DNA of 64,000 bases, from the IMG/VR virus record IMGVR_UViG_3300042274_000333; one strand, 5' to 3'. This DNA comes from an uncultured virus (IMG/VR IMGVR_UViG_3300042274_000333). Its lineage: Duplodnaviria; Heunggongvirae; Uroviricota; Caudoviricetes. The notes beneath the pieces are model-generated. The model saw only the letters and a list, made by a program, of their open reading frames with translations. It made no database searches and was not told where the DNA came from. How positions within the stretch are numbered: position 1 is the first letter of the stretch; every line of letters starts with the position of its first letter. Below are positions 1 to 64,000 of this stretch, in pieces. Made by a program: the position numbers and the translations under genes.

Positions 1-1
1 A

Positions 2-739
2 ACTACAGAAAGTCCTTTATTTAACTTTATAGAGCTGAATATTCTTAACTATTGTAATAGAGATTGTTCTTTTTGTCCATTAGAAACCCCAATAGAAAAA
101 CATAAAATGGATTTTAATATATTTAAGCTGACTATAGATGAGCTAAAAGTTCTTAATTTTAAAGGATTGATTGGTTTCTCAGGATTCTGCGAACCTACTC
201 TTCATCCACAATTATTAGATTTTATATACTATATAAAGGAAAACTTACCAGAAGTAATAGTAGCTGTTAATACCAATGGAGATTATCTTACAAAAGATCT
301 ATTAAATAAATACCTTAAAGCAAAGCTTGATTATTTAATAATTTCAGCCTATGATGAAAAAGTATATTTATCCGCTTTACAGCTAGAATCCCCTATTGTT
401 ATTATCAGGAAACGTTTTGCTGGAGATATGATAAAAAATAATAGAGCTGGTTCTTTGTATATTTCAAAGAAAAAAAAGAATAGTGCTTGTTATTACCCTT
501 TTTATATGTTATATGTAGATTGGAATGGAGATATTCTTTTTTGTTCTCACAACTATGATAAAGAAAATATATTAGGAAACATAAAAGAAAATTCTTTAGC
601 AAGCGTTTGGAACGGACCTGCAATAAATAATTTAAGAAATAATCAAAGATGTTTTGCTCCTTGTAATAAATGCGATGTTATAGGGATTTTAATGGGGGAT
701 AAAATTTATGAAGAGTGGCAAAATTGCTTATCTAAATAA
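2..739 (+). CDS. Radical SAM/SPASM-twitch protein (5'-partial)
   Basis: Frame is open from base 2 and encodes YCNRDCSFCP (CxxxCxxC) upstream of the track start at 107; GFCEPTLHP, NTNG; C-terminal CYYPF..VDWNGDILFC..CNKC. Confidence 0.9.
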   Translation, partial: TTESPLFNFIELNILNYCNRDCSFCPLETPIEKHKMDFNIFKLTIDELKVLNFKGLIGFSGFCEPTLHPQLLDFIYYIKENLPEVIVAVNTNGDYLTKDLLNKYLKAKLDYLIISAYDEKVYLSALQLESPIVIIRKRFAGDMIKNNRAGSLYISKKKKNSACYYPFYMLYVDWNGDILFCSHNYDKENILGNIKENSLASVWNGPAINNLRNNQRCFAPCNKCDVIGILMGDKIYEEWQNCLSK

Positions 740-1730
740 GATAGCGAAAACAAGACCCATTAAAAAATCAAAAGAAAAATTTAAGTATAACCTATCTAAT
801 AATGAATCTGCTTTTGGCAAGTATAGACATTACCCAGATACATGGCCATTATATAAAGAATTTGCAAAAGAGTGGAATGTATCTACTACTTTAGAAGTTC
901 TTCCCACAAATGGTGCAGAAGAAGCTTTAAGTAAAATATATTCAGTATATACAGAGGAAGGATCAAAAGTTCTTCGTGCTGATCCTTGTTTTGGTATGAT
1001 TGAGGTATATGAAGCTGTTAATAATGCAATCCCTATAAAAATTCCTTATAATGAAGAACTTGATTTAGATTGGGATTTATTTATAAATACTATTTCTATA
1101 TATAGTGATGAGTTAACTCTTATTTATTTGGCTTTACCAGATAACCCTACTGGGCATAAAGTAAATAGCGATATACTGTATCGCATTCTGCAAAAATCAT
1201 ATGATAAAAAAATTCCTGTAATAGTTGATTGTACTTATTATAGATTTATAGATAATAAAGTCTATAAGGATATTCTTGATATAAACAAATGGAACAATCT
1301 TATAATAGTTGATTCTTTGTCAAAAAGTCATGGTCTTGCTGGTCTTCGTGTAGGCGCTATCATAGCCAGCAAAGAACTTTTAAATCCTATAAGGGCATCT
1401 AGGTCTATGGTAGAAGTTTCTTCTATGGCAGTAAAAAAAGGGTGCAAAGCTTTAAGAAAAAAAACTTATAAAAAAAATGTAAATCAAGCTAATAAATGGA
1501 AAGCTTATTTTTTAAAACATTTTCCTAATAACTGTAAAGAAACTTTTGGGAATTTTATCATCCTTAAAACAAATAACAACATTGACATATATAACCTCCT
1601 TAAAGACGAATCCATTTTGACTAGAGTAGATTTTACACATCCATCTATGAAATATAATACTTTAAGAATTTCTATAGGAAATGATGCTGTTATGAAAAAA
1701 ATAGTAAAAATAATAAAGAAAAGGATTTGA
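708..1730 (+). CDS. PLP-dependent class I/II aminotransferase (HisC-like fold)
   Basis: TNGAEEAL, PDNPTG, VDCTY, SLSKSHGLAGLRVG (PLP lysine), LRISIG. Confidence 0.88.
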   Translation: MKSGKIAYLNKIAKTRPIKKSKEKFKYNLSNNESAFGKYRHYPDTWPLYKEFAKEWNVSTTLEVLPTNGAEEALSKIYSVYTEEGSKVLRADPCFGMIEVYEAVNNAIPIKIPYNEELDLDWDLFINTISIYSDELTLIYLALPDNPTGHKVNSDILYRILQKSYDKKIPVIVDCTYYRFIDNKVYKDILDINKWNNLIIVDSLSKSHGLAGLRVGAIIASKELLNPIRASRSMVEVSSMAVKKGCKALRKKTYKKNVNQANKWKAYFLKHFPNNCKETFGNFIILKTNNNIDIYNLLKDESILTRVDFTHPSMKYNTLRISIGNDAVMKKIVKIIKKRI

Positions 1731-1744
1731 AACGTATATAATAT

Positions 1745-2494
1745 ATGATAATAATAGCTGGTCCATGTGTAATAGAAAACAAAGATGTTTTAAAAGAAAC
1801 GGTAGAGGATTTATTAGAATCGATTCCATCTTCTAATAATTTTATTTTTAAAAGTTCTTTTCAAAAAGACAATAGAACTTCTATACGAAATTTTATGGGT
1901 TTAGATAAAAAGGAAGCAATAGGACTTCTTAAGGAAATAAAGGAAGAATATAATGTTCCTATATGCACAGATATTCATTGTGTAGAAGATATTGATTTGC
2001 TAAAAGAAATTATACCAGATATAGATGTAATACAAATACCCGCTTATTTAGCAAAGCAACTTACCCTTCTTAAGCAAGCTTCTGTTTTTACAGCAGAAAA
2101 TGGAAAAATACTACACATAAAAAAACCACAGTTTATTCCAGCCGAGGACATGCGTTCCATAATAGAAAACGCAAAGTATTTTGGGGCTACAAATATTATA
2201 GCTACAGATAGAGGGACAATGTATGGCCCAAATCGTTTCTTTATGGACCCAAGGCATGTTTCCATAATGAAGAAAAATAATGATGTTAAAGTGGTAGTAG
2301 ACACCACACACCCTAATAAAAATTATCCAGGAACCCAATTAGAAAATGCCATAGTATTAGCAAAATCTTATTTATCTGCTGGGGCAGATGGAATTTTTAT
2401 GGAAACTCATCCATCTTGTAATACTGCATTATGTGATAAAGAAACTATGGTATCTTCTAAGTCTCTTAAAGATTTTTTCAGGAGTATCGTATGA
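1745..2494 (+). CDS. kdsA: KDO-8-phosphate synthase-like (metal-dependent type)
   Basis: IAGPCVIE, FKSSFQKDNRTS, TDIH, QIPAYL, IKKPQF, DRG, DTTHP, GIFMETHP..ALCD. Confidence 0.85.
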   Translation: MIIIAGPCVIENKDVLKETVEDLLESIPSSNNFIFKSSFQKDNRTSIRNFMGLDKKEAIGLLKEIKEEYNVPICTDIHCVEDIDLLKEIIPDIDVIQIPAYLAKQLTLLKQASVFTAENGKILHIKKPQFIPAEDMRSIIENAKYFGATNIIATDRGTMYGPNRFFMDPRHVSIMKKNNDVKVVVDTTHPNKNYPGTQLENAIVLAKSYLSAGADGIFMETHPSCNTALCDKETMVSSKSLKDFFRSIV

Positions 2495-3405
2495 CAACTA
2501 CTAATGAAGTGAGAATAGAAACAAGCACATTATGTAATTATAAATGTAAGTTTTGCCCTCATCATACAAAAAGTTTTACCAGAAAAAAAGAAATAATGTC
2601 TTTTGATTTTTTTAAAGAGATTATAGATAAAGTGAAAAAACAAGCACCAGAAATAAGTTACTTAACTATATCTGGATTCGGTGAGTCTACTCTTGACAAA
2701 GGTATTATTGACAAAATTAAATATGCGACTAGTCTAGGATATCATGTATTCTTGCTTACTAATGGCTCAAACCTTACAATAGATTATGTGAATGAATTGT
2801 TTTTTCTTAACGTAGATATAAGAATTTCATTACATACTATAATACCAGAAGAATATGAAGCTATTACAGGCAATAAAAATCTTAAAAGCGTTATTGATAT
2901 TATTGACTATATGATTGCTCACCCCAATAAAACTAATATAACTATTACAGCTGATGTTATAGAAGACAATGAAAAGAACATTGATAAACTCATTAAAAAA
3001 TATAAAGACGATGTTTTATTAGAAGTTTGGAAACCTCATAACTGGGCAAATTGGGGAACTTATAGAGATTACTCTTTAAATAGAAAAAAAACCTGCGGAA
3101 GGCCTAAAAATGGGCCTTTACAAATACAAGTTGATGGAACTGTTAATATGTGTTGTTTTGATTTTAATGGAGAATTATTACTCGGAGATTTAAAAACACA
3201 ATCTCTAGAAGAAATATTTCAGGGTGATATGTTTAATAAAATTTTAGAGCATCATGAAAAAGGAACTATAGATCAATCTACTCTCCTTTGCTCTAAATGC
3301 GACCAGCTGGCTTCTCATACAGGAACAGTATTGTTTAACAGTAAATTTTTAGAAGAGGATAGAGTAGAAAAAGTTTCCTCTACTCATAGAAAGGTGATAG
3401 AATGA
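2491..3405 (+). CDS. Radical SAM/SPASM-twitch protein
   Basis: CNYKCKFC, SGFGES, LTNG, C-terminal CGRP..VDGTVNMCCFD..CSKC. Confidence 0.9.
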   Translation: MTTTNEVRIETSTLCNYKCKFCPHHTKSFTRKKEIMSFDFFKEIIDKVKKQAPEISYLTISGFGESTLDKGIIDKIKYATSLGYHVFLLTNGSNLTIDYVNELFFLNVDIRISLHTIIPEEYEAITGNKNLKSVIDIIDYMIAHPNKTNITITADVIEDNEKNIDKLIKKYKDDVLLEVWKPHNWANWGTYRDYSLNRKKTCGRPKNGPLQIQVDGTVNMCCFDFNGELLLGDLKTQSLEEIFQGDMFNKILEHHEKGTIDQSTLLCSKCDQLASHTGTVLFNSKFLEEDRVEKVSSTHRKVIE

Positions 3406-4130
3406 TTAAACCAGTAGCTGTCATCCCTGCACGTTTAGGGTCTGAAAGGTTTCCTAATAAGATGCTAGAAAGAATATCTGGTGAAAGAATAATAGACATA
3501 GTATTACAAAATGTTTGTGCTAATGCTAATGCTTTTTCTCATATCGTACTGGCATCACCAGACTCGGAACTTATAGAGATAGGAATAAATTATCCTATTG
3601 AACTTCATCTTCAAACACAGAATGTTAGTTGCGGTTCAGAAAGAGCTTATTGGGTATATAAAAGATTACAAGAAAAAACTTCTTGGTTTTTATCTATACC
3701 ATCAGATGAACCATTCATAGAACTAAAACAATTTACAAAATACTTTGATGAAGATTTTTTTAACCCTTACGAGATATACACTGCTTATTCTAATTTTTAT
3801 TCAGAAGAAAGATTGAGAAGTTTTAATTCATGTAAGATTGTAATGTCTTCAAATGAAAAGATTCATTATTTTTCCAGAAACATTATACCAGTAAACAAGG
3901 ATGGATCTTTATTACCATTGAACAAATATAATAAGCATGTAGGATTGTTTCTTATGAATAAAGCGTTGTTCCAAAAGTTTGGGAAAGACATATGGAGCAA
4001 TAGTATGCCAAATGAAAGTTTGGAACAAAATAATTTTCTTGAAAACAATATTGTCGTAAGAGGATTAAAAATAGAACATAGAAAACATGGAGTAGATTCA
4101 AAAGATGATTTGCACGACTTATATAAATAA
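3402..4130 (+). CDS. kdsB: CMP-KDO synthetase-like cytidylyltransferase
   Basis: VIPARLGSERFPNKML, GSER, DEPF, YFSR..IP, KHVGL, ESLEQ, GVD. Confidence 0.85.
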   Translation: MIKPVAVIPARLGSERFPNKMLERISGERIIDIVLQNVCANANAFSHIVLASPDSELIEIGINYPIELHLQTQNVSCGSERAYWVYKRLQEKTSWFLSIPSDEPFIELKQFTKYFDEDFFNPYEIYTAYSNFYSEERLRSFNSCKIVMSSNEKIHYFSRNIIPVNKDGSLLPLNKYNKHVGLFLMNKALFQKFGKDIWSNSMPNESLEQNNFLENNIVVRGLKIEHRKHGVDSKDDLHDLYK

Positions 4131-4145
4131 GAGGTAAAATAAAGT

Positions 4146-4748
4146 ATGAAATATTTTTTAGATACAGCAAATATAGATAGCATTAAAAAGTTTTCAAGTG
4201 AAATAAAAGGGGTTACAACCAATCCTTTTCATCTTAATAAGGAAAATATAAAAGCAAAAGAATTTTTGGAATTAGGTAATGATTTTATACATGGTCCAGT
4301 TTTTATACAAGTAAATACCCAAGAAGGACTGGAAGAATTATTATCTATTAGAGAAACATATAAAAATATAGTTGCCAAGATTTCTATGATACCAGAATAT
4401 TTTCCTCTTTACAGAATGGCTATAGACGGAAAGATTCCTATAGCAGCCACGACAATCTATAATCTGATACAACTTAATCAAGCTATAGAATTTGGATGTG
4501 ATTATTCTATGGTGTATTATTATAAAAACCCAGATAAAAGATTTATTTATGATGCTTATGATTTAAAATCAATATCATCATCAAATATTATTTTAGTAGG
4601 AGCTTCTTTTAGGACAAAAGAAGATGTAAAAGAAGCCATAAAAGCTGGTATGGATTATTCCACAGTTAGGCCAGATGTTTATGATTTATTATTTCGTGAT
4701 AGCAATGTAGAAAAAGAATTGGCTTTAATAAATCAATGTATTTTTTAA
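4146..4748 (+). CDS. Transaldolase-family aldolase (FSA-type residues)
   Basis: FLDTAN, GVTTNP, FIQV, VAKI (Schiff-base Lys), GASFR. Confidence 0.85.
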   Translation: MKYFLDTANIDSIKKFSSEIKGVTTNPFHLNKENIKAKEFLELGNDFIHGPVFIQVNTQEGLEELLSIRETYKNIVAKISMIPEYFPLYRMAIDGKIPIAATTIYNLIQLNQAIEFGCDYSMVYYYKNPDKRFIYDAYDLKSISSSNIILVGASFRTKEDVKEAIKAGMDYSTVRPDVYDLLFRDSNVEKELALINQCIF

Positions 4749-4818
4749 AAAATGTGATAATCTAAAGATAATATATTTTTTTGAAAAGTTAAAATAAGAA
4801 TAGTGGAGATTTAAACAT

Positions 4819-4956
4819 ATGGCAACATTAAGGGATAATACAGTAGTTTATGATGATTTAACTATAGATGGAGATTTATATATAGGTGGCAGAAAAGTTA
4901 CTTTAGTAACTTTTAGCAGTGGTGATAAAATTATAAAGAAATTAGTTCTAGTTTAA
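4819..4956 (+). CDS. 45-aa protein resembling a fibre N-terminus (MATLRDNTVVYDDLTIDGDLYIGG)
   Basis: GGAG RBS; below the ORF-track cutoff. Confidence 0.5.
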   Translation: MATLRDNTVVYDDLTIDGDLYIGGRKVTLVTFSSGDKIIKKLVLV

Positions 4957-5073
4957 AAAAGGATAATTATATGGCAATATTACGAGATACAACAATAGAA
5001 TGTAGTTTAATAGTTAATAATAATTTATCTATTGGAAGTTTTACCTTAAAAAGAAGATGTAGAAGCATTTCCT

Positions 5074-5244
5074 ATGAATAAAATTATAGCTTATGATAAA
5101 GAAGCTAGTGATAATTTTGGATATTCTGTGGCCATTTCAGGTGATTACGCTATAGTGGGGGCTCGCTGGGAAGACCCTGGTGGAATTGCTGATGCTGGTT
5201 CTGCCTATACGTATAAAATATGTAAATATGTAGTATTAATTTAA
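5074..5244 (+). pseudogene. Single FG-GAP repeat fragment
   Basis: DNFGYSVAISGDYAIVGARWED..AGSAY; one blade only. Confidence 0.55.
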
Positions 5245-5272
5245 TGACATATATAGTTTCATAGGAGATATT

Positions 5273-5479
5273 ATGGATATTGCAAAACTATTAGAAGAAA
5301 AAGAAATGCAGTTTAATGCGTTAGTAGAAAAAAAGAATCTTCTTTCTAAAGAGATTTTAGGTATTGATGAAGAGCTTCTTCGCATTCAAGGTGAATATAG
5401 AGTTCTTACTCAATTAGGACAAAATGAAGATGCAGTAAAGGAACCAGTAACCGAAGAAGCTGTTGAGCCAGAAAACTGA
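5273..5479 (+). CDS. Small coiled-coil hypothetical protein
   Basis: ORF with AGGAG RBS, followed by terminator. Confidence 0.7.
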   Translation: MDIAKLLEEKEMQFNALVEKKNLLSKEILGIDEELLRIQGEYRVLTQLGQNEDAVKEPVTEEAVEPEN

Positions 5480-5496
5480 TTTGACCTTTACTAGAC

Positions 5497-5530
5497 AAAG
5501 AGTATGTTTTTTCATACTCTTTTTTGTTTT
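5497..5530 (+). terminator. Intrinsic terminator
   Basis: AAAGAGTATG/CATACTCTTT + T-run. Confidence 0.7.
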
Positions 5531-5579
5531 GTCAAGATACTAATGTAAGTAGGATTTCACATATTATAGGAGAAACGAT

Positions 5580-5897
5580 ATGGATACAGTAAAGGTAGCA
5601 AAACCTAAAAAGAAAGGCGACGAATGGAAAGTCGCAGTATTTATTAATGGTAAATACAATGAAGATAAAACATATTATACTGACGATGAGGATGACGCAA
5701 AAGAAACCAGAAAGGCTATGATTGAAGAATTCAAGAAGTCCAAAAAGTATGAATATGAAGGCGACGAGCCAAAGAAAGAGAAAAAAGAGAAGAAGGAAGA
5801 TGATTTTGAAGATTTTGACGATGAAGTTGAAGATGATGAAGAAGTGAAAAACCCTATCAGAGAATCTATCTTAAGACTTTCTAACCTAATTGAGTAA
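5580..5897 (+). CDS. Charged hypothetical protein
   Basis: ORF, AGGAG RBS. Confidence 0.7.
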   Translation: MDTVKVAKPKKKGDEWKVAVFINGKYNEDKTYYTDDEDDAKETRKAMIEEFKKSKKYEYEGDEPKKEKKEKKEDDFEDFDDEVEDDEEVKNPIRESILRLSNLIE

Positions 5898-5919
5898 AAA
5901 CACAGAAGCGGTATATATG

Positions 5920-5950
5920 AAACCTACCTCACAAAAGGTAGGTTTTTCTT
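5920..5950 (+). terminator. Intrinsic terminator
   Basis: AAACCTACCT/AGGTAGGTTT + T-run. Confidence 0.7.
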
Positions 5951-5986
5951 TGTAAAGATACTAATGTAAATGTAAGGAGATTTAAT

Positions 5987-7240
5987 ATGGAAGTTATTAC
6001 ATATAGTGAATGGTTAGAACAAGCAGATAGACAAACTGCACAGCAGATTGCTTTATTAGCTGCACAGGCAGGGGTTGATGGAATAGTGGATGTAGCTAAT
6101 GATGCCGCTTTCCCAGCCGTTGGTATAGAAGGATACTTATATCTAGCAAAGGACACGGGAAAACTATATTCCTGGAATGCTACTACAGAAGGATACGTTA
6201 GAGTAGACGCAGGAAGTGATTATTCATTGCCAGTTGCTACTGATACAGTTCTTGGTGGAGTAAAGATTGGAAGTGGATTAACTATTACAGAAGGAGTTCT
6301 ATCTACTGACGCAGTGAGTGAACTACAAAAAGTGACTATATATACTGAACCAGGTGATATAGCCGTTGAAGATGAAGTTGTTGTAGCAAATGTGAGTTCT
6401 TTTCCATCTTTTACATTAGACATTACTCAACAAGGTGAAGCCCCAACTTATCAAGTTATGAAATCTGGTGTATTCGCTGGAACTGCATCGGGAGACGTTA
6501 CTGTAACCATAGGTACAGTAAGTTCAGGAGATATAAACTTAACTATACTTGATGGAGAAACTTTTGCAGAAGGTCTTACTGCCACAGATTTAGAAGGGAC
6601 TATTTTAAACACTGATTATACCATTACTGTTCCAACTGAAGGAGAAGATACAGGAAAAATAGTTCTTGTTTCTAAAGCAATAGGAGGAACTCCTGTAGTT
6701 CCAACTACTATTACTATTACTGGAAATGGAATTACTATAGATGGTGGAGCTACCGGAAGCTTTGTTATTACTACTACAGAGGATGCTGGATTACCTGAAA
6801 TAGTAGAGCTGATTGTCCCTGATACCACTGCTCCTGGAACTATTACTTTAAATCTTGATGGAAATATTCAAACTATTGAAGCAACTACTCCTTTAACGCA
6901 AAGTGAATTAATAACAGAAATAATGGCTTTAGCTGTTTCTTATCCTGCTTGGACTTTTGAATCAATAGCTGGTGGTGTGAGATTTACTACTACTGGGGTT
7001 GGTGATATAACTACAGAAAGCTTTAGCCTTGGAGATACTATTTCTTCTTATATGTTAAATCTTCCAGTTGCTGATACAGTTGGAAAAGCATTTAAGATTA
7101 AGAATGTTGGGGCATTATCTTTAATAGTTGTTCCAAATGGAACTGATACTATAGATGGAGATAACTCTTCTGTTGAGTTAGCTATATATGGAACTCTAAC
7201 GCTTCTTTGTTATGAAGTTGGTAAATGGTGTGAGTTATAA
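5987..7240 (+). CDS. Virion fibre/decoration-like structural protein
   Basis: YSLPVATDTVLGGVKIGSGL fibre motif; T/G-rich beta repeats; C-terminal LPVA..IKN..GTDTIDG domain. Confidence 0.65.
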   Translation: MEVITYSEWLEQADRQTAQQIALLAAQAGVDGIVDVANDAAFPAVGIEGYLYLAKDTGKLYSWNATTEGYVRVDAGSDYSLPVATDTVLGGVKIGSGLTITEGVLSTDAVSELQKVTIYTEPGDIAVEDEVVVANVSSFPSFTLDITQQGEAPTYQVMKSGVFAGTASGDVTVTIGTVSSGDINLTILDGETFAEGLTATDLEGTILNTDYTITVPTEGEDTGKIVLVSKAIGGTPVVPTTITITGNGITIDGGATGSFVITTTEDAGLPEIVELIVPDTTAPGTITLNLDGNIQTIEATTPLTQSELITEIMALAVSYPAWTFESIAGGVRFTTTGVGDITTESFSLGDTISSYMLNLPVADTVGKAFKIKNVGALSLIVVPNGTDTIDGDNSSVELAIYGTLTLLCYEVGKWCEL

Positions 7241-7244
7241 AATA

Positions 7245-7274
7245 AAAGAGGAGGTTTTAAACCTCCTCTTTTTT
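7245..7274. terminator. Bidirectional terminator between convergent genes
   Basis: AAAAGAGGAGGTTT/AAACCTCCTCTTTT. Confidence 0.8.
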
Positions 7275-7464
7275 ATTCCCCTCCAAAATATATGTCTGGG
7301 CCAAACTCTACTGACTTTCTTTTCCTTCTTTTTTTACGCTTCCTATTTCTACTTGTCAAACTTTTTTCCATCCTAGGAAACTTTACAGGAGTAATATCAA
7401 AGTTATCTGATGAAGTTATTGCGCTTCCACTTTCTGTTTGCTCAAACAATTTATCTAATTTCAT
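7273..7464 (-). CDS. Small basic hypothetical protein (MKLDKLFE...)
   Basis: ATG coupled (TAATG) to stop of upstream minus-strand gene; ends at bidirectional terminator. Confidence 0.55.
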   Translation of the reverse strand: MKLDKLFEQTESGSAITSSDNFDITPVKFPRMEKSLTSRNRKRKKRRKRKSVEFGPDIYFGGE

Positions 7465-8000
7465 TATATGCTCCTGTATTTCACCCAAAGAAGATTTTCT
7501 TTATCATAAGATTTCCATCTATTTACATCTTCTACTGCCTTTTCAAAAGTAGAAAATATTCCGTATCTATGATAGTTGAATAAATAATATTTTTGACTAA
7601 CTGGTTCTTTTGCTACACATATTAGATGAGAAGTAGAAAAAGGTTTGTCTTTATTAAGGACTATCACTTCGGTAATTTCTTTCCATCCGTGCCTTTTTAA
7701 ATAAATAGCCCAAATTCTTGCAAAATCATCACAATCTCTTCCCCACTTTAAATCTGCAAAAAAATACTCTGGCTTGTCAAGTGGGAAAACCATATCAAAT
7801 AATCCCATTGCTTTATCTGATTTATATTCAAATGTGTTGATATATTTATCAAAACCATCTATATCCATAGTTTTAGCCAAGTCCCATTTATGCTTATTAT
7901 AAGGAGTTTTTTGAGAAAATAATTTAAACATTAATGGTTCTATTATTTTTCGTATCTTGCTGTAAGCTACTAATACTGTTTTTACTAATTTTTTATTCAT
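7464..8000 (-). CDS. Hypothetical protein, transglutaminase-like cysteine protease motif
   Basis: GRDCDDFA and downstream His (SHLICV); AAGGA RBS. Confidence 0.55.
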   Translation of the reverse strand: MNKKLVKTVLVAYSKIRKIIEPLMFKLFSQKTPYNKHKWDLAKTMDIDGFDKYINTFEYKSDKAMGLFDMVFPLDKPEYFFADLKWGRDCDDFARIWAIYLKRHGWKEITEVIVLNKDKPFSTSHLICVAKEPVSQKYYLFNYHRYGIFSTFEKAVEDVNRWKSYDKENLLWVKYRSI

Positions 8001-8055
8001 ATGATTATCTTATCCTTTTTAGTTTGAAAAGATACTATATAGATAGGAATAAACC

Positions 8056-11000
8056 ATGGCATATTTAAAAACTACTAACATATTCGGTACATTAAAAATT
8101 CACGCTTTAACACAATCTGTTAACTCCTCTACTGGTGCTTTAATAGTAGGTGGTGGCGTAGGTATAAAAAAAGATTTGTTTCTTGATGGAAACGCCACTA
8201 TAGGAGGAACTCTGTCTTTAACAGGGAGATTAAACGGCCTTAAAGTAGTAAATGTTTCAAATAAAGAACTTGATTTATCTGTTGCTTCTTTAAAAGTAGG
8301 AACAGGAACCGGTACCGGTAAAATAACTATTTCCAGTAATAACAGTACTGATAAGTCTCTTACTTTAGGGCAAAGTTTTATTTTGACAGGAGATGGTGCT
8401 AGAACTTTAACCTTAAACAATGCCAATAAAACAATTTCTGGCAACGGAACTGCTATAGCAATGGCTGGTAATTTGACTTTTGGAGGTGCTTTTACTACCT
8501 CTGGAGCCCATACTACGATCTTAAGAACTACTGGAAATACTGATTTAACATTACCTACAACTGGAACTTTAATCACAAAAGATGGCCCCGAAACTTTAAC
8601 TAGTAAAACTCTTACTAATCCTAAAATGTCTTCTGGTACTTCTATAAACGATGCAAACGGAAATGAGTTAATAAAATTTCCTACTGCTGTAGGTAGTGCT
8701 GTCAATGAAATAACTATTTCAAATGTTGCTTCAGGTGGTAGACCTTCTATAAAAGCCTCTGGTAATGATACTAACGTTTCTTTAGAGATAGGAGGAAAAG
8801 GATCAGGAGTTATATATTCTACTAGTGATATAAATTTCTCTAAAGCAAGTGATAGATTTTTAAATGTAGAGCAAACAGATGCGAACGTAGCTGGAAAAAG
8901 CCTTACGATTTCTGCTGGTAGCTCTGGAACAAGGACTACAACAGGAACTCTTCCAGGAGGAAATTTAATACTTTCTTCTGGGCAAAACGTAGGTAATACC
9001 ACTAGTAAAATATCATTTAAAGTAGCTTCAGGAACTGCTACAGGAACTATATTAAATAGTTTAAGTGAAATAGCCTATATAAATAAAGATGGATTTATTC
9101 CTTTCACCAGTAATAAATATAATTTAGGAAGTAGTACCCTTAAATGGAAAGATGCCTATTTTTCTGGAGACACCTATATATCAGGAGATACCCATATATC
9201 AGGAGATCTTATTGTAGATGGTGAAAATATAACATTAAATACTACTAAAGTGGAAGTAGAAGACAATAACATAGAGCTTGGCGCAATAGAATCACCAACA
9301 GATGAAGATGCTGATGGTGGTGGAATAACTTTAAAAAGTAATAATACAGATAAAACTATTAAATGGATTAACTTAACAGATAGCTGGACTTTTAATCAAG
9401 GCATAGACATAACTACTGGCGGGCTTAAGATAAAAGGAGCTGATGTTATAAATAGCTCTGGGCAATGGACAGGAGGAATAGCTGGAGATTTAGTTGGTGA
9501 TGTAGGTTCCGTAACTGGAACCATTACAAATGTAAAATCTGGTGCTACTATAGGTACAGTAGATGCTGGTGCTACTATTACTACTATAAGCACAGGAGCA
9601 AGATTTACTAATCACACTGGAGACATAGGAACTAATAATGGAGCTATTAGTACTAATAATGGAGCTATTAATACTAATACAGGAACTATCACCACTACTA
9701 GTGGTAATATAGGAACTATATCTGGTGGAACTATAGGAACTATATCTGGTGATGTTGATTTTACAACCCATACAGGAACTATTGATTCTAATACAGGATC
9801 TATTAATAATAGTAGTGGAGCCATAGGAACTAATACAGGAGCTATTACTAATAGTAGTGGAAATATTACTAACGTAAATAGCGAAGCTACTATTTCTAAC
9901 GTAAATAGCGGAGCTACTATTACTACTGTAAAATCTGGTGCTACTATAGGTACAGTAGATGCTGATGCTACTATTACTAACATAAGCACAGGAGTAAGAT
10001 TTACTAACCATACTGGAGACATAGGAACTAATACAGGAGCTATTAGTACTAATACAGGAACTATCACTACTAGTAGTGGTAATATAGGAACTATATCTGG
10101 CGGAACTATAGGAACTATATCTGGTGATGTTGATTTTACAACCCATACAGGAACTATCACCACTAATAACGGAGCTATCACCACTAATAACGGAGCTATT
10201 ACTAACGTAAATAGCGGAGCTACCATTACTGCTGTAAAATCTGGTGCTACTATTACTACTGTAGAATCTGGTGCTACCATTTCTACTATAGAAGCCGGAG
10301 TTAATGTTAATACAATAGCCAACGCTACAACAGTAACCAATTGTACCAATTTGATAAATTTTCCCACAAATAGTATAAACTTTACTACTAATGGCTCTAT
10401 AACTACCACAAGTACAGGAACATTAACATTAGACTCTGGGACCACTGGAGCAGTTAACATAGGTACTGGAGCTTCTGCTAAAACTATTACCATAGGTAGC
10501 ACTAGTTCTTCTGCTATTAAACTAGCTAAACTAAACACTAATGGGTTTGTTAAAACTAGTAACGCTAATGGAACTTTATACGTAGATAATACTAGTTATT
10601 TGCCTTTAGGTGGCGGAACGCTTTCTGGAACACTTACTTCTAGAGCTATTACTCCTTCTGCGAACAATACCTATGATATAGGAACTACTACCGTTAAATA
10701 CAAAAATGGTTATTTTGCTGGAACACTTTCTGCTTCTCAAGTTTATGGAGCTGTGTGGAATGATATAGCAGACTTCTTGGATTTAGATGAAGAAATAGAA
10801 ATTGAATATGGAAAAGTTTATTTTAGAAGTCAAGACAATAAAGTAACTAAAACAGCAAAGAGAGGAAATATATTTATAGGAATAGCTTCTGATACATTTG
10901 GTTTTGGAATAGGCAGAAAAGAAAATAAACCACAACTTCCTATAGCTATAGGAGGATGGGTTCTTGCTCATACTGATAAAGTGTACCCTGCAGGAACTCC

Positions 11001-11157
11001 TTTAATAGCGGGAGCTGATGGTGTTTTAATAAAGCCAAAACTATTTGAAAAGATACTTTTCCCAGAAAGAATAGTAGCTACTTTTGATAGAGAAGAAAAA
11101 GAAGAATTCTGGAATGAAAAAGAAGTAAAAGGAAGACATTGGGTTAAGGTGAAATAA
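8056..11157 (+). CDS. Long tail fibre/spike with beta-helix repeats and C-terminal chaperone-like domain
   Basis: 1033 aa, G/T/S/N-rich; YNLGSSTLKW motifs; VEDNNIELG..ADGGGITL; C-terminal VYGAVWNDIADF. Confidence 0.8.
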   Translation: MAYLKTTNIFGTLKIHALTQSVNSSTGALIVGGGVGIKKDLFLDGNATIGGTLSLTGRLNGLKVVNVSNKELDLSVASLKVGTGTGTGKITISSNNSTDKSLTLGQSFILTGDGARTLTLNNANKTISGNGTAIAMAGNLTFGGAFTTSGAHTTILRTTGNTDLTLPTTGTLITKDGPETLTSKTLTNPKMSSGTSINDANGNELIKFPTAVGSAVNEITISNVASGGRPSIKASGNDTNVSLEIGGKGSGVIYSTSDINFSKASDRFLNVEQTDANVAGKSLTISAGSSGTRTTTGTLPGGNLILSSGQNVGNTTSKISFKVASGTATGTILNSLSEIAYINKDGFIPFTSNKYNLGSSTLKWKDAYFSGDTYISGDTHISGDLIVDGENITLNTTKVEVEDNNIELGAIESPTDEDADGGGITLKSNNTDKTIKWINLTDSWTFNQGIDITTGGLKIKGADVINSSGQWTGGIAGDLVGDVGSVTGTITNVKSGATIGTVDAGATITTISTGARFTNHTGDIGTNNGAISTNNGAINTNTGTITTTSGNIGTISGGTIGTISGDVDFTTHTGTIDSNTGSINNSSGAIGTNTGAITNSSGNITNVNSEATISNVNSGATITTVKSGATIGTVDADATITNISTGVRFTNHTGDIGTNTGAISTNTGTITTSSGNIGTISGGTIGTISGDVDFTTHTGTITTNNGAITTNNGAITNVNSGATITAVKSGATITTVESGATISTIEAGVNVNTIANATTVTNCTNLINFPTNSINFTTNGSITTTSTGTLTLDSGTTGAVNIGTGASAKTITIGSTSSSAIKLAKLNTNGFVKTSNANGTLYVDNTSYLPLGGGTLSGTLTSRAITPSANNTYDIGTTTVKYKNGYFAGTLSASQVYGAVWNDIADFLDLDEEIEIEYGKVYFRSQDNKVTKTAKRGNIFIGIASDTFGFGIGRKENKPQLPIAIGGWVLAHTDKVYPAGTPLIAGADGVLIKPKLFEKILFPERIVATFDREEKEEFWNEKEVKGRHWVKVK
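9531..10157 (+). repeat. Internal duplication in fibre gene (9531-9782 vs 9927-10157)
   Basis: Near-identical 252/231-nt copies differing by one 21-nt unit. Confidence 0.85.
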
Positions 11158-11825
11158 TGAATGTAATTCATATGGCTGAAATTTATCAAATATGTAGATT
11201 TGATAAATTTGGTACTAATAAAATAAATCCACTTTTTTATGTTGATTTAGAAAATAAAGGATATGAAAATATTAGGTTTTTCTCAAAAGACAATACAGAA
11301 GTGTTTTCATTTGAAGATGATAGGTTTAAATATATAATATTACTTGGTTCTAATGAAATGAAAGATTGGATTAAGAATTTTCTTTATTTTAAAAAAAGAA
11401 TACCTTATGAGGGTACTAATCCTAAAATAAAAGTACATGGTGGCTTTATGGATATGTACCTTAAAGTACGTGAAGAAGTTTTATTAGAGGCAGAATTTTC
11501 CTCAAAACCATTGATAGTAATGGGCCATTCATTAGGTTCTGCTTTAGCAACTTTAGCATCTTTAGATATAGAATATAATACAAAAATAAAACCAGATGTT
11601 TTATTTACAGGAACTCCAAGGGTAGGTAATAAATATTTTGTAAAATCTTTTAATAACAGATTACCCTGTACTATTCGTGTAGTGAGAGGGAATGATATAG
11701 TATCTCATGTTCCTCCTAGAATATTTGGTTTTGACCATGTAGGTAAACTAAAAAAAATAGGAAATAAAAAATCTTTACACTTTATAAGGGACCATTTCAT
11801 ACAATACTATAAAGAATGTTTTTAA
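11157..11825 (+). CDS. Class 3 lipase (alpha/beta hydrolase)
   Basis: VHGGF, GHSLG, GTPRVGN, NDIVSHVPP, DH. Confidence 0.9.
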   Translation: MNVIHMAEIYQICRFDKFGTNKINPLFYVDLENKGYENIRFFSKDNTEVFSFEDDRFKYIILLGSNEMKDWIKNFLYFKKRIPYEGTNPKIKVHGGFMDMYLKVREEVLLEAEFSSKPLIVMGHSLGSALATLASLDIEYNTKIKPDVLFTGTPRVGNKYFVKSFNNRLPCTIRVVRGNDIVSHVPPRIFGFDHVGKLKKIGNKKSLHFIRDHFIQYYKECF

Positions 11826-11830
11826 AAGTC

Positions 11831-11864
11831 AAACTCCTTATATACAATAAGGAGTTTTTTTATT
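11831..11864 (+). terminator. Intrinsic terminator
   Basis: AAACTCCTTA/TAAGGAGTTT + T-run. Confidence 0.65.
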
Positions 11865-11865
11865 T

Positions 11866-12768
11866 ATGAAATACATGTTTTTTTATCACAAAAGTGATTT
11901 AGATGGATTATGTTCTGGTGCTATAGCCAAGTATTATGCAGATTTACACAACTGGGATTATTCCCTTTACCCCATAGAACACTATGATAATTTACCTTTT
12001 GACAAAATGAATAGAAACACAACTGCTTTCTTTCTTGATATTTTCCCACAGCCATATGAAGAAAGACTTCAACAAATAGTAGATGCTGGTATTCCTCAAA
12101 ATCAAATAGTGGTTTGCGACCATCATAAGACTTTTATTGACACAGGTATTCCTGAACTGGTGAGTGGAGAATGCCAAACATTCTATTCTGGATGTGAACT
12201 TACTTGGAACTGGTTGTTTCCAGACAAGGACATGCCACAGGCAGTTCATCTATTGGGAAGATACGATGTGTGGGATAAAAGTAATCCAAAGAAAAGAATA
12301 GAGCAAATCGTTCCTTTTCAGTATGGCGCAAGGATGGAACTGGTAGATCCTATTTTTGGTAAGCACGAAAACTGGGTTAGATTATTTGAAGAGGAATCTG
12401 AAAAAGAAATAACCAGGATAATAAAATTAGGAAAAGATATTCTTGCTTATGAAGAAGCAGAAAACGCAAAGACAGTACAGCAGTATGCTTTTGATGCTGA
12501 ATTTAGAGGATTAAAAGTTATTGCCTGTTGTTCTTCCAAGTTTTCTTCTAATGTGTTTGCTAGCAAATGGGACCCAGAAACATATGATGCTATGATGTGC
12601 TTCTGTATTACTAATGATTTACAGGTTAAAACTTCTTTGTATGTAGATGATAAAGAAGGAGTAGATGTATCAATAGTAGCCAAAGAAATGGGAGGTGGCG
12701 GTCATAAAGGTGCCGCTGGATTTATAGTGCCAATGGAAGACTTTTTTTCACAATTGAGGAGAATATGA
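11866..12768 (+). CDS. DHH/DHHA1 phosphoesterase
   Basis: DLDGLCS, LD, CDHH, GGGGHKGAAGF. Confidence 0.9.
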   Translation: MKYMFFYHKSDLDGLCSGAIAKYYADLHNWDYSLYPIEHYDNLPFDKMNRNTTAFFLDIFPQPYEERLQQIVDAGIPQNQIVVCDHHKTFIDTGIPELVSGECQTFYSGCELTWNWLFPDKDMPQAVHLLGRYDVWDKSNPKKRIEQIVPFQYGARMELVDPIFGKHENWVRLFEEESEKEITRIIKLGKDILAYEEAENAKTVQQYAFDAEFRGLKVIACCSSKFSSNVFASKWDPETYDAMMCFCITNDLQVKTSLYVDDKEGVDVSIVAKEMGGGGHKGAAGFIVPMEDFFSQLRRI

Positions 12769-13079
12769 ATAAAATTGAAGAGTTAAAAAAGTTGAAGAAA
12801 GATTGGGATGGCTATAATGCAAACCCTATTTCAAGGAAAGCGTTGAAGAAAGCAGAAGAACTGCTTTCTTCTGGTTTAATCCCATTTGAGGAAAAATATT
12901 TAGTCCCTACTAATGATGGGACAGTTATGTTTGAAAACGCAGATGCTATAATTGAAATAACTGATACGAAGTTTGAGATTTATGTAGACAAAGGGCATGA
13001 AGAAATAGAAGAAGAATTTTCTTTTAGACAAAAGAAAAAGATGTTAGATTTTATTGCGGAGCATGTGCCAGCAGTATGA
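12765..13079 (+). CDS. Hypothetical protein (DWDGYNA motif)
   Basis: ORF coupled to DHH gene. Confidence 0.7.
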   Translation: MNKIEELKKLKKDWDGYNANPISRKALKKAEELLSSGLIPFEEKYLVPTNDGTVMFENADAIIEITDTKFEIYVDKGHEEIEEEFSFRQKKKMLDFIAEHVPAV

Positions 13080-13110
13080 TAGGAAAGATACTTATAAAGA
13101 AGGTATATAC

Positions 13111-13824
13111 ATGAGCACATTGCGAGATTTTATAAAATTGAAAAACCCTTTAATCCTTGAGGGAAGAAATACTAAAATAATAAAAGGAGCCGTTGTCTAT
13201 CCAAGAGATGTATCCAGAAAAGCATTTTCTAAAAAACTTGATGATAATGGCTTTAAGAACTTACTCATTGCCTCTATTAACAGATTGTCTAAAATGGAGA
13301 GTACAGGAAGGAAGTTTGATACTATAGGATCAACCCAAAATGTAGTAGCAGTAGGATTACCAATAGAGGACGATGAATATGACGATTTAGATGATGGTGA
13401 TAACGTTCATTATGTTTTAAATCTTGCTGGACAAACTTTTTATATACTACCAAGTGGGATAGCTATAAGTAAGAAATTTTGGATAGAACATTTTGAGGAT
13501 GGGAAAAGGATTTTTGAAGAGGCAGAAAGATTACTTTCACAAGAAACAAAAAGAACTGCAAAAAAGCTTAATCAAAAACCAAGAAAAGATGATTCAAAAC
13601 TCACAAAGATTTTAGAGAATGATAATGATAAAAAAGAATTCTTTGCTCTCTTAAGAAGCAAAGTTCAAGAAATGGAAAAAGAGAAATGGGACATAAACCG
13701 ATTTACTTTTACTATAAAAAACAACAAGGAAAAGTTTTCTATAATACATGGCAAAGAGCCAAATAGGTATATAGTTAAGAGAATGATTAATGGTAAGACT
13801 TATGGACTCACCTTAAAGGTTTGA
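13111..13824 (+). CDS. Hypothetical protein
   Basis: ATG 13111 with AAGG RBS. Confidence 0.7.
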   Translation: MSTLRDFIKLKNPLILEGRNTKIIKGAVVYPRDVSRKAFSKKLDDNGFKNLLIASINRLSKMESTGRKFDTIGSTQNVVAVGLPIEDDEYDDLDDGDNVHYVLNLAGQTFYILPSGIAISKKFWIEHFEDGKRIFEEAERLLSQETKRTAKKLNQKPRKDDSKLTKILENDNDKKEFFALLRSKVQEMEKEKWDINRFTFTIKNNKEKFSIIHGKEPNRYIVKRMINGKTYGLTLKV

Positions 13825-14975
13825 TAATGAAAAAAGAAATACTATTACCCGAACATTATGAAATCGCTAAAAGAAGTTTATACTTGGCTAATATCTTTAT
13901 AAAAGAAGATAAACGAAAAGCAGAGGCTAAATTTGTCGCAGAGGGTTATCATTATACTCTAAATTTTAAAAAATATGAGGCAAAAGATGTATATCTTTTA
14001 GAAACTATTTCTGGCGAAGAAGTTGTATACAGAAAATATATACAATCACCTAAACATCTTATAGAGTCCTTTGAGGAACTCTACACAGAAGAGGTAAAAA
14101 GCAATGCCACTCTTATTCACTATACTACTATTGATGGCTTATTGGGTATTTTACGAAGCGGAAGAATAAAAGGGAGCAAATTAATACCAGGCGGAAGAAT
14201 AGCACAATCGTTTACTAACGACCAATCTGAAATAGCTTTTACAAGAAGAAGTCATGATAGGAATACAAGAAAAGAAGTAGATGGAGTAAATTCCTCTAAA
14301 CATGCTTCTAACAAAACTGTTGGCGAGGAAATTCGTATTTATGTTAACAAAGAGGAAGTATTAAAGCGGGTAAGACATGCTAAAGCTAATAAAATTTCAG
14401 AAGCTGGGAAATATATAGCAGATAGTGAAAAAACACATAGAAGTTATATGGAAACTGAAAAAAATATGTATCTTAAAAGTCTTCCCAAGAAAGTAGAGTA
14501 CACCAAAGAGTTAGAAACAAAAGCAAGGTCTTTATTTAACACCCTTATTAAAAAAATATATAATGTGCTTAATAATAGTAAAAGGTATGGATATACTTAT
14601 GATACGGTAGATGAAATTCCTAAAAGGATTTTAGAAGAAGTAATAAGTGAAGTATATACTTGGGCAAAAGATGATTATAATACGTTAGCTGTACTTGGAA
14701 CTATATTAAAAACCTACCTTTTAAACAGAGCAGAATGGGATGAACAAAAACCTTATATAAGAACAGGTGAAGAACGTATATATTTTAAGAAGGCAAAAGA
14801 TAAAGATTTAACTGGTATACCAGTGGATAAAAAGTTTATGAGAATACGTATTCTTCCTAATGGTGCAAAGTATGCAGAAGAAAATAAAGAGCTGCATGAT
14901 CTTGTGGTAAAGTATCAAAATGTATTCTTAAAAGATGAAAACTATAAAAAGTTTTTAGAGGCAACAAATAAATGA
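13821..14975 (+). CDS. Hypothetical protein, possible ART-fold domain
   Basis: LIHYTTIDGLLGILRSGRI, IAFTR, EERI. Confidence 0.45.
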   Translation: MIMKKEILLPEHYEIAKRSLYLANIFIKEDKRKAEAKFVAEGYHYTLNFKKYEAKDVYLLETISGEEVVYRKYIQSPKHLIESFEELYTEEVKSNATLIHYTTIDGLLGILRSGRIKGSKLIPGGRIAQSFTNDQSEIAFTRRSHDRNTRKEVDGVNSSKHASNKTVGEEIRIYVNKEEVLKRVRHAKANKISEAGKYIADSEKTHRSYMETEKNMYLKSLPKKVEYTKELETKARSLFNTLIKKIYNVLNNSKRYGYTYDTVDEIPKRILEEVISEVYTWAKDDYNTLAVLGTILKTYLLNRAEWDEQKPYIRTGEERIYFKKAKDKDLTGIPVDKKFMRIRILPNGAKYAEENKELHDLVVKYQNVFLKDENYKKFLEATNK

Positions 14976-15529
14976 AATTATTTAAAACATTACTAGAGCA
15001 TGAAGGTCCCGTATCTGATTTTGCTATTGGATATGCAGAATCCAGTAGGTTTGCAAATAGCAGCATTGGATATCCTGATTTAGATAAACTACAGAAAAAT
15101 GATGGAGTAAAGCCAGAGTGGTTTTATGATGTAAGAGATAGAGGAGATGCTTCCGAGATGGTAGCAATACACCAGTATGTAGATAACTCATCAGAGTTTG
15201 AGGAATATGCTGATTTGGCTCTTGGTGTTGGTATTGTAGAAATGATACACCTAGACCGTCTTACAGATGTCATAATGGCCCTTGGTGGCTCCGTGAAGCG
15301 ACATTGGAGCAATAAAGCACAAGTATTCGGCAAAGACGTAAAAGATGCAGTGAGCAACGATATTAAGGCAGAGAAGCAAGCTATAAAAGATTATACCCAG
15401 CTTCTTAAAAAATTAGAACCTATTAAAACAAACACTGGCATAGCTTGTCATGCGCTTGTTAAAAAATTATTAGCAGATGAAGAGCACCATTTGAAACTAT
15501 TAGAACAGTTTCAAAGAACTCTTTCCTGA
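14972..15529 (+). CDS. Ferritin-like di-metal protein (rubrerythrin/Mn-catalase-like)
   Basis: SEMVAIHQY, EMIH, AEKQAIKDY, DEEHH. Confidence 0.85.
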   Translation: MKLFKTLLEHEGPVSDFAIGYAESSRFANSSIGYPDLDKLQKNDGVKPEWFYDVRDRGDASEMVAIHQYVDNSSEFEEYADLALGVGIVEMIHLDRLTDVIMALGGSVKRHWSNKAQVFGKDVKDAVSNDIKAEKQAIKDYTQLLKKLEPIKTNTGIACHALVKKLLADEEHHLKLLEQFQRTLS

Positions 15530-15610
15530 TATATTTCGTAATCTCCTTCCTTAGCCCCAGAGTAATCTGGGGTTTTTCTTTCGTAAAGATACTTACATGG
15601 AGAATGTGAT

Positions 15611-16495
15611 ATGAATAAAGAACTTGAAAGAGCAAAAAATAAATTAAAAAAGTATCTTGGGGAAGAGGATATTACGCTAAAAGAAGAAAACTCAAGATGG
15701 CAATATGAAGACGGAAGAGGTGTTGTTTGCACTGGAACTTTTTTAAAACACCAAGAAGGTCAAGGTTCAGACGTTACTTATTTTTTCAAGAATGATAAAA
15801 CAGGAAATGTAGATGCAGTTTCTGGTTCAAAGCTTAAAAAAGCGAAAAAACTTCCTAGCAAATCTACTTTAAAAGAAGCTAAAGATGATTACCAAATATA
15901 TCATAAATCATATTCTGGTGCTATTAGTGAAGCTAGAAGACAATGCGAAGAAAAAGGTTTATTTTGGAACGACAATGAAGTATTTAACAAAATTTCAGTA
16001 GGTCCAAAGAAACCAGCAGAAGGCAAAACTAATAAATTCTATTTACAACTTTATACTAAAGATGGAGAGCCAGCAGGAAAAGTGGTTCATATCCAGGTAT
16101 ATGGCATGGGAGAAAAGTATGAGCTTAATATGTATTTTGCTCCTTTAAGAAAAAACAAATACGACCATTATGAAGAAGTAAAAAATACTAACAGAAAGGC
16201 TCTCATTGAAGACATTAAAGAACTTGCAGGGGTATTATCAGAGTCTTCAAGGTTAGCAGATAAGAAAGCTGAAATAAGAAAAGCAGTAATCCGTGCCGAA
16301 ACTACTGGTGCTCCTATCAAGAAAACCTTAAAGAGATTAACTTCTAGATTTGGTGTTCCTGTTGTTCTAGAAGACCCAGACGATGATGATTTAGAAGGAT
16401 TTTTCCTAGTAGATATAGATAAGTTAAAAGGCGGAAATGAAGAAAGTTTCGTTTCTTATGTTCGCAATGATATGAAAGATGTAGATGTACTATAA
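15611..16495 (+). CDS. Hypothetical protein
   Basis: Long ORF, GGAG RBS. Confidence 0.7.
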   Translation: MNKELERAKNKLKKYLGEEDITLKEENSRWQYEDGRGVVCTGTFLKHQEGQGSDVTYFFKNDKTGNVDAVSGSKLKKAKKLPSKSTLKEAKDDYQIYHKSYSGAISEARRQCEEKGLFWNDNEVFNKISVGPKKPAEGKTNKFYLQLYTKDGEPAGKVVHIQVYGMGEKYELNMYFAPLRKNKYDHYEEVKNTNRKALIEDIKELAGVLSESSRLADKKAEIRKAVIRAETTGAPIKKTLKRLTSRFGVPVVLEDPDDDDLEGFFLVDIDKLKGGNEESFVSYVRNDMKDVDVL

Positions 16496-16868
16496 GGATA
16501 ATGAAATGTTAGGATTAAGAGATTATATTAAAAATAAAAAATCTATGGACTTGGAAAAGCAACAGGAACAAGATAGAAGAACCAAAGTAAACAACAAGCA
16601 TTCTTCTTCTGTACATCAATTTCTTGCTCACGCAAAAGGAACAGGAAATGAGAAACTCCTTAAAGCATCCCAAATACTCACTGATTATATGAATGGCGAA
16701 GGTCATGGCAGTGATGTAAGAAAAGAGCTTAATAGCTTGCTTGACGATAGTCTATTGAGAAGGTTTGGGTTATGGGGAGAATATAGAGCAGTAGTAAACT
16801 CTGTATTTCTCAATAGACCAAAGGCTATGCTAGAGGAAGTATTAAAAGAGCTTAAACAAATAGAATAG
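16485..16868 (+). CDS. Hypothetical protein
   Basis: Operonic ORF. Confidence 0.65.
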   Translation: MYYKDNEMLGLRDYIKNKKSMDLEKQQEQDRRTKVNNKHSSSVHQFLAHAKGTGNEKLLKASQILTDYMNGEGHGSDVRKELNSLLDDSLLRRFGLWGEYRAVVNSVFLNRPKAMLEEVLKELKQIE

Positions 16869-16875
16869 GTATTTA

Positions 16876-17286
16876 ATGAAATTAGAAGAACTATTAAACG
16901 AAGATTTAACACTTATTAAATTTAAATATCTCAATGCTAAACATAATAAACGCCCAAGAGTTAAGGTGCTAGATTACAACTATAAGGGAAGAAAAGGGCA
17001 AAAAACTTACGGGCAGAGACATGATGTTTTAGGATTTAATCTTAACTATTTTAAAAAGAAAAGAGAAGGAAGATTAGCCCTTGATGATATTGATAGTTTT
17101 GCACGCTTACTTAAAGCAGACAACAAAGAAAAATATCAAAGAATAAAAGATTTTTACCCAGACGCTGTTCCTTATATAAGAAGATACCAGAAAAAATATA
17201 TAAAGAATATGAAAATAAAGAAAGGGCTACTTTGGTATCCTGCTGATTGGGCCGAGGCAGAGGCCAAAAATAAACAGGATATATAG
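16876..17286 (+). CDS. Basic protein, weak resemblance to T4 gp2 DNA end protector
   Basis: FKY..KH..P..LGFNLNY..IRRY pattern; function call is weak. Confidence 0.35.
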   Translation: MKLEELLNEDLTLIKFKYLNAKHNKRPRVKVLDYNYKGRKGQKTYGQRHDVLGFNLNYFKKKREGRLALDDIDSFARLLKADNKEKYQRIKDFYPDAVPYIRRYQKKYIKNMKIKKGLLWYPADWAEAEAKNKQDI

Positions 17287-17355
17287 AAGATGGTTTTTTA
17301 ATCATCTTCTTTTTTTTAGAAAAGATAAGAGAGTATAGGAAAAAGGAAAGAAAAT

Positions 17356-20300
17356 ATGCCAATTACACTTAATACGCCAGCAAAAACTACAATATCTAAT
17401 ATAACTTATAACAATATCATGCAAGATGTATATAATCTTATTCAGGATAATAAAGCTCTTCGTGATAACTGGACTGATTATATATCTTCTGATGCTGGAA
17501 GAATGTTGACAGAAGTTTTTGCTTGGGTAGCAGAAAGATTAGCAGAGAGAATAGATGTTGTAGGAAATGAGTTATTTTTAGAGACAGCAGAAAATAAAGA
17601 AAGTGTTTTAAGGCTACTTAAACCTGTAGGATATAAATTAGATTTTCCTTCTTCTGCCTATACTGTTTGCTTATCTCAAATTTTAAACGGCACTAATGCC
17701 ATAGAAGAACAGATAACTTTATCTTATGGTTTGGGCGAAGGTGGAACAATTTCTTTATCTGATTCATCTTTTAAAAAAATCACTCATTCAGCTACTTCTA
17801 GGAAGTTTGAATTTATTAAATTTGATGAAACTAAAAAAGAATATGATTATTTTTCCCCTATTTTAACTAGTGTATCTTCTCCACAAGAACATGTTTTACA
17901 AGAAGGCGAAACAAAAGTATATTCATTTGTAGTTGATAAGCTTGGTCATAATACTATTCTGTTAAGTGGCCCAGTAATAAAGAATTCTGTAGAAATTTAT
18001 CACACCAATAAATTAGATAATGAAAGTTGGTCTAATAAAAAACTACTAAAAGTTGATAACTTTTTTTCCAGAGAAGCTCAAACTTCTGAAACTCCTGTTT
18101 ATAAAACAAATAATCTAGGTAATGGAGTATGTGAAATAGAATTTCCCGAGTTAGATATAGTAAGAGATAACTATGTAAGACTAGGAGAGGAGTATTCTAT
18201 TATCTATAGAGTAGGCGGAGGTTCTGTAGGAAATATAGCTTCTGGTTCTTTAAATTTTTCAGAACAAATATATTTAAATAATGGATTAACAAGGTTTTAT
18301 TCTACTTTTAGAAATATTACAGAAGGTATTGGTGGAATAGATGAACTAGAAGCAGATGACATAAAAAGAACAGCCCCACAAGACGTTAGGAATTTTTCAG
18401 CCGCAATAACCGAAGAAGATTATGAATATATACTAAAAAAGAATAATACTTCCATAAAAGATATAAAAGCTTATGGAGAATATAATATAACTAGTGATGA
18501 AATAGAAAGAGCTTATCAATATTATAAAAACCCATTAGATGTATGGCTATTTACCATAAAGGAAAAAAGTGGGTTTAGTGATACTATAACAGATATAACA
18601 GATTATATTAATGACATAGCTTTTGAAACGTTTGACCTTAACGAAAGACTTAATGAAATTTACCAAGTAAATGAAGCTTCTATAAATATAGAAGTAAGTT
18701 CTATATCTCCAAGGGCGACTAGTTATGTTTTTAATGATGGTTTAACCACAGAAACAATATATAACCCTGTAATACTTGATGTTCCAGAAAAAATATTAAG
18801 CAAACTAGAAGATGCTACAATTTTAGATGGTTATGAAGTAGTATTGACTGAATATCCTTTTGAAGAGAAAAAAGCCAACATTGTACCAAACACCTCAAAT
18901 AAAAAATACATAGTAAATGATGATGATGAAGTTGGTGGGTATCCTAAAAGGTACGTAAATACTACAGGAGAACTGTTAAAGGAATCAATAAGAGCTACTT
19001 TAACTTCAGCATATTCCGGATCTACATTTACCACAAATGATGGAGATACTATAACTCTAAATATAGGAGGTATCGGTGATATTTCCTTGAGCTTCAATAG
19101 CAGTTCTTTAAGTGTAGAAGATTTAGCACAAGAAATAAACAATAATATACAACTTGAATATTATAACACAAGGCAAGCTGTTGTATTAAAGGATAACATA
19201 GAGAATATAACTGGAGAGGCTTATGTATCTTATACAATCGGAGATACTTTAACTTTTGAAATAACTTCAGGAGGAATTCCGGAAACTTTTAGTATAACAT
19301 TAAACTCTGCTGGCATTACTTGGGAAGCATTAAAAGATGCAATGAATACGGCTCTTGACGGTGCTAGTACATTAACAGGGTATCAAGCTGATTTAGCTAC
19401 TAAATGGCCTGGAAGTATAGAAGAATGTTTTAATCTTATTATTTATAACACAGCAGAAGGTGCATCTTTAACGGAATTCTTTGTAGATGATGGAGCAACA
19501 AATGGCTTGCTTTTAGCTATGGAAGAAGAAGGCCCTATATCTTCTGGAGCAATTTTAAACATAGAAGAAACTACAGGAAGTACAACTATCCCAGAAATGT
19601 ATGACTTCTTTACTTATGAAGGTACCCCACCTAATGGCTATTTTGTATTAAGTGCTCCTGAGGAAGGAGAGATGATTGAAGTAGGAAATTCTCCAATGGC
19701 TAGAAGGTTATTTGGTTTAACTGAAGATTATTTTCTTGATGGAAGTACTAAAATTTCAGGATATAAATATTTTGTAATAGATGCTATATCAGATACTTAT
19801 AAAATGATTATAGGAATGCCTTCTATGAAAGATAGATTACCAGATACTATATATATATCTGGTTTCTGGGGAGAAAATAATACTATTGAATTAGGATCTT
19901 ATTATTCTTCACTTATAGAAGATTCAGAAATACCTTTAAAAGTAATAAACCTTCTTAAAAGACCACCTATAAAATACCTATATAATACTGTATTTAATGA
20001 AACTGAAAGAGGAGTATTAGATACATCTTCCCCTGATATTTATAATAGCGAGTATGAACTTAAGTTTACCAGAGATAAAATAACAGGATATACGTTTGAG
20101 CAAATAGGAAATATAGAAGAACCACCAAAGGTTACTTTTAGATATACCAGTAGTTCTACATTATCGTCCTTGCTTACAAATGAATACATAAGATTAAGAG
20201 TAGATAGCGAAGATTTAGACGGAATAACCGAAGGATATACCTGGACTTTATTAGAGGTTCCTGGAGCTGCAGAGTATACAGAAGATGGATACGTAAAAAT

Positions 20301-21495
20301 AAATATTGGGTTATTATCTAGTAAAGAAATAGGAAATATAGTAAATGCTATAAAATCAGAAATTTTTAGTGGGAAAATATATTCAAGTACTATTAATGAT
20401 GTACCGTATATCTATACAGTTACTAACACTTATTCTTCTGCTTTAGATTTTACAGGAACCCCTGAAACTACTTTTAATAAAGTTTTTTCGGAAGACTTTA
20501 AAGAAATATTTTATTCTACAGGAGCGATAATAGATGTAGAGCAAATACAGTATAAAAAGTTCTCATTTAATAGGAGCTATTTTTTAGAAGATAAAAATGT
20601 TTCAATATCAGGGGAATATAACTCCCAAACTTTTTCTAGTACTATATCTACACATGCGTCAATGGAACAGTTTAAAACCGCTATTTTAGGAGATTCTAGC
20701 TTAAATGATAAAATGGTATTTAATAATGATGAGTTAGTGTTTTTGTCCAAAAAAAATGGAGATTTAATAACTTTTTCTATAGATGTACCCGTAGAAGAAG
20801 AGGATGCATTATTTAGTTTTTGCCCAGATTTAAATGGAGTTATACCTTCTGGAATAACATATACTTTTACTAAAGAAAACTCTGGTGATTATTATATAGA
20901 AATAACTGATGATAAATATAACATGATAATAGAACAGCCTTCAGCTTTCCCATATGGTGATATTTATATCCATATGATAGAAGACTATAGAGGAGATCAC
21001 ATTTTAACATTAGAAGAGGATAGCGATATAACATATACAGATGAACATGTATGGGAAAATTCTTTGCAGGGCAAAAAAATGTTATGTGTAAATCATGTGT
21101 ATAAACAGCCAAGATTCATCCCGTTTAGTATAGATATAACTGTAAGAATCTTACCTAATGCTGGTAATAATAAACAAGAAGAATATAAAAGAAATACTGA
21201 AACTTTATTGAGAAATATGTATAATGTATATAGCGAAAATATAGGTAAAAACATTGATAGAAACTCTTTAGCTTTATTTATAGAGAGAAATTTAAGTAAT
21301 GTATCTAATGTTTCTATCAATTATTTAGGGTTTGATCTAGAAGGAAAAACTAATAACACAGAAACTATAGAAGTAGGATTTAATGAAAAGGCTATAATCG
21401 CTTCCAATAAGACTAAAACTGTGTCTTTAGAGGGTGGAATAACAAGAAATGTTATTATTCAAGGATTAAATATTAAAGTGGAGCAATCATTCTGA
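17356..21495 (+). CDS. Baseplate wedge protein (T4 gp6/baseplate J-like)
   Basis: NELFLETA..SV, YRVGGGSVGNI, GGIDE, AITEEDYEYIL. Confidence 0.85.
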   Translation: MPITLNTPAKTTISNITYNNIMQDVYNLIQDNKALRDNWTDYISSDAGRMLTEVFAWVAERLAERIDVVGNELFLETAENKESVLRLLKPVGYKLDFPSSAYTVCLSQILNGTNAIEEQITLSYGLGEGGTISLSDSSFKKITHSATSRKFEFIKFDETKKEYDYFSPILTSVSSPQEHVLQEGETKVYSFVVDKLGHNTILLSGPVIKNSVEIYHTNKLDNESWSNKKLLKVDNFFSREAQTSETPVYKTNNLGNGVCEIEFPELDIVRDNYVRLGEEYSIIYRVGGGSVGNIASGSLNFSEQIYLNNGLTRFYSTFRNITEGIGGIDELEADDIKRTAPQDVRNFSAAITEEDYEYILKKNNTSIKDIKAYGEYNITSDEIERAYQYYKNPLDVWLFTIKEKSGFSDTITDITDYINDIAFETFDLNERLNEIYQVNEASINIEVSSISPRATSYVFNDGLTTETIYNPVILDVPEKILSKLEDATILDGYEVVLTEYPFEEKKANIVPNTSNKKYIVNDDDEVGGYPKRYVNTTGELLKESIRATLTSAYSGSTFTTNDGDTITLNIGGIGDISLSFNSSSLSVEDLAQEINNNIQLEYYNTRQAVVLKDNIENITGEAYVSYTIGDTLTFEITSGGIPETFSITLNSAGITWEALKDAMNTALDGASTLTGYQADLATKWPGSIEECFNLIIYNTAEGASLTEFFVDDGATNGLLLAMEEEGPISSGAILNIEETTGSTTIPEMYDFFTYEGTPPNGYFVLSAPEEGEMIEVGNSPMARRLFGLTEDYFLDGSTKISGYKYFVIDAISDTYKMIIGMPSMKDRLPDTIYISGFWGENNTIELGSYYSSLIEDSEIPLKVINLLKRPPIKYLYNTVFNETERGVLDTSSPDIYNSEYELKFTRDKITGYTFEQIGNIEEPPKVTFRYTSSSTLSSLLTNEYIRLRVDSEDLDGITEGYTWTLLEVPGAAEYTEDGYVKINIGLLSSKEIGNIVNAIKSEIFSGKIYSSTINDVPYIYTVTNTYSSALDFTGTPETTFNKVFSEDFKEIFYSTGAIIDVEQIQYKKFSFNRSYFLEDKNVSISGEYNSQTFSSTISTHASMEQFKTAILGDSSLNDKMVFNNDELVFLSKKNGDLITFSIDVPVEEEDALFSFCPDLNGVIPSGITYTFTKENSGDYYIEITDDKYNMIIEQPSAFPYGDIYIHMIEDYRGDHILTLEEDSDITYTDEHVWENSLQGKKMLCVNHVYKQPRFIPFSIDITVRILPNAGNNKQEEYKRNTETLLRNMYNVYSENIGKNIDRNSLALFIERNLSNVSNVSINYLGFDLEGKTNNTETIEVGFNEKAIIASNKTKTVSLEGGITRNVIIQGLNIKVEQSF

Positions 21496-23189
21496 TGAAA
21501 GAAATAACAGCTAACATGATAGAATATATTATTACCTCTTTTTTAAAAGATGAACAACTAAAAGAGGTAATGTATGATTTTCACCTAACAAATGAAGAAG
21601 ATAAAGAAAGCCTTTTTTTCTATAAGATATCTAATGTTTTATATAATTTATCATTAAATATTCCTTTGTTAAACTCTAATTTATCAGCTTATGAAATTTA
21701 TGAAATAGAGCATAAAAAATACGAAGATAATATGCTTTATTTAAATTATTCTTCTACCATATTTAGATATATACAAGAAGTTATTCATGAAATATACCCT
21801 TTGATAAATTATGATTGGTATAATATAAAATACAGAAAGCTATATGTTCAAATATTATATTCCTTCTTTAACGCCAATGTTTTTAGCTTCTTTTTTGATA
21901 ATAGGAAAAGGTTTCTGCCAGAGTATGACTGGTTTATGATAGAGAAAGATGAAGATAGAAAAATTCATATAGAAGCTTTTTTTAAAGAATTTGATAAGTT
22001 TTCAACAATAATAAATTCTATAGCGAGATATACAGATATAGATAAAATTCCTCAAGATTATTTATCTTATTTATCTGCTATATTAGGAATTAAAGTGGTT
22101 TTAGAAGAGGATATAAATAACCACAGTAAAATGAGATCTCTTATAAGTAATATAGTTTCTGTATATAAACATAAAGGTACGATATATGCTTTAGAATTAT
22201 TTTTAGGCTCTCTTGGAGTAGGATTAAATATAAAAGAACTTTATTTTGATAGGAGACTATTTTGGTATGACAACGTAGAGGAAGGCAATCCTTTTACAAA
22301 AGAAAGAAATCTAGATTCTTATGAATATTATTTAACACCTTATAATCCATTAACTACATATTATCCTTTAACTCCTTATGAGAAAGTAAAAAATTTAACA
22401 GAGCCTAAATCACAAAGTTATTTCAGTAAACTAGTAGAAGATTATACAGTGGAAGACAGTGGGGATACAATAAGAGATGTATTAAAAAAAGTACTTGGGT
22501 ATTCTAATAATTTTCAAGAAATATTTACCTACTTTAAAACAAACACTATAACTCTTGAGTTTTACTTTTTTCATTCAAAAGAAAATTTAATAAGTTTAGA
22601 GTATCAAAAGATTTTAGAAAAATATATGAATATTATTATTCCTATATATATTAGAAAATATTATCCTACCATTCTATTTGAAGGAACTTTTTACGAAGAT
22701 AAAATAACATTTAAACTTTTTAACGCTTCTGAAATAACTAATGAAACTGTTTTAAACGATGGAACCGTGTTAAGGTATAACTTACCTAACTATCAATTAG
22801 TAGATGAAGGAATAATAGATGAAAATACAAAGAGAGTAGGGGATGAGTTTAACATAGATGGAAATAACGCAGATGCAGAGAATGATTACAATACAGAAGA
22901 CATAAGATTTACCCAGCAATCTGTCGCAGAGGCTTCGTCAGAACCCGAGCTAGCCTCTATTCCTTTCTCTTTTTTTAAGATTGAAGAAGAAGAAATAGAA
23001 GGATTTTCAGAAGAAGATGAAAATATATCAGACACTTATTCTTTTTATTTTGAGCCAGATTTAACAGGAGTAGATACTTCTAGTGTTTTTTCTGGGAGTA
23101 TTAATGTTGGATATATGGAGTACGCTAATCCTTTAAAAAGAGTTTATATTATAGATGGGAAAGATGATTTTTCTCTCACTATAACATAA
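21495..23189 (+). CDS. Baseplate protein (P2 gpI/gp7-like)
   Basis: DIDKIPQDYLSYLSAILG..VYKHKGT..ALE; follows wedge gene. Confidence 0.7.
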   Translation: MKEITANMIEYIITSFLKDEQLKEVMYDFHLTNEEDKESLFFYKISNVLYNLSLNIPLLNSNLSAYEIYEIEHKKYEDNMLYLNYSSTIFRYIQEVIHEIYPLINYDWYNIKYRKLYVQILYSFFNANVFSFFFDNRKRFLPEYDWFMIEKDEDRKIHIEAFFKEFDKFSTIINSIARYTDIDKIPQDYLSYLSAILGIKVVLEEDINNHSKMRSLISNIVSVYKHKGTIYALELFLGSLGVGLNIKELYFDRRLFWYDNVEEGNPFTKERNLDSYEYYLTPYNPLTTYYPLTPYEKVKNLTEPKSQSYFSKLVEDYTVEDSGDTIRDVLKKVLGYSNNFQEIFTYFKTNTITLEFYFFHSKENLISLEYQKILEKYMNIIIPIYIRKYYPTILFEGTFYEDKITFKLFNASEITNETVLNDGTVLRYNLPNYQLVDEGIIDENTKRVGDEFNIDGNNADAENDYNTEDIRFTQQSVAEASSEPELASIPFSFFKIEEEEIEGFSEEDENISDTYSFYFEPDLTGVDTSSVFSGSINVGYMEYANPLKRVYIIDGKDDFSLTIT

Positions 23190-23221
23190 ATAGAAGGAAA
23201 GGTAAAAAAGGAGATTTAATA

Positions 23222-23590
23222 ATGAATTTAAAAGAAGAAATGCTGGAAGCAGCAGGAATATCAATACCAAGAAAGAGCATAGAAAGGCTAATAATAAACG
23301 GAGCTTATTTTGATAAAAGCCTTGATTATGATTTAAGGATGGCAGTAGAGGAAGGTGTAATAACTTCCAGTTATGCAAATATGATAAGGCATTCAGCAAA
23401 AAAGGGTGAAGTTATTAACAAGTTTTTTAATGTATTCGCCCCTATGGTAGAAAGCTTAATAGAAGAGAAAATAAACTATTTAGAAAATGAACTTGAAAAC
23501 TCTACTGTTTTAGAAGAAAGCGAGAAATATAGTGAAGAGTTAGAAGATTTAAGAAAGAAAGTAGAAAATATAAGGAATATGATATGTTAA
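23222..23590 (+). CDS. Hypothetical protein
   Basis: AAGGAG RBS. Confidence 0.7.
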   Translation: MNLKEEMLEAAGISIPRKSIERLIINGAYFDKSLDYDLRMAVEEGVITSSYANMIRHSAKKGEVINKFFNVFAPMVESLIEEKINYLENELENSTVLEESEKYSEELEDLRKKVENIRNMIC

Positions 23591-24795
23591 AAGATGTTAT
23601 AATGAAGAGCTACAGGATGCTAAAAAAAGAGAATGATAGCATACCTTTAGGAGTAAGAGGAGAATTAGAAGTTATCGTTAGAGATAAGGACAGGAATATT
23701 ATAAGCTATGATATAGATCATAATGAAATAACCGATTGGATGAAACATGCTATAGTTCACTTACTTGCTGGAGATATATTATCTGAAGAGCATAAAGAAC
23801 CAACTGATGGTACTTCTGTGTCTGGTTTTTCTACTCCACTGGTATCCCCTTATAATGTTAAATTTACTAACATGCAAGCCAATGATGGAGTGAACACATT
23901 CCATGATTTGTCCACTTTAGTAAATAAAGACGGAATGTTGTTGTCTAATAGACCTTATTACCATAATGGCCTTGATGATGCATCTTTTTTATGGAGAAAT
24001 TTTGAAGAAAATAGAAGTTCTTATGTTTCTCCCATGTACCCTACAAAAATGCTTTTTGGGACAGGTAAAGAAATAAGCATGAATGATGATTACAGCACTT
24101 TAACCGCTTTATATGGAACAGATGATCCTAATACATTGAAGAATTTTCTAGGTATTGAAAGTATGGATGAAACTAGTTTTGCAACTTGGAAAGCAAATAT
24201 AAACATAGATTCTAACTATTATTCTGGGACCAGTAATTTAGCTGGAACAAATATAATAAAGGCAAGAACAGTACAGCCTCCTCATGTTTATCAAGAAGCC
24301 CCTGAAGAGCCAAATTATAGAGGAGAATTTGGAATAAAAGGTGCTATAAAAACATGTTTAATAGAAAGCGCTACAGACGAAACTACAAAGTATGATTTCA
24401 CTAATGAGATAGCTTCTGGAGAAAATAGAGGATTAGGGCGACCTTGTTTTGTGTATGCTCAAAGAGATGACAGCAATTTTCATACTGAAAGCGTTATACC
24501 TGGGTATACGCATATAGGTAAAAATAGCGCAACAGTTTATGAAGATAAATTTACATATTCTGTTATTATGCCACAGACATCTGGTTCTAACTTTTATCCT
24601 TATAATGGTTGGGTCCTGAAAGAAGCCGGACTTTTTTCCGATAGTATCTTAAGGTTAGGAACCTCTACAGATGGATACGAAAAAATGCCTTCTGGTATTC
24701 TTTTAGCTAAAAGATATATAAAGCCAGTAATGAAAACTGCAGATACCGAAATAGAATTTAGATGGAGTATTTATATTGCAGAGTCTTCTGTATAA
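23584..24795 (+). CDS. Baseplate/tail-fibre attachment protein
   Basis: RGELEVIVRD..HNEI; C-terminal EAGLF..KTADTEIEFRWSI. Confidence 0.65.
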   Translation: MLKDVIMKSYRMLKKENDSIPLGVRGELEVIVRDKDRNIISYDIDHNEITDWMKHAIVHLLAGDILSEEHKEPTDGTSVSGFSTPLVSPYNVKFTNMQANDGVNTFHDLSTLVNKDGMLLSNRPYYHNGLDDASFLWRNFEENRSSYVSPMYPTKMLFGTGKEISMNDDYSTLTALYGTDDPNTLKNFLGIESMDETSFATWKANINIDSNYYSGTSNLAGTNIIKARTVQPPHVYQEAPEEPNYRGEFGIKGAIKTCLIESATDETTKYDFTNEIASGENRGLGRPCFVYAQRDDSNFHTESVIPGYTHIGKNSATVYEDKFTYSVIMPQTSGSNFYPYNGWVLKEAGLFSDSILRLGTSTDGYEKMPSGILLAKRYIKPVMKTADTEIEFRWSIYIAESSV

Positions 24796-24818
24796 TAAAC
24801 ATAATTTAGTAATTGTAC

Positions 24819-24843
24819 AAGGAGGGGAAACCCTCCTTTTTTT
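24819..24843 (+). terminator. Terminator ending structural operon
   Basis: AAGGAGGG-GAAA-CCCTCCTT + T-run. Confidence 0.85.
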
Positions 24844-24893
24844 ATTTGCCAAAAAACTAAAAAAACAATATACTTTGCAAAAAGGGGAGTATT

Positions 24894-25172
24894 ATGGGAA
24901 TAATAACCAAAGAAAATCTTAATCTTTATGTAAGTAGAATAAAAAACTACGAAGAAAAATGTGAAAAAATAAATGATATGTTAAGGAAAGAAGCCGTTTT
25001 AGCAAAGATGTCAATAAGGGAACCAAAGAAAAAAGTAATAGAAGAATTCTTTTCAAGAGAAGAAACTATTATTTTAAACGAAATAATGCAAGAACTTATT
25101 GATGGTGGATTTACAGTACATATAACAGAAGAAACCTCAAGTGGTAAATATCTTATAATAGAATGGGAATAA
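24894..25172 (+). CDS. Hypothetical protein
   Basis: TTGCCA-17-TATACT promoter upstream, GGGGAG RBS. Confidence 0.7.
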   Translation: MGIITKENLNLYVSRIKNYEEKCEKINDMLRKEAVLAKMSIREPKKKVIEEFFSREETIILNEIMQELIDGGFTVHITEETSSGKYLIIEWE

Positions 25173-25213
25173 AATTTATTTGCCAAAAAACTAAAAAAAT
25201 AATATAATAAGAT

Positions 25214-25774
25214 ATGCTTGAACAAATACTACCTTACATTAAGAGTATAAAACTCATTAACTATGACCCTGAAGATGTCACCTCTTTTACTAATCAATTT
25301 GTAAGAGATTGGATTTTAAAAGGGACTAACAGGATAGATGCCGTATTTTGCGAAGGCTCTATATTTTTTAAAACAACTATCCCTACTAATGCTATAATGA
25401 AAAGATGCCTTATGATAGATTGTCAAATAAAAAGTATGCTTAAAAAGCCATATGTTTCTTTGACAAAAGGTAGCATAATGTTAAATTCGTTTGGTAATTT
25501 TAAAAAAATTGATAACTCTTTATTGGAGAGTAGTGAAATAATAGTAAATGGCTCTGGGTTTGGCAGTACCTTTAAAAACTGTGTGATACACGGAGGCTCC
25601 TTTACTGATTGCATTTTAGAAAACTGTATTATAAATAATGCTACTTTGATTATGTGCGATACTGATAGTTCTTGTACTCTTAATAAAACAAAAGAAGTTG
25701 GAAAGAAAAGGGGAAATATGTTAGGCTACACAGTTAAAAAAAGTAATTTTTTTAATAGCAAAAGAAAGGAATAA
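25214..25774 (+). CDS. Hypothetical protein with short pentapeptide-like beta repeats
   Basis: TTGCCA..TATAAT promoter; FKNCVI..FTDCILENCII. Confidence 0.65.
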   Translation: MLEQILPYIKSIKLINYDPEDVTSFTNQFVRDWILKGTNRIDAVFCEGSIFFKTTIPTNAIMKRCLMIDCQIKSMLKKPYVSLTKGSIMLNSFGNFKKIDNSLLESSEIIVNGSGFGSTFKNCVIHGGSFTDCILENCIINNATLIMCDTDSSCTLNKTKEVGKKRGNMLGYTVKKSNFFNSKRKE

Positions 25775-25777
25775 AAA

Positions 25778-26164
25778 ATGAAAGACAAAAAAATTTATGA
25801 ATTATTTAAAAGAGCATATGGTATAGGTGTTCCAGGAGTGGAAGATAGAGGGCTTAATGTTTATCTATTTCGTTATAAGAATTTTGGCATAAATATTTCA
25901 TCTGCTCATGGAGAAATTAAGATAGATGGTTTTTGTTTTAATGGAAAAGAAAAAGTTATTCGCCTAGAAGATTTTGAACTTGAAATTTTACTTTCAAAAG
26001 TACTAGATGGAATAGAAGAATGGATTAAATTCTTGGAAGAAGAAAATTTTAGAAGAGAGCTAGAAAAAAAAAGAAGACTGGAAATAGAGAAGAGTGAAGA
26101 CAGGAAATTTGTTGCAGAAAGTTTAGAAAGAATTCCTGTTTTATCTACTACATATCTAAAATAG
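25778..26164 (+). CDS. Hypothetical protein
   Basis: ORF with RBS. Confidence 0.65.
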   Translation: MKDKKIYELFKRAYGIGVPGVEDRGLNVYLFRYKNFGINISSAHGEIKIDGFCFNGKEKVIRLEDFELEILLSKVLDGIEEWIKFLEEENFRRELEKKRRLEIEKSEDRKFVAESLERIPVLSTTYLK

Positions 26165-26165
26165 T

Positions 26166-26708
26166 ATGATAATACCAGAAATAATGAGAAATAAAAAAGT
26201 ATATAATGCTATTGATGTAGCAAGGCATATTATAAATTATTGTTCTGATAATGATATATATGTTGACCATATCAGGTTAACAAAATTTTTATATTTTTGT
26301 CAAGCATCTTTCTTGTTTTCTTCTTTTAACAGAAGACCTTGTTTTTCAGAGCAAATATATGCTTGGGCTAATGGCCCTACAGTTGTAGAGGTGTATGACG
26401 AATTTAAGATGTTTGGAAGCTCTTGGATACCTAAAATAAAAAAAGTTATAAAGACAAAGCCTGATGTTTCTTATCCTTTTAACTTTTTTTACGAAGATTG
26501 GAAAGACCCTATTGAGAAATATGATGCAGAGTTGATTGATGATGTAGTATGTCATTTCAAAGACTATTCTTATACTTCTTTGATAAATATTCCACTTAAT
26601 CAGACACCTTGGGTAGATGCTTGGAATAGGGCTAGAGAAAAAGGAAAATACTCTGAACCTATAAGTAATGATGAAATTTTTAGATATTTTGCTTTAATAA
26701 AGGAATAA
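26166..26708 (+). CDS. Panacea (DUF4065/SocA-like) antitoxin-domain protein
   Basis: AIDVARHII, LTKFLYFCQ, AWANGPTVVEVY, TPW. Confidence 0.85.
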   Translation: MIIPEIMRNKKVYNAIDVARHIINYCSDNDIYVDHIRLTKFLYFCQASFLFSSFNRRPCFSEQIYAWANGPTVVEVYDEFKMFGSSWIPKIKKVIKTKPDVSYPFNFFYEDWKDPIEKYDAELIDDVVCHFKDYSYTSLINIPLNQTPWVDAWNRAREKGKYSEPISNDEIFRYFALIKE

Positions 26709-26734
26709 AAAATGAGAAATAAAGGAGATATAAA

Positions 26735-26941
26735 ATGTTAGTTTTTCTACTTGGTTTTTTAAGAGTCATATTATATATCACTGCAGTCTTGTTTGGAATT
26801 GCTTTGTTTCTTGGAATACTGTGGTTTATTATTACCGCCTTTTGTTTAACTTTAGATACAATATATAGTTTATTAGGTAAGGAAGAACCAGATTGGCTGG
26901 AAAATCTTTTGCTTTCTTTAGCGGGATGGAATTTAAAATAG
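26735..26941 (+). CDS. Small membrane protein
   Basis: Hydrophobic, AAGGAG RBS. Confidence 0.6.
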   Translation: MLVFLLGFLRVILYITAVLFGIALFLGILWFIITAFCLTLDTIYSLLGKEEPDWLENLLLSLAGWNLK

Positions 26942-26951
26942 GAGTTATAAA

Positions 26952-27248
26952 ATGAAAAAATTATTGGTTGCAGTTTTGTTGTCGGTACTTCTGTTTACTT
27001 CGTGTGGAATGGGATGGGAAAATTGGAAGAAGAACGTAAAGTCAGACTTTGGCGGTGGGCTAGAAAGAGAGATAGTAGTATCTAATATGCTCACTGGCGA
27101 AACAGTTTGGGAATACAATGGCGTTGCTTATATTGAAGGAGAGTCAACTGCTGGTAATATTACTATCGTGTTTTATGATAAAAACAATAAAACAAAGAAA
27201 GCAGATTTTCTTGGAACCTTTTATGGTGTTCATTCAATAGAGGAATAA
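26952..27248 (+). CDS. Putative lipoprotein
   Basis: MKK-hydrophobic-FTSC lipobox. Confidence 0.7.
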   Translation: MKKLLVAVLLSVLLFTSCGMGWENWKKNVKSDFGGGLEREIVVSNMLTGETVWEYNGVAYIEGESTAGNITIVFYDKNNKTKKADFLGTFYGVHSIEE

Positions 27249-27249
27249 T

Positions 27250-27471
27250 ATGGGAAATAAATACGATTTAGAACATTACGAAGAATATAAACTAATAAAC
27301 GGAATAGGGATAAAACGTATCATGCTTTGTGTAGAGGCTTGTAAAGGAATAACTGATAAATTTCTTGAAGAAGGATTAGTAGAGTTCGCCATTACTAACC
27401 CTATTCTTTTTGCTAATGATTATGACATAGAAAATATGACATATGATGGAATGGAAATTTGGGATGATTAA
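27250..27471 (+). CDS. Hypothetical protein
   Basis: Operonic ORF. Confidence 0.6.
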   Translation: MGNKYDLEHYEEYKLINGIGIKRIMLCVEACKGITDKFLEEGLVEFAITNPILFANDYDIENMTYDGMEIWDD

Positions 27472-27882
27472 ATGAAATTGATTGAAAAAAAGGAAAATCT
27501 TTTTAACCACACTTGCCCTATAGCACACTGCATATCTGCGGACTATGCCATGGGCGCTGGTATAGCAGTAGAAGTTTCTAAAAGATATAGAGTAAAACAA
27601 TACCTAAAAGAAAATGGAGATAGAAAATATCCTCAATGTATTTTTACGAGTAATGTTTTTAATTTGGTTACAAAAGAAAAATACTGGAATAAACCAACTT
27701 ATGAAAGTTTAAGAAAAGCATTAGAAATAATGAAATGGCAAATTGTGCAACTAAATATCAAAGAAGTTGCTATGCCTAAAATAGGATGCGGTTTAGATAG
27801 ATTGCAATGGGGAAGAGTAAGAGAGATTATAGAAGAAGTATTTCAAGATGTTGACATTACTATTACCGTATGTCATTTATAG
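27472..27882 (+). CDS. Macrodomain protein (TARG1/Poa1p/DarG-like)
   Basis: IAHCISADYAMGAGIA, FNLVTK, AMPKIGCGLDRLQW. Confidence 0.9.
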   Translation: MKLIEKKENLFNHTCPIAHCISADYAMGAGIAVEVSKRYRVKQYLKENGDRKYPQCIFTSNVFNLVTKEKYWNKPTYESLRKALEIMKWQIVQLNIKEVAMPKIGCGLDRLQWGRVREIIEEVFQDVDITITVCHL

Positions 27883-27891
27883 GAGATTTAA

Positions 27892-28329
27892 ATGAAAGTC
27901 GGAATTATTGACAAATTTGAAAAAAAGAACTTTTTCTTAAGTAATTTTTATCCTTGTGATATAGTATACAAAGGGCAAAAATTCACCAGTACAGAAGCTG
28001 CTTTTCAATGCCAGAAGTGTGCCAATGAAGAGGATAAAATTAATTTTTCTCACTTTGAACCAAGTCAATCTAAAATGTATGGTAGAAAAGTAAAATTAAG
28101 AAAAGACTGGGAAGATGTTAAAATCCAAGAAATGGAAAACATTCTTCGGGCGAAATTTACCCAAATTCCTGCTCTTGGAGAAAGATTGGTAAAAACTGGA
28201 AACGCTATACTCATTGAAGGGAACACCTGGCGTGATACCTTTTGGGGAGTATACGAAGGCAAGGGAGAAAATAATCTCGGGAAATTACTTATGAAAATAA
28301 GAGAGGAGTTAAGAAATGAAAGTAATTAA
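27892..28329 (+). CDS. NADAR (YbiA-like) protein
   Basis: FLSNFYP, EAAFQ, DWEDVK, AKF, LIEGNTWRDTFWG, GENNLGKLLM. Confidence 0.92.
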   Translation: MKVGIIDKFEKKNFFLSNFYPCDIVYKGQKFTSTEAAFQCQKCANEEDKINFSHFEPSQSKMYGRKVKLRKDWEDVKIQEMENILRAKFTQIPALGERLVKTGNAILIEGNTWRDTFWGVYEGKGENNLGKLLMKIREELRNESN

Positions 28330-28741
28330 AACACTTGAACAGATTGAGAAAGAGGTAGGAGAGGAACTACTCACCACTAACGCTAATGGTAGTAGGATAC
28401 GTATTGATTTAATTTGGCATTTTAACAATACTCCACAAATTAGTATTCCCATAGATAATTATAATATCAGTCCATATGAAATTTCTTTTCCTCCACTTGG
28501 TTCAGGACAAGCAACTGTTGGTTATATCTTACAAGGAATTTTAGAAGTACTTGACAAGTCAGAAGAAGATGGGGTGGATATATCTACCATAAGAGATTTT
28601 CCTATGAGGGTTTTGTGGTCAAAAAGCAGAATCAAGAAAGTAATAGGATTTGGGCATTTTACAAAAGACCAGTTTGTGCTCATTGATGAACTGAATAAAT
28701 ATGCTTTTGAAGATATCAAAAAGTGGAAAGACAAGCTATAA
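28316..28741 (+). CDS. Hypothetical protein
   Basis: Operonic ORF. Confidence 0.65.
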   Translation: MKVIKTLEQIEKEVGEELLTTNANGSRIRIDLIWHFNNTPQISIPIDNYNISPYEISFPPLGSGQATVGYILQGILEVLDKSEEDGVDISTIRDFPMRVLWSKSRIKKVIGFGHFTKDQFVLIDELNKYAFEDIKKWKDKL

Positions 28742-28801
28742 ATAAAATTTTATTGACTAAAAAGTAAAAAAAATATATACTGTAATGGAAAGGAGAATAA
28801 T

Positions 28802-29242
28802 ATGTCTACACGTTGTTATATTGGCGTAGTTTTAGAGAATGGAGAAGTTGAATATATTTACTCACATTGGGATGGATATTTAGATGGCGTAGGAGCGACT
28901 TTGTTGGATTGCCACAATACCGATGAAAAAGTAAAACTGCTTGTTGCTTTCGGTGATGCTTCTGCTATTTATGAGAATACTATGCCAGAACCAGGGCAAG
29001 AGCACTCATACGAAAATCCAGTAAAAGGAGTTTCAATTTATTATCACAGAGATAGGGGCGAAGATTGGGGAACGGTAGGAACAAGAACCTCTAAAACTGA
29101 AGCAGTTTTTTGGAATAATAAAGGTATGTGGATTGAGTATCAGTATCTATTTAAAGATGGCAAGTGGTTTGTGAGCGACCACGGTGGAGAAGTGCAAGAA
29201 CTTTCCGTTGCCTTGGAGAATTATTTAAAAGAGAATAAATAA
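28802..29242 (+). CDS. Phage hypothetical protein (MSTR..IY.HWDGY..GVG)
   Basis: Own promoter and AAGGAG RBS. Confidence 0.75.
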   Translation: MSTRCYIGVVLENGEVEYIYSHWDGYLDGVGATLLDCHNTDEKVKLLVAFGDASAIYENTMPEPGQEHSYENPVKGVSIYYHRDRGEDWGTVGTRTSKTEAVFWNNKGMWIEYQYLFKDGKWFVSDHGGEVQELSVALENYLKENK

Positions 29243-29628
29243 TGAGACTTTGGCATTATAAATTGATACCCTATCTTTCAAGACAAAGGCTTTTAGGACA
29301 ACATAGAGAATGTTGTGCTTTAAGAGGAAAAGGATGGGGTAAAAAACATAGCACAGTAGATTATGTATTTACTCATTCTTATTTTACTTTATTCATGTAT
29401 CATTTTTTAGTAATGATGGAAATGGCAAAAAGAGAGTATAATATAACAAAAGAATGGTGGGATATAAACTATCGTGGTAAAATACTTGGCACTTCACATG
29501 ATTTATTAGGTGAAGATATGCCAGAAAATGAATTAATATATTTTCCAGAGCATAATCAAATGTATTTGGAAGAATGTTTGCTGTTGTTAAAAGAAAAAGG
29601 TGAGGATTTGTATGAGAAAGTTTGTTAG
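29242..29628 (+). CDS. Pyrimidine-dimer DNA glycosylase family (TIGR02328-like)
   Basis: MRLWH..LIP.L.RQ.LLGQHRECCALRG.GWG.KH.TV.YVF. Confidence 0.85.
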   Translation: MRLWHYKLIPYLSRQRLLGQHRECCALRGKGWGKKHSTVDYVFTHSYFTLFMYHFLVMMEMAKREYNITKEWWDINYRGKILGTSHDLLGEDMPENELIYFPEHNQMYLEECLLLLKEKGEDLYEKVC

Positions 29629-29956
29629 CTTTATAAAAAGGTTTGGAGACCTTATTATGTCTATTATATTCATGACATTTTTGATTTTTATGATTGTTTA
29701 TGCTGGAGTATCAACATCAGCAAGTGTTTGGAATATAATAGAATTATTAGTAGTTTTATGTTTTACTCCTTTTTTAGCTGGGTATATTTTCAGAAATTGG
29801 AGAGTTAAAGAGATTAAAAATTCAGTAATGACTACTTACATTGATGAACATATAAGTTTAATGGAAGAAGAACTTGACAAGTATGAAAAAGAAGATTTGG
29901 TAAACTATATGAAATCTTTTCAGAGATATAATAACAATATGATAGAAATGATGTAA
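29600..29956 (+). CDS. Membrane protein
   Basis: Two hydrophobic segments. Confidence 0.6.
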   Translation: MRICMRKFVSFIKRFGDLIMSIIFMTFLIFMIVYAGVSTSASVWNIIELLVVLCFTPFLAGYIFRNWRVKEIKNSVMTTYIDEHISLMEEELDKYEKEDLVNYMKSFQRYNNNMIEMM

Positions 29957-29957
29957 T

Positions 29958-30461
29958 ATGGATAATATAATTTTTACAAAAACATTAGAGTATTACGATT
30001 TGCCCGTCTTACTGCTTGCAGAAGGAGAAAAGGAAAACACAGATTATATCTGTTCTTTTGTAGATTTTGTATATTTTGGTGCTATGTATTTAGTAGCTAA
30101 AATAAGCAAAGAAGAAAGAGATAATATACTCTATAACAAACAACATATAGTTCCTCTTTTAAAAAAAGCAAATCCATTGTATAAATGTATAGCCATAGAT
30201 TTTAAAGAACCACAAGAGTTATATATTTTTGAAGAAGATGAAGTTTTAGAAAACTATTATCCATCTGAAGGTCTTTTCATAGATCCAGTGGAACCACCAT
30301 ATTATTATTTTAGTTGCCCTAAATGTGGAAGTGGAAGAATAGACCAGTTTAGGAAACCCACAGGACCCATTTGGTGTCAGAGGTGTGGTTTTAGAGTAGA
30401 GAAAAAAGAAGAGGACAATCCTTTTGTGTTAAAGAGAAAAAATGAAAAAGATACTGTCTAA
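29958..30461 (+). CDS. Hypothetical protein with C-terminal Zn ribbon
   Basis: CPKC..CQRC. Confidence 0.65.
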   Translation: MDNIIFTKTLEYYDLPVLLLAEGEKENTDYICSFVDFVYFGAMYLVAKISKEERDNILYNKQHIVPLLKKANPLYKCIAIDFKEPQELYIFEEDEVLENYYPSEGLFIDPVEPPYYYFSCPKCGSGRIDQFRKPTGPIWCQRCGFRVEKKEEDNPFVLKRKNEKDTV

Positions 30462-30665
30462 TTTTAAATATAAAGTATAAACAGAATATGAATGACTTAC
30501 ACATAGAAGAAAAATTTTATAATAAACTTCATACTCCGCTTAAGTTTCATAAACCTAAAGAAAAAGTACATATAACAAGAGAAGAAATTGTTCCTGTTTG
30601 GCGTAAAAATAAAGACGGAGAGTATGAAATAGAAAGATTTGATATAATAAATAAGGAAGAATAAT

Positions 30666-31373
30666 ATGCGACGATTTGTAATAGGTGATATACACGGCTC
30701 TTATAGAGGAATGATACAGGTTCTTGAAAGGGCAGGGTTTAATAAAGAAGAAGATTTACTCATTGGTATTGGAGATTATGTAGATGGATGGTCTCAATCA
30801 AGTAGTGTAATATCATATATTATGGAATTACCTAACTTCTTGGGAGTAATAGGGAATCATGATTACTGGGCATCTAACTGGCTTAAGGGTGGGAATGCAG
30901 AATATATTTGGGTTTCGCAGGGTGGAGCAGCTACTATAAAATCTTATGAAGATATAGACAGGGCTACCCAACAGAAACACGGAACTTTTTTGCAAGCTAT
31001 GCCTTATTATCTTGAAATAGATGGTATGGCGTTTATACATGGCGGTTGTTTTGATACTGAAAACCTAAAAGACCTCATGAACATTTCCGGACATGAACTT
31101 ATGTGGGATAGGGATTTGTATTATACTGTTGCTTATGATAAAAGGCAACATGAAGATATATCTCTTTTTCCCTATAAGAAAGTATTTGTAGGGCATACCC
31201 AAACTTCAAGAGAATTGCCAGACTTTACTCCTTTTCAATATCAAAATTTTTGGAATATAGACCAAGGAGCAGGATGGAATGGAAAGCTTACATTGGTAGA
31301 TATTGATACTGATGAATGGTGGCAGTCTGATTTTTCGCAAGACCTCTATCCAGAAGAGCCAGGCAGAAGATAA
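30666..31373 (+). CDS. Metallophosphoesterase (PPP-like)
   Basis: GDIHG, GDYVD, GNHD, HGG, GHT. Confidence 0.92.
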   Translation: MRRFVIGDIHGSYRGMIQVLERAGFNKEEDLLIGIGDYVDGWSQSSSVISYIMELPNFLGVIGNHDYWASNWLKGGNAEYIWVSQGGAATIKSYEDIDRATQQKHGTFLQAMPYYLEIDGMAFIHGGCFDTENLKDLMNISGHELMWDRDLYYTVAYDKRQHEDISLFPYKKVFVGHTQTSRELPDFTPFQYQNFWNIDQGAGWNGKLTLVDIDTDEWWQSDFSQDLYPEEPGRR

Positions 31374-31374
31374 T

Positions 31375-31731
31375 ATGAAAATGAGAAATGGGTTCGTAAG
31401 CAATAGCAGTAGCAGTAGTTTTATCATTCATAGAAAACATCTTACAGAAGACATATTAGATTATTTGGATATTTGTATAAATAATATAGATGTTGATATA
31501 CGAGTAGGGATAGACCACCTTCGGTTTTCTAAATGGATTTCTCGTTTAGAACCTTTTAGGAAATACTTTCCAAGTGAATTTGAAGGACAATGGAGCTATT
31601 TATTTGTACAAGAAAGCCATTACAGAAGAGCAAGGTTTGGCCCAGAGGTTTGGGTAGATAGAGAAGGTTCTTCCATAAGAGAAATTATAGAAAGGGGCGA
31701 TAAAAAATTAAAGGAAAGATATGAAAATTAG
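31375..31731 (+). CDS. Hypothetical protein (MK.R.GFVSNSSSSSF family)
   Basis: Motif at start 31375. Confidence 0.7.
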   Translation: MKMRNGFVSNSSSSSFIIHRKHLTEDILDYLDICINNIDVDIRVGIDHLRFSKWISRLEPFRKYFPSEFEGQWSYLFVQESHYRRARFGPEVWVDREGSSIREIIERGDKKLKERYEN

Positions 31732-32074
31732 AAGTGGTTTTGTAAGCAATAGTAGTAGCAGTAGCTTTATTATGTTTACTAAAAAAGAACATTTTGAGGC
31801 TGTATTGGAAGAACTTGATAAAATTCAAGTAGATTTTTTAAGAAGTATTGCTTTATCTAATAACTTTAACGGCATGGATTTAGTTTCATTTTATACTATA
31901 ATGACAGAAGGATATAGTACAACAGATGAATTTATGGATACCATAGACGAAGAGGACGAAGAAAAAAGAGAAGAAATACTTGATCTTGCCTATGGTGCTG
32001 TTGGGGATTTGATAAAAGCTATAGAAAATAAATTTGGTAAAAATACTTGTATTTATTTTAGTGAAGATTTTTAA
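31721..32074 (+). CDS. Hypothetical protein (MK.R.GFVSNSSSSSF family)
   Basis: Same N-terminal motif. Confidence 0.75.
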   Translation: MKIRSGFVSNSSSSSFIMFTKKEHFEAVLEELDKIQVDFLRSIALSNNFNGMDLVSFYTIMTEGYSTTDEFMDTIDEEDEEKREEILDLAYGAVGDLIKAIENKFGKNTCIYFSEDF

Positions 32075-32250
32075 AAATCTTATATAGCATAAAGGAGAAA
32101 AGTATGGTAGCAGTAGATAAACTTACTATAACATTAGAAGACGGACAAACTTTTGAGGTTTCAGTTCAAGAAGCAAAAGCACTTATGAGGGATTTGGCTA
32201 ATATAATCAAAAGTTTGCAAATAAAACCAGAGCCTGAAAAGGAGTAAAAC

Positions 32251-32601
32251 TTGAAAAAAGTTATCGTTGCTGGAGGAAGAGATTTCTCGCCTTTAGATAA
32301 GCACAGAACTTGGTTAAAAGAAAAACTTTTAGAAATTAAAGCAAAAGAAGTAGTAAGTGGTGGATGTACTGGGGCTGATAAATTTGGTGAAGATATAGCA
32401 AAAGAATTGAACATTAGAATAAAATCATTTCCAGCTAACTGGGCTAAATATGGTAAAAGTGCTGGCCCTATAAGAAATAAACAAATGGCTGAATATGCTA
32501 ATGTTTGTATCCTTTTCCCTGATGGTAGAGGAACAGCGAGCATGAAAGATTTATCTATAAGGCATGGATTAGAAATCATAGAGTATGAAGAAATATATTA
32601 A
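32251..32601 (+). CDS. SLOG-family protein (DUF2493/YspA-like)
   Basis: VIVAGGRDF, VVSGGCTGAD, FPANWAKYGKSAGPIRN, RGT. Confidence 0.88.
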   Translation: MKKVIVAGGRDFSPLDKHRTWLKEKLLEIKAKEVVSGGCTGADKFGEDIAKELNIRIKSFPANWAKYGKSAGPIRNKQMAEYANVCILFPDGRGTASMKDLSIRHGLEIIEYEEIY

Positions 32602-32803
32602 GGATAAAATTAATAAATTTATATTTAGGTATAGAATGAAGCGATTTGCTAAATCTATCGGCTTAAAAGCTAAATTCTTCTCTAAAAAGGAAATAAGAGA
32701 AGAAATGGAAAAATTTCTTCAACTAGACCCTAAAGAGCGTCCTATGAAACCTCCTAAAGATACAATATTTTATCAAACTTTAATAAAGAATAAGGAAGAA
32801 TAA
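32585..32803 (+). CDS. Hypothetical protein
   Basis: Operonic ORF. Confidence 0.55.
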   Translation: MKKYIKDKINKFIFRYRMKRFAKSIGLKAKFFSKKEIREEMEKFLQLDPKERPMKPPKDTIFYQTLIKNKEE

Positions 32804-33069
32804 TGAGAAACAAAGAAGAAAAAAAGTATTTTAGATTTGGTTATGAATCACCACCCCTTTGGTTTTCTTTGGAACAACTTAACGGGAAAGCTATATTGCT
32901 TAATGATTTAGTTCAAAGATTTAATAGTGATAACGATGGAAGCTTCTATATGATTTCCAATAAAGAAGGAACAAGTAATTGCTATAAAGGCGACATTATA
33001 TATAAAGATGATGAAGGAGAGCTATTTGTTTATACATTAAAGGATTTTTTAAACAATTCCCCAGTATAA
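32803..33069 (+). CDS. Hypothetical protein
   Basis: Operonic ORF before terminator at 33088-33111. Confidence 0.6.
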   Translation: MRNKEEKKYFRFGYESPPLWFSLEQLNGKAILLNDLVQRFNSDNDGSFYMISNKEGTSNCYKGDIIYKDDEGELFVYTLKDFLNNSPV

Positions 33070-33164
33070 ATAAGTAGGAAACATAGACCCTACTACATGT
33101 AGGGTTTTTTTATGTTTTTTCAAATATGATACACCGTATATATAGAACACAAGGAGTTTAAAAA

Positions 33165-36100
33165 GTGTTTGAATTTAAACAGGATATTTCAAGGGAGATA
33201 TTTTTTAGAAAATATGCTCTTCACGGAGAAAAAACAGTAGAAGAAATCTTAAAAGGAGTAGCAGAAGAAATAGCGTCTGTAGAACCGGATGATAATTTAA
33301 AAAACATTTGGCAAGAGTATTTCTATCAAGCTATGATTTCTGGTAAATTTATCCCAGCGGGAAGAATATTGGCAAATGCTAGACCTTATTCCAGAATGAA
33401 AAACTACAACAACTGTTTTACTATTGATTTAGAGGATTCAATGCCTGGCATTTATGGGCCAGTAAGCGAAGATGCTATCATCGGTCAAATGGGTGGAGGT
33501 GTTGGATTTAACGCTTCAAAACTTCGTCCTAAAGGCGCATTGATTAGCAAAGGCGGAGAAAGTTCTGGCGTTATGAGTTTTATAGAGGTATTTGATACTT
33601 CTGCTAAAGCTATACATACAGGAGGTGGTCGTAGAGGGGCGCACATTTGTATCCTTAATGTAGACCATCCAGATATTGAAGAATTTATTGAATATAAGAA
33701 AGGAAGAGAGAATAATAAACTTACTCAATTTAATATTTCAGTAGGTATTACTGATGAGTTTATGAGAGCAGTTGAAAATGATGAAGACTGGGATTTGGTA
33801 TTCCCTCTTATGAAATTTGAAAGCGAAGAAAATTGTAAAACAAAATGGGTTAAAAACAACTTTGATTTACAATATTGTATAGACCAAGGATATACTGTTG
33901 ACGACACAGATCTTATTTTAGTAAAGGTGTATAAAACTGTAAGAGCAAAAGATTTGTATGAAAGAATGACTAAACAGGCTTGGTGGTATAATGAGCCAGG
34001 TGCTTTGTTCCTTGATACAGTGGAAGCAGGAAACAATGCTTCTCACGCTTTTAAGGTAGATAGATGCAATCCTTGTGGTAAATAATCTTGCCTCAAGTAA
34101 AAAACAGGGTGAACTGCTGGAAAGCTAAATTCTTGAAAAAGAATATGCTAATCAGCATCCAAGGTAGAGTAGGAATACTCTGCAAGGTTCAGAGACTAGG
34201 AAACGATACCAGAACGGTAGGTAATTTTCCCACGAGCGCCCTGCCCCATATTATGGGTGAAGATATAGTCCGACACTCCGGTGAAAATCGGAGAGTTAAG
34301 ATAAAGAGCTTAACAATAACTGATGGAAATCGTAATGCCTTCTTATTCTCTTTGCTGTCTATCTTCTATCAATCTTTCTAAATTGGTAAAAAATCAATTT
34401 ACAGAGAATGCAGAATTTGATTGGGAAGAATTTAAAAACATGGCAAGACTTGGAGTAAGGTTCTTGGATAATGTCTTGGATGCTACTGATTATCCTCTTG
34501 AAAAAATTGAGAAAATATCAAAAGCATGGAGAAGGATTGGTCTTGGAATTACAGGACTTGGCGATGCTTTGTTGAAATTAAAGATTAGATATGGAAGTAA
34601 AGAAAGTGTAGATTTTGTATATGAAATGGGAAATGTCCTAGCAGAAAGTGCGTATAATGCTTCTGTTGATTTAGCATTACAAAAAGGCTCGTTTCCTGCT
34701 TATGATAGTCATATTGGGCATTCTGGATTTATTACAAGGTTAAGTGAAGGAACACAGAAAAGAATTCAAGAAGTCGGGTTAAGAAACATTGGTATATTAA
34801 CCACGGCACCAACCGGATGTCTTGTTCCAGAAAGTATTGTATCAACTAACGATGGTTTATACACATTGGAAGAATTAATTCCTAATTATAAAAACTATGA
34901 AGATGGAACTTGGATACCACAAGAAAATCTTGGAGCATTAAACGAATATGAAAAGTACGAAGGAATAAGGAATACTTTTATAAATGGATTTAAACCTACT
35001 AAAAAAATATCTACAAAGAGTGGTGTAAATTTAGAAGGAACTCCAAATCATAAGTTTAAAGTGTTAAATGGAACTTCGTTTGACTGGAAGAAACTTGAAG
35101 ACCTATCTGTTGGAGATAATATAGTTTATAAAATTGGAGGATATGAAAAGAAAGATAATAAACGGCTTATACTTCCAGATTATGCAAAACACCCTAATGA
35201 AAAAGATATAAGATTACCGGAAGAGATTACCGCTGAATTTGCTTTCTTTTTAGGACTTTATAATGCAGATGGTAGCACTCACAACAAAGGCATAAGAATT
35301 AACTTAAATCATTTAACAAATGAATCAATAGAAGTTGTTGAACTGATTAAGAATTTATTTAATTGGAATTCTAAAGTTGTTGATAATGGTAAAAATTGTG
35401 ACAGTGTGTATATTTCTTCTCAAAGATTACTTAACTTTTTAGAAATTAATGGATTAATAAAAAATAAAGCATTAGGAATAGAAATTCCAAAAGCAGTAAG
35501 ATTATCTTCTAAAGAAAGTATCCTTTCTTATATTGATGGATATTTTTATGGTGATGGTTCAAGCAGCAGAGGGACAATGTATATTGATACTTATTCCGAA
35601 AAAAATGCTCAACAATTAGCTATTATAATGAGAGCAGTAGGTATTAATTCATCTATTTCAGTTTATGATAAATCTCTTGATGAAGGTAGCTATTCAAACA
35701 ATTTATCTTACAGGATTTATTGGAAAAAATATGGCTCTATCGGAGAAGAGAGAGCAAAGAGATATATTAAAAAAGATTTAAAAGAGAAAGTAGATTATCT
35801 TAATGATTATTTTGGAAAGGGATTGTTTATTGATGAAGTTGTTGCTATAAGCGATAGTAATAATTACACTTTAGACTTGGAAGTTCCAGACGGAAGAACT
35901 TATATTGCAAATTCATATGTTAGTCATAACACCACTTCTTTGTCTTTGGGAAATAACTGTTCTTCTGGTATTGAGCCTATTTTCTCTTTGCAGTATGATA
36001 GGTCTATAAGACAGGATGATGATACCACAAAAACACAAACTGTATATGATGATGGATGGCTGGAATACATAGAGTACGCAGGATACAAAGAAGGAAATGA

Positions 36101-36917
36101 TCTTCCTGATTATGTAGTGGTATCCCATAATGTATCTATTACAGAAGGAATAGATATACAGGCAGCACTTCAATACTGGATAGACCACAGTATCAGTAAA
36201 ACCATTAACATGCCTTTTGAAACTACACTAGAGCAATATAAAGATATATTCATGTATTCCTGGAAAAAGGGATTGAAGGGAGTTACTTCTTTTCATGAAG
36301 GTGCTTCTATGGATGGTATTCTTTCTACAAAGAAAGATGATGGATGGAGAAATATTGAGGTATTGAAAAATGCTATGAAACGTCCAGAAAGCTTGCCTTG
36401 CGATATCTATGATATTACAGTTAATAAAGAACCTGTTATTGTCCTAGTTGGTAAAAATCCAGATTCACCTTACAATAACGCACCATATGAAATCTTCTAT
36501 ACAGATAATCATGATGATATAGTTGATTTAAAGAGATTTAAAGAAGGTAGTATTGTTAAGGTATATGATGGTGCTGAAAAAGCCAGTAGATATGATTTGC
36601 TTATTGAAGGCAAGCGAAGTAAGATAGTAGTAGAAAATTTAGCAGAGGTGTTTAATGATGATTATGCTTCTATGTGTAGATTGCTTTCTTTATTGATGAG
36701 GCATCAAGTTCCATTGGAGTTTATTGTCGCACAGATGAATAAAGTAAAGAAGTTTGGGACGTTCCAAAAAGCCATTGCGAGGGTATTGAAGTATTATATA
36801 CCTGATGGAGAAATGATTTCTTCTAATAAAGCAGAATGCCCTGAATGTGGTGGAACTATGGTTTTTGAGGGTGGCTGTACGGTTTGTAGCAGTTGTGGAT
36901 ATTCTACTTGCGGTTGA
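33165..36917 (+). CDS. nrdJ: Class II (B12) ribonucleotide reductase; join(33165..34079,34326..36917); contains intein
   Basis: PAGRIL, NCF, GGGVG, RRGA, FNISV, EPG, NPCG|EI after splicing, RRIGLG, APTG|T, SSGIEP, SKTIN, C-terminal CPEC..CGYSTCG. Confidence 0.93.
34080..34325 (+). mobile_element. Group I intron, 246 nt, no HEG
   Basis: Exon ends in U (TGTGGT), intron ends in G; IGS GCCTCA; P GAACTGCTGGAA, Q AATCAGCA, R TTCAGAGACTA, S AAGATATAGTCC; removal restores NPCGEI. Confidence 0.93.
34818..35930 (+). mobile_element. Intein with LAGLIDADG endonuclease (371 aa)
   Basis: CLVPES.. start, TPNH block B, LGLYNADGS and IDGYFYGDGS, ends VSHN followed by Thr. Confidence 0.93.
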
Positions 36918-37104
36918 TAGGAGAAAGTAATGAAAGAAATGGTAGAAATAACAAAAGAAGAGTATTTGGAGTTGCTTCTCGCAGAAGCAAAACTCCAAGC
37001 ACTTGAAGATTCAGGAGTTGATGCTTGGGAATGGTATGACGAAGCAATGCAAGAATTTTTTGATAAAGAAGAAGAAATACAGGAAATGGTAGAAGAATTA
37101 TAAT

Positions 37105-37437
37105 ATGGATAAATTTTTAGAGAAAGTATTAGACAAATCTATTTTCAAAGAAAAATTTAGTGTAAAAGTTCCAACAGATGATACTTGCCCTGTCTGTAAA
37201 GGAAACAGAGAAATACGTGTCGCAAAGGAATATCGCATGACTTGCCCAAAATGTGGAGGAAAGGGAGTTTTCCCTTCCTCCACTACAAGGATAGTAGATA
37301 ATGCTACGGTACAATATGTTCCTATAGCGTTTGAAGAAAACAAAGAAAAAGTCCTATATGTTTCCGTTTCTTATGAAGAAGGAGGGCAAATCATTAACAC
37401 AACAGTAAAACCAGGAGATATAGCCTATGAAGATTAA
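37105..37437 (+). CDS. Protein with DnaJ-type CxxCxGxG Zn finger
   Basis: CPVCKGN..CPKCGGKG. Confidence 0.7.
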   Translation: MDKFLEKVLDKSIFKEKFSVKVPTDDTCPVCKGNREIRVAKEYRMTCPKCGGKGVFPSSTTRIVDNATVQYVPIAFEENKEKVLYVSVSYEEGGQIINTTVKPGDIAYED

Positions 37438-37616
37438 AATAGAAATAGACACCGAAGAAGAAAAAGCATCTAGAGCATTATTTAATGTATATGTTGACAT
37501 GAAGAAAAAAGAGTTGACAAAAAACCAAATTCCTGCTACAATGACAAAGACAGATTGTGATTGTAAACTTGATACGTATTATAAGGCATCTGTTGTAAAA
37601 TAAAAAAGGATAGGCG

Positions 37617-38057
37617 GTGTTTCTAGCATTTATAGTTGTATATAAAATTTACTTAATACGTGTTGCAAAGAAGTTTTCACTTTTTTGTAACTGGAGACAA
37701 ATGGATAACTTTTTCTTTAAACATTATTTTCTTTTTGCCAGATATATTCATCTATTAAGAAAAGGTAAAAATATATCACAGAGGCTTATTGAAAAAGTGT
37801 CGCTGTTGGAAGAAGAACATAAAGAAAAAGAAAAGCACCATTACGAATATTGGCATGGTAAAAATATGCCTAAAGAATGTTTAGAAGAAATGTTATGTGG
37901 ATGGATGGCTATGGCTATGCTAGCAAAAGCAAATCCAGTTCAGTACGCAAAGGATTGTATAGAAGAAAGCTCTATAAACATTTTTTCTAAAAGATACTTA
38001 TTAAACAAAATACAAGTAAAGGAAAACTTTACTAAAAAAGAAAAACATATCATATAA
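37617..38057 (+). CDS. Hypothetical protein
   Basis: ORF. Confidence 0.55.
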   Translation: MFLAFIVVYKIYLIRVAKKFSLFCNWRQMDNFFFKHYFLFARYIHLLRKGKNISQRLIEKVSLLEEEHKEKEKHHYEYWHGKNMPKECLEEMLCGWMAMAMLAKANPVQYAKDCIEESSINIFSKRYLLNKIQVKENFTKKEKHII

Positions 38058-38072
38058 TCTTGGGAGGTATAT

Positions 38073-38642
38073 ATGGAATTGACAAAAGATAACGCATTCG
38101 TAGGGGCGAGAGTAACCCACCGGACGGAAGGCGAAAATCTTTACGTGTATAAAGTAAATGACAAATCGTTTTACGCAGGATCTAAAACACCAGAAGAGGT
38201 TGAAGAATTTAATAAACCTTCTTTGGATAGTAAGGCAAAAATTTATTCTACGTTTTCAAAACTTATGAAGGCAGTAGGCGGAAAACAATATCAGTACAAA
38301 GATTTTGACATTGACGAAGATGAAGCCGAAAGAAAAGAGAAAAAAGAAAAAATTGACAAACTAAAGAAAGAGCAGAAAAAATATTTATCACCAGCCGCTG
38401 AAAAGTTGGTAAAAAGATTATACAAAATAAGCCAAAGTGGTAAAGGTTCTTGGGGTCATTCTAACTTCGTTAGTAAAACCCATATAGTTTTAATATCAGT
38501 AAATAATGAAGGAAAATGTGTAGTTCGTTCTGGCAGTGATGTAATTTTTTACCATGTTGAAACTGGAATACAAAGATTGTTTGATTACGAAAAAGACAAA
38601 GCTGGGAAAAAAGTTCTTTGGGAAAATTTTGAAATTTTCTAA
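38073..38642 (+). CDS. Hypothetical protein
   Basis: GGAGG RBS. Confidence 0.75.
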   Translation: MELTKDNAFVGARVTHRTEGENLYVYKVNDKSFYAGSKTPEEVEEFNKPSLDSKAKIYSTFSKLMKAVGGKQYQYKDFDIDEDEAERKEKKEKIDKLKKEQKKYLSPAAEKLVKRLYKISQSGKGSWGHSNFVSKTHIVLISVNNEGKCVVRSGSDVIFYHVETGIQRLFDYEKDKAGKKVLWENFEIF

Positions 38643-39218
38643 AAATTTTTTCTAAAATTTATAAAAAAAGCAAAAAATTTCTAAAAAATACCTATATCGG
38701 TGTCGCACTACCACCACAAAAAAAGTGCCTCAAAACCCCTATTATATAGGGGTTTTGCCTATTTAAATCCCCTCTAACTTTTGTATATACCCTAATAAAC
38801 ATTATAAATAACTCTATATATTATAAGGATTTACGAAAATTTTTTACCCGCTTGACAAGAAACTAAAAAAATGCTATAATGATATATCGCGTGGGCGTGC
38901 GCCCGCACGCACGCCCGCCTGTTTTCCTTATAAGAAAATACGTGCGAGGGGCTTGACAAGAAACTAAAAAAATGATAAAATAATGGTATGAAGCGGTCAA
39001 CGCCTTGCAAGGAAAACACTTGCAAGGGGCTTGACAAGAAACTAAAAAAATAGTATTTTAAGCGTGTCGTTTCCGCTTGCCAAGCAAGGCAAGAGGGGCT
39101 TGACAAGAAACTAAAAAAATGGTATTTTGAGCGAGTCAATCGTTAGTCGGTTCTGCCGATTAGGGGCTTGACAAGAAACTAAAAAAATGCTATAATGATG
39201 GCATGACAAGGGGGCTGT

Positions 39219-39563
39219 ATGACTGACTATGGTTTACTGGAACAAGTTAAGGCTGGAGAATATCGTAATGAGCCACTAGGGGTACACGTATGTCCTACTG
39301 GAAAAAAGAGTTATGCTAGGGTAAAACCTGATTATAGAGTAAAGGCGTATGGTGTCCCTGTGACAAATGCGGAAGAATTGTGTCCTGTGGGAAGTATTGC
39401 GTGCTATCATACCAAAGGCGGGAAAGGTGTGCTTATTCCTTGCAAGGTAGAGGAATACCGACACGACAAGGGGAAAGCTGTAATCAGTATAGAAAACGGG
39501 CGTTCTGTGCGTGTTGTATCACAAGACTTTATCCGCCCTTTGTCCCTCTTGACAAGAAACTAA
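39219..39563 (+). CDS. Early hypothetical protein
   Basis: Promoter cassette; stop lies inside next promoter. Confidence 0.65.
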   Translation: MTDYGLLEQVKAGEYRNEPLGVHVCPTGKKSYARVKPDYRVKAYGVPVTNAEELCPVGSIACYHTKGGKGVLIPCKVEEYRHDKGKAVISIENGRSVRVVSQDFIRPLSLLTRN

Positions 39564-39581
39564 AAAAATGGTATCCTACAT

Positions 39582-39636
39582 AAGCCGAAACCGCTTTCGG
39601 GCGGTCTGCCAGTGATACTGGTACTGACGATGGCTA
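39582..39636 (+). ncRNA. Hammerhead ribozyme, type II
   Basis: AGCC-GAAA-CCGC/GCGG-UC^-UGCCAGU/ACUGGUA-CUGACGA-U-GGCU; cleavage after 39606. Confidence 0.88.
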
Positions 39637-39729
39637 AGTAGGGGTGGTGTATCCAAATGGTGGAAACATTACCTACTTGACAAGAAACTAAAAAAATGCT
39701 ACAATGATGGCATGAAGCGAGGTTCTTGA

Positions 39730-39816
39730 ATGGAAGTATGGGAAAGTATTGTGTCTGTTGAGTTTGACGATTTTGACGATTTTGACGACTATTTCTTTGA
39801 TGATGACGAATTTTAG
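39730..39816 (+). CDS. 28-aa acidic micropeptide
   Basis: GAGG RBS, own promoter; MEVWESIVSVEFDDFDDFDDYFFDDDEF. Confidence 0.55.
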   Translation: MEVWESIVSVEFDDFDDFDDYFFDDDEF

Positions 39817-39855
39817 GGGCTTGACAAGAAACTAAAAAAATGGTAAGGTGCTAGT

Positions 39856-39948
39856 ATGACATTTGAAGAAATAATAGACTTGTATATTAGTTTAGGGTAT
39901 CCGTATGAACTAGCGGAAAGTATTGCCCTTGCCGAGTTCGGCAGATAG
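39856..39948 (+). CDS. 30-aa micropeptide
   Basis: AAGGTG RBS; fills a promoter cassette. Confidence 0.5.
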   Translation: MTFEEIIDLYISLGYPYELAESIALAEFGR

Positions 39949-40003
39949 GGGCTTGACAAGAAACTAAAAAAATGCTATAATGATGGCATGACAAGGGGGC
40001 TGT

Positions 40004-40381
40004 ATGGCTTACATGAACCAAGAACGAAAAAAGGTATTAGTGGAAAATGTCAAAAAAGTGCTTGCGGAACAATTTCCAGATGTGAAGATTAAGGCAACAT
40101 ATAGCGTTCGCAATAGAAGTAGCATTGTTATGACAATACAGGAATGTTCTTTGAATCTTCTTGAAGATATGCCAAATAGGGATAGGCACGACGTGAATGT
40201 ATATCATATTGATAGTCATTTTACGGGTAGAAACGCTGAACTATTACAGGCTTGCCGAAATGCTATGATGGTTGGCAATCATGACAACTCTAATGTTATG
40301 GTAGATTATTTTGACGTGGGGTGGTATGTAGATATTCATATCGGGAAATGGGACAAACCTTTTAAAGTAATAGGGGCTTGA
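40004..40381 (+). CDS. Early phage protein (DNS..M.DYFDVGWY motif)
   Basis: Promoter cassette. Confidence 0.75.
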   Translation: MAYMNQERKKVLVENVKKVLAEQFPDVKIKATYSVRNRSSIVMTIQECSLNLLEDMPNRDRHDVNVYHIDSHFTGRNAELLQACRNAMMVGNHDNSNVMVDYFDVGWYVDIHIGKWDKPFKVIGA

Positions 40382-40428
40382 CAAGAAACTAAAAAAATGC
40401 TACAATGATGGCATGACAAGGGGGCTGT

Positions 40429-40599
40429 ATGAATCAAGAGGCAATCAATTCTGCAAAGTGGGAATCGTTTATGAAAGTAATAGAAGTGATACGACCGTTT
40501 GATGTTGCGGGTAAGTTTGAAGCAATCTATAATGCAATAGACCAAATAAACGAGGACACGGAAAATTTTCTGGAAAAAATGGGCATTGTAGCATCTTGA
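40429..40599 (+). CDS. 56-aa early protein
   Basis: Same leader/RBS as 39219 and 40004. Confidence 0.65.
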   Translation: MNQEAINSAKWESFMKVIEVIRPFDVAGKFEAIYNAIDQINEDTENFLEKMGIVAS

Positions 40600-40754
40600 C
40601 AAGGAACTAAAAAAATGGTACAGTTAGGTATATGGTTGTTGTGGTTAGTAGGTGTATTTGCTATTCTTATGGCAATATGGGTCATTTTATGTTTTAAACA
40701 TCTTGGATAGGGGCTTGACAAGAAACTAAAAAAATGCTATAATAAAGAGGCGTT

Positions 40755-41126
40755 ATGACAAGAAAAGAAAAAAGATTTTTTGATAAAGAACTAAACAAAC
40801 TAGCGCACGAAGTGATAGATATATGTATAGCGTGTAGAAAAGAAGGGGTAAAAACTTCCGTATTTGAAGCTAATACTGTCTTTAAATCGTGGGCTAAGAT
40901 AGAGATAGGCAATCTTCTGTTGAGAATAAACGTGAAGGATAGTTATTATCTTTATTATAAAGATGTCTGTTTTGAGGATTATGAAAATATGGCTAATGTT
41001 TTAAGGATTGTATGGAATATCTTTAGCAAAGAAAAGGAAAGGCTTTTACCACTTCTTAATACGCACAAGAACAATAGAATGAGAGAATTTGAAGCTGAAT
41101 TTTCTGCCTACTTGACAAGAAACTAA
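40755..41126 (+). CDS. Early hypothetical protein
   Basis: Promoter cassette. Confidence 0.65.
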   Translation: MTRKEKRFFDKELNKLAHEVIDICIACRKEGVKTSVFEANTVFKSWAKIEIGNLLLRINVKDSYYLYYKDVCFEDYENMANVLRIVWNIFSKEKERLLPLLNTHKNNRMREFEAEFSAYLTRN

Positions 41127-41162
41127 AAAAATGCTATGATGATGGTATGAAAGGATGAAACA

Positions 41163-41522
41163 ATGGATACTAAAAAAATATCTGCTGATGAATATTGGTT
41201 AAAAAATGGTTATGCTATTGTAAAGTTGTCAAGAAAAGACCATAACAAACTTTTGCCTACTAGAATAAAGATTTTTAAGAATGGAAGATATTTTCTAAAA
41301 GAAACGGAAGAAAAAAGATTTGCGTATTATACGAAAGTTAATATATTAGGTAAACTTTTTGCTACTATTGCTTTACCAATTGCAATCATAATAGGGGGTG
41401 TAATAAACATAAAAGAGATATGGCAGGGTTATTTAAGCGTTCTAAATGGGGGTTATAGTGGTTTTAGGAGAATAGATAATATCCATTTGATAGACCTACT
41501 TGACAAGAAACTAAAAAAATGA
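41163..41522 (+). CDS. Early membrane protein
   Basis: Promoter cassette, one TM segment. Confidence 0.65.
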   Translation: MDTKKISADEYWLKNGYAIVKLSRKDHNKLLPTRIKIFKNGRYFLKETEEKRFAYYTKVNILGKLFATIALPIAIIIGGVINIKEIWQGYLSVLNGGYSGFRRIDNIHLIDLLDKKLKK

Positions 41523-41557
41523 TATAATGAGGTATCACAAAAGAAAAGAGGTAAAAA

Positions 41558-41815
41558 ATGGATAAAATTTATGGTCTTTGTTTTGATACTGGTTATATTT
41601 CACCTTCAAGTTTTTGTTTCTTCAAGTGTAAGAACAAAACAGAAACAAGAAAAGCAGGGAATTTATACAGAAAACAGTGGAATGTAGAACCAAAAATTTA
41701 CGCTATAGTTGAAATACCTGCTCATTTAGTGGAAGATGATTTTGAAAAAGCAAGAGAATTTGCCAGTGAAACAGTTAGGAATAGTCCTAAATATAAGTTA
41801 GAATATGGTTTTTGA
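41558..41815 (+). CDS. Early hypothetical protein
   Basis: Promoter cassette. Confidence 0.65.
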   Translation: MDKIYGLCFDTGYISPSSFCFFKCKNKTETRKAGNLYRKQWNVEPKIYAIVEIPAHLVEDDFEKAREFASETVRNSPKYKLEYGF

Positions 41816-41919
41816 GGTCTATTGACAAAAAACTAAAAAAATGATATAATGAGGATGTAAAATGGAAATTTCACAATTCTTGGCTGGTTCCCCATCCCAC
41901 CAGCACCGGAGGAAAAGAT

Positions 41920-42186
41920 ATGAGATTGAAAGAAAAAGACGGTGTGGAATCTTGTGGAGTATGCGGTAAGTATCCCTATATAGGAAAGAGAACATACAGA
42001 GTTGAGATACCTAAAAAGGAAAGATGTTGTCCTATAAATGAATATGATACATATGAAGGTTATGAAATATACTGTTGTAATTCTTGGCATAAGGTCTGTA
42101 AACAAGGGAAAACTTTAGAAGATGCTAAAAGAAAATGGAATGATATTTGGATAAAATCAATACCAGAAGGTATGGTGGGGGCTTGA
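41920..42186 (+). CDS. Cys-rich early protein (Lar-like Zn pattern)
   Basis: GGAGG RBS; CGVCG..YCC..AKRKWN. Confidence 0.6.
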   Translation: MRLKEKDGVESCGVCGKYPYIGKRTYRVEIPKKERCCPINEYDTYEGYEIYCCNSWHKVCKQGKTLEDAKRKWNDIWIKSIPEGMVGA

Positions 42187-42222
42187 CAAAAAACTAAAAA
42201 AATGATATAATGAGGATGTAAA

Positions 42223-42504
42223 ATGGAAAGATGGAAAAGTAATTTGATGGTGCTGGTTCTTTTTATTCCTAATGTTTTGTTAAAAGCATTTGTAATAACT
42301 AAAATATATGTTATGTTTGCCTTGAATGAAGTTTTCAAAGTAGATATAACAATGGCACATTGGATTGGCATTTCTTTTGTGTTAGGTTTGTTATATTCAA
42401 AAAAAAATACAAGCGAAACTCCAGCAGAGGATATGATTGCTTCTTGTATTGCGTTTCTTATGACTTGGGGATTTTCTGCTCTTATCAAGCTGATTATTGG
42501 ATAG
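42223..42504 (+). CDS. Early membrane protein
   Basis: Three hydrophobic segments. Confidence 0.65.
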   Translation: MERWKSNLMVLVLFIPNVLLKAFVITKIYVMFALNEVFKVDITMAHWIGISFVLGLLYSKKNTSETPAEDMIASCIAFLMTWGFSALIKLIIG

Positions 42505-42544
42505 GGGCTTGACAAGAAACTAAAAAAATGCTATAATAGGATAT

Positions 42545-42598
42545 AAGCCGAAACCGCTTTCGGGCGGTCTACCAGTGATGCTGGTACTGATGAGGCTA
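42545..42598 (+). ncRNA. Hammerhead ribozyme, type II (second copy)
   Basis: AGCC-GAAA-CCGC/GCGG-UC^-UACCAGU/GCUGGUA-CUGAUGA-GGCU; cleavage after 42569. Confidence 0.92.
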
Positions 42599-42791
42599 AA
42601 TCAGATTTATGGAATAGGTTTAGTTTTTAGATAGTAGCGTTGCCTACTTGACAAAAAACTAAAAAAATGCTATGATAAGTTAACGAAAAGCGGAAACGCT
42701 GAATGAAAAAACAAGTAGCGTTGCCTACTTGACAAAAAACTAAAAAAATGATACAATAGGGTATCAAACGAAACGTAAAGGAGAACGTAAA

Positions 42792-43136
42792 ATGAGAGAA
42801 GATGTTAAGAATGTATTGTCTGGTCTGTCTTATGACGAGCTGTTGGAAGTTGGCACTTTGCTGACTGATTTGAAGAAAGGTGCAAGAGCTGATGCCAAGG
42901 CTGAAGCTACTGCAACTCAAGAGGCTACTGTGGCTAGAGTGAATGGGCTTATCGCTTCCGGTTCTTTGAAGTTGGGTTCGGAAATTCTTGTTTCTTACAA
43001 GAATAAGGTGGTTAACGCTACCGTCAAGACCGTTCCAACCGAAAAGGCAAAGAACCTTCGGTTGTATTCCGAGTCTTTTGATGGGGAAACTCACGAAAGG
43101 TATGCGGATAAGTTCCGGTTCGTGGACTTGGCGTAG
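42792..43136 (+). CDS. Early hypothetical protein
   Basis: Tandem promoters, AAGGAG RBS, GC hairpin 43149-43166 downstream. Confidence 0.8.
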   Translation: MREDVKNVLSGLSYDELLEVGTLLTDLKKGARADAKAEATATQEATVARVNGLIASGSLKLGSEILVSYKNKVVNATVKTVPTEKAKNLRLYSESFDGETHERYADKFRFVDLA

Positions 43137-43201
43137 AGTCGGATGTCGGAGGGGCTTTTGCCCCTCTTGACAAGAAACTAAAAATATAATATCCTTGTTA
43201 A

Positions 43202-43945
43202 AGCAAGGTTGCACACCACTCCCATTCTGGGGATGGAAACATTATCCTACCTGTGTTCTTCCATTGTCTGGTGTGTAGTAGGTGATTAGGTGCGGTGGTT
43301 TTCTAGGATGTAAAACCGTTTTCTGTAAAATAACGGAAAAAAAGTCTACTATAGTAGATACCACTGTGAAGCTGTTATAAAGGTTTTTGCTTTTTTCCCT
43401 TAATAAACAAGACAGGATAGGTTTTGCTTGTTACCTACTAGAAAAAACAAATGAGTAGGTTTTTGCCCGTTTTACTGAACAAACGTATCCTAGGCAAGGT
43501 GTCGCATGTTTTTTAGTTATGGTTTTTGTAGACAGAAATAAAATAAACTGTGGCTAGTGGGAGATTCACTTAAACTTTTCTCACCTCAACTTATCAAGGT
43601 TAATGGATAGGTAGTTATATATCGCTATTGATATATCGCAGAATGAGCGTCAGATTTTCCGTATTCAAAGTGTCGTAATACTTTGTGGGATATAGTGTTA
43701 GCCTGGGAAAATAAGTTTGCTATACCCTTAATACTGAAAAACATTAGAAGTCCAAGGCAGGCAGTTTACATATTTAAGCGTGAAATATGTCGTTTCTAGA
43801 TAACGTTATATCTAAATCTTTTAGATTTTTGCAAGTTCTGGATAATAGAAAATGTAGCTAAAATGTAAGACAAATTTAGCTATATTAGTTCGGTGTATGG
43901 TGTAGTCCTTGATGTGTCTTTAGAGCATACGCACAGTGTAGCCAA
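43202..43945 (+). ncRNA. Candidate large structured ncRNA (~740 nt)
   Basis: Promoter-bounded, ORF-less, >10 helices, complementary ends. Confidence 0.65.
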
Positions 43946-43997
43946 CTAACTTTATTTGGGGCTTGACAAGAAACTAAAAAAATAGTATAATAAGTTA

Positions 43998-44290
43998 ACG
44001 TTAGGTTATGGAGGTAAATCGCAATGCGAATAAGGGACGCTCCCTAGAAGGTATTTAATATAATATAACAATATTTTTTGGATAATAACCTAGACCTTAC
44101 AAAACGTAGGATTATTTGAATACGTTTGATTAGGAAAAAGAGAAATAACTAGATGTCAGAATAGAGATAAAACTATATCCCTATGGGAGTTAAAGTTTTA
44201 TTTGTTAGTATGGCTGATGTTATTTCTCTTGTTTTTTTTTATGCTTTATGTTTAAAGCCGTTTACTTAACTCGTAAAGGGCTTTAAAGAT
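43998..44290 (+). ncRNA. Candidate structured ncRNA
   Basis: Own promoter; multi-hairpin 5' domain, 93-nt imperfect hairpin + U-tract. Confidence 0.45.
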
Positions 44291-44367
44291 GAAACATGAT
44301 AGGGCTTGACAAAAAACTAAAAAAATGATACCATAAGGTATCAAACGAAACGTAAAGGAGAAACGTA

Positions 44368-44844
44368 ATGGAACGTGAAAGAGATTGTAAAGTGGGGCTT
44401 ATTACGGAAGTTTTGGAAAATAGCGGATTTGAATACATGGTAGTGGATTTGGTTAAAAAGAAATCCGGCACTTTAGATTGGAGCAGGACTGAATGTTTTA
44501 GAGATAAAAGTGATATGTTAGATTTTTACTATAAAGAAGGTGCGGTATATTTCTTTGTTGTAAAAGATCTTGTGCTAAAAATAGGGCAAACTGATAGAAC
44601 TGTTATTAAGCGATTGGAAGATTATAACAAAGGCAGGAATAGTGAAGGCACTGAAGGTTTTGTTATGAAATATCTTAAGAATTGTAATAGCAAAGTAAAA
44701 TTGTATGTTGTTTATCCAGAAGGTGAAATCTCTTTCGGTTCAATGGTAATGCCCATGAGTTCCGCATCATTAGAGGACGCCTTTATTAAAACATATTTTA
44801 GCAAGTTTGGTTGCTTGCCTATTCTTAACAAGGGGTTTTGTTAA
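44368..44844 (+). CDS. GIY-YIG-like nuclease
   Basis: GAVYFF..LKIGQT..RL..E..P.LN. Confidence 0.65.
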   Translation: MERERDCKVGLITEVLENSGFEYMVVDLVKKKSGTLDWSRTECFRDKSDMLDFYYKEGAVYFFVVKDLVLKIGQTDRTVIKRLEDYNKGRNSEGTEGFVMKYLKNCNSKVKLYVVYPEGEISFGSMVMPMSSASLEDAFIKTYFSKFGCLPILNKGFC

Positions 44845-44900
44845 ACCCTCTTGACAAGAAACTAAAAAAATGCTACAATGATAGCATGAAAGGATGAAAC

Positions 44901-45212
44901 ATGAAAGTAAAAGTAATGCTTGATATTAACGAAGAAAATCAAAGATTCACTAATGCTGTTGAAAATCTTATTAGATATAATGAAACGCTTCCAGAAGAAG
45001 AACAATTTTGCCTAGAAGAAGGTGAAAGTTATGCCTTTGATGATGATTATATCAGTACTTACGATACTGATTTGCCTTTTATTATTTTTGATACAAAAAA
45101 GGATTATATGTGTGAAGTAAATAATGGTGATGCTACTTGTTTCTTTATAGGGAAGAAACCTATTAAACTTGAAAAAACAAAGACTATAAATGTTAGTTAT
45201 TACTGGCGTTAA
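44901..45212 (+). CDS. Early hypothetical protein
   Basis: Promoter cassette. Confidence 0.65.
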   Translation: MKVKVMLDINEENQRFTNAVENLIRYNETLPEEEQFCLEEGESYAFDDDYISTYDTDLPFIIFDTKKDYMCEVNNGDATCFFIGKKPIKLEKTKTINVSYYWR

Positions 45213-45223
45213 AGGATAGAAAC

Positions 45224-45436
45224 ATGAATGGAATTTCGGAAAGAGAAAAGGCTTTTAAAATTAGTTATGAAAAGTTTATCAAGAAATGGAATGTAATTCC
45301 AGTTATTTATAAATCGTCTGATGAGTGGGGTGATTTTACCCATTTAGTGTTTATGGAAAATGGTAAATACTGCAACATAAACTGTAGTGTTGATTGTAAA
45401 GTTGTAGATGAAGGCTATCATGGGATGGGGAGTTGA
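45224..45436 (+). CDS. Hypothetical protein
   Basis: AAGGA RBS. Confidence 0.55.
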   Translation: MNGISEREKAFKISYEKFIKKWNVIPVIYKSSDEWGDFTHLVFMENGKYCNINCSVDCKVVDEGYHGMGS

Positions 45437-45440
45437 AAAA

Positions 45441-45680
45441 ATGAGAGGAATGTATTTAGTAAAATATCCCGATGATATGAGTTATTTTGTAGATGGTGAA
45501 GCTACTCAAGTTTATATCTCAAAAGAAGAAGCAGTCGGTAGGATTCAAAATGTAATAGATGCTATGGTTGAGGAAAATGAGGAAAATGTCATAGAAATTG
45601 CCAAAGAAATTGAAATTTATGAAATAGGCGAAAAACTTAATATGATTTTTTCTGTTAAACTTTTAAACATAGAGGATTGA
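45441..45680 (+). CDS. Hypothetical protein, paralogue of 46441..46722
   Basis: Shared QVY..K, MVE, EI.IYEIG..LN. Confidence 0.65.
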   Translation: MRGMYLVKYPDDMSYFVDGEATQVYISKEEAVGRIQNVIDAMVEENEENVIEIAKEIEIYEIGEKLNMIFSVKLLNIED

Positions 45681-45727
45681 CAAAAAACTAAAAAAATGCT
45701 ACAATGATGGCATGAAAGGATGAAACG

Positions 45728-46444
45728 ATGGATACTCTTAAATCTTTAAAAGAAGAAATGCTTGATGCTGAAGTATTTTTTAATAGGGAAGTTGCCGATT
45801 TGGAATATGCTGATGGCATGAATGGCGGTAGAGGTTTTTGGGGTGGAGATAAAAGTTTTAACAACTCTTATAATGCCATTAGAGAAACATTTAGCGGTAA
45901 AGTAGAAAACATTCAGTCAAGATTAAAGAGTATTTTAAATGAATGTGATAAATATGTAGTCTATGGTTTCGGGCATAAACTTCTAGGGACTATTATTTCA
46001 TTTAATGATAAAAATTTATTTGTTTCTAATGGTGATAATACACTATTTAGCACATACAGCTGGGAACAGGTTTATTACATTGAAGATAGTTCAAGGGAAA
46101 ATAGAATACTTAATCTGTATAATACATTTATAATCGGTGAAATAAAAGAACGGATTGATAACATTAGAGAGGATTCAAGGGAGTTTATAGATGAAGTAAT
46201 TTTAAACGAAGAAGGTATCATTGTAGAGGGTAGTCCAGAATATAAAAACCTTATTTATTGCATTTATGGCTATTTTGATAAAATAAATTACGAAGAAACT
46301 GAATGGATTAGCGTTTATTCAAAATTGCTTGAAATGTCTTTAGAAAATCATAACTTCTTTGAAGAAGAAAATATCAGTAGTGATATTTTTCTCATGGTTG
46401 ATGAAATTCTTGATGTTATGATTGAAGAAAATAAATACAAATGA
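45728..46444 (+). CDS. Acidic early hypothetical protein
   Basis: Promoter cassette. Confidence 0.7.
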   Translation: MDTLKSLKEEMLDAEVFFNREVADLEYADGMNGGRGFWGGDKSFNNSYNAIRETFSGKVENIQSRLKSILNECDKYVVYGFGHKLLGTIISFNDKNLFVSNGDNTLFSTYSWEQVYYIEDSSRENRILNLYNTFIIGEIKERIDNIREDSREFIDEVILNEEGIIVEGSPEYKNLIYCIYGYFDKINYEETEWISVYSKLLEMSLENHNFFEEENISSDIFLMVDEILDVMIEENKYK

Positions 46445-46722
46445 AAGAAAAGATGAAAATGAAATATGCAGTAGAGTTTCCAGAAGAATTTCATTACTAT
46501 GTAATGAGAGAGTGTAGCGAAACCGAAGAATTGGTACAAGTTTATTATACTAAAGATGCTTTACTTTTAAATATACGAAATATGGTAGGGGATATGGTAG
46601 AAAACGGAGAAAACTATAACCTTATTTCACGGTTCATAAAGGAAATAAAAATTTATGAAATAGGAAAAGAGTTGAATATATCATACAGTATGGTCTTGAG
46701 CGTAAATGATATAGGGGCTTGA
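46441..46722 (+). CDS. Hypothetical protein
   Basis: Paralogue of 45441. Confidence 0.65.
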   Translation: MKEKMKMKYAVEFPEEFHYYVMRECSETEELVQVYYTKDALLLNIRNMVGDMVENGENYNLISRFIKEIKIYEIGKELNISYSMVLSVNDIGA

Positions 46723-46766
46723 CAAGAAACTAAAAAAATGCTACAATAGCATAAAGGAAAAATAAC

Positions 46767-46973
46767 ATGGCAAATAGGTCGCATCCAGAATCTTGTTTTA
46801 ATGGAAATTTAACGGAGATAGCTTTTCAAGTTCTTAAAGCCGTATTGGATTCATCTAATGATGATATGTCTTCGCTAGACGGCATTGCTGATGCCATAGT
46901 CTTTATTATGGGTAAATCAAGTGCCGAAGAATTAGCATATTTTATAAACGAGAGGATAGAAGATAGTTTGTAG
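46767..46973 (+). CDS. Early hypothetical protein
   Basis: Promoter cassette. Confidence 0.6.
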   Translation: MANRSHPESCFNGNLTEIAFQVLKAVLDSSNDDMSSLDGIADAIVFIMGKSSAEELAYFINERIEDSL

Positions 46974-47046
46974 ATATAAACATATTAACTGGGGCTTGAC
47001 AAGAAACTAAAAAAATGATATAATAAAATATCAATGAGGATGAACG

Positions 47047-47466
47047 ATGAAAGCAAAAGATTTTTTTCCCGATAATGATTATGTGACTTTTTCAAGGTCA
47101 GATTTGGAACGTGCTTTTGAAAAGGCATATAACGCAGGATATACCGAAGCAAATATTACTTCTGGAAAGATGGTTGAAGTTATTTTTATATCAAGAGATA
47201 AATTTGACTTTGGTATGGAAAATTATATTTTTAGCAGAGGTTCTGGTATTGTCATGTTTTATGATGAAGAAATGGCTATGAAATTGTATGATTTTGTCAC
47301 TGATATAGGTTTAGAAACAAAAGATTATACCTTTGAGGAACTTCTTGGAAAAGAAATGGCTAATGATTTTATTGATGGAAGAATGGCAGGTCATGAAAGA
47401 ACTCTTATTAAGGATAAATTTCCAGAATTTGTCAAGAAATATGAGGAAAAGAAAAATGTTAGGTAA
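47047..47466 (+). CDS. Early hypothetical protein
   Basis: Promoter cassette. Confidence 0.65.
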   Translation: MKAKDFFPDNDYVTFSRSDLERAFEKAYNAGYTEANITSGKMVEVIFISRDKFDFGMENYIFSRGSGIVMFYDEEMAMKLYDFVTDIGLETKDYTFEELLGKEMANDFIDGRMAGHERTLIKDKFPEFVKKYEEKKNVR

Positions 47467-47646
47467 AGAAGTATGTTGTTTTGATAAAAAGTGGAAAATA
47501 ATTTGGCAAAGAAATGGTTATATAGGGCTATCTGATGGCAAAAATGTTATAACCATTACAGAGCAAGAATTGAGTGAAGAATGTATAAATCATGAGCTTG
47601 ATATAGAAAGCGAGGGTGGACACCCTTTTGAATAGGAAGTAATAAA

Positions 47647-47832
47647 ATGTTTGAATATCTTGTAAAAGCTATATGGAAACCATTGGTAATTTTAGCCTCT
47701 ATTACAGGGGGGTTTGGTTTATTTTTTATTTTGTTCTATGGTTTTTCTCATATGTTGTCATATTTTATTGCTTTTATTCAAGATATTAGGGGTAAAAATT
47801 GCCCTAAATGGGTAAATAGGGTAATAAAATGA
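47647..47832 (+). CDS. Small membrane protein
   Basis: Hydrophobic ORF. Confidence 0.5.
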   Translation: MFEYLVKAIWKPLVILASITGGFGLFFILFYGFSHMLSYFIAFIQDIRGKNCPKWVNRVIK

Positions 47833-48020
47833 TGTTATTTATTGATTTATTTTTTATTTTTTTTACCGTTCTGCTTGCACTACTTTTTTGCTTTTTATGC
47901 TTTATAATAACAATATATTTTAATGCACTAATCGTTATGCTTGTTTGGGATATATGCGGAAATGAAAACTACCCTGAATGGGTAAATAGAATTTTATATT
48001 GATTTTAAAGGACTTAAGAA

Positions 48021-48869
48021 ATGAAAGCGAATAGTATGAGTATCTGTATCCCCTCTATTGTAGAGGGCGGTTTTTTTTGTAATAAAAATTGTCCGTATTG
48101 TGTGTCAAAAATGACAGGAAGTAATAGGATTGATAAAATGAATTTTATTGATAATCTTATTAAGGCAAGACACATGGCGGAAATGGCACAAGTCAATTCT
48201 ATTATTATTACAGGGAAAACTGAACCTCTTTTGAACATGAGTTTTGTAGAAAAAGTTTGTAATATGTTTAAAGTTTTCCCTATAGAAATTCAAACTAATG
48301 GTATTATGTTGAATCATAAGATGATAGGGGATCTTTATACTCTTGGCGTGAATACTATTGCTGTTTCTATGGATAGTCCTGAACAGTTTGACAAAATGAA
48401 GGATATTTTTACCCTTATTAGTGAAGCTGGAATGACTGTACGGCTTACCGTAAATTTGGTAAATGCACTTATGGACGACCATAGGTTTATGACCTTCAAA
48501 AAGTATTTGACATATTGTAAGGAAAATAATGTAGAACAACTTTCGTTCCGTAGAATTACTATTCCTAATCATGCTATTGACACAAAAGAAAGCAAAGAAA
48601 CACAGGAATGGATTAAACAAAATGCTGATGCTGGGCAAGCACAAGTGTTTATTTGGAACTACGAGCAGGATTTGAAAAATGAAGGTATTCATTTGTATGA
48701 TTTGCCTTTTGGGGCAAGTTTGTATATGGTGGATGGAGTTTCTTGTACATTTTTTGATTATTGTATTCAAGATTCTCACAATGAAGATGATATAAGGAGT
48801 TTGATTTACTATGAAGATGGGCATATGGCTTCAACTTGGTACGGGTCAAACTACGGGAGGCTTTTTTAA
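48021..48869 (+). CDS. Radical SAM protein
   Basis: CNKNCPYC, ITGKTEPLL, QTNG, AVSMDS. Confidence 0.88.
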   Translation: MKANSMSICIPSIVEGGFFCNKNCPYCVSKMTGSNRIDKMNFIDNLIKARHMAEMAQVNSIIITGKTEPLLNMSFVEKVCNMFKVFPIEIQTNGIMLNHKMIGDLYTLGVNTIAVSMDSPEQFDKMKDIFTLISEAGMTVRLTVNLVNALMDDHRFMTFKKYLTYCKENNVEQLSFRRITIPNHAIDTKESKETQEWIKQNADAGQAQVFIWNYEQDLKNEGIHLYDLPFGASLYMVDGVSCTFFDYCIQDSHNEDDIRSLIYYEDGHMASTWYGSNYGRLF

Positions 48870-49166
48870 ATGAATACAACTTTATATAAAAAACGTGAGG
48901 ATATTCCAGACTATAATGAACTTTTAGAAAATGATTATGTAGTTTTCTATAATGTTTCATTTGAACTTGAAGTAGGAGCACTTTTAAGAAAAACAATTCG
49001 TGTTAGTTTGAGTAAAATAATAAATGAAATAAAACAGATGGATTCCGACTTTGAAGCATCTTTTGAAGAATTTAAAGGATTTTTGTCCTCAACTTTTTTA
49101 GTTCGTGCTAAAGGGGATAAAAGAGTTGTTGAAACTTGCCTATCTATAAAAGAATGGGCTAACTAA
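48870..49166 (+). CDS. Hypothetical protein
   Basis: Operonic ORF. Confidence 0.6.
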   Translation: MNTTLYKKREDIPDYNELLENDYVVFYNVSFELEVGALLRKTIRVSLSKIINEIKQMDSDFEASFEEFKGFLSSTFLVRAKGDKRVVETCLSIKEWAN

Positions 49167-49180
49167 AAAAGGAATAAAAA

Positions 49181-49594
49181 ATGAAACTGACACAAGCATT
49201 AGGTAAGAGTTCTTTGGTAGTAGATGGTTCAGAGGATAATAATATAACATCAAATCCAGACGAAAATAGTGGATTTGGTCTAGACACTTGGGATAATGAA
49301 ACGATAAAAATGTTATTTAGTGTCATACCGAAAGAAGAAGAATATAACATGAAAAAAGGAGTGTTGGGTGGTAGAGGCGTAAGTGTTTACCATAGATTTA
49401 CCAAAGAACATTGTGAGAAAATTTTAGAAAAACTTAAGTCTTTTGAGAAGAAAGAAGTAGAATACGAAGGGAGAAAAGTTGAAGTTGTGTTTCTTGCCAA
49501 TAAAAATAAAGGACTGCTTATTAAATGGTTTCAAAGGCTGATTGACTTATTTTCTGATTTTAATGATTTACCAGTATATTACTGGTGTGATTAA
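49181..49594 (+). CDS. Hypothetical protein
   Basis: AAGGA RBS. Confidence 0.65.
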   Translation: MKLTQALGKSSLVVDGSEDNNITSNPDENSGFGLDTWDNETIKMLFSVIPKEEEYNMKKGVLGGRGVSVYHRFTKEHCEKILEKLKSFEKKEVEYEGRKVEVVFLANKNKGLLIKWFQRLIDLFSDFNDLPVYYWCD

Positions 49595-49650
49595 ATGTAA
49601 TTTACAAAAAAGTAAAAATTTTATATAATAATAAAAAAAAGGAATAAAAA

Positions 49651-50031
49651 ATGAACGACATTTTAAAAGAGAATTTTAATGCACTTTTAGTGTATTTAAC
49701 AGACATTGTTAAACAAGGGGCTGATTTTGCTTCTGAAAATGTTCCTATCTGGATACAACAGATACTTTCATTTTATGGCATAAGAAACATAATATTTACT
49801 TCAGTAGCTTTTTTATTCTTGGTTATTTCTACTATTTTTGTTGTTAAAACATTTAAATATTTAAATAATAGTGATGATGATGAAATAGAAGGTTGTGTTA
49901 TAGTTTTGACGTTTTTAGGTGGTGTTGGTATTGCTTCATTTTTTCTTTTTATACATTACCTTAGTAGTGTTATAATGATTTATACAGCACCCATGCTTTT
50001 TCTTATGAAATTAGTTGGCATAACTATTTAG
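49651..50031 (+). CDS. Membrane protein
   Basis: Two or three TM segments. Confidence 0.65.
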   Translation: MNDILKENFNALLVYLTDIVKQGADFASENVPIWIQQILSFYGIRNIIFTSVAFLFLVISTIFVVKTFKYLNNSDDDEIEGCVIVLTFLGGVGIASFFLFIHYLSSVIMIYTAPMLFLMKLVGITI

Positions 50032-50039
50032 GGGTTTAT

Positions 50040-50282
50040 ATGGAATGTAAAGCAACATTAGAGTTTTCTCTACCAGAACAGGAATATGATTTTTCCGTGG
50101 CTTTAAAAGCAATAGACCTTGCTGTATTTATTTGGGATATGAAACAGGCTTTAAGGATAAAAAGAAAATACCCCTCTACCCTAGAAGGTGATGAAAAAGT
50201 TTCTTGGGCAGAAGTAGAAGATTTTTTCAACCATGAGTTAAGGGCAAGTGGTATAAATGATTTAATAGAATTTATGCCATAA
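50040..50282 (+). CDS. Hypothetical protein (KA.LEF.LPE motif)
   Basis: Operonic ORF. Confidence 0.65.
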   Translation: MECKATLEFSLPEQEYDFSVALKAIDLAVFIWDMKQALRIKRKYPSTLEGDEKVSWAEVEDFFNHELRASGINDLIEFMP

Positions 50283-50518
50283 GGAGGCAGTATGAAAAAA
50301 ACAATAAAGGAAATTTATGAAGATATTGCAAACTATTATTCTGCAGGACATTCAGTAGATTCCACGCTAGAGTATGCAGAGCAAACTTATGGAGAATTTT
50401 TTAAAACTCGTGATTATTTGTTAGAGGGTTTTCATGACTTTCTTGATGAATTGTTTGATTAAACCTACTTGACAAAAAACTAAAAAATTGATATAATAAT
50501 AAAATAAAGGGGTTAAAA

Positions 50519-51685
50519 ATGATAGAGTTAAAAGGAAAGTATGAAAACGCAATAATCTATAATGATTTTGCAGAAGAAGGAGCAATATCACAAATAATCT
50601 CTTTATTGAATCAGCCTATGGCAAAAGACGCACATGTAAGGGTAATGCCTGACGTTCACGCAGGCGCTGGGTGCGTAATAGGGTATACTGCAAAACTTAC
50701 TGATAAGGTTGTGCCTAACTTGATAGGAGTAGATATTGGATGTGGAGTTTTGGCTGTTCGTCTGTCAAAGAAATTTGATTTAGACGACATAGAGAAATTT
50801 ACAAAAGAAAATATTCCTACTGGTTCTAGTGTTAGAGATAAAGATGCAAGAAAATTTGACAAAGATTTTCACGAAAGGGTTTTGAAAGTTTGCCGTGAAA
50901 CAGGACAGGGTTTTCATAGGGTTATGAAATCTTTAGGCACTCTTGGTGGTGGAAATCACTTCATTGAAATAGATGAAGATAATGAAGGTAAATTTTGGCT
51001 TTTAGCTCATACTGGTTCAAGAAATTTTGGCAAAAAAATAGCAGAATTTCATCAGGATATGGCAAAGAGTATAAACTACAGAAAAAATGATATTGACACT
51101 TTGAAGCAGAAATATACAGGCGAAGAATTGCGACTTGCTATAGAAGCATTGCCTAAAACTACTAGCGGTCTAGAATGGCTTGAAGGTGATAATTTTTCAA
51201 AGTATTTAGAGCATATGATGGTAGCACAGGAATATGCTTCTATAAATAGAAATATTATTATAGAAGATATATCAGAAAAGTATGGTTATGATAATATAGT
51301 TGAGTCTGTACATAACTATATTGACTTGAAAAATGGTATAATCCGCAAAGGGGCTATCTCTGCTCAAAAAGGAGAGAAAGTTATAATACCTCTTTCAATG
51401 AAAGATGGTGCTATCATAGGCACTGGAAAAGGAAATGAAGAATGGAATTTTTCTGCTCCTCATGGTGCTGGTAGAAAAATGTCAAGAAGTGAAGCAAAGA
51501 AAACGCTTTCTATGGAAGAGTTTGAAGAGCAGATGAAAGGTATTAAATCCTCTTGTATAGGTTTAAGCACTCTTGACGAATCACCTATGGCTTATAAAGA
51601 CCCAGAAGAAATTATAAGGTACTTGGAGCCATCTGTTGAAATTGTAAGAACTTTAAAACCTATATGGAACTTTAAAGCTACTTGA
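50519..51685 (+). CDS. rtcB: RtcB-family RNA ligase
   Basis: MPDVHAG, GVDIGCG, GTLGGGNHFIE, HTGSR, HN, RKGA, SAPHGAGR, DESPMAYK. Confidence 0.96.
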   Translation: MIELKGKYENAIIYNDFAEEGAISQIISLLNQPMAKDAHVRVMPDVHAGAGCVIGYTAKLTDKVVPNLIGVDIGCGVLAVRLSKKFDLDDIEKFTKENIPTGSSVRDKDARKFDKDFHERVLKVCRETGQGFHRVMKSLGTLGGGNHFIEIDEDNEGKFWLLAHTGSRNFGKKIAEFHQDMAKSINYRKNDIDTLKQKYTGEELRLAIEALPKTTSGLEWLEGDNFSKYLEHMMVAQEYASINRNIIIEDISEKYGYDNIVESVHNYIDLKNGIIRKGAISAQKGEKVIIPLSMKDGAIIGTGKGNEEWNFSAPHGAGRKMSRSEAKKTLSMEEFEEQMKGIKSSCIGLSTLDESPMAYKDPEEIIRYLEPSVEIVRTLKPIWNFKAT

Positions 51686-51727
51686 CAAAAAACTAAAAAA
51701 AAGCTATAATAAGAGAGTAAAGGGAAC

Positions 51728-52036
51728 ATGATGAATAAAATTTTTATACACTTAATGGATTTTCACCCTATTATCAAAATGAGATATTCTTCTATTGATA
51801 AAAAGGACATAAGTGAAATTCCAGAGGGTGAATATTGCTATACAACTATTCATCATGACATGGAAACAGGAATAACCGTAACAAAACCTTGTCCCTATCT
51901 CAAAAGGCATAAAAGGTTTTTTGGTTTAGTAAAAGAAGAATTTAACTGGTGTGCCTATTTAAATACAGGGGACGATATACTACTTAATGATGAATGTAAG
52001 TGGTGTGAAGAAAAATTAACGGATTTTGAACAATAA
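51728..52036 (+). CDS. Cys-rich hypothetical protein
   Basis: IPEGEYCY..CPY..C..L.DECKWC. Confidence 0.65.
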   Translation: MMNKIFIHLMDFHPIIKMRYSSIDKKDISEIPEGEYCYTTIHHDMETGITVTKPCPYLKRHKRFFGLVKEEFNWCAYLNTGDDILLNDECKWCEEKLTDFEQ

Positions 52037-52176
52037 GAGAGCAAAAACGAAAAAGGGTTTGTAGTAGGCATTGCAAACCAGGAACCCTGAAACACCCATA
52101 AGCAAGAAGAAATTCTTGTGAGTACGCTGTTAGGTAATGCTGTTCTCTTTCTATGAAGTAAAAAGGAGTTTTATAT

Positions 52177-52497
52177 ATGTGGTTATTTTTGTTTATGATT
52201 TTTATTGTGCTGGGTCTTATTTTGTTTTTTGGCGGAATTTTGGAAGGGCTTGATGAACCTTATTTTTGGATAGGTATTTTGTTAATAGTATTAAGTGCTG
52301 TTTCCTTCGGAATTGATTATACTTCGCCTGTTGAAATAACTCGTACTATTGTGCAAACTAATGACTATGAAACCTATGAACTAAATATAGATTCTGATAA
52401 ACTTGGATATGTAGAAGTAACAAAACATAATCCTACCAGATTTAGTGCCGAAATAAAAGAAAAGACAGAATATATTTTTAAAGGATTTGTAGAATAG
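52177..52497 (+). CDS. Membrane protein
   Basis: Two TM segments, AAGGAG RBS. Confidence 0.65.
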   Translation: MWLFLFMIFIVLGLILFFGGILEGLDEPYFWIGILLIVLSAVSFGIDYTSPVEITRTIVQTNDYETYELNIDSDKLGYVEVTKHNPTRFSAEIKEKTEYIFKGFVE

Positions 52498-52506
52498 GAG
52501 GAGAAA

Positions 52507-52857
52507 ATGTCTATTGATTGGGATGCGTTTAGAGCAGATTTTAATGAAGCAGTTAAAGGTTTGAAGGATAAATATAATATAACTTTAACTACTGGAACCA
52601 TTAGATATACCCCTTCGTCATTTTCTATGCCAGTAAAAGGGCTTATTTCAGATTGGGATATTTCAGGAGAAGAAGCAGAATTTAAACGTCTTTGTAATAT
52701 GTTTGGCAAAAAGCCGGAAGATTATGGTAAAACTTTTACCTATAACGGGAAGATTCTTAAATTTGTCGGGTTTAATACAAAAGCAAGAAAATATCCCTTT
52801 ATAGGGGAAGAAGTTGGAACAGGCAGAAGGTACAAATTTATGAAGGTGGATGTATGA
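52507..52857 (+). CDS. Hypothetical protein
   Basis: GGAGG RBS. Confidence 0.7.
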   Translation: MSIDWDAFRADFNEAVKGLKDKYNITLTTGTIRYTPSSFSMPVKGLISDWDISGEEAEFKRLCNMFGKKPEDYGKTFTYNGKILKFVGFNTKARKYPFIGEEVGTGRRYKFMKVDV

Positions 52858-53036
52858 CCGAGTTTATGAAAAACCTTGATGAAATTTTACATACAGACAA
52901 GGAAGGTAACGGTACATATGAGAACCGTTGTGTTGTGTGTGGTAACATCTTTTTTGGACACAAGCGAGACACCACTTGCAAAAGGTGTATTTTGAAAAGT
53001 GAGTTATCACCAGAACTGCAATCAGTGAAGGAGTAA
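52854..53036 (+). CDS. Small Zn-finger protein
   Basis: CVVC..CKRC. Confidence 0.55.
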   Translation: MTEFMKNLDEILHTDKEGNGTYENRCVVCGNIFFGHKRDTTCKRCILKSELSPELQSVKE

Positions 53037-53041
53037 AAAGA

Positions 53042-53245
53042 ATGGATGGACAAACACTTTTAATGATTGCTATTTGGCTTATTACTGGCATCATTGGAGC
53101 TGTAATGAGTGAAAAGAGAGGAAGAAGCACTGTTGGTGGATTTTGCCTTGGGTTTTTTCTAGGTCTTATAGGTATTGCTATTATTGCATTAGTTGGAGAA
53201 AAAAAGCAAGAAGTTATAACAACTGATAAGATTGATAGGGTGTAA
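53042..53245 (+). CDS. Small membrane protein
   Basis: TM-KRGRS-TM. Confidence 0.7.
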   Translation: MDGQTLLMIAIWLITGIIGAVMSEKRGRSTVGGFCLGFFLGLIGIAIIALVGEKKQEVITTDKIDRV

Positions 53246-53413
53246 AATATAGTTGACAAAAAACTAAAATTTTTATATAATAGAGGAAAGATAAACAATA
53301 TGATTGCTGTATATGTAGTTCTTTATTTGGCTTTGATTTGTTGCATTTGCTTCTTTTTTAAGGGATGCGATAATAAATGACTCTTTTTTAATAAGGTGGT
53401 AAGATATAAATAT

Positions 53414-53551
53414 ATGAAGAAAGATTTAAGACCGTTGTATAAAAATTTAAGTAATCTCTCAACATCCGAAGATAGGAACAGGGGTGGAATAGGCGTATCT
53501 TAATAAGATGCGATTAATATATACCGCCCCTGCGAAAACAGGGGTTTTTTT
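53414..53551 (+). promoter_or_regulatory. Attenuator-like leader upstream of tRNA array
   Basis: 29-codon leader ORF; alternative antiterminator/terminator stems sharing CCCCTG. Confidence 0.5.
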
Positions 53552-53554
53552 ATT

Positions 53555-53626
53555 GCCTTCCTAGTATAATGGTCATTACAAGACTGTGGTATGGTTTAGA
53601 TAGCGGTTCGATTCCGCTGGAAGGCT
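53555..53626 (+). tRNA. tRNA-Thr(GGT)
   Basis: GCCTTCC/GGAAGGC; AGACT-GTGGTAT-GGTTT; TTCGATT. Confidence 0.75.
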
Positions 53627-53630
53627 TAAT

Positions 53631-53715
53631 GGATAGTTGGCAGAGTGGTCTATTGCACTTGTCTAGAAAACAAGAGGATGTAAAAGTTCCAGAGGTTCAA
53701 ATCCTCTACTATCCG
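53631..53715 (+). tRNA. tRNA-Ser(AGA)
   Basis: CTTGT-CTAGAAA-ACAAG; long variable arm; G73. Confidence 0.9.
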
Positions 53716-53741
53716 TATTAAATTGTAAAGGAGAACGTAAA

Positions 53742-54602
53742 ATGAGCCATTTTGTTGTATTAGCTTTTGGTGAAAATGTTGATAGAATGCTTGAACCGTA
53801 TTATGAAGGCATTGAAGTAGATGAATATTATGTCGGTGATGTTTCAGAAGAAGAAAAAGACGATTTTATAGAATACTATAAAGAACATCTTGAAAAAGAA
53901 GGGCGTCCTTTTCAAAGCGGATTAAGTAAAGAAGAAGAAATGGAAACTCTTTATAAAGAGTTTGGCATGGATTGGAATAGAGATAGCTGGAGAGTAGAAG
54001 GCGGAATATGGTGCAAGTATTCTACTTATAACCCTCTTTCAAAATGGGACTGGTATACTATTGGGGGAAGATTTGAAGATTTCTTTAAGCTAAAACCAGA
54101 TGCCTATACTAAACCAGTATTAACTATTTCAGATATTGATTTCTTTGGCAAAGCAGAGGAAAATAAAAAGAAAGCAGAGGAAGATTGGGAAAACGTTAAT
54201 AAAGTTTTTAACGAGGCAAATACTGGAAACTTTAAATCTTGGAAAGAAATTTTAGAAATGGAAAATCTTACCATAGATAAACAGAGAGTATTATACCATA
54301 AACAGCCAGAAGTAGAGGCTTACATGAAATATCTTGAAGAAGATAGCTACATGGCTTTCTATGAAAAACTTGAAGATTATTTAGTCAGCAAAGAAGAGTT
54401 TGTTGATGCAAGAATTTATGGTGGAGTTGTTCCTTATGCTTATGTAAGTGAAAAAACTGGTTGGAGAGAAAAGGGAGAAATGGGTTGGTTTGGAATGTCT
54501 AATGACAAATATTCTGATAAAGAATGGTTCAAAGAGTTTATGGAGTTTATAACTTCTTTGCCATTAGATACGCCAGTTTCAATAGTAGATTGCCATATTT
54601 AA
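53742..54602 (+). CDS. Phage hypothetical protein (YNP.SKWDWY.IGGR; VDCHI)
   Basis: Long ORF, AAGGAG RBS. Confidence 0.8.
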   Translation: MSHFVVLAFGENVDRMLEPYYEGIEVDEYYVGDVSEEEKDDFIEYYKEHLEKEGRPFQSGLSKEEEMETLYKEFGMDWNRDSWRVEGGIWCKYSTYNPLSKWDWYTIGGRFEDFFKLKPDAYTKPVLTISDIDFFGKAEENKKKAEEDWENVNKVFNEANTGNFKSWKEILEMENLTIDKQRVLYHKQPEVEAYMKYLEEDSYMAFYEKLEDYLVSKEEFVDARIYGGVVPYAYVSEKTGWREKGEMGWFGMSNDKYSDKEWFKEFMEFITSLPLDTPVSIVDCHI

Positions 54603-54613
54603 TATGGCACAAT

Positions 54614-54701
54614 GGAAGCGCAACCCGATAGCTGGCGACGGGAACTGTCTTGAAAACAGCCGAGCGTAACTGCCTTGTGGGTTCGACCCCCACCGCTTCC
54701 G
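54614..54701 (+). tRNA. tRNA-Ser(TGA)
   Basis: GGAAGCG/CGCTTCC; loop CTTGAAA; long variable arm. Confidence 0.88.
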
Positions 54702-54720
54702 TAAAAAAGGATACGTAAAA

Positions 54721-55098
54721 ATGGTTAAACAAGTGATTGTAGTAAGAAAAGACTTAAACATGAGAAAAGGGAAAATTGGAGCACAATGCGCCCACGCTTC
54801 TATGAAGGTGTTTTTTGATATAGCAAAAGTAAAAAACAATGTAATGGAAATTCCCTTGAACGATGAAATGGATGAATGGTTTAATGGTATTTTTACTAAA
54901 ATTGTAGTATATGTAGAAAGTGAAGAAGAATTGCTTTCTGTATATGATGAAGCAAAAAAAGCAGGGTTGCCTTGTTCTTTGATTAAAGACAATGGGCTTA
55001 CAGAATTTAATGGAGTTCATACTTATACCTGTGTAGGTATCGGTCCTGCCGAAGCAAGCAAGATAGATGCCATAACAGGACACTTAAGATTATATTGA
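54721..55098 (+). CDS. pth2: Peptidyl-tRNA hydrolase type 2
   Basis: KQVIVVRKDL.M.KGK..AQCAHAS, TKIVV, DNGLTEF, GIGP. Confidence 0.93.
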   Translation: MVKQVIVVRKDLNMRKGKIGAQCAHASMKVFFDIAKVKNNVMEIPLNDEMDEWFNGIFTKIVVYVESEEELLSVYDEAKKAGLPCSLIKDNGLTEFNGVHTYTCVGIGPAEASKIDAITGHLRLY

Positions 55099-55314
55099 CA
55101 AAAAACTAAAAAATTGATATAATAAGAGAGTAAGGTGGGAAAATGAAAGAACATGAAGTTGCGTTGAGAATTTCCGATGAAAAGTATGTAGATTCTTTAA
55201 TCATTGCCTTGGTTCGTCAGGGATATGAAGTATATTATAATAGTGAAGAAGGTAAAGGGCTTGTATGTTTTAAAACATATGATGAAGAAGTAACAGAAAT
55301 TAAGAGATAACAAT

Positions 55315-55386
55315 GGTCGCTTAGTCTAGTGGTAAGGACATGAGGTTTTCATCCTCAAATCAGGGGTTCAATTCCCCTAGCGACTA
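55315..55386 (+). tRNA. tRNA-Glu(TTC)
   Basis: TGAGG-TTTTCAT-CCTCA. Confidence 0.92.
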
Positions 55387-55391
55387 ACAAT

Positions 55392-55463
55392 GGTCTATTC
55401 GTCTAATGGTAGGACGTGAGGTTTTCATCCTTAAGATGGCGGGTTCAATTCCCCTATAGACTA
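55392..55463 (+). tRNA. tRNA-Glu(TTC), second divergent copy
   Basis: TGAGG-TTTTCAT-CCTTA. Confidence 0.85.
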
Positions 55464-55479
55464 TAAAAAAGGAGTTTGT

Positions 55480-55635
55480 ATGGAACTACCAGATGTAAAG
55501 AAACATTATATTGTTTCTATGGTTAAAAGTGTATTAAGGATAGCAGGGTATTTATTTCTGTTTAAAGTGGCACCAGTGGCTTCTGTAATTTTGATAGTAT
55601 CAGAAATTTTAGGAGTGTTAGAAGAAAACGTATAA
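55480..55635 (+). CDS. Small membrane protein
   Basis: AAGGAG RBS, 51 aa. Confidence 0.55.
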   Translation: MELPDVKKHYIVSMVKSVLRIAGYLFLFKVAPVASVILIVSEILGVLEENV

Positions 55636-55640
55636 CATAT

Positions 55641-55724
55641 GCTCTGGTGGTGGAATAGGTAGACACAACAGGCTTAAAACCTGTTGCCCGTTAGGGCGTG
55701 AGGGTTCAAGTCCCTCCCAGAGTA
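55641..55724 (+). tRNA. tRNA-Leu(TAA)
   Basis: ACAGG-CTTAAAA-CCTGT; variable arm. Confidence 0.93.
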
Positions 55725-55739
55725 AAGTGGGGTTTTATC

Positions 55740-56099
55740 TTGAAAAATGATGGTCTTTTTATTGCTGGTGTTTTAACTGTAATTTTTTTGTTATTATCAT
55801 TTACTTTCAGTTATAATAAAAATGATGAATATGATTTACGTAAAAATATAAACAATAATATAGTAGAAAATATTAAAACCAGTTTAAATGCATCAATAAA
55901 AAATGAATTAAAATTAAGTGATTGCTATGTTCAAAATGTAAAAATATCAGAAGAATCAAACGTTTATACAGCAGTTGTCACAATTAAACATTTTTTAAGA
56001 AAGAAAAATACAATTGTAATATATGTTAAAAAAAATGATAGAGATGAAGCATATTATTATCCAGGAGAAATAAAAGACTGGTATTACAAATTAGATTGA
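55740..56099 (+). CDS. Membrane-anchored hypothetical protein
   Basis: TTG start after tRNA; N-terminal TM. Confidence 0.55.
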   Translation: MKNDGLFIAGVLTVIFLLLSFTFSYNKNDEYDLRKNINNNIVENIKTSLNASIKNELKLSDCYVQNVKISEESNVYTAVVTIKHFLRKKNTIVIYVKKNDRDEAYYYPGEIKDWYYKLD

Positions 56100-56103
56100 A
56101 AAC

Positions 56104-56185
56104 GCTCCTGTGTTGGAATTGGTATACATCAGTGTCTTAGAAACATTGGCCGAGAGGATTGGGAGTTCAACTCTCCCCAGGAGCA
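56104..56185 (+). tRNA. tRNA-Leu(TAG)
   Basis: AGTGT-CTTAGAA-ACATT. Confidence 0.9.
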
Positions 56186-56233
56186 TTACTTTTATATATT
56201 GGTAAAGATATTAATATAAAAGGATTATTACCT

Positions 56234-56707
56234 ATGCCAAAAACAAAATATACAAAAGAGATTTTAAAACCAATAGTAGAAAAAAATATCAGTATTGCTG
56301 GTGTGTTAAAAGATCTTAACTTAAAAAATACTGGTGGAAATTATTCACATATAAAAAAATGTATTAAAAATGCAGAAATAAGTATGGATCATTTTTTAGG
56401 TCAATCTCACAGCAAGGGAAAACAAGGATATAATAAGCATACAAAAGAATCATTTATTGAAAAAGTTTTAAAGGAAGGAACTGGTTGGAGAAATCAAGCA
56501 ATAAAAGAAAAACTATTAGAATTCAATTTAAAAGAAGATAAATGTGAAGTTTGTGGTCAAAGTAGCTTATGGAATGGAAAAAAATTATCATTACAAATAG
56601 ACCATATTAATGGAATATTTAATGACAATAGATTTGAAAATTTGAGAATAATATGTCCTAACTGTCATTCTCAAACCGATACTTTTAGTTCTAAAATTAG
56701 GAACTAG
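56234..56707 (+). CDS. HNH endonuclease
   Basis: CEVCG..LQIDHING..NDNR.ENL..ICPNCHSQT. Confidence 0.92.
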   Translation: MPKTKYTKEILKPIVEKNISIAGVLKDLNLKNTGGNYSHIKKCIKNAEISMDHFLGQSHSKGKQGYNKHTKESFIEKVLKEGTGWRNQAIKEKLLEFNLKEDKCEVCGQSSLWNGKKLSLQIDHINGIFNDNRFENLRIICPNCHSQTDTFSSKIRN

Positions 56708-56745
56708 TGCCGTAAGGAGTGAGGGTTCAAGTCCCTCCCAGAGTA
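56697..56745 (+). pseudogene. Orphan 3' half of tRNA-Leu (T-TAG-GA-ACTAG...CCAGAGT-A)
   Basis: Anticodon through acceptor 3' strand present, 5' half absent. Confidence 0.75.
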
Positions 56746-56748
56746 AAT

Positions 56749-56832
56749 GCTTCAGTGGTGTAATATTGGTAAACACGCTAGTTTAAGGAACTAGTGCCGT
56801 AAGGCGTGAGAGTTCAAATCTCTCCTGGAGCA
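56749..56832 (+). tRNA. tRNA-Leu(AAG)
   Basis: CTAGT-TTAAGGA-ACTAG. Confidence 0.9.
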
Positions 56833-57024
56833 AAAATTAGTTAAGTGATGTCAGGAAGAGCCTTTAAATACAACAGTTAAAGGAAATGCCAGAAAAGCAC
56901 ACCTTTTAAGGACGTCCGTGCAGAGGTTTGAATCCTACTCTTGATATTAAGTCATTTAACAAATTTTATAGAATGAGGATAAAAATAATTACGTAATAAA
57001 ATATCCAAGTTCTATATATTTTAT

Positions 57025-57108
57025 GCTTCAGTGGTGTAATATTGGTAAACACGCTAGTTTAAGGAACTAGTGCCTTCGGGTGTGAGGGTTCAAATCCCTC
57101 TTGAAGCA
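57025..57108 (+). tRNA. tRNA-Leu(AAG), second copy
   Basis: 5' part identical to 56749 copy; varied V/T arms. Confidence 0.9.
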
Positions 57109-57114
57109 AATAAT

Positions 57115-57196
57115 GTTTCGGTGGTGGAAACGGTAGACACGGTAGCCTCAAAAGCTATTGCCGCAAGGCGTGAGGGTTCAAGTCCCTCTCGGAGCA
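57115..57196 (+). tRNA. tRNA-Leu(CAA)
   Basis: GTAGC-CTCAAAA-GCTAT. Confidence 0.92.
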
Positions 57197-57260
57197 AAAA
57201 ATAATTGTTTAAAAATTAAAAAAATTCTATAATAAAGTATAGTCAATAAGGAGATTTTAA

Positions 57261-57587
57261 ATGATTATTAAAATGGGAAGTCCAGATAATTTTGTACATG
57301 CTTTTTTTAAAAACGAAATGTATAATGAAGATTATCCATTGGATTTTGGCGTATATTTTTCAAAAGAAAAGCCTATTAGTTCAAATGATGATACTTGTTT
57401 AGAGTATGAGTTTGATACAGAAAAAGATTATATTCTAACATCTACTGATGCATCTATAATCTGGATTTGGAAGGATAAAAAGCCGACTATGATAGCAGAT
57501 TATGGATATTTTTGGGAAAAAGGAACTGCTATTGATTTTGAAGCTAAGGAAACTGGGTTTTATGTAGTTTGTGGCGAAAAATATTAA
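57261..57587 (+). CDS. Hypothetical protein
   Basis: AAGGAG RBS. Confidence 0.7.
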   Translation: MIIKMGSPDNFVHAFFKNEMYNEDYPLDFGVYFSKEKPISSNDDTCLEYEFDTEKDYILTSTDASIIWIWKDKKPTMIADYGYFWEKGTAIDFEAKETGFYVVCGEKY

Positions 57588-57605
57588 ACAAATGGAGGTA
57601 GCAAA

Positions 57606-58157
57606 ATGAAATTAGAAGAAATTCTTGAAAGCATAGAACAAAAAGCCAAAGATTTTGCTACCGAAAAACACAAAGGGCAAAAAAGAAAATTTGAAGGAGT
57701 CCCTTATGTGGAGCATCCTAAAAGAGTTGCTGAAATTGTAAGAAAATACAAAGACAGTCACAAAATTGATGAACTTATTTCTTCTGCTTTACTTCATGAT
57801 ACTATTGAAGATACAAATACTACAGAAGAAGATTTAGAGAAATTGTTTGGTGGTTTAGTGGCTTCTTTAGTAAAAGAACTTACCTCTGATGGAGAAGAAA
57901 TAAAGAAGAAAGGCAAAGAGACGTATCTTTCTGATAAAATGATTGGTATGTCTGATTGGGCTTTAGTTATAAAACTAGCAGACAGACTTGACAACGTAAG
58001 TGATTTAGAAGTGGCTGATAAATATTTTAGAGATAGATACATTAGAGAAACAGTATTTATCCTTAATAAACTTGAATCAGGAAGAAAACTTTCAGGCACG
58101 CAACAAAAGCTGGTTGATGTTATTAGGGGTAAGATAAAAGAGTTGACAAAAAACTAA
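57606..58157 (+). CDS. HD-domain small alarmone hydrolase-like (Mesh1/SpoT HD)
   Basis: H.GQ.RK..PY..HP, ALLHDTIEDT, LV.ELT.D, IKLADRLDN. Confidence 0.9.
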   Translation: MKLEEILESIEQKAKDFATEKHKGQKRKFEGVPYVEHPKRVAEIVRKYKDSHKIDELISSALLHDTIEDTNTTEEDLEKLFGGLVASLVKELTSDGEEIKKKGKETYLSDKMIGMSDWALVIKLADRLDNVSDLEVADKYFRDRYIRETVFILNKLESGRKLSGTQQKLVDVIRGKIKELTKN

Positions 58158-58288
58158 AAAAATTGTATAATAAAAGAGTAAGATGGGGAAGCGTTAGGAT
58201 AACACTTATGAGGGGACTGACCGAGTAACGTTCAGGTTTAAGTAGATGACAAGTCCTGCTAACGCTTTCCGATTAAAATAAAAAATAT

Positions 58289-58360
58289 GGTGGTATGGTA
58301 TAATGGCTATTACGGGAGATTGTCGATCTCCAAATCGGGGTTCAATTCCCCGTATCATCG
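58289..58360 (+). tRNA. tRNA-Asp(GTC)
   Basis: GGAGA-TTGTCGA-TCTCC. Confidence 0.9.
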
Positions 58361-58365
58361 GAAAC

Positions 58366-58447
58366 GCCTTCTTAATCCTCTAAAGACGAGGGGCAGACTG
58401 TAAATCTGTTGCAACACGCTGGGTGGGTGCGATACCCACAGAGGGCA
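58366..58447 (+). tRNA. tRNA-Tyr(GTA), atypical D/T loops
   Basis: GCAGA-CTGTAAA-TCTGT; T-loop TGCGATA. Confidence 0.75.
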
Positions 58448-58588
58448 AATGTCTCGGATAGCAAAAGACGTAAAACAAACCCGCTAGTGACACACCGGAA
58501 TGCGAAGACGGTGCGTAAGACCGACTCGTTGCAACGAGGGATTATATGTATCGGTATAATACAGGTTGAATTCCGACCTGTATATTAT

Positions 58589-58660
58589 GGTCAGGTAGCA
58601 AATCGGTTTTGCAACACACTTTTAATGTGTCCCAGGTGGGTTCAACTCCCACCCTGATCA
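58589..58660 (+). tRNA. tRNA-Lys(TTT)
   Basis: ACACA-CTTTTAA-TGTGT. Confidence 0.88.
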
Positions 58661-58663
58661 AAT

Positions 58664-58749
58664 GGAGTAGAGAAGCATAGGGGATATGCGCTTGCCTGCT
58701 AAGCAAGAGGTTATCATAGATGGCAGAGGGTCGGAACCTCCTTACTCCG
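58664..58749 (+). tRNA. tRNA-Ser(GCT), atypical T loop
   Basis: CTTGC-CTGCTAA-GCAAG; long variable arm; G73. Confidence 0.75.
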
Positions 58750-58921
58750 TAAATATCATTTTGATTTGTTAGTTGGTTTATGGGACTATACGAGAGACCG
58801 ACTATATGTGGCTGAAATAGTCTTCAGCGTAGTAAGCAGATCTTACTCATTTCAAAAATGATATAAATTTCAGTGTGTAACTTGATTTGAAAATACTTGC
58901 TTTTCAAATCATATATATATT

Positions 58922-59338
58922 ATGGAAAAAACACAATGCTTAAAATGCGGGGAATGGAAGAGCGTAGAAGATTTTTCAAAAAATAAAAGAAAAAGAGGCT
59001 ATCACAATTGGTGTAAATCTTGTGTTAAAGAATATGACCACGCTAGATATAAAGAAAATAAAGAAAAAATATCTAAACAAAAAAAAGACCGCAGAAAGTC
59101 AATAAAAGAATGGTTTTTTGACTATAAAAGTTTTTTAAAATGTGAGATTTGTGGAGAAAGCCATATAGCAACATTAGACTTTCATCATTTGGATAAAACT
59201 TCAAAAGATTTTAATGTTAGTAATGCAGCTAAGCAAGGGTTTAGCAAAAGAAGAATTCTTGAAGAAACGAATAAATGCATAATTCTGTGTGCAAATTGCC
59301 ATAGAAAATTGCATTATGAAGAAAACAACTCTCAGTAG
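58922..59338 (+). CDS. HNH endonuclease with N-terminal Zn ribbon
   Basis: CLKC..CKSC; CEICG..LDFHH..LCANCHRKLH. Confidence 0.9.
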   Translation: MEKTQCLKCGEWKSVEDFSKNKRKRGYHNWCKSCVKEYDHARYKENKEKISKQKKDRRKSIKEWFFDYKSFLKCEICGESHIATLDFHHLDKTSKDFNVSNAAKQGFSKRRILEETNKCIILCANCHRKLHYEENNSQ

Positions 59339-59402
59339 GTCAGTGGTAGACCGCCTGTTTTGGGAACAGGAGATTTCGCAGGTTCGAATCCTGTCTGGGA
59401 GA
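59329..59402 (+). tRNA. tRNA-Pro(TGG)
   Basis: CTCTCAG/CTGGGAG; CCTGT-TTTGGGA-ACAGG. Confidence 0.92.
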
Positions 59403-59469
59403 TATAAGTTAGCAAACTATTGACGTATCAAGTCGGTAGAAATTCTAGAATTTTTGCTAACTTTTCAAT

Positions 59470-59541
59470 GACTTCGTAGCTCAACGGTAGAGCATCTGGC
59501 TGTTAACCAGAGGGTTGGGGGTTCAAGTCCCTCCGTTGTCG
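59470..59541 (+). tRNA. tRNA-Asn(GTT)
   Basis: TCTGG-CTGTTAA-CCAGA; two U.U pairs in acceptor. Confidence 0.88.
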
Positions 59542-59575
59542 TATTGTAGTTTAAATAAAAAAAGAAGGTATAAAA

Positions 59576-60838
59576 ATGAAAGAAATTGACATCGTAAAAA
59601 AACTACAAGAAAATGGATTTGAAGCCTACTTCGTAGGTGGATGCGTAAGAGATATGATTTTAAGGAAACCTCCAAAAGATATTGACGTAGTGACTTCCGC
59701 TACTCCTGAAGAGGTTTCAAAAATTTTTGAAACCTCTTTTTTTGTGGGAGAAAGTTTCGGCATATCTCTCGTAAGCGGGGTTGAGGTAGCTACTTTTAGA
59801 ACTGAAAGTTCTTATGACGGTAGAAAGCCTAAAAGTGTTCATTTTAGTTCTTCTCTTGAAGAAGACTCTAACAGAAGGGACTTTACTTTTAATGCATTAT
59901 ATTTTGACCCGATTAAAGATAAGATTATAGACCTTCATTATGGAATTGAAGATTTAGAAACTGGAACTGTAAGGTTTATTGGAAAAGCAGAAGATAGAAT
60001 TCTAGAAGACCATTTAAGAATTCTACGTGCTATAAGATTTGCTTCTGTTTACGGATTTACTCTTGATAAAGAGGCTGTTTCTGCCATTAAAGAAAACAAA
60101 CATTTACTTCATAGCATTAGTGCAGAAAGAATAACGGCAGAGATAAAGAAAACAGGAAATAAATTCCATAAATTTGTAGAATTATTGTATGACTTACATG
60201 TTATAGATGAAATTTTTCCGTATGCTTCTGCTTTGAAAAATGTTCCACAGGATGCTGTTTGGCACCCAGAGGGAGATACATGGATTCATACTTTGAAGGT
60301 TATCAAAAACCTACAGACTGATGATTTTGTATTGAACTTGGCTGGACTTTTTCATGACTTTGGAAAGTTAACTACCACTAAAAATGAAGATGGGAAAATA
60401 ACTTCTAAAGGTCATGAAGCTGATTCTGTTATGCTTGCTCTTCCTATATTAAAAATGCTTAAAGTTTCCAACAAGGAAGCAGAAGATATTCTATGGTTAG
60501 TTGAAAATCATATGAAAGTAAAGCATTTTCTTGAAATGAAAAAAAGTAAGAGAATAGCTTTAGCAAAAGACGAAAGAGCAGTAAAACTTGCAGAACTTTC
60601 TGTTGCAGACAGCATGACTGAAAAAGCATTAGAGAAGAACACTGAAATAAAAGATGCCATACTGGAACTTCGTAAGGATGAAAAAACCTTTGTAGCTCCT
60701 TTGGTAACTGGAAATGATTTGATAGCTTTGGGAATGAAGCCTGGAAAAGTATTCAAAATAATACTTGATGATTTATTTGATAAACAGATAAACAAAGGCA
60801 TTACGTCAAAAGAAGAATTGTTAGAATATGTATTATAA
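59576..60838 (+). CDS. cca: CCA tRNA nucleotidyltransferase with HD domain
   Basis: VGGCVRD, DID, EVATFR, EDSNRRDFTFNAL, EDHLRILRAIRF, ERI, HPEG..H, HD. Confidence 0.93.
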   Translation: MKEIDIVKKLQENGFEAYFVGGCVRDMILRKPPKDIDVVTSATPEEVSKIFETSFFVGESFGISLVSGVEVATFRTESSYDGRKPKSVHFSSSLEEDSNRRDFTFNALYFDPIKDKIIDLHYGIEDLETGTVRFIGKAEDRILEDHLRILRAIRFASVYGFTLDKEAVSAIKENKHLLHSISAERITAEIKKTGNKFHKFVELLYDLHVIDEIFPYASALKNVPQDAVWHPEGDTWIHTLKVIKNLQTDDFVLNLAGLFHDFGKLTTTKNEDGKITSKGHEADSVMLALPILKMLKVSNKEAEDILWLVENHMKVKHFLEMKKSKRIALAKDERAVKLAELSVADSMTEKALEKNTEIKDAILELRKDEKTFVAPLVTGNDLIALGMKPGKVFKIILDDLFDKQINKGITSKEELLEYVL

Positions 60839-60883
60839 TTTATTATTCATGTATAGTAATTGATTTTACTATACATGATATAT

Positions 60884-60919
60884 GGGTGCTTGGTGTAATG
60901 GTAACATAAGAGTCTCCAA
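60884..60919 (+). pseudogene. 5' half of split tRNA-Trp(CCA)
   Basis: GGGTGCT acceptor, D arm, AGAGT-CT-CCA-A then interrupted. Confidence 0.8.
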
Positions 60920-60945
60920 CTGTAAAGATATATTTGGAGACTAAC

Positions 60946-61368
60946 ATGGAAACAAAAATTTGTGGAACTTGTAAAAAAGAATTGCCATTAACTTATTTTA
61001 GGAAAAATATAAGAAGAAAAGATGGATACCAAACAGATTGTATTAAGTGCAGAAAAGAATACAATAAAAATCATTATATAAAAAATAAAGAACTTTATAA
61101 AAAAAGAGCAAGTAAAAGAACAAAAGAATTAAGGCTTTGGTTCAAAGAATACAAAAAAGAATTAAAATGTGAGATTTGCGGAGATTGCAGATTTTATGTT
61201 TTAGAATTTCATCATAAAGATCCTACAGATAAAAAAGAGTCAGTTTCACAATTGATAAGACTTTCTTCTAAAAAATATTTATTAGAGGAAATAGATAAAT
61301 GTTCTGTTTTGTGTTCTAATTGTCATAAAGAACTGCACTATCTTGAAAATAATGGTGGCGTATGTTAA
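60946..61368 (+). CDS. HNH endonuclease with N-terminal Zn ribbon (paralogue of 58922)
   Basis: GGAG RBS; CGTC..CIKC; CEICG..LEFHH..LCSNCHKELH. Confidence 0.9.
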   Translation: METKICGTCKKELPLTYFRKNIRRKDGYQTDCIKCRKEYNKNHYIKNKELYKKRASKRTKELRLWFKEYKKELKCEICGDCRFYVLEFHHKDPTDKKESVSQLIRLSSKKYLLEEIDKCSVLCSNCHKELHYLENNGGVC

Positions 61369-61426
61369 ATGGTAAACTCTTTCGCTCCAAACGAAAGTTA
61401 TGTGAGTTCAAATCTTACCGCCATCG
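61354..61426 (+). tRNA. tRNA-Trp(CCA)
   Basis: GGTGGCG/CGCCATC; TTTCG-CTCCAAA-CGAAA; G73. Confidence 0.88.
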
Positions 61427-61435
61427 AATAAAGTT

Positions 61436-61460
61436 AAGGGTTCGATCCCTTTAGCACTCG
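61436..61460 (+). pseudogene. 3' remnant (T arm + acceptor) of split tRNA-Trp
   Basis: AAGGG-TTCGATC-CCTTT-AGCACTC-G; AGCACTC pairs with GGGTGCT at 60884. Confidence 0.8.
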
Positions 61461-61506
61461 TTACGTTTCTCATGCTGAAAAGAATTTACTTCATAAGGGG
61501 AGAAAT

Positions 61507-61704
61507 ATGCTATTTCGTCATAATGAAAGAAAGAAAAGGATAGAAGTTTATAAACTTCTACCTTGTGGGGAAGAGCGTTTGGTAAAAGTGAAGGTAGGTG
61601 TTATTCGCTTATTTGATGAAGAGAAAGTATTTCTCCCAAGAGAAGGGTCAAGGCTTACGCCAGAGAATCTTATTGATATTGCAGGGTATATTTTGGAAGA
61701 ATAA
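61507..61704 (+). CDS. Hypothetical protein
   Basis: GGGGAG RBS. Confidence 0.6.
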   Translation: MLFRHNERKKRIEVYKLLPCGEERLVKVKVGVIRLFDEEKVFLPREGSRLTPENLIDIAGYILEE

Positions 61705-61759
61705 ATGTTGACAAGAAATTAAAAAAGGTATATACTTTCTCTATAAAGAGGGAAGTAAA

Positions 61760-62209
61760 ATGGAATGGTTAGATTTATTTGATAATAATGTAGAGAGAAT
61801 CTGCATATCCCACACACGTTTGGGAACCTATTATGTTTCCCATCTTGTGATTTATGGTAGTGAAGTTTCTGCATGGGGAATGTTAAGTGAGAATGAGCAT
61901 ATTTCTTTTGAAGAATATGTAGATGAATACGATTCTTATGAAGGCATACTTACTATGAAAGGAATGGCAGAAGAAGATTTTTTAGAGAGAACTGGAACCC
62001 CTGAAAATTATAGGTGTAGTTTTTGCTGTGCAGGAAAAGAGAAAAAGTATTTTGAATATACCACAGAAGAAGGCACAACACTAACAATGGCTATAAACGG
62101 AGATTGTTCTTGCCTTAATTTAAAAGAAACTTCAAAAGAAGGGATTTTAACAGAGGAATCTTGCCACCCTATAAGGTTTTGTCCTATCTGTGGAGCAAAG
62201 TTAAGTTAA
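61760..62209 (+). CDS. Hypothetical protein with Zn ribbon
   Basis: CSFC..IRFCPICG. Confidence 0.7.
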   Translation: MEWLDLFDNNVERICISHTRLGTYYVSHLVIYGSEVSAWGMLSENEHISFEEYVDEYDSYEGILTMKGMAEEDFLERTGTPENYRCSFCCAGKEKKYFEYTTEEGTTLTMAINGDCSCLNLKETSKEGILTEESCHPIRFCPICGAKLS

Positions 62210-62210
62210 T

Positions 62211-62284
62211 GCCTGTTTGGGCTAATGGATTAAGCCAGTAGTCTTCGAAACTATTAAGTGGGGGTTCGAATCCCTCAACAGGCG
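62211..62284 (+). tRNA. tRNA-Arg(TCG)
   Basis: GTAGT-CTTCGAA-ACTAT. Confidence 0.9.
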
Positions 62285-62290
62285 AAGTAT

Positions 62291-62362
62291 GCCCGAATGG
62301 TGTAATGGATAACATGTGAGTTTCCTAAACTTTTGATAAAGGTTCAATTCCTTTTTCGGGTA
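62291..62362 (+). tRNA. tRNA-Arg(CCT)
   Basis: GAGT-TTCCTAA-ACTT. Confidence 0.85.
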
Positions 62363-62373
62363 AAGAGGTATTT

Positions 62374-62643
62374 ATGTTTATTTTTGGCATTCGTTTTGAA
62401 GATGTAGAAAGAAGATACGGTATAAAAAGAGAAAATTTTCAAGTTGAAAATATGGGAGAAATGAAAGATCTCGGTATTTTCATAAACGATGATGTTCTTG
62501 GATGGTATTCAGATTCTCGGTATTGGTTTAGGGGTAGTAATATCACAGTAGTAAAAAGGTTTATAGCTGATTTCATAAATGAAAATTTTATAATGAAAGC
62601 TGAATGTATAAAAGACAATGATATAAAGTTGATAATGATATGA
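62374..62643 (+). CDS. Hypothetical protein
   Basis: GAGG RBS. Confidence 0.6.
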   Translation: MFIFGIRFEDVERRYGIKRENFQVENMGEMKDLGIFINDDVLGWYSDSRYWFRGSNITVVKRFIADFINENFIMKAECIKDNDIKLIMI

Positions 62644-63008
62644 GTACTTTTTCTTTTAAACATATAAAAACCCCAGGGTGGGCAAAAAGCAGTAACGATA
62701 TTTATTTTCTCGTTTTAGACGAAAATAATAATAAATTTGGCTATATCGGATTACAAAGTATGGATTTTTCAAGGGGAATATGTGGAAACCTTTGCTATAA
62801 AACTCATGTAAAATACAGAGGGCAAAAAAAGTCAAAGTATTATGTCAAACAATTTATAGAAGAATGTATGTTTGATATAGATATTTGGAGAGCATATACC
62901 AGTGAAGAAAACATAGCAAGTATAAAAATATTAGAATATTGTGGATTTATTGTTGAAGATATTTCAAATGGTAAGATATATTACAAGTTAAGGAAGTTTG
63001 ATTATTAA
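62640..63008 (+). CDS. GNAT acetyltransferase (RimJ/RimL-like)
   Basis: KYRGQ; ENIASIKILEYCGF. Confidence 0.75.
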   Translation: MSTFSFKHIKTPGWAKSSNDIYFLVLDENNNKFGYIGLQSMDFSRGICGNLCYKTHVKYRGQKKSKYYVKQFIEECMFDIDIWRAYTSEENIASIKILEYCGFIVEDISNGKIYYKLRKFDY

Positions 63009-63384
63009 TATGTATAAAGAAAGATTTATATTTCATAAAGAAGTAAAAGAAATTAGAGAAAATTCTATTGATGATGAACATTTTTTAGACAATCTTCAAG
63101 AATATTTTAATGATTATATAGATGAAGCACTTGAAAAAACCGGAAAAGCAGATGAATATTATAACGAAGGTTTTGAAGATGGAAAAGATGAAATGGAAGA
63201 CCATATAGAAGAAGAGTGTCAAAACTCTTATAATGAAGGTCTTAAAGATGGAGTACGTAATTTTTTAAAAGGGTTTAAAAAGTATACAGATGAAATATCA
63301 TCTTCTGTAGAAAAAGCTAGAAAATATCTTATAGAAACAGGCATATATACAGAAAATGGTGAAATAAGCGAAGAATATAAATAG
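62998..63384 (+). CDS. Acidic hypothetical protein (YNEG..DG repeats)
   Basis: ORF. Confidence 0.65.
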   Translation: MIINMYKERFIFHKEVKEIRENSIDDEHFLDNLQEYFNDYIDEALEKTGKADEYYNEGFEDGKDEMEDHIEEECQNSYNEGLKDGVRNFLKGFKKYTDEISSSVEKARKYLIETGIYTENGEISEEYK

Positions 63385-63389
63385 AACTT

Positions 63390-63462
63390 GTCCGTATAGT
63401 GTAATGGATTAGCACAAGACTCTTCTAAAGTTTTAGTATAGGTTCGAATCCTATTATGGACA
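63390..63462 (+). tRNA. tRNA-Arg(TCT)
   Basis: AGACT-CTTCTAA-AGTTT. Confidence 0.92.
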
Positions 63463-63465
63463 TAT

Positions 63466-63550
63466 GGGTAGTTAGGTAAGTGGTTAAGCCGACGGTCTGC
63501 AAAATCGTTCAATCCTTTTTAGGACGAGGGTTCAAATCCCTCACTACCCT
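63466..63550 (+). tRNA. tRNA-Cys(GCA) with long variable arm
   Basis: GGGTAGT/ACTACCC, U73; ACGGT-CTGCAAA-ATCGT. Confidence 0.85.
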
Positions 63551-63713
63551 TAACTTTGGTTGACAAAAAAGTAAAAATTTTGTATAATAAGAGAGTAAGT
63601 TAGGCGGTATATTGCCTTACATTCTAACGATAGAACTAACAGTACCTAATGGATAAAGCTGGTTTTAGTTAAGTGGAATAAAAAAATATACATTGTTGCA
63701 GTATTGAGTTCAA

Positions 63714-63786
63714 GGGCAGTTAGCAAAGCGGTTGTTGCAAAAGACTCTTAATCTTTCCTAGGTGGGTTCGACACCCACACTGCTCA
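63714..63786 (+). tRNA. tRNA-Lys(CTT)
   Basis: AAAGA-CTCTTAA-TCTTT. Confidence 0.88.
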
Positions 63787-64000
63787 ACAAAAGAAAACCT
63801 TAAAAGTTTTCTCTCGTATAAGAGTTATTTTAAAGTTATTGGTTTCTTTAAAAAAACCTACGCTCGCCTGTACAGAACGTTTAGCATATCAAGTGTAGAG
63901 CACCCCTTATAATATTAGTGGATATGCCTTGTTGAACGTTAGGGTTACTTCTCCTAACTTCTACTCGTAAATATAAGGCAAAGAAGGTGTCTTTTCTTAG

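Follow-up and report, generated by a model that had tools for sequence, protein, structure and literature searches.

Why would a phage place self-cleaving RNAs directly behind promoters that lead to no gene? Hammerhead ribozymes cleave themselves in a Mg2+-dependent reaction, leaving a 2',3'-cyclic phosphate and a 5'-OH end. To our knowledge, hammerheads have been known in phages since 2011, and their function there is still unsolved. The window analysed here, a stretch of 64,000 nucleotides from an uncultured virus, belongs to a large, tRNA-rich phage with two hammerheads (HH1 and HH2) in its early array of cassettes, which are bounded by promoters. Neither ribozyme is attached to a gene; each lies where transcription from a textbook sigma-70-type promoter is predicted to begin. 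The pair offers a very clean natural test case for altered RNA ends (hairpin-capped, with 5'-OH in place of 5'-PPP), for the cutting of read-through RNA, or for the release of a small RNA. The features of both cassettes are listed in Table 1.

Table 1. Sequence features of the two ribozyme cassettes (window coordinates; cut sites are predicted)
Feature	Position	Strand	Details
Promoter of HH1	39549-39577	+	-35 TTGACA (39549-39554), 17-nt spacer with TG, -10 TATCCT (39572-39577); 10 of 12 matches
HH1, type II hammerhead	39583-39635	+	core CUGACGA, extra U; cut C39606/U39607
Stable hairpin 3' of HH1	39642-39674	+	stops 3 nt short of the next -35 box
Promoter of HH2	42509-42537	+	TTGACA, 17-nt spacer with TG, TATAAT; 12 of 12 matches
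HH2, type II hammerhead	42546-42597	+	core CUGAUGA, insert-free; cut C42569/U42570
AU-rich hairpin CUAAAUC/GGUUUAG, then UUUUU	42596-42628	+	overlaps the 3' strand of HH2 stem II
AUCAG	42600-42604	+	complementary to core CUGAU of HH2

By sequence and fold, HH1 and HH2 are genuine type II hammerheads and ordinary members of the family described in 2011. The core (C3 U4 G5 A6 N7 G8 A9, G12 A13 A14 and the N-U-H triplet) is complete in both copies; GAAA and GUC are present, with the cut directly 3' of GUC, and the core-adjacent pairs A15.1-U16.1, N1.1-N2.1 and G10.1-C11.1 are all formed. In both, loops cap stems I and III and stem II is open, with a 4-bp stem II and hairpins of 6 and 7 bp. In HH1 these are AGCC/GGCU (stem II), a 6-bp stem III with a UUCG loop and a 7-bp stem I with a GAU loop; HH2 lacks the extra U that HH1 carries between A9 and G10.1 and is otherwise laid out as HH1. 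When each site was folded alone, the three-way hammerhead junction was the minimum-energy fold. When HH2 was folded with its downstream sequence, the minimum-energy fold was an alternative long hairpin and the hammerhead was lost; this hairpin of the HH2 3' product was given no weight, and its pairing partner sequence is not kept in L007, a related contig. About 26 nt (TAAGCC...GGUCU) are the same in HH1 and HH2, and the four differences between the copies all lie in the 3' part. Three of three substitutions fall at positions that keep core and pairing (0.276 each by chance; p ~0.021). An earlier, sequence-only reading of this DNA had claimed two type II hammerheads with complete cores, and on this point cores, folds, descriptor scan and subclass model agree. 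Its spans (39582-39636 and 42545-42598) marked the right sites but were one base off at each end, and its 5'-OH positions (39607 and 42570) match the predicted cut sites read from the sequence here. Its view that the stem I differences preserve pairing holds insofar as pairing is kept, through one-sided changes (G.U to A-U, U-A to U.G); no double compensatory changes are among them.

An Rfam search at gathering thresholds listed no hammerhead in the window. With E-value thresholds, RF02276 matched HH1 at 28.3 bits and HH2 at 32.4 bits, with E-values of 0.0091 and 0.0008 for the 4.5 kb searched and of 0.13 and 0.011 over the whole window. The Hammerhead_II model thus recovers both proposed sites in E-value mode, both of them below the Rfam gathering cut-off of 37 bits, because their loops and stems are very short. 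Two of the three hammerheads of L005, a clear relative, also fall below this cut-off (33.8 and 32.1 bits), and the cut-off therefore under-calls the compact subclass to which they belong. A custom descriptor scan of the window returned exactly two sites, HH1 and HH2, against a mean of 0.023 in 300 dinucleotide shuffles (one match in 7/300, two matches in 0/300). Moreover, model R1, for which 96 independent phage hammerheads of this compact subclass were used and the window was left out, scored HH2 at 64.2 bits (E 7e-13) and HH1 at 50.0 bits (E 1e-9); no other site in the window scored above 9.2 bits, and alignment of HH1 and HH2 to R1 agrees with the stem assignment.

The subclass, defined in this analysis (loci L018-L148 and L153-L181), is characterised by an AGCC/GGCU stem II together with a stem III hairpin that is short and a stem I hairpin of 7 bp. 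It is common in phage metagenomes, with at least 131 IMG/VR loci matching one strict pattern, and is missed by the Rfam cut-off. Covariation was assessed in 96 relatives, whose retrieval placed no constraint on stems I and III. Among the matches listed, 97.4% of cells were paired versus 71.3% in shuffles; double changes were found in 347 cells versus 95.3 in shuffles (0/500 shuffles reached 347) and affected 10 of the 12 stem I and III pairs. When partners were slid, paired cells fell to 31-44%. A U insert after A9 was found in 29 IMG/VR loci (28 of 31 inserts were U) and also in the hammerheads of L001 and L003, with Rfam scores of 66.8 and 65.4 bits; judged by these occurrences, the extra U of HH1 is a recurrent natural variant. 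HH1 and HH2 resemble the subclass in architecture and in their flanks (UA before, AA after), and stems I and II of HH2 are exactly those of an L005 hammerhead. For type II hammerheads, loop I has been described as forming a pseudoknot with the tail that lies 3' of stem II (Perreault et al. 2011, PMC3088659). Complementary runs between loop I and the 3' tail measure 5 nt in HH1 and 4 nt in HH2, and runs of at least 4 nt occur in 14.8% of the subclass versus 13.9% of shuffled pairings; the pseudoknot is not supported by the sequences of this subclass. Such a pseudoknot speeds many type II hammerheads; cleavage at physiological Mg2+ may therefore be fast or slow here.

The promoter motif TTGACAARAAACTAAAAAAATG occurs in 32 copies, all on the + strand, compared with a chance expectation of 0.04. 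The distance from the -10 hexamer to the ribozyme start is 6 nt for HH1 and 9 nt for HH2, in line with the earlier placement of each ribozyme at about the predicted start site of a consensus promoter. The following -35 boxes, at 39677 and 42648, leave gaps of 41 nt (HH1) and 50 nt (HH2). The ORF list holds no + strand ORF of at least 20 aa in these gaps, and no RBS plus ORF was found between either ribozyme and the next promoter, which bears out the earlier statement of ~40-50 nt without a real ORF. Every intergenic gap of the array has this promoter, so that array design partly accounts for a position behind a promoter. Between the two cut sites, which are 2963 nt apart, lie ten promoters together with about ten small ORFs, and a ribozyme is present at only two of the ~25 cassette junctions. 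Pfam matched 0/12 small ORFs at 39219-43136 (17 proteins scanned). Five further cassettes of the early array consist of a promoter plus hairpin with no gene, and one array promoter precedes a CRISPR-repeat-like sequence. From 38700 to 43300, the only + strand terminator-like sites are 38891-38918 and 43057-43073; given so few, read-through across both ribozymes is plausible.

Downstream of HH1, the fold of 39583-39676 comprises the hammerhead and the hairpin that follows it (-35.5 kcal/mol, z -2.81, 1/200 shuffles as good). Downstream of HH2, the AUCAG motif could, by its complementarity, pair with the core as a hairpin after cleavage. Among the matches listed, TCAG is present in the 30-nt tail of 32/124 relatives versus 7/124 in the upstream 30 nt, and the tail TCAG matches the N7 base in 20/124. 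The AU-rich hairpin and its U-run look, from their sequence, like a weak terminator; the terminator scan did not flag this hairpin (fewer than three G-C pairs), and in a related RNA-run contig this stretch is retained with little change.

Four sequencing runs were compared with the window, all as contigs, which cannot show RNA ends. X10 record 7 spans 42550-42778 with 29 substitutions and 7 gaps, and X24 record 10 extends from ~42594 to 42800 with few changes; that an RNA-run contig starts near 42594 is no evidence for a 5' end there. A related X10 contig has a T insert after 42593. In an X10 contig the ribozyme apparently lies 3 nt nearer its -10 box, and judging by this spacing the local RNA of that relative might miss the 5' strand of stem II. 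Past the ribozyme, after 42598, two X10 contigs read GGAGGCAATCATGAC... (GGAGG...ATG). Joints in the relatives' contigs are often at promoter repeats (39577 to 39816, 40363 to 41499, 41854 to 42178), and none of those listed joins 42569 to 39607. Among 12 metagenome contigs (L006-L017), long alignments to the window were obtained for L007, L008, L011, L014 and L015, L007 being syntenic past HH2 (93% identity from 42624 onwards), and L009 has four promoter copies; none of the 12 covers either ribozyme. GenBank phages gave no near match to the window, and the promoter motif was absent from IMG/VR. Distant-mode BLAST of HH2 returned only 18-23 nt matches, taken as chance, and the single promoter-like match in each of L149-L152 (genome collections) also looks like chance.

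On balance, we lean towards constitutive self-cleavage of early transcripts, both local and read-through, leaving hairpin-capped ends. That early RNA processes itself, as proposed previously, would follow naturally from the intact cores, and the substitution pattern between the copies and the recurrent U insert agree with it. HH1 and HH2 are predicted to be active ribozymes of a widespread phage subclass, and RNA traversing either would cut itself during transcription. A transcript from the local promoter, initiated 0-3 nt upstream, would shed a ~24-27 nt fragment bearing a 2',3'-cyclic phosphate as well as the 5'-triphosphate; the rest would carry a 5'-OH on a first nucleotide already inside the stem I hairpin. 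With a start at G39584, a usable stem would remain. Read-through RNA from upstream promoters would gain a new 3' end made of the stem III UUCG hairpin and C>p. Because the products would be held together by the 4-bp stem II alone, they should separate, and the cut should be effectively irreversible. The nearly terminator-free array would then yield three RNA segments with hairpin-capped new ends, bounded at 39606/39607 and 42569/42570. The sequence itself shows the identity of the ribozymes, their intact cores and architecture, their adjacency to promoters and the lack of a gene downstream, and from it we infer cleavage in vivo, the points where transcription starts, read-through and end stabilisation; removal of 5'-triphosphates, insulation of cassettes and a link to RtcB are candidate purposes only. 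Against this reading stand the sparseness of such ribozyme "punctuation" (~25 junctions but two ribozymes), the sub-cut-off Rfam scores, the lack of support for the rate-enhancing pseudoknot, the apparently shorter distance to the -10 box in the X10 relative, and the fold of HH2 with downstream sequence, which is not a hammerhead.

The context of HH1 and HH2 is atypical of the subclass, and what is new is their promoter-abutting, gene-less setting. Among the matches listed, 121/152 unique subclass hammerheads have, within 60 nt downstream, an RBS-like site as well as a start codon and an ORF of 30 codons or more (control 6/152; median distance from ribozyme to RBS/gene 23 nt), whereas only 1/124 relatives has a promoter-like site just upstream; the window copies reverse both. 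A stop codon overlaps the first ribozyme bases in 78/152 (69 of those 78 end a long ORF), again among the matches listed, and TAAGCC is kept in both HH1 and HH2. These counts would suit the view that the two are leftovers, former gene leaders (stop, hammerhead, RBS, gene) whose genes were deleted by recombination between promoter repeats; they may still cut, but their gene-less, promoter-abutting state would have no function of its own. The weak -10 box (TATCCT) of HH1 points the same way, as do the two X10 contigs with GGAGG...ATG after the ribozyme, which fit an ordinary gene-leader origin, and the contig joints at promoter repeats, which imply that cassettes are shuffled there. However, the cores are intact in both copies and the differences between them are all of tolerated kinds; the gene-less stretch past HH2 is kept in two more distant relatives, syntenic in L007; and, given the five other gene-less promoter-plus-hairpin cassettes, gene-less units seem regular here. 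Such a history is unlikely, if worth serious consideration. It is quite unlikely that the cassettes are stand-alone small-RNA units with ends set by the ribozyme, releasing either the ~24-27 nt 5'-ppp/2',3'>p hairpin or a structured 5'-OH RNA after the cut. The fragment sequence is the same from both cassettes, but 0 differences in 26 nt versus 4 in 27 is not significant. The 3' products are predicted to be stable (HH2, -22 kcal/mol, z -2.8, 0/200 shuffles as stable; HH1, -22.4 kcal/mol, z -2.4), and that of HH2 would be ~55-60 nt long, ending at the AU-rich hairpin and U5; yet this hairpin failed the terminator criteria, and HH1 is without a U-run. The other gene-less promoter-plus-hairpin units and the CRISPR-repeat-like unit would suit a small-RNA role, as would an RNA-run contig of depth 97 over the stretch just past HH2, but contigs prove neither transcription nor ends, DNA can occur in an RNA library, and no target or partner is known.

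A partnership with RtcB, in which the 2963-nt RNA (5'-OH, 2',3'>p) would be circularised via a composite hammerhead or its ends joined to other RNAs, is very improbable. The phage does encode RtcB (50519-51685; Pfam PF01139 215 bits, phrog_1075 E 1.8e-127), most similar to that of Herelleviridae phages of Bacillus and Listeria, and the stem II common to HH1 and HH2 would give rise to a composite ribozyme. For clustered prophage hammerheads, the possibility of circular or spliced products has been considered, but neither was detected (PMC3088659). Moreover, RtcB has 19 tRNA genes and a CCA-adding enzyme as its neighbours, so that tRNA repair explains its presence; it was found in 0/5 multi-hammerhead IMG/VR phage contigs (2 at least 90% complete; contigs may be fragments); and with ten promoters within the segment most RNAs would be without a ribozyme-made 5' end. 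Subclass hammerheads were found in 0/3 cultured Herelleviridae with the closest RtcB, an empty result that is uninformative. That the elements are inactive look-alikes or chance matches has hardly any claim left: both score below the Rfam gathering cut-off and HH1 has an insertion beside its core, but no shuffle contained two descriptor matches, the R1 E-values are those given above, and the insertion recurs in nature.

In the boldest reading, the cassettes would be dedicated early units making only RNA with unusual ends, namely the same ~25 nt 5'-triphosphate/>p hairpin from two strong promoters, and 5'-OH hairpin-capped RNAs; we regard this as doubtful and give it little credence. If true, such RNAs could play a part in the biology of RNA ends during infection: they could occupy or mislead host enzymes or sensors of >p or 5'-OH ends, or might be substrates of the phage's own RtcB.

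Among known systems, RiboJ (2012) is reportedly a synthetic insulator in which a hammerhead plus hairpin is placed between promoter and RBS. HH1 and HH2 resemble it in that a self-cleaving hammerhead directly after a promoter is predicted to give a uniform 5'-OH transcript end, and HH1 also in the additional hairpin after the hammerhead (RiboJ is also treated in PMC6206723 and PMC8383906). Unlike RiboJ, the window elements are natural, have no RBS or gene before the next promoter, and by their type II topology leave almost nothing 5' of the cut; of the traits of a RiboJ-like insulator, adjacency to a promoter was found, but a position between promoter and RBS was not. If the reading of unusual-end RNAs were true, the elements might act as a natural counterpart of RiboJ, fitting early read-through messages with a uniform 5' end that resists nucleases. 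HHphage of haloviruses HF1/HF2, an archaeal-virus variant with core insertions, is described as lying 13 nt upstream of a helicase gene and heading an early polycistronic transcript, with a mapped 5' end within 3 nt of the cleavage site (PMC3088659); it is likewise at the head of an early phage transcript but gene-linked, whereas the window copies are gene-less. Within our limited literature collection, no description of a hammerhead directly next to a phage promoter was found. HH1 and HH2 are also close to the type II hammerheads known from bacteria, prophages and phages (RF02276; Perreault et al. 2011, PMC3088659), for which that source describes clusters flanking prophage gene blocks and proposes RNA processing. 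HH1 and HH2 differ from them in their sub-cut-off scores, unsupported pseudoknot and promoter-abutting, gene-less position. They share with them the core CUGANGA, GAAA and GUC, closed stems I and III with a short open stem II, a location between small genes of phage DNA and clustered copies around gene blocks, and they fit the clustered type as two + strand copies bracketing a short gene block in phage DNA.

The two sites proposed by the sequence-only reading as complete type II hammerheads, termed HH1 and HH2, were confirmed by their core, stems and fold and by a covariance model of their subclass. From 5′ to 3′, each consists of AGCC (the 5′ strand of stem II), GAAA, stem III (6 bp, UUCG loop), GUC and the cut, stem I (7 bp, GAU loop), CUGANGA and GGCU (the 3′ strand of stem II). 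The cleavage sites predicted from this arrangement, C39606/U39607 in HH1 and C42569/U42570 in HH2, coincide with those proposed earlier. The minimum-energy fold of each site is the hammerhead junction. Our own descriptor, which demanded the hammerhead core and minimum stem lengths of 3, 4 and 4 bp, returned exactly these two sites; among 300 dinucleotide shuffles, seven gave one hit and none gave two. The suggested Infernal search succeeded in part: RF02276 matched both sites in E-value mode, but at 28.3 bits (HH1) and 32.4 bits (HH2), under its cut-off of 37, and an Rfam scan at curated thresholds contained no hammerhead among its matches. No other Rfam ribozyme family reached E ≤ 1 in the window in E-value mode.

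Features of the ribozyme cassettes and of the tRNA region
Feature	Position	Strand	Basis
HH1, type II hammerhead	39583-39635	+	sequence, fold, covariance model
HH2, type II hammerhead	42546-42597	+	sequence, fold, covariance model
Stable hairpin after HH1	39642-39674	+	
AUCAG after HH2, complementary to core CUGAU	42600-42604	+	
AU-rich hairpin and run of five U after HH2	42596-42628	+	sequence reading
RtcB	50519-51685		Pfam 215 bits
CCA-adding enzyme	59576-60838		
19 tRNA genes	53555-63786		

Relatives were sought by exact-pattern scans of IMG/VR. In one locus, L005, three such hammerheads lie in a row between small genes; one matches HH2 exactly in stems I and II and carries compensatory changes in stem III, and two of the three likewise score below 37 bits in Rfam. 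A broader pattern, in which only stem II and the core were fixed and stems I and III left free, gave at least 144 matches (at least 118 unique sequences) in at least 131 loci. Among the matches listed, 96 sequences of 50-58 nt were examined for covariation: 97.4% of the cells in stems I and III were paired, compared with 31-44% in a slid-partner control, and double-change cells numbered 347 versus 95.3 in shuffles. The subclass covariance model, built from these 96 sequences with the window's own hammerheads not among them, gave 64.2 bits (E 7e-13) for HH2 and 50.0 bits (E 1e-9) for HH1; no other site in the 64 kb rose above 9.2 bits. Because of these scores and the covariation among relatives, HH1 and HH2 are assigned by sequence to a compact phage hammerhead subclass as genuine members, and the Rfam cut-off under-calls that subclass. 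They are ordinary members of a known ribozyme family.

Both ribozymes lie within an array (38.8-47 kb) of short plus-strand cassettes. A common promoter-like repeat, TTGACAARAAACTAAAAAAATG and then a -10 box, heads every cassette. When up to three mismatches were allowed, 32 copies were counted in the window, all on the plus strand (0.04 expected by chance); many are a perfect TTGACA-17-TATAAT with extended TG. HH1 starts 6 nt past the -10 hexamer TATCCT (39572-39577) and HH2 9 nt past TATAAT (42532-42537). At the customary distance from a -10 box, the predicted transcription starts are ~39583-39584 and ~42543-42545, which coincide with the 5′ strand of stem II or precede it by no more than three bases, and these spacings bear out the proposal that each hammerhead begins near a predicted start. 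A transcript begun at G39584 should still contain a working ribozyme, since a 2-bp stem II is common in natural hammerheads (PMC3088659). The next -35 box follows the ribozyme end after 41 nt (HH1) or 50 nt (HH2), and neither gap holds a plus-strand ORF of 20 aa or longer, in agreement with the earlier statement that no real ORF precedes the next promoter. The AU-rich hairpin after HH2 was not flagged by a terminator scan. Among the matches listed, UCAG occurs within 30 nt past stem II in 32 of 124 subclass members versus 7 of 124 upstream, and the preceding base matches N7 in 20 of 124 (AUCAG/CUGAU, GUCAG/CUGAC). Such tails hint that, once the RNA is cut, the tail may pair with the spent core strand as a hairpin; a description of such a hairpin was not found in the portions of the hammerhead literature examined.

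This setting was compared with that of 152 unique relatives (from 131 + 29 loci) among the matches listed. An RBS-like site, start codon and ORF of at least 30 codons were present within 60 nt downstream in 121 of these 152 (6 of 152 for antisense flanks), at a median ribozyme-to-gene distance of 23 nt, and in 78 the preceding gene's stop codon overlapped the first ribozyme bases. A sigma-70-like site (at least 10/12 matches) ending 2-15 nt upstream was found in 1 of 124 relatives among the matches listed, a count that bears on this promoter type, as phages of other hosts may use others. HH1 and HH2 do not pass this downstream-gene test, and each lies behind a consensus promoter; their context is thus atypical on both counts. 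Every intergenic gap of this array contains the promoter repeat; therefore, any intergenic element must adjoin one. Given that HH1 and HH2 retain the family-typical TAAGCC start, and that two contigs of one relative carry GGAGGCAATCATGAC past the ribozyme, their ancestor was probably an ordinary gene-leader hammerhead. The promoter-abutting, gene-less setting is an unusual variant with a putative role; in the literature searched, neither a natural hammerhead directly behind a bacterial-type promoter nor a phage unit made of promoter and hammerhead with no gene was the subject of any paper.

Relatives' contigs (from sequencing runs X7, X9, X10 and X24) offer further observations on the array. 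Because their joints relative to the window (for example 39577->39816, 40363->41499, 41854->42178 and 42666->42725) fall at promoter repeats, either recombination at promoters may gain, lose and reorder cassettes, or the assemblies break there. Five further, gene-less mini-cassettes (38852-39167, 42648-42728) consist of a consensus promoter, 40-70 nt folding into a hairpin, and the next promoter; in the first, a GC-rich hairpin with a U-run was flagged as a terminator (38891-38918). Pieces of these hairpins recur between promoters in contigs of all four runs. Behind the promoter-repeat copy at 43167 (-10 TATCCT), ~770 nt (43196-43960) lack a convincing ORF; here L007, a related metagenome contig that covers neither ribozyme, is 96% identical over 43659-43763 (93% over 42624-43346). 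This stretch includes a CRISPR-repeat-like sequence (43208-43240), in which AUGGAAAC comes after a short hairpin; the sequence matches Rfam CRISPR-DR18 weakly (19.4 bits, E 7.5) and is retained in L007 with changes that spare the hairpin. In RNA anti-CRISPRs, a lone repeat is described as lying directly behind a promoter (PMC10651486), and by analogy this unit is a candidate RNA anti-CRISPR.

The reading towards which we lean, from sequence, is that every RNA crossing HH1 or HH2 would be cut there. A locally started RNA would shed a 24-27-nt piece bearing the triphosphate, leaving a remainder with a 5′-OH whose first base is already paired within stem I. Where RNA reads through from promoters further upstream, its new 3′ end would consist of the stem III UUCG hairpin and C>p; the only plus-strand terminator-like sites in 38700-43300 are 38891-38918 and 43057-43073. 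A related X10 contig hints at a ribozyme copy placed 3 nt nearer its -10 box, a spacing that, if real, would favour an action on read-through RNA only. The cleaved pieces should separate because only the 4-bp stem II joins them, and, owing to the type II topology, both new ends would carry hairpin caps. RNA decay depends on 5′ and 3′ ends, and on this general basis hairpin-capped ends would be expected to stabilise both RNAs.

That HH1 and HH2 are instead inactive look-alikes is the most improbable alternative. The HH2 core is a flawless consensus. HH1 departs from HH2 at three substituted positions and in having an extra U between A9 and G10.1. In stem I, HH1 has G.U where HH2 has A-U and, at the loop end, U-A where HH2 has U.G; at the free position N7 it has C where HH2 has U. 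All three retain core and pairing (chance for a random three, ~0.021). An insert at the A9/G10.1 position occurs in 29 IMG/VR loci, U being the added base in 28 of 31 cases; the same U is found in L004, in the L001 and L003 hammerheads (65-67 bits in Rfam) and, as T, at the HH2 position of a related X10 contig. By this comparison, the inserted U of HH1 is a recurrent natural variant. A pseudoknot between loop I and the 3′ tail is described as important for fast cleavage (Perreault et al., PMC3088659); it was unsupported in the subclass, where runs of at least 4 nt occurred in 14.8% of sequences among the matches listed versus 13.9% in shuffled pairings.

That the ribozymes are coupled to RtcB, for instance in circularising the 2963-nt segment, is scarcely more probable. 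RtcB ligates exactly the RNA ends that hammerheads generate. However, it is placed with the tRNA genes here and was present in none of five other multi-hammerhead phage contigs, and circular or spliced products were sought and not found by Perreault et al. (PMC3088659). Together with the CCA-adding enzyme and 19 tRNA genes, RtcB, which is most like that of Bacillus/Listeria Herelleviridae phages (~45% identity), looks like part of a tRNA-repair kit. A tRNA-Sec-like match in this region (54614-54700; RF01852, 34.7 bits, cut-off 47, E 0.0042) is sub-threshold and was not called by ARAGORN. Elsewhere the window encodes phage-like genes, including a baseplate protein and a split ribonucleotide reductase; no close relative was found among GenBank phages. 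The large reductase subunit is divided between ORFs 33165-34085 and 34323-36917, the second with an endonuclease-like segment (phrog_4645, residues 300-462), which suggests an intein, intron or homing-endonuclease insertion. Less remote, and still unlikely, is that the cassettes are stand-alone small-RNA units, with a ~25-nt fragment and a 55-60-nt RNA ending near 42628 as candidate products; the array holds at least five other gene-less promoter-hairpin units, the mini-cassettes described above (38852, 38953, 39031, 39100 and 42648). Somewhat better placed, though doubtful, is the view that they are leftovers whose genes were lost through recombination at the promoter repeats. Against such simple decay, the gene-less stretch past HH2 is retained in more distant relatives: an X10 contig (record 7) spans 42550-42778 and differs by 29 substitutions and 7 gaps, an X24 contig (record 10) extends from ~42594 onwards, and L007 is syntenic from 42624 on.

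A 2011 paper described type II hammerheads, showing that they abound in prophages and phages and form gene-flanking clusters; it also notes a halovirus hammerhead that heads an early transcript, whose mapped 5′ end lies no more than 3 nt from the point of cleavage (PMC3088659). HH1 has the layout promoter, hammerhead, hairpin. In RiboJ, too, a hammerhead and a hairpin directly follow the promoter. RiboJ is a synthetic ribozyme insulator (PMC6206723, PMC8383906), and HH1 differs from it in having no gene behind.

Follow-up and report, generated by a model that had tools for sequence, protein, structure and literature searches.

A new, SPO1-like phage found in wastewater and related to the Herelleviridae contains, in its early region, a non-coding early transcription unit of 0.75 to 1.1 kb, here called unit A, which evolves as a mosaic around two cores, namely a 5′ domain (43205-43279, extending to ~43346) and an internal module of ~105 nt, and which lies in a region that probably yields abundant RNA. 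Unit A resembles the lncRNAs of phage K in kind, without shared sequence, and is not GOLLD/ROOL-like; we tentatively favour the reading that it is a stable RNA of the phage K lncRNA kind, acting in trans as a decoy or regulator. All coordinates refer to the window, the whole stretch of 64,000 nucleotides analysed (IMG/VR record IMGVR_UViG_3300042274_000333, Caudoviricetes), and all features described are on the plus strand. Unit A occupies ~43202-43960 and probably continues into a second ORF-less unit (unit B), up to a U-run at 44232-40.

Besides 19 tRNA genes, the window carries baseplate and tail genes as well as genes for RtcB, a CCA-adding enzyme and a split ribonucleotide reductase. Its RtcB reached a best identity of 45%, to Herelleviridae phages of Bacillus and Listeria, and judged by sequence comparison the kinship of the phage to this family is distant. 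The stretch was present in 24 listed sequencing runs from 17 studies, mostly of wastewater. Neither blastn nor megablast against 50,697 phage records returned a DNA match to the region or to 20 kb, tblastn gave no match for the downstream protein, both flanking proteins were without relatives in IMG/VR, and no relative of a flanking protein was found in a genome-contig collection; a single relative of the downstream protein (61% identity) was recovered among 5.8 billion proteins. Exact 18-20-mers of both cores returned either nothing from IMG/VR or one chance 20-mer (L013). The promoter word of the early region led to 11 loci in IMG/VR, with promoters and tRNAs in common with one record only, and that record (G001) lacked a homologue of unit A.

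That promoter word, CTTGACAARAAACTAAAAA, occurs in 33 copies on the plus strand between 38851 and 63577 (two mismatches or fewer), against a chance expectation of 0.03, and the majority form complete TTGACA-17-TATAAT promoters, extended by a TG, ahead of small ORFs. The host-takeover region of SPO1 likewise carries many near-identical strong sigma-A promoters, one for each small early unit. The early region of the window resembles that module in being a run of near-identical promoters before small units, but differs from it in that the SPO1 units encode small proteins, whereas several early units here lack an ORF, namely units A and B, those at 39583-39670 and 42543-42640, and the four that fall within 38880-39160.

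Unit A follows an early gene of 114 aa (42792-43136) with an AAAGGAG Shine-Dalgarno sequence, whose product had no Pfam or PHROG match. Homologous DNA was available in L012, a metagenome contig of 1479 nt, against which the gene shows 95.7% identity (7 transitions and 8 transversions; pS 0.074, pN 0.034). Reading of the sequence between gene and unit A revealed a GC-rich hairpin without a U-run (GAGGGGC-TTTT-GCCCCTC, 43149-43166), unchanged in L012, which could possibly act as a weak terminator for the upstream gene or mark the end of its RNA. The hairpin abuts the −35 box of the predicted unit-A promoter (43167-43195), a member of the early promoter family with the form TTGACA-17 nt-TATCCT, matching 10 of 12 positions and lacking the TG; its −35 box is perfect and its −10 box weak (4 of 6). 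In L012 the non-coding promoter stretch differs by 8 transitions and 2 transversions; both boxes, TATCCT included, are kept at the same spacing. A promoter of the same TATCCT type lies at 39548-39577, 90% identical over 39 nt, ahead of another ORF-less unit. The initial annotation had credited the region with its own early promoter, and this stands insofar as a promoter copy lies in front and is kept in L012; its −10 box is weak, and the transcription start, which we infer to lie at ~43202, is a prediction.

The same annotation had reported no ORF of 60 or more codons within 43202-43945, and our scan of both strands agreed, the longest ORFs being of 40, 39, 38 and 32 aa. On the plus strand, no stretch of the 64-kb window without an ORF is longer than 43171-44367 (1197 nt), and the runner-up measures 599 nt; when both strands are counted, the longest is 43215-44282 (1068 nt). 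The gap is an outlier in a genome that is otherwise tightly packed. Sequence reading found no small ORF in the stretch with a properly spaced Shine-Dalgarno sequence, and the changes in L012 within an 18-codon ORF of the 5′ domain are all non-synonymous, 6 nt giving 4 residue changes. Alternative genetic codes were considered and rejected: reading TGA as Trp gave at most 62 aa, and reading TAG as Gln gave 116-117 aa solely through read-through of 3-5 stops. No suppressor tRNA was found among the 19 tRNAs of the window. The GC content of the stretch is 0.33-0.43, compared with 0.27-0.33 in the downstream units. With a length of at least 600 nt and no ORF, unit A is of the phage K lncRNA type by size.

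Comparison with natural variants reveals which parts of unit A persist. In addition to L012, three variants (X11, X12 and X14) are known from contig comparison, in which Logan contigs of four runs were compared with 39000-48000; X11 and X12 are metatranscriptome libraries from a single study. All four variants share no more than 43202-43304 and 43659-43763, and the rest has been replaced or deleted, amounting to about two thirds of the length of unit A among close variants. L012 retains 43202-43346 (block 1) at 89.7% identity (14 transitions, 1 transversion and indels) and 43357-43407 at 86% identity, has 73 other nucleotides instead of 43347-56, and substitutes 64 nt for 43408-43658 and 203 nt for 43764-43958. 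In X11 and X12, 197 non-aligning letters stand instead of 43304-43509. X12 is without difference over 43011-43304, all 12 counted differences falling at or before 43010; over 43509-44165, 37 differences were counted in X11/X12, 16 of which are listed, including at least six in 43509-43945, those six all transitions. Set against the predicted structure, the six listed X11 changes gave a mixed picture, two of them (43875 and 43910) being expected to break predicted pairs. X14 is collinear over 42508-43387, jumps to 43659 and then skips 43867-43940; elsewhere in its early region a cassette has been swapped, with 506 other letters from 41528 to 42508. The upstream gene and the 5′ domain are neighbours in all four variants. 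Block 1 has diverged from L012 by 10.3%, compared with 7.4% at synonymous sites of the gene, so that purifying selection at the level of sequence is not demonstrated there, and recent recombination, instead of constraint, may account for the low divergence of other parts. The ratio of transitions to transversions against L012 is 14:1 in block 1 and 7:8 in the upstream gene, but transitions likewise prevail in the promoter stretch (8:2).

For the 5′ domain (43205-43279), folding of the window alone and of the window with L012 agreed on a predicted three-way junction of helices P1 (43209-18/43269-78), P2 (43220-24/43228-32) and P3 (43232-42/43253-65), the alignment fold placing 43232 in P3 and thereby leaving P2 as 43221-24/43228-31. 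L012 carries 11 substitutions in these 75 nt, seven of them in pairs, and none breaks the window-only fold; in 100,000 trials with 11 changes, all pairs stayed intact with a frequency of 0.040 when the changes were random transitions and of 0.0003 when they were random substitutions of any kind. The local helix proposed at 43209-18/43269-78 in the initial annotation is kept in L012, with a compensatory exchange at 43218/43269 (A-U to G-C). Three further changes turn G.U into A-U pairs, which on the other strand would be C.A mismatches, and thus fit the plus strand alone. Covariation analysis of the two full sequences has no statistical power with two rows, and 246 of 500 shuffles reached the observed score. 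The domain is identical in X12 and its minimum free energy (MFE) is close to that of shuffled sequence (z −1.74). The second conserved part of block 1 (43280-43346) carries a hairpin at 43316-43336, in whose loop both L012 changes fall; this part is present in the window, L012 and X14, and is replaced from 43305 in X11 and X12. A proposed pairing of the two ends of the region is less well sustained: the ends are complementary, but the pairing is not kept in L012, whose 3′ third is replaced.

The variable middle (43347-43658) includes a decayed promoter-like copy (43431-47), internal repeats (D7 and D15) and the previously proposed helices at 43406-60 and 43557-84. It also shows four copies of RGGTTTT(T)G (43382, 43419, 43457 and 43521) and, at its start, a 14-bp palindrome (43345-58). 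The conserved internal module (S8, 43659-43763) is present in all four variants and is 97% identical to L012 (2 transitions, 1 transversion and 1 deletion; pS of the gene 0.074), with an MFE at background (z −0.22). Besides the hairpin 43666-85, two strong predicted helices (43687-95/43720-27 and 43696-706/43752-63) cannot both nest, and as modelled they constitute either a pseudoknot or alternative, mutually exclusive folds. L012 has a run of 8 T 5 nt behind the module, where the window has GTTTACATATTT. A pairing between the two cores (GGUGCGG/CCGUAUU), suggested by cofolding, was set aside; both segments are invariant, hence there is no variation by which to judge it. The variable 3′ part (43764-43958), with hairpins at 43768-90 and 43851-86, is replaced in L012, partly skipped in X14 and kept in X11, with at least four transitions among the listed changes. 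No terminator was found between 43764 and the next promoter. A 39-nt piece of this part (43845-43883) also turns up in run X10, on a deep, unrelated contig.

That next promoter is a perfect one (43963-91) and heads unit B (43963-44300). At 44010-44047 this unit holds a mini-ORF of 7 codons whose Shine-Dalgarno sequence is GGAGG; further on come a long inverted repeat (44139-49/44219-29), a T9 run behind it (44232-40) and a hairpin at 44251-87. Unit B folds at an MFE z of −3.5 on both strands and is not conserved in L012. No complementarity by which unit A might reach a target in trans was found elsewhere in the window at E <0.7.

The region had been described as densely base-paired and compared with GOLLD/ROOL-type large RNAs, which, like OLE, occur in phages of Firmicutes. 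All nine helices proposed at that time are fully complementary, with 0-2 G.U pairs each (43666-85 being a hairpin), yet natural variants have replaced or lost the segments that hold most of them. Dense pairing was not borne out: the whole region gave an MFE z of −1.86 on the plus and −1.17 on the minus strand (20 shuffles each), six sub-segments gave −0.22 to −1.74 on the plus strand (200 shuffles each), and two coding controls gave −1.50 and −0.47 (100 shuffles each). The folding energy of unit A is thus background and not beyond chance, and the lower energy of the plus strand is compositional, because the means of the shuffled sequences differ too (−175 vs −141). The earlier failure to match any family holds up against covariance models: at gathering thresholds the whole window gave 18 Rfam matches, all tRNA, and a search of 43100-44400 at an E limit of 10 against Rfam 15 (4227 models, which we take to include GOLLD, ROOL, OLE, RNase P, tmRNA and introns) gave 14 matches, the best of 20.6 bits and all far under their gathering scores. 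Searches with shorter parts of the region likewise yielded no family. An ornate, highly structured single RNA of the GOLLD/ROOL/OLE class would accord with the size class of unit A, its phage origin and its many local helices. With none of the 4227 models matching, no excess of folding energy and two thirds of the length variable among close variants, which ill befits a single tertiary fold, that proposal is disfavoured, only two short parts being common to all four variants, and we regard it as extremely improbable.

Evidence that the region is transcribed comes from the two metatranscriptome libraries. In X11, a contig of a variant strain (1616 nt, spanning 42610-43304 and 43509-44165) has a depth of 97, and its counterpart in X12 (1356 nt) one of 68.9, whereas the other listed phage pieces have depths of 2.1-8.56 (six in X11) and 10 (one in X12), and bins of X11 outside 42612-44417 reach at most 7.8. 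The contig with unit A is therefore 10 to 30 times deeper than other phage pieces in both RNA libraries, where depth is one figure per contig, the deep contig also includes the 114-aa gene and three promoters, and contigs show neither strand, start, end nor which part is abundant. Parts of the 9-kb stretch without cover in X11 and X12 do not equate to silence. Uniform carry-over of DNA would not yield this pattern of depth, and the region is therefore probably abundant as RNA. The 5′ end of the deep contig (42594, counting 16 loose letters) coincides with the edge of a 51-nt repeat (42543-42593) and so is a product of assembly, not the end of an RNA. On its 3′ side the contig stops (44165 plus 56 letters) shortly ahead of the inverted repeat and T9 of unit B, which would fit termination at 44219-44240.

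The closest published parallel is found in the lncRNAs of Staphylococcus phage K and vB_SauM-515A1 (Kayvirus, Herelleviridae), large SPO1-like myoviruses. Phage K is reported to carry two ORF-less lncRNAs (lnc001 and lnc002) of 635 and 1154 nt (13595-14229 and 37679-38832 of NC_005880.2), one of which is transcribed from an early promoter of its own and has more reads than any other phage transcript; they were likened to GOLLD/ROOL for position and abundance (PMC9241854), and their role is given by the authors as not known (PMC9241854; review PMC10383478). Like these, unit A is ORF-less; it measures 0.75 to 1.05 kb, stands behind an early-type promoter sequence and lies on a contig that is deep in RNA libraries. 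The phage K lncRNAs abut tRNA genes, whereas here the tRNA array starts 9.6 kb downstream (nearest tRNA at 53555), and neither unit A nor L012 showed similarity to them, blastn at word size 7 returning promoter-like or chance matches only and nhmmer nothing. GOLLD/ROOL/OLE-type RNAs, which are named in PMC9241854 and PMC12286853, are set apart from unit A by its background folding energy, the absence of an Rfam match and the lack of conservation along most of its length. If unit A acts as a trans-acting decoy or regulator, host sigma-A RNA polymerase would initiate at ~43202 straight after infection, the 5′ domain would be the first part to fold and would confer long life on the RNA and/or bind a host protein, and the RNA would work as a stable decoy or sponge in host takeover; the variable segments may be spacers, and the internal module may provide a second binding element, or a terminator given the U8 lying 5 nt behind it in one variant.

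A somewhat unlikely, though by no means negligible, competitor is that unit A has no function at all, being a spacer made up of remnants of small early genes and promoter copies, reshuffled as the 33 near-identical promoters recombined with one another, and transcribed merely because it lies between strong ones and with conserved blocks that are recently exchanged DNA. Such an origin would agree with the mosaic pattern in which most of the stretch is replaced or deleted across the four variants, the decayed promoter-like copy and internal repeats D7 and D15, the cassette swaps of X14 elsewhere in the early region, the background folding energy, and the divergence of block 1 at or above the synonymous rate. 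It sits less easily with two cores that persist in every variant while their surroundings change, with L012 substitutions that spare all pairs of the 5′ domain (p about 0.04), with a contig 10 to 30 times deeper than early units with equal or better promoters, and with a 1.2-kb gap that is exceptional in so compact a genome. Another possibility, which we consider unlikely, is that the stretch acts in cis as a long structured 3′ UTR, stabilising or terminating the message of the 114-aa gene. The upstream gene shares the high-depth X11 contig with the ORF-less stretch, a single RNA-library contig running from 42610 through the gene and all of unit A, and the two are constant neighbours; moreover, read-through is likely since the hairpin at 43149-66 has no U-run, and the −10 box of the promoter at 43167 is weak. 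Yet a contig that spans two units is not proof of a single transcript, L012 has kept the −35 box, the TATCCT box and the distance between them, the ORF-less unit behind 39548 is headed by this promoter variant too, and a bacterial or phage 3′ UTR of 800 to 1100 nt would be very long. Still less probable, and in our view very unlikely, is an element working as DNA, either a transcription-primed replication origin with an R-loop primer, as in ColE1 RNA II and the T4 ori transcripts, or an array of protein-binding sites. It would be in keeping with the lack of an ORF behind a promoter, the RGGTTTT(T)G copies and the palindrome, but these motifs lie in variable segments missing from L012, X11 or X14, the GC content leaves no AT-rich block for unwinding (0.33-0.43 vs 0.27-0.33 downstream), and the high depth was found in RNA libraries.

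The trans-acting reading has a special case in an RNA anti-CRISPR, in which a 33-mer at the predicted 5′ end (43208-43240, overlapping P1-P3) would imitate a host repeat of the Cas6 type, with the 8-nt tag AUGGAAAC after its hairpin, and trap Cas6 or subunits of a Cas complex early, the long tail providing stability. The element, found as a sub-threshold Rfam match, starts with GUUG, continues with a C/G hairpin and ends in AUGGAAAC, and solitary phage-encoded repeat units, the Racrs, are published (PMC10651486). As with Racrs, a single CRISPR-repeat-like hairpin lies directly behind a phage promoter, here in a host-takeover region, although the similarity is below every threshold, and Racrs are small whereas this 33-mer heads an RNA of at least 0.75 kb. 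The best match, CRISPR-DR18, aligns end to end with the head (GUU...UCCC[6]GGGAU.GAAAC), and DR10 and DR31 match the same place, making the top three Rfam matches in the first 111 nt all CRISPR repeat families; L012, despite differing at 6-7 of 33 positions, keeps the 5′ GUU, the last 8 nt and the hairpin, which gains two U-A pairs. Against this, the DR18 match scores 19.4 bits where the gathering score is 50 (E 0.19 in 111 nt, 2.2 in 1301 nt), the predicted fold pairs the tag-like end within P3, and the window has no second copy of the repeat. An exact-pattern scan with the 3′ 20 nt (two degenerate positions; an exact pattern misses diverged repeats) found no array in 185,579 species genomes, only three single chance-level hits, and blastn with a 35-mer gave no plasmid match and three partial phage matches, none of them a CRISPR repeat. 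A search with the CRISPR-DR18 family matched 0 of 14 control genomes and so had no working control. From its sequence, the likeness of the 33-mer to CRISPR repeats is not significant and serves as a lead rather than a finding; that it mimics a repeat at all is quite improbable in our estimation, and an RNA whose head is such a mimic, joined to a three-way junction that stabilises it and to a long tail built of modules, is equally so. If true, this would constitute a new and large format of RNA anti-CRISPR, produced by an SPO1-like phage within the first minutes of infection and with strain-specific variable segments, and a head that is a Cas6 decoy would link phage lncRNAs to anti-defence.

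Large phages of Firmicutes produce abundant long non-coding RNAs, phage K being the published case, and the locus of unit A offers an unrelated further example from an uncultured lineage. Its natural variants point to the parts that are kept, the 5′ three-way junction and the 105-nt module, and so narrow experiments to two small elements. One of the phage K lncRNA regions gave a near-threshold match to the DUF3800-I RNA (43.4 vs 44.2 bits).

Directly downstream of unit A, the ORF-less stretch at ~43202–43960, lies a second ORF-less unit (unit B, window 43963–44300, plus strand), which stands behind a perfect promoter and carries a mini-ORF of seven codons that starts at the ATG at 44024 and has GGAGG as its Shine-Dalgarno sequence. 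The unit also contains a long inverted repeat (44139–49/44219–29) followed by T9, and a hairpin at 44251–87. Its minimum free energy gave z = −3.5 on both strands. The version of unit B in the variant strain of metatranscriptome X11 was strongly diverged, and the unit was absent from L012, a 1,479-nt metagenome contig homologous to the unit A region.

In L012, 203 nt stand in place of the 3′ part of unit A, and within this replacement a TTG-initiated ORF of 58 codons (L012 1035–1211; 47 codons from an internal GTG) was found, without a clear Shine-Dalgarno sequence. A contig of depth ~130 from DNA run X10 matched the window over only 39 nt (43845–43883, at the hairpin 43851–86); as unrelated sequence flanks this match on both sides, this small hairpin module is also present in another abundant genome.

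The early region of the phage begins at a tandem array of five full promoter copies (window 38851–39185, spaced 68–101 nt apart), the first four of which are each followed by only 40–70 nt of GC-rich hairpin sequence without an ORF, as at 38889–38925, which is followed by a T-run. A small ORF-less unit occurs in two copies with 94% identity (39580–39630 and 42543–42593), both comprising two hairpins with a promoter immediately in front, and TGGAAACATTACCTAC (39661–76), at the end of the first, is similar to 43234–51 in the predicted three-way junction of the unit A 5′ domain. In phage K, the region of the shorter of two published ORF-less lncRNAs matched the Rfam family DUF3800-I RNA at 43.4 bits, just short of that family's gathering score of 44.2; the match lies at L026 833–969, corresponding to 13632–13768 of NC_005880 on the minus strand.

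Elsewhere in the window, the ribonucleotide reductase large subunit (33165–36917) is split into two ORFs (33165–34085 and 34323–36917), the second with an endonuclease-like insert, which suggests an intron and/or intein in this gene. A cluster of tRNA-repair and tRNA genes at 50519–63786 encodes RtcB, a CCA-adding enzyme, a phosphohydrolase and 19 tRNAs, of which two are tRNA-Glu and five tRNA-Leu; the end of one tRNA-Leu (56104–56185) is overlapped by an HNH endonuclease ORF (56159–56707).

Follow-up and report, generated by a model that had tools for sequence, protein, structure and literature searches.

Homing endonuclease genes are, to our knowledge, thought to survive in essential conserved genes only by means of self-splicing introns or inteins; otherwise they are placed between genes. 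I-Ssp6803I, the enzyme of a tRNA-fMet intron, is an endonuclease encoded in a tRNA group I intron. Furthermore, work on so-called fractured genes is said to describe endonuclease genes that split protein-coding genes with neither an intron nor an intein.

The closest known system to the locus analysed here is SegB of the phages T4 and T6, a free-standing GIY-YIG homing endonuclease in the tRNA cluster of T-even phages (PMC2330249). SegB is described as recognising and cutting tRNA genes, as being absent from close relatives and as taking flanking tRNA genes along (PMC2330249). Its gene is placed between those of tRNAs, and the enzyme cuts the latter at the 3' end, with a motif in the T loop (PMC2330249; PMC13096335), and the association of SegB with tRNAs across many phages has already been published (PMC13096335). 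Regarding expression, published work on T4 I-TevI/II/III, segB and mobE of phage Aeh1 reports a hairpin sequestering the ribosome binding site (RBS) together with an internal late promoter; the long early transcripts of I-TevI, SegB and mobE are translationally silent, whereas those from the internal late promoters are not, and mobE is inserted in nrdA of Aeh1 (PMC2988022). Finally, the HNH genes in the tRNA arrays of mycobacteriophages have been proposed to generate diversity of the tRNA repertoire, as relayed in excerpts from later papers (Pope et al. 2014, via PMC5966550, PMC6409571 and PMC7589089).

The present locus lies in a stretch of 64,000 nt from an uncultured virus (IMG/VR record IMGVR_UViG_3300042274_000333), in the following called the window. 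An HNH endonuclease gene and an intact tRNA-Trp(CCA) gene are found there inside the remains of another tRNA-Trp(CCA) gene. This arrangement probably represents a free-standing HNH homing-endonuclease cassette that carries a passenger tRNA-Trp(CCA) and resides in the anticodon arm of the resident tRNA-Trp gene. Both systems are free-standing endonuclease genes in a phage tRNA array with an RBS hairpin, which goes with a predicted late promoter in SegB and with a promoter-like motif here. The Trp cassette differs from SegB in its HNH fold, its position inside a tRNA gene, the breakage of this host gene and the spare of the same anticodon that it brings. By analogy, the Trp HNH would work like SegB, but it does not belong to the SegB family, because the GIY-YIG catalytic domain is absent from it. 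With the mycobacteriophage case, in the form in which the secondary sources relay it, the locus shares HNH genes embedded in a phage tRNA array and a proposed turnover of tRNAs. In fractured protein genes the pieces reportedly still work together, whereas the pieces at the Trp locus are dead and the cassette brings a spare copy instead. Within the open full-text literature, a scope that leaves subscription papers and Pope et al. 2014 outside, we found no description of a tRNA-splitting endonuclease cassette with a same-anticodon spare, nor of endonuclease ORFs that end inside the next tRNA. Collectively, the Trp locus is a well-documented, real natural case among the free-standing homing endonuclease genes of tRNA arrays.

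The resident tRNA-Trp gene and its empty allele

The window has a G+C content of 32% and is therefore AT-rich. From 53.5 to 63.8 kb it holds 19 tRNA genes, all on the + strand, and an HD-domain gene and a CCA-adding enzyme gene are interspersed among them. Exactly three HNH genes occur in the 64 kb, all of them within the tRNA array, and all three sites vary in relatives. Overall, the DNA behaves like that of a large uncultured phage. The stretch occurs in sequencing runs of metagenomes from wastewater, landfill, sludge and manure, and five runs are marked as possible sources. A DNA search of a phage collection returned a sole match of 151 nt, which lies within the Trp HNH gene and belongs to one uncultured 636-kb phage. 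The Trp locus comprises the following features:

59576..60838, + strand, CCA-adding enzyme gene (Pfam PolyA_pol, 1.1e-32), the left flank common to the empty allele
60884..60919, + strand, 5' part of the resident tRNA-Trp(CCA), nt 1-37: acceptor 5' strand, D arm, 5' anticodon-stem strand and loop to A37
60920..61438, + strand, inserted cassette of 519 nt, at the place of which empty alleles have 13 nt (L093 alignment; X10 contig)
60911..60942, + strand, RBS hairpin with a 9-bp stem and a 14-nt loop, arms AGTCTCCAA (60911-19) and TTGGAGACT (60934-42)
60922..60932, + strand, promoter-like motif GTAAAGATATA in the hairpin loop, recurrent in the window
60946..61368, + strand, HNH endonuclease gene of 140 aa, ATG at 60946 and TAA at 61368, phrog_2255 (E 7e-34)
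61354..61427, + strand, spare tRNA-Trp(CCA) with G73 (ARAGORN 61353-61427; Rfam 61354-61426, 49.3 bits)
61433..61460, + strand, 3' part of the old tRNA-Trp gene: remainder of the variable loop, T arm, acceptor 3' strand and discriminator

The 5' part of the resident gene reads GGGTGCT / TG / GTGT-AATGGTA-ACAT / A / AGAGT / CTCCAA, with the anticodon CCA at 60916-60918. When the sequence after 60919 is read directly, the complementary 3' strand of the anticodon stem is absent. On the other side of the insert, the T arm of the old gene (AAGGG TTCGATC CCTTT, 61436-61452) is followed by the acceptor strand AGCACTC (61453-59), which pairs with GGGTGCT in 7 of 7 positions, including one G-U, and by the discriminator G at 61460. 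The two parts at 60884-60919 and 61433-61460 were also recovered as a pair by a strict split-tRNA detector, which demands an orphan T arm with its acceptor strand and, upstream of the two, a D arm and a 5' acceptor strand that is complementary.

The uninterrupted form of the gene exists in close relatives. A search with the CCA-adding enzyme identified L093, a contig of 1681 nt from JGI metagenomes, in which the enzyme protein is 97% identical and the gene order runs from the CCA-adding enzyme gene over an intact tRNA-Trp(CCA) at 1193-1265 to the same downstream ORFs as in the window. The aligned flanks of the window and L093 are near-identical, and the old 5' part agrees with the L093 tRNA-Trp in 36 of 36 positions. 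In addition, contigs from four runs that carry only part of the stretch were aligned to the window, and missing contig cover in a single run was counted as no information. In the X10 contig, position 60919 is joined to 61439 with 13 letters between them, and the alignment continues through 61439-61926 with 6 differences. In the modelled empty allele, ARAGORN calls a tRNA-Trp. The left junction of the filled form is crossed by the X6 and X7 contigs with zero differences, and the X8 contig of 4029 nt spans 60878-63183 of the filled form with 78 differences (about 96.6% identity). Hence, the filled form in X6, X7 and X8 rules out an assembly artefact, and its occurrence in the approximately 3.4%-diverged X8 indicates that presence or absence does not track divergence. 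At one and the same site, the window, X6, X7 and X8 are filled, and L093 and X10 are empty. The X8 contig also holds 468 letters upstream of the 5' half.

The exact borders can be narrowed down by comparison with L093. On the right side, GTTAAG of the window is similar to GATAGA of L093; hence, the junction is located somewhere in 61433-61438 and about 7 nt have been lost, which means that the empty form is not a product of precise excision. Relative to L093, the missing letters correspond to nt 38-44, among which is the anticodon stem's complete 3' strand. Because these approximately 7 nt are gone, the old tRNA-Trp is dead and could not be rescued by splicing; the two old halves together do not hold a whole tRNA. 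The junctions thus carry a 7-nt loss, and a clean duplication is absent. The cassette is therefore shown to be an insertion relative to the intact allele of close relatives that starts after nt 37. In IMG/VR, no relatives of the CCA-adding enzyme were found, and an exact two-part pattern for the intact old tRNA-Trp had no match there. A possible operator at the junction was considered and dropped, as only 6 of 13 positions agree by eye between the 13 nt that were replaced and the promoter-like region behind the junction, which is too weak.

The endonuclease gene, the spare tRNA and the putative expression signals

Within the cassette, the promoter-like motif, the hairpin over the Shine-Dalgarno (SD) sequence, the HNH ORF of 140 aa and the intact tRNA-Trp(CCA) follow each other in this order. 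The best PHROG matches of the Trp HNH are all HNH or endonuclease VII families, with phrog_2255 ('HNH endonuclease') reaching E 7e-34. The protein keeps all 18 of the 18 invariant columns in a family alignment of 42 sequences, comprising four CxxC pairs, HH and N..H, so that the gene is apparently intact. The Pfam HNH model gives E 6.2, short of its threshold, and solved structures yielded one weak match, the HNH motif of McrA (E 0.0014). The sequence fits a homing-endonuclease fold, and no GIY-YIG family is among its best matches. Neither a self-splicing intron nor an intein surrounds the gene; the insert is taken up by the ORF together with the spare tRNA. In this regard, an Rfam search of 53000-64000 at E<=1 returned no families other than tRNA-type ones, that is no intron and no RF00028, with a tool that does detect RF00028 in two other loci, L131 and L145.

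The spare, a canonical tRNA-Trp whose stems are not those of the old gene, is the sole intact one in the window. Old and spare genes agree in 43 of 69 aligned positions; G73 is shared, the loops resemble each other and each of the four stems is different. With 58% identity, the spare is no nearer to the old gene than to the tRNA-Trp of unrelated phages (50-70%). The donor lineage could not be traced among 15 distinct tRNA-Trp genes of the surveyed loci, for which the best identity was 70%, and no exact 26-mer match was found in IMG/VR. The first 15 nt of the spare are the last 15 nt of the HNH ORF, and the TAA stop represents nt 13-15 of the tRNA. As the HNH stop codon lies inside the passenger tRNA, processing by RNase P would remove it and leave a non-stop mRNA; that such processing takes place is speculation. 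Taken together, the cassette is shown to kill the resident gene, to supply a divergent and, judging from its predicted structure, working copy and to vary among close relatives.

The putative expression signals of the HNH gene involve the broken tRNA. The hairpin arms AGTCTCCAA and TTGGAGACT are perfect 9-nt complements, of which the 5' arm is the old anticodon arm and the 3' arm lies within the insert and covers the SD sequence GGAG at 60936-39. The RNA of 60884-60960 folds with -17.8 kcal/mol (z -2.85), a value equally good in 3 of 200 shuffles. With one arm in the target and the other in the insert, the complementarity calls for explanation; it may go back to a pre-existing hairpin of the cassette that lent its 5' arm to the left junction as microhomology, to later adaptation or to a by-product of repair. 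The motif in the loop, GTAAAGATA(C/T)T (GTAAAGATAYT), has 18 matches in the window with at most one mismatch, compared to 7.6 expected, and none of 100 shuffles reaches 18. Exact copies at 5952 and 15583 follow terminator-like hairpins and lie 28-35 nt ahead of long ORFs, and the copies at 56202 and 60922 lie 24-32 nt ahead of the Leu-type HNH gene (HNH_Leu) and the Trp HNH gene, respectively. The recurrent motif is thus read as a putative promoter element of the phage. The ORFs behind its other copies had no informative PHROG and gave the motif no timing class.

In both the Trp HNH and HNH_Leu, the motif is found in the loop of a 9-bp hairpin with the 3' arm over the SD sequence. A survey of the loci of the IMG/VR relatives points in the same direction: stems covering the start have a mean of 7.2 bp in HNH genes (n=25) and of 5.7 bp in other ORFs (n=261; Mann-Whitney p 6e-6), where the control starts are the first ATG per ORF and may understate the control stems. 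Similar to the control of the T4 type, both genes have a stable hairpin over the SD sequence, and any transcripts that start at the promoter-like element would lack the 5' arm. Unlike that type, the promoter is here represented by the recurrent motif alone, and the 5' arm of the Trp hairpin is the leftover of a destroyed gene. In read-through transcripts, the leftover anticodon arm would pair with the SD sequence and block HNH translation, whereas transcripts starting at the loop motif would allow it.

Most of the layout had been noticed in a preliminary description, made from the sequence of the window. It had assigned 60884-919 to the 5' half of a tRNA-Trp(CCA), which direct reading and the comparison with L093 confirmed, and the matching T arm and acceptor strand downstream stood up equally well. 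The intact, divergent tRNA-Trp(CCA) that it had placed at 61354-426, overlapping the last 15 nt of the HNH gene, is found by both ARAGORN and Rfam. It had also described the old anticodon arm as pairing with the HNH RBS with the motif in the loop, a configuration that we find repeated at the unrelated HNH_Leu. The proposed splitting and destruction of a tRNA-Trp gene without splicing agrees with the lost 7 nt and the missing intron signal, and the uninterrupted allele that it had suggested searching for exists in L093 and X10, which identifies the element as an insertion and not an intron. However, the label 'isoacceptor' does not apply to the spare, since CCA is the anticodon of the old and the new gene alike.

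Cassettes at other tRNA genes

Two further cassettes belong to the same array of the window:

56104..56746, + strand, Leu cassette: tRNA-Leu(TAG), hairpin, HNH_Leu and 3' part of another tRNA-Leu(TAG)
56104-185, + strand, intact tRNA-Leu(TAG) ahead of HNH_Leu
56189-97 and 56214-22, + strand, arms CTTTTATAT and ATATAAAAG of the Leu hairpin, with GTAAAGATAT in the loop
56234-56707, + strand, HNH_Leu (phrog_10822)
56696-56746, + strand, second tRNA-Leu(TAG), 3' part from the anticodon loop on, inside which the HNH_Leu ORF ends
58922..59402, + strand, Pro cassette: HNH_Pro (58922-59338) and tRNA-Pro(TGG) (59329-59402)

The last 28 nt of the broken tRNA-Leu(TAG) are identical to the 3' end of the tRNA-Leu(TAA) at 55698-55725. 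The X8 contig lacks about 55727-56748, the region of the Leu cassette, which could mean that the site is empty there or that DNA was deleted from one 28-nt repeat to the other. Both arms of the Leu hairpin are inside the segment that varies between relatives. HNH_Pro and the Trp HNH are paralogues (E 1e-30), and the stop TAG of HNH_Pro corresponds to nt 8-10 of the tRNA-Pro(TGG). In X8 and X10, 82 other letters replace 58752-59404.

Relatives of the Trp and Pro HNH proteins comprised 77 unique ORFs from 90 IMG/VR loci. Of these ORFs, 46 occur in tRNA-bearing loci, 27 have a tRNA within +50 nt and in 21 the next tRNA begins within the ORF's 3' end. The overlap amounts to 10 nt in 10 cases (stop = U8-A9-G10) and to 15 nt in 5 (stop = nt 13-15), and longer overlaps occur where neither frame meets a stop. 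Members of the family are usually located between two tRNA genes, abutting the downstream one, and not inside a tRNA gene. Fragments of tRNA-Trp directly precede the HNH relatives of L011 and L045, and a 'pseudo' tRNA resembling tRNA-Trp ends 14 nt upstream of an HNH gene in phage wV8.

The strict split-tRNA detector gave 11 hits in the window array and 175 loci, and the full layout was found in three of them, once in the window and twice in L157, a contig unrelated to the window in which the two cases are adjacent. One of them consists of a 5' part, a spare tRNA-Gly(GCC), an HNH gene of the Leu type and a T arm with acceptor strand. The other one has a 5' part, a nuclease gene resembling Phage_endo_I (Pfam, 37.2 bits), a spare tRNA-Phe(GAA), inside which this ORF ends, and again a T arm with acceptor strand. 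The identity of the two broken genes is based on resemblance alone, because their anticodons are lost. Orphan T arms near HNH ends were not above background, with 3 of 78 and 2 of 70 compared to approximately 3-4% per 150 nt. Same-amino-acid tRNAs flank HNH genes in 7 of 26 cases as compared to 26 of 191 plain neighbour pairs (p 0.085, rows not independent). The possibility that HNH lineages track tRNA identity was also dropped, since there were no identity-specific clades except near-copies at Gly; the underlying tree has 79 rows, was made by a quick method and leaves 33 of 76 inner branches unresolved.

In the HNH_Leu family, 67 of 70 unique relatives are in tRNA-bearing loci. This family does show a specificity for tRNA identity: the directly downstream tRNA is Leu in 17 of 36 cases compared to a background of 17% (p 2e-5, uncorrected for relatedness). 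Rfam called Intron_gpI (RF00028) beside genes of this family in L131 and L145. Furthermore, in L149 a relative of HNH_Leu resides inside a tRNA-Leu(UAA) that is split after ..GGGACTT, with a 3' exon beginning AAAATCC.. and a group-I-like core after the ORF. Hence, some members of the HNH_Leu family are tied to group I introns of tRNA-Leu. The Trp cassette resembles such tRNA intron endonucleases in its insertion into the anticodon loop, the ORF in the insert and the existence of empty and filled alleles. It differs from the tRNA group I introns in that it has no ribozyme, its exons are 7 nt short and a second gene restores the function.

Origin and meaning of the Trp cassette

The homing cassette that we consider probable would act as follows. 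The HNH enzyme would cut the intact tRNA-Trp gene of co-infecting relatives near the anticodon arm, and the break would be repaired from the filled allele, with homology arms provided by the two old parts and the DNA around them. In this way, the cassette would spread like an intron-encoded endonuclease, and the spare gene, not splicing, would make good the damage. The spare is expected to escape cutting because its stems differ. There is a small but appreciable chance that the layout is instead an accidental scar, left when microhomology-mediated repair of an unrelated tRNA-Trp break took up, on a single occasion, an HNH-plus-tRNA unit whose normal place is between tRNA genes. The AGTCTCCAA match would then be microhomology with a hairpin arm that the unit already owned, tRNA-Trp would not have been targeted and the layout would be functionless. 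Such a capture is consistent with the preference of this HNH family for sites between tRNAs, abutting the downstream one, and the 7 nt lost at the junction fit a one-off imprecise repair as well as a homing site. The Leu cassette, with both of its hairpin arms in the variable segment, indicates that cassettes can carry complete hairpins, and the enrichment of same-identity flanks is not significant. However, a spare that agrees with the broken gene is also present in the Leu(TAG) cassette of the window and twice in L157, with different nucleases, related HNH genes of L011, L045 and phage wV8 have tRNA-Trp fragments or genes immediately upstream, and the filled allele persists in a relative diverged by about 3%, all of which argues against a single accident.

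The position after nt 37 of the anticodon loop might also suggest a decayed group I intron with an endonuclease ORF, whose ribozyme was lost once a second tRNA made splicing dispensable. In agreement with it, HNH_Leu relatives are linked to group I introns (L149, L131 and L145), and Leu is in excess among the downstream tRNAs of this family (17/36). Nevertheless, this origin is improbable for the Trp cassette: the window has no group I signal at E<=1, the Trp HNH belongs to a different family (phrog_2255), in which no intron context was seen, and there is no room for a ribozyme, because only 26 nt precede the ORF and only the spare and approximately 6-11 nt follow it. It is very improbable that the old parts still make a functional split or intron-containing tRNA, joined by splicing or an RNA ligase. 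The acceptor strands do pair in 7 of 7 positions and the T and D arms are intact, but comparison with L093 shows that nt 38-44, and with them the entire 3' side of the anticodon stem, are absent, a ribozyme is missing, no pairing of the bulge-helix-bulge kind was seen by eye at the junctions and an intact tRNA-Trp is present inside the insert. Finally, the window stems from metagenome-type data, which could raise the suspicion of an assembly artefact or a chimeric contig; its likelihood is close to nil, since the filled junctions are covered by the X6, X7 and X8 contigs and the empty form comes independently from X10 and L093.

As a homing cassette with a passenger tRNA, the Trp locus would add a third solution for an RNA gene, namely to break the gene and bring a working copy. 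Its pair of natural filled and empty alleles with near-identical flanks is unusually clean. Such cassettes may diversify phage tRNAs, and they offer a concrete mechanism for the turnover and the patchwork of phage tRNA arrays. The preliminary description had gone further in seeing a general system, which is supported in part: the Leu and Pro cassettes do vary and the layout recurs in L157, but the usual site of the family is between tRNA genes. We put forward only tentatively that endonuclease-plus-spare-tRNA cassettes form a distinct, widespread class of mobile elements that colonise the anticodon arms of same-anticodon tRNAs without a ribozyme. Such a class would imply that different nuclease folds (HNH phrog_2255, HNH phrog_10822 and the Phage_endo_I-like type) have converged on this lifestyle. 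Expression would be gated by the pairing of the leftover arm with the SD sequence and by the stop inside the passenger tRNA. Phage tRNA genes would be continually replaced by divergent copies, and these copies could help phages to escape tRNA-targeting nucleases of the host.

For genome annotation, the Trp locus accounts for 'tRNA pseudogenes' and half-tRNAs beside HNH genes in annotated phages, and it gives a warning that endonuclease ORFs of the Trp/Pro HNH family often have their end within the tRNA gene that follows. An overlap of this kind is annotated in the cultured phage crAss001, where the order is tRNA-Gly, HNH Gp8 and tRNA-Gly.

Stop codons of HNH genes inside tRNA genes

The 3' end of the reading frame lies within the following tRNA gene in 21 of the 77 unique relatives of the family that comprises HNH_Trp, the HNH gene inside the split tRNA-Trp(CCA), and its paralogue HNH_Pro. 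The overlap in these cases mostly amounts to exactly 10 nt or 15 nt. With 10 nt, the HNH stop codon is formed by U8-A9-G10 of the tRNA, and with 15 nt by tRNA nucleotides 13-15. The stop codon is part of the tRNA sequence, therefore RNase P cleavage of the tRNA would remove it from the overlapping HNH frames. Overlaps of this kind were located as follows:

Overlaps between HNH reading frames and tRNA genes
Window 59329-59338: HNH_Pro and tRNA-Pro
Window 61354-61368: HNH_Trp and the spare tRNA-Trp
Related loci: L013-L020, L025, L028, L036, L046, L049, L053, L075, L082

Nuclease genes at split or intron-bearing tRNA genes elsewhere

Two adjacent split tRNA genes, each with a spare tRNA and a nuclease gene between its two parts, occur in contig L157 (1188-1760 and 1970-2700); the spare is Gly(GCC), accompanied by an HNH gene, in one of them and Phe(GAA), accompanied by a Phage_endo_I-like nuclease, in the other. 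In phage wV8 (L092), an annotated "tRNA-OTHER" pseudogene (1413-1483), whose anticodon arm is that of tRNA-Trp(CCA), is situated 14 nt 5' of the HNH gene gp051. Relatives of HNH_Leu, which belongs to another family, were found within or next to group I introns of tRNA-Leu in the contigs L149 (1240-1992), L131 (1695-1882) and L145 (1749-1951); the first looks like a tRNA-Leu(UAA) intron with an HNH frame inside.

Variable segments of the tRNA array

Contigs from two sequencing runs, X8 and X10, differ from the window at several sites. Instead of the 653 nt at 58752-59404, which comprise leader, HNH_Pro and tRNA-Pro, both have 82 other letters, which probably encode another resident tRNA. Between the stop of the CCA-enzyme gene and the 5' part of the old tRNA-Trp, the sequence 60839-60877 is replaced in X8 by 468 letters, which may represent an additional insertion. 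In the Leu region, a perfect 28-nt direct repeat (55698-55725 and 56719-56746), corresponding to T arm and acceptor of tRNA-Leu, encloses a 1-kb segment with ORF133, tRNA-Leu(TAG) and HNH_Leu. This segment is missing in X8, which would fit an insertion as well as a deletion between the repeats. An ORF of 108 aa (57261-57587), 3' of tRNA-Leu(CAA), is absent from X8 and X10 contigs, where the joint is 57198->57594. Two non-coding, G+C-richer blocks with visible stem potential (58187-58287 and 58362-58587) flank tRNA-Asp and tRNA-Lys; neither block matched an Rfam family, and one X8 contig lacks the two of them.

Promoter-like motif, start-codon hairpin and tRNA-like stretches

The motif tttNtttG(T/A)AAAGATA(C/T)T (window 5952, 8026, 15583, 56202, 60922) is found 3' of terminator-like hairpins and 24-35 nt before ORFs, and it is probably a phage promoter. 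An HNH gene in locus L003 (regions 2659-2712 and 3270-3340) has its ATG covered by a hairpin of 11 bp (CATACTTTCGA / TCGAAAGTATG), and the 3' end of this gene enters a tRNA fragment consisting of anticodon arm and T arm.

Two tRNA-like stretches of the window, 58666-58747 and 54614-54700, remained under the Rfam thresholds and were not called as tRNAs by ARAGORN. One, which has an extended variable arm and an anticodon-like GCT loop, reached 22.3 bits as tRNA, the other 34.7 bits as tRNA-Sec. Also not called by ARAGORN were tRNA-like genes in L035 (two, from 327 and 3055), L051 (from 2664) and L127 (from 293), in which about 55-70 additional nt, which may be small insertions or introns, separate the 5' part from the T arm.
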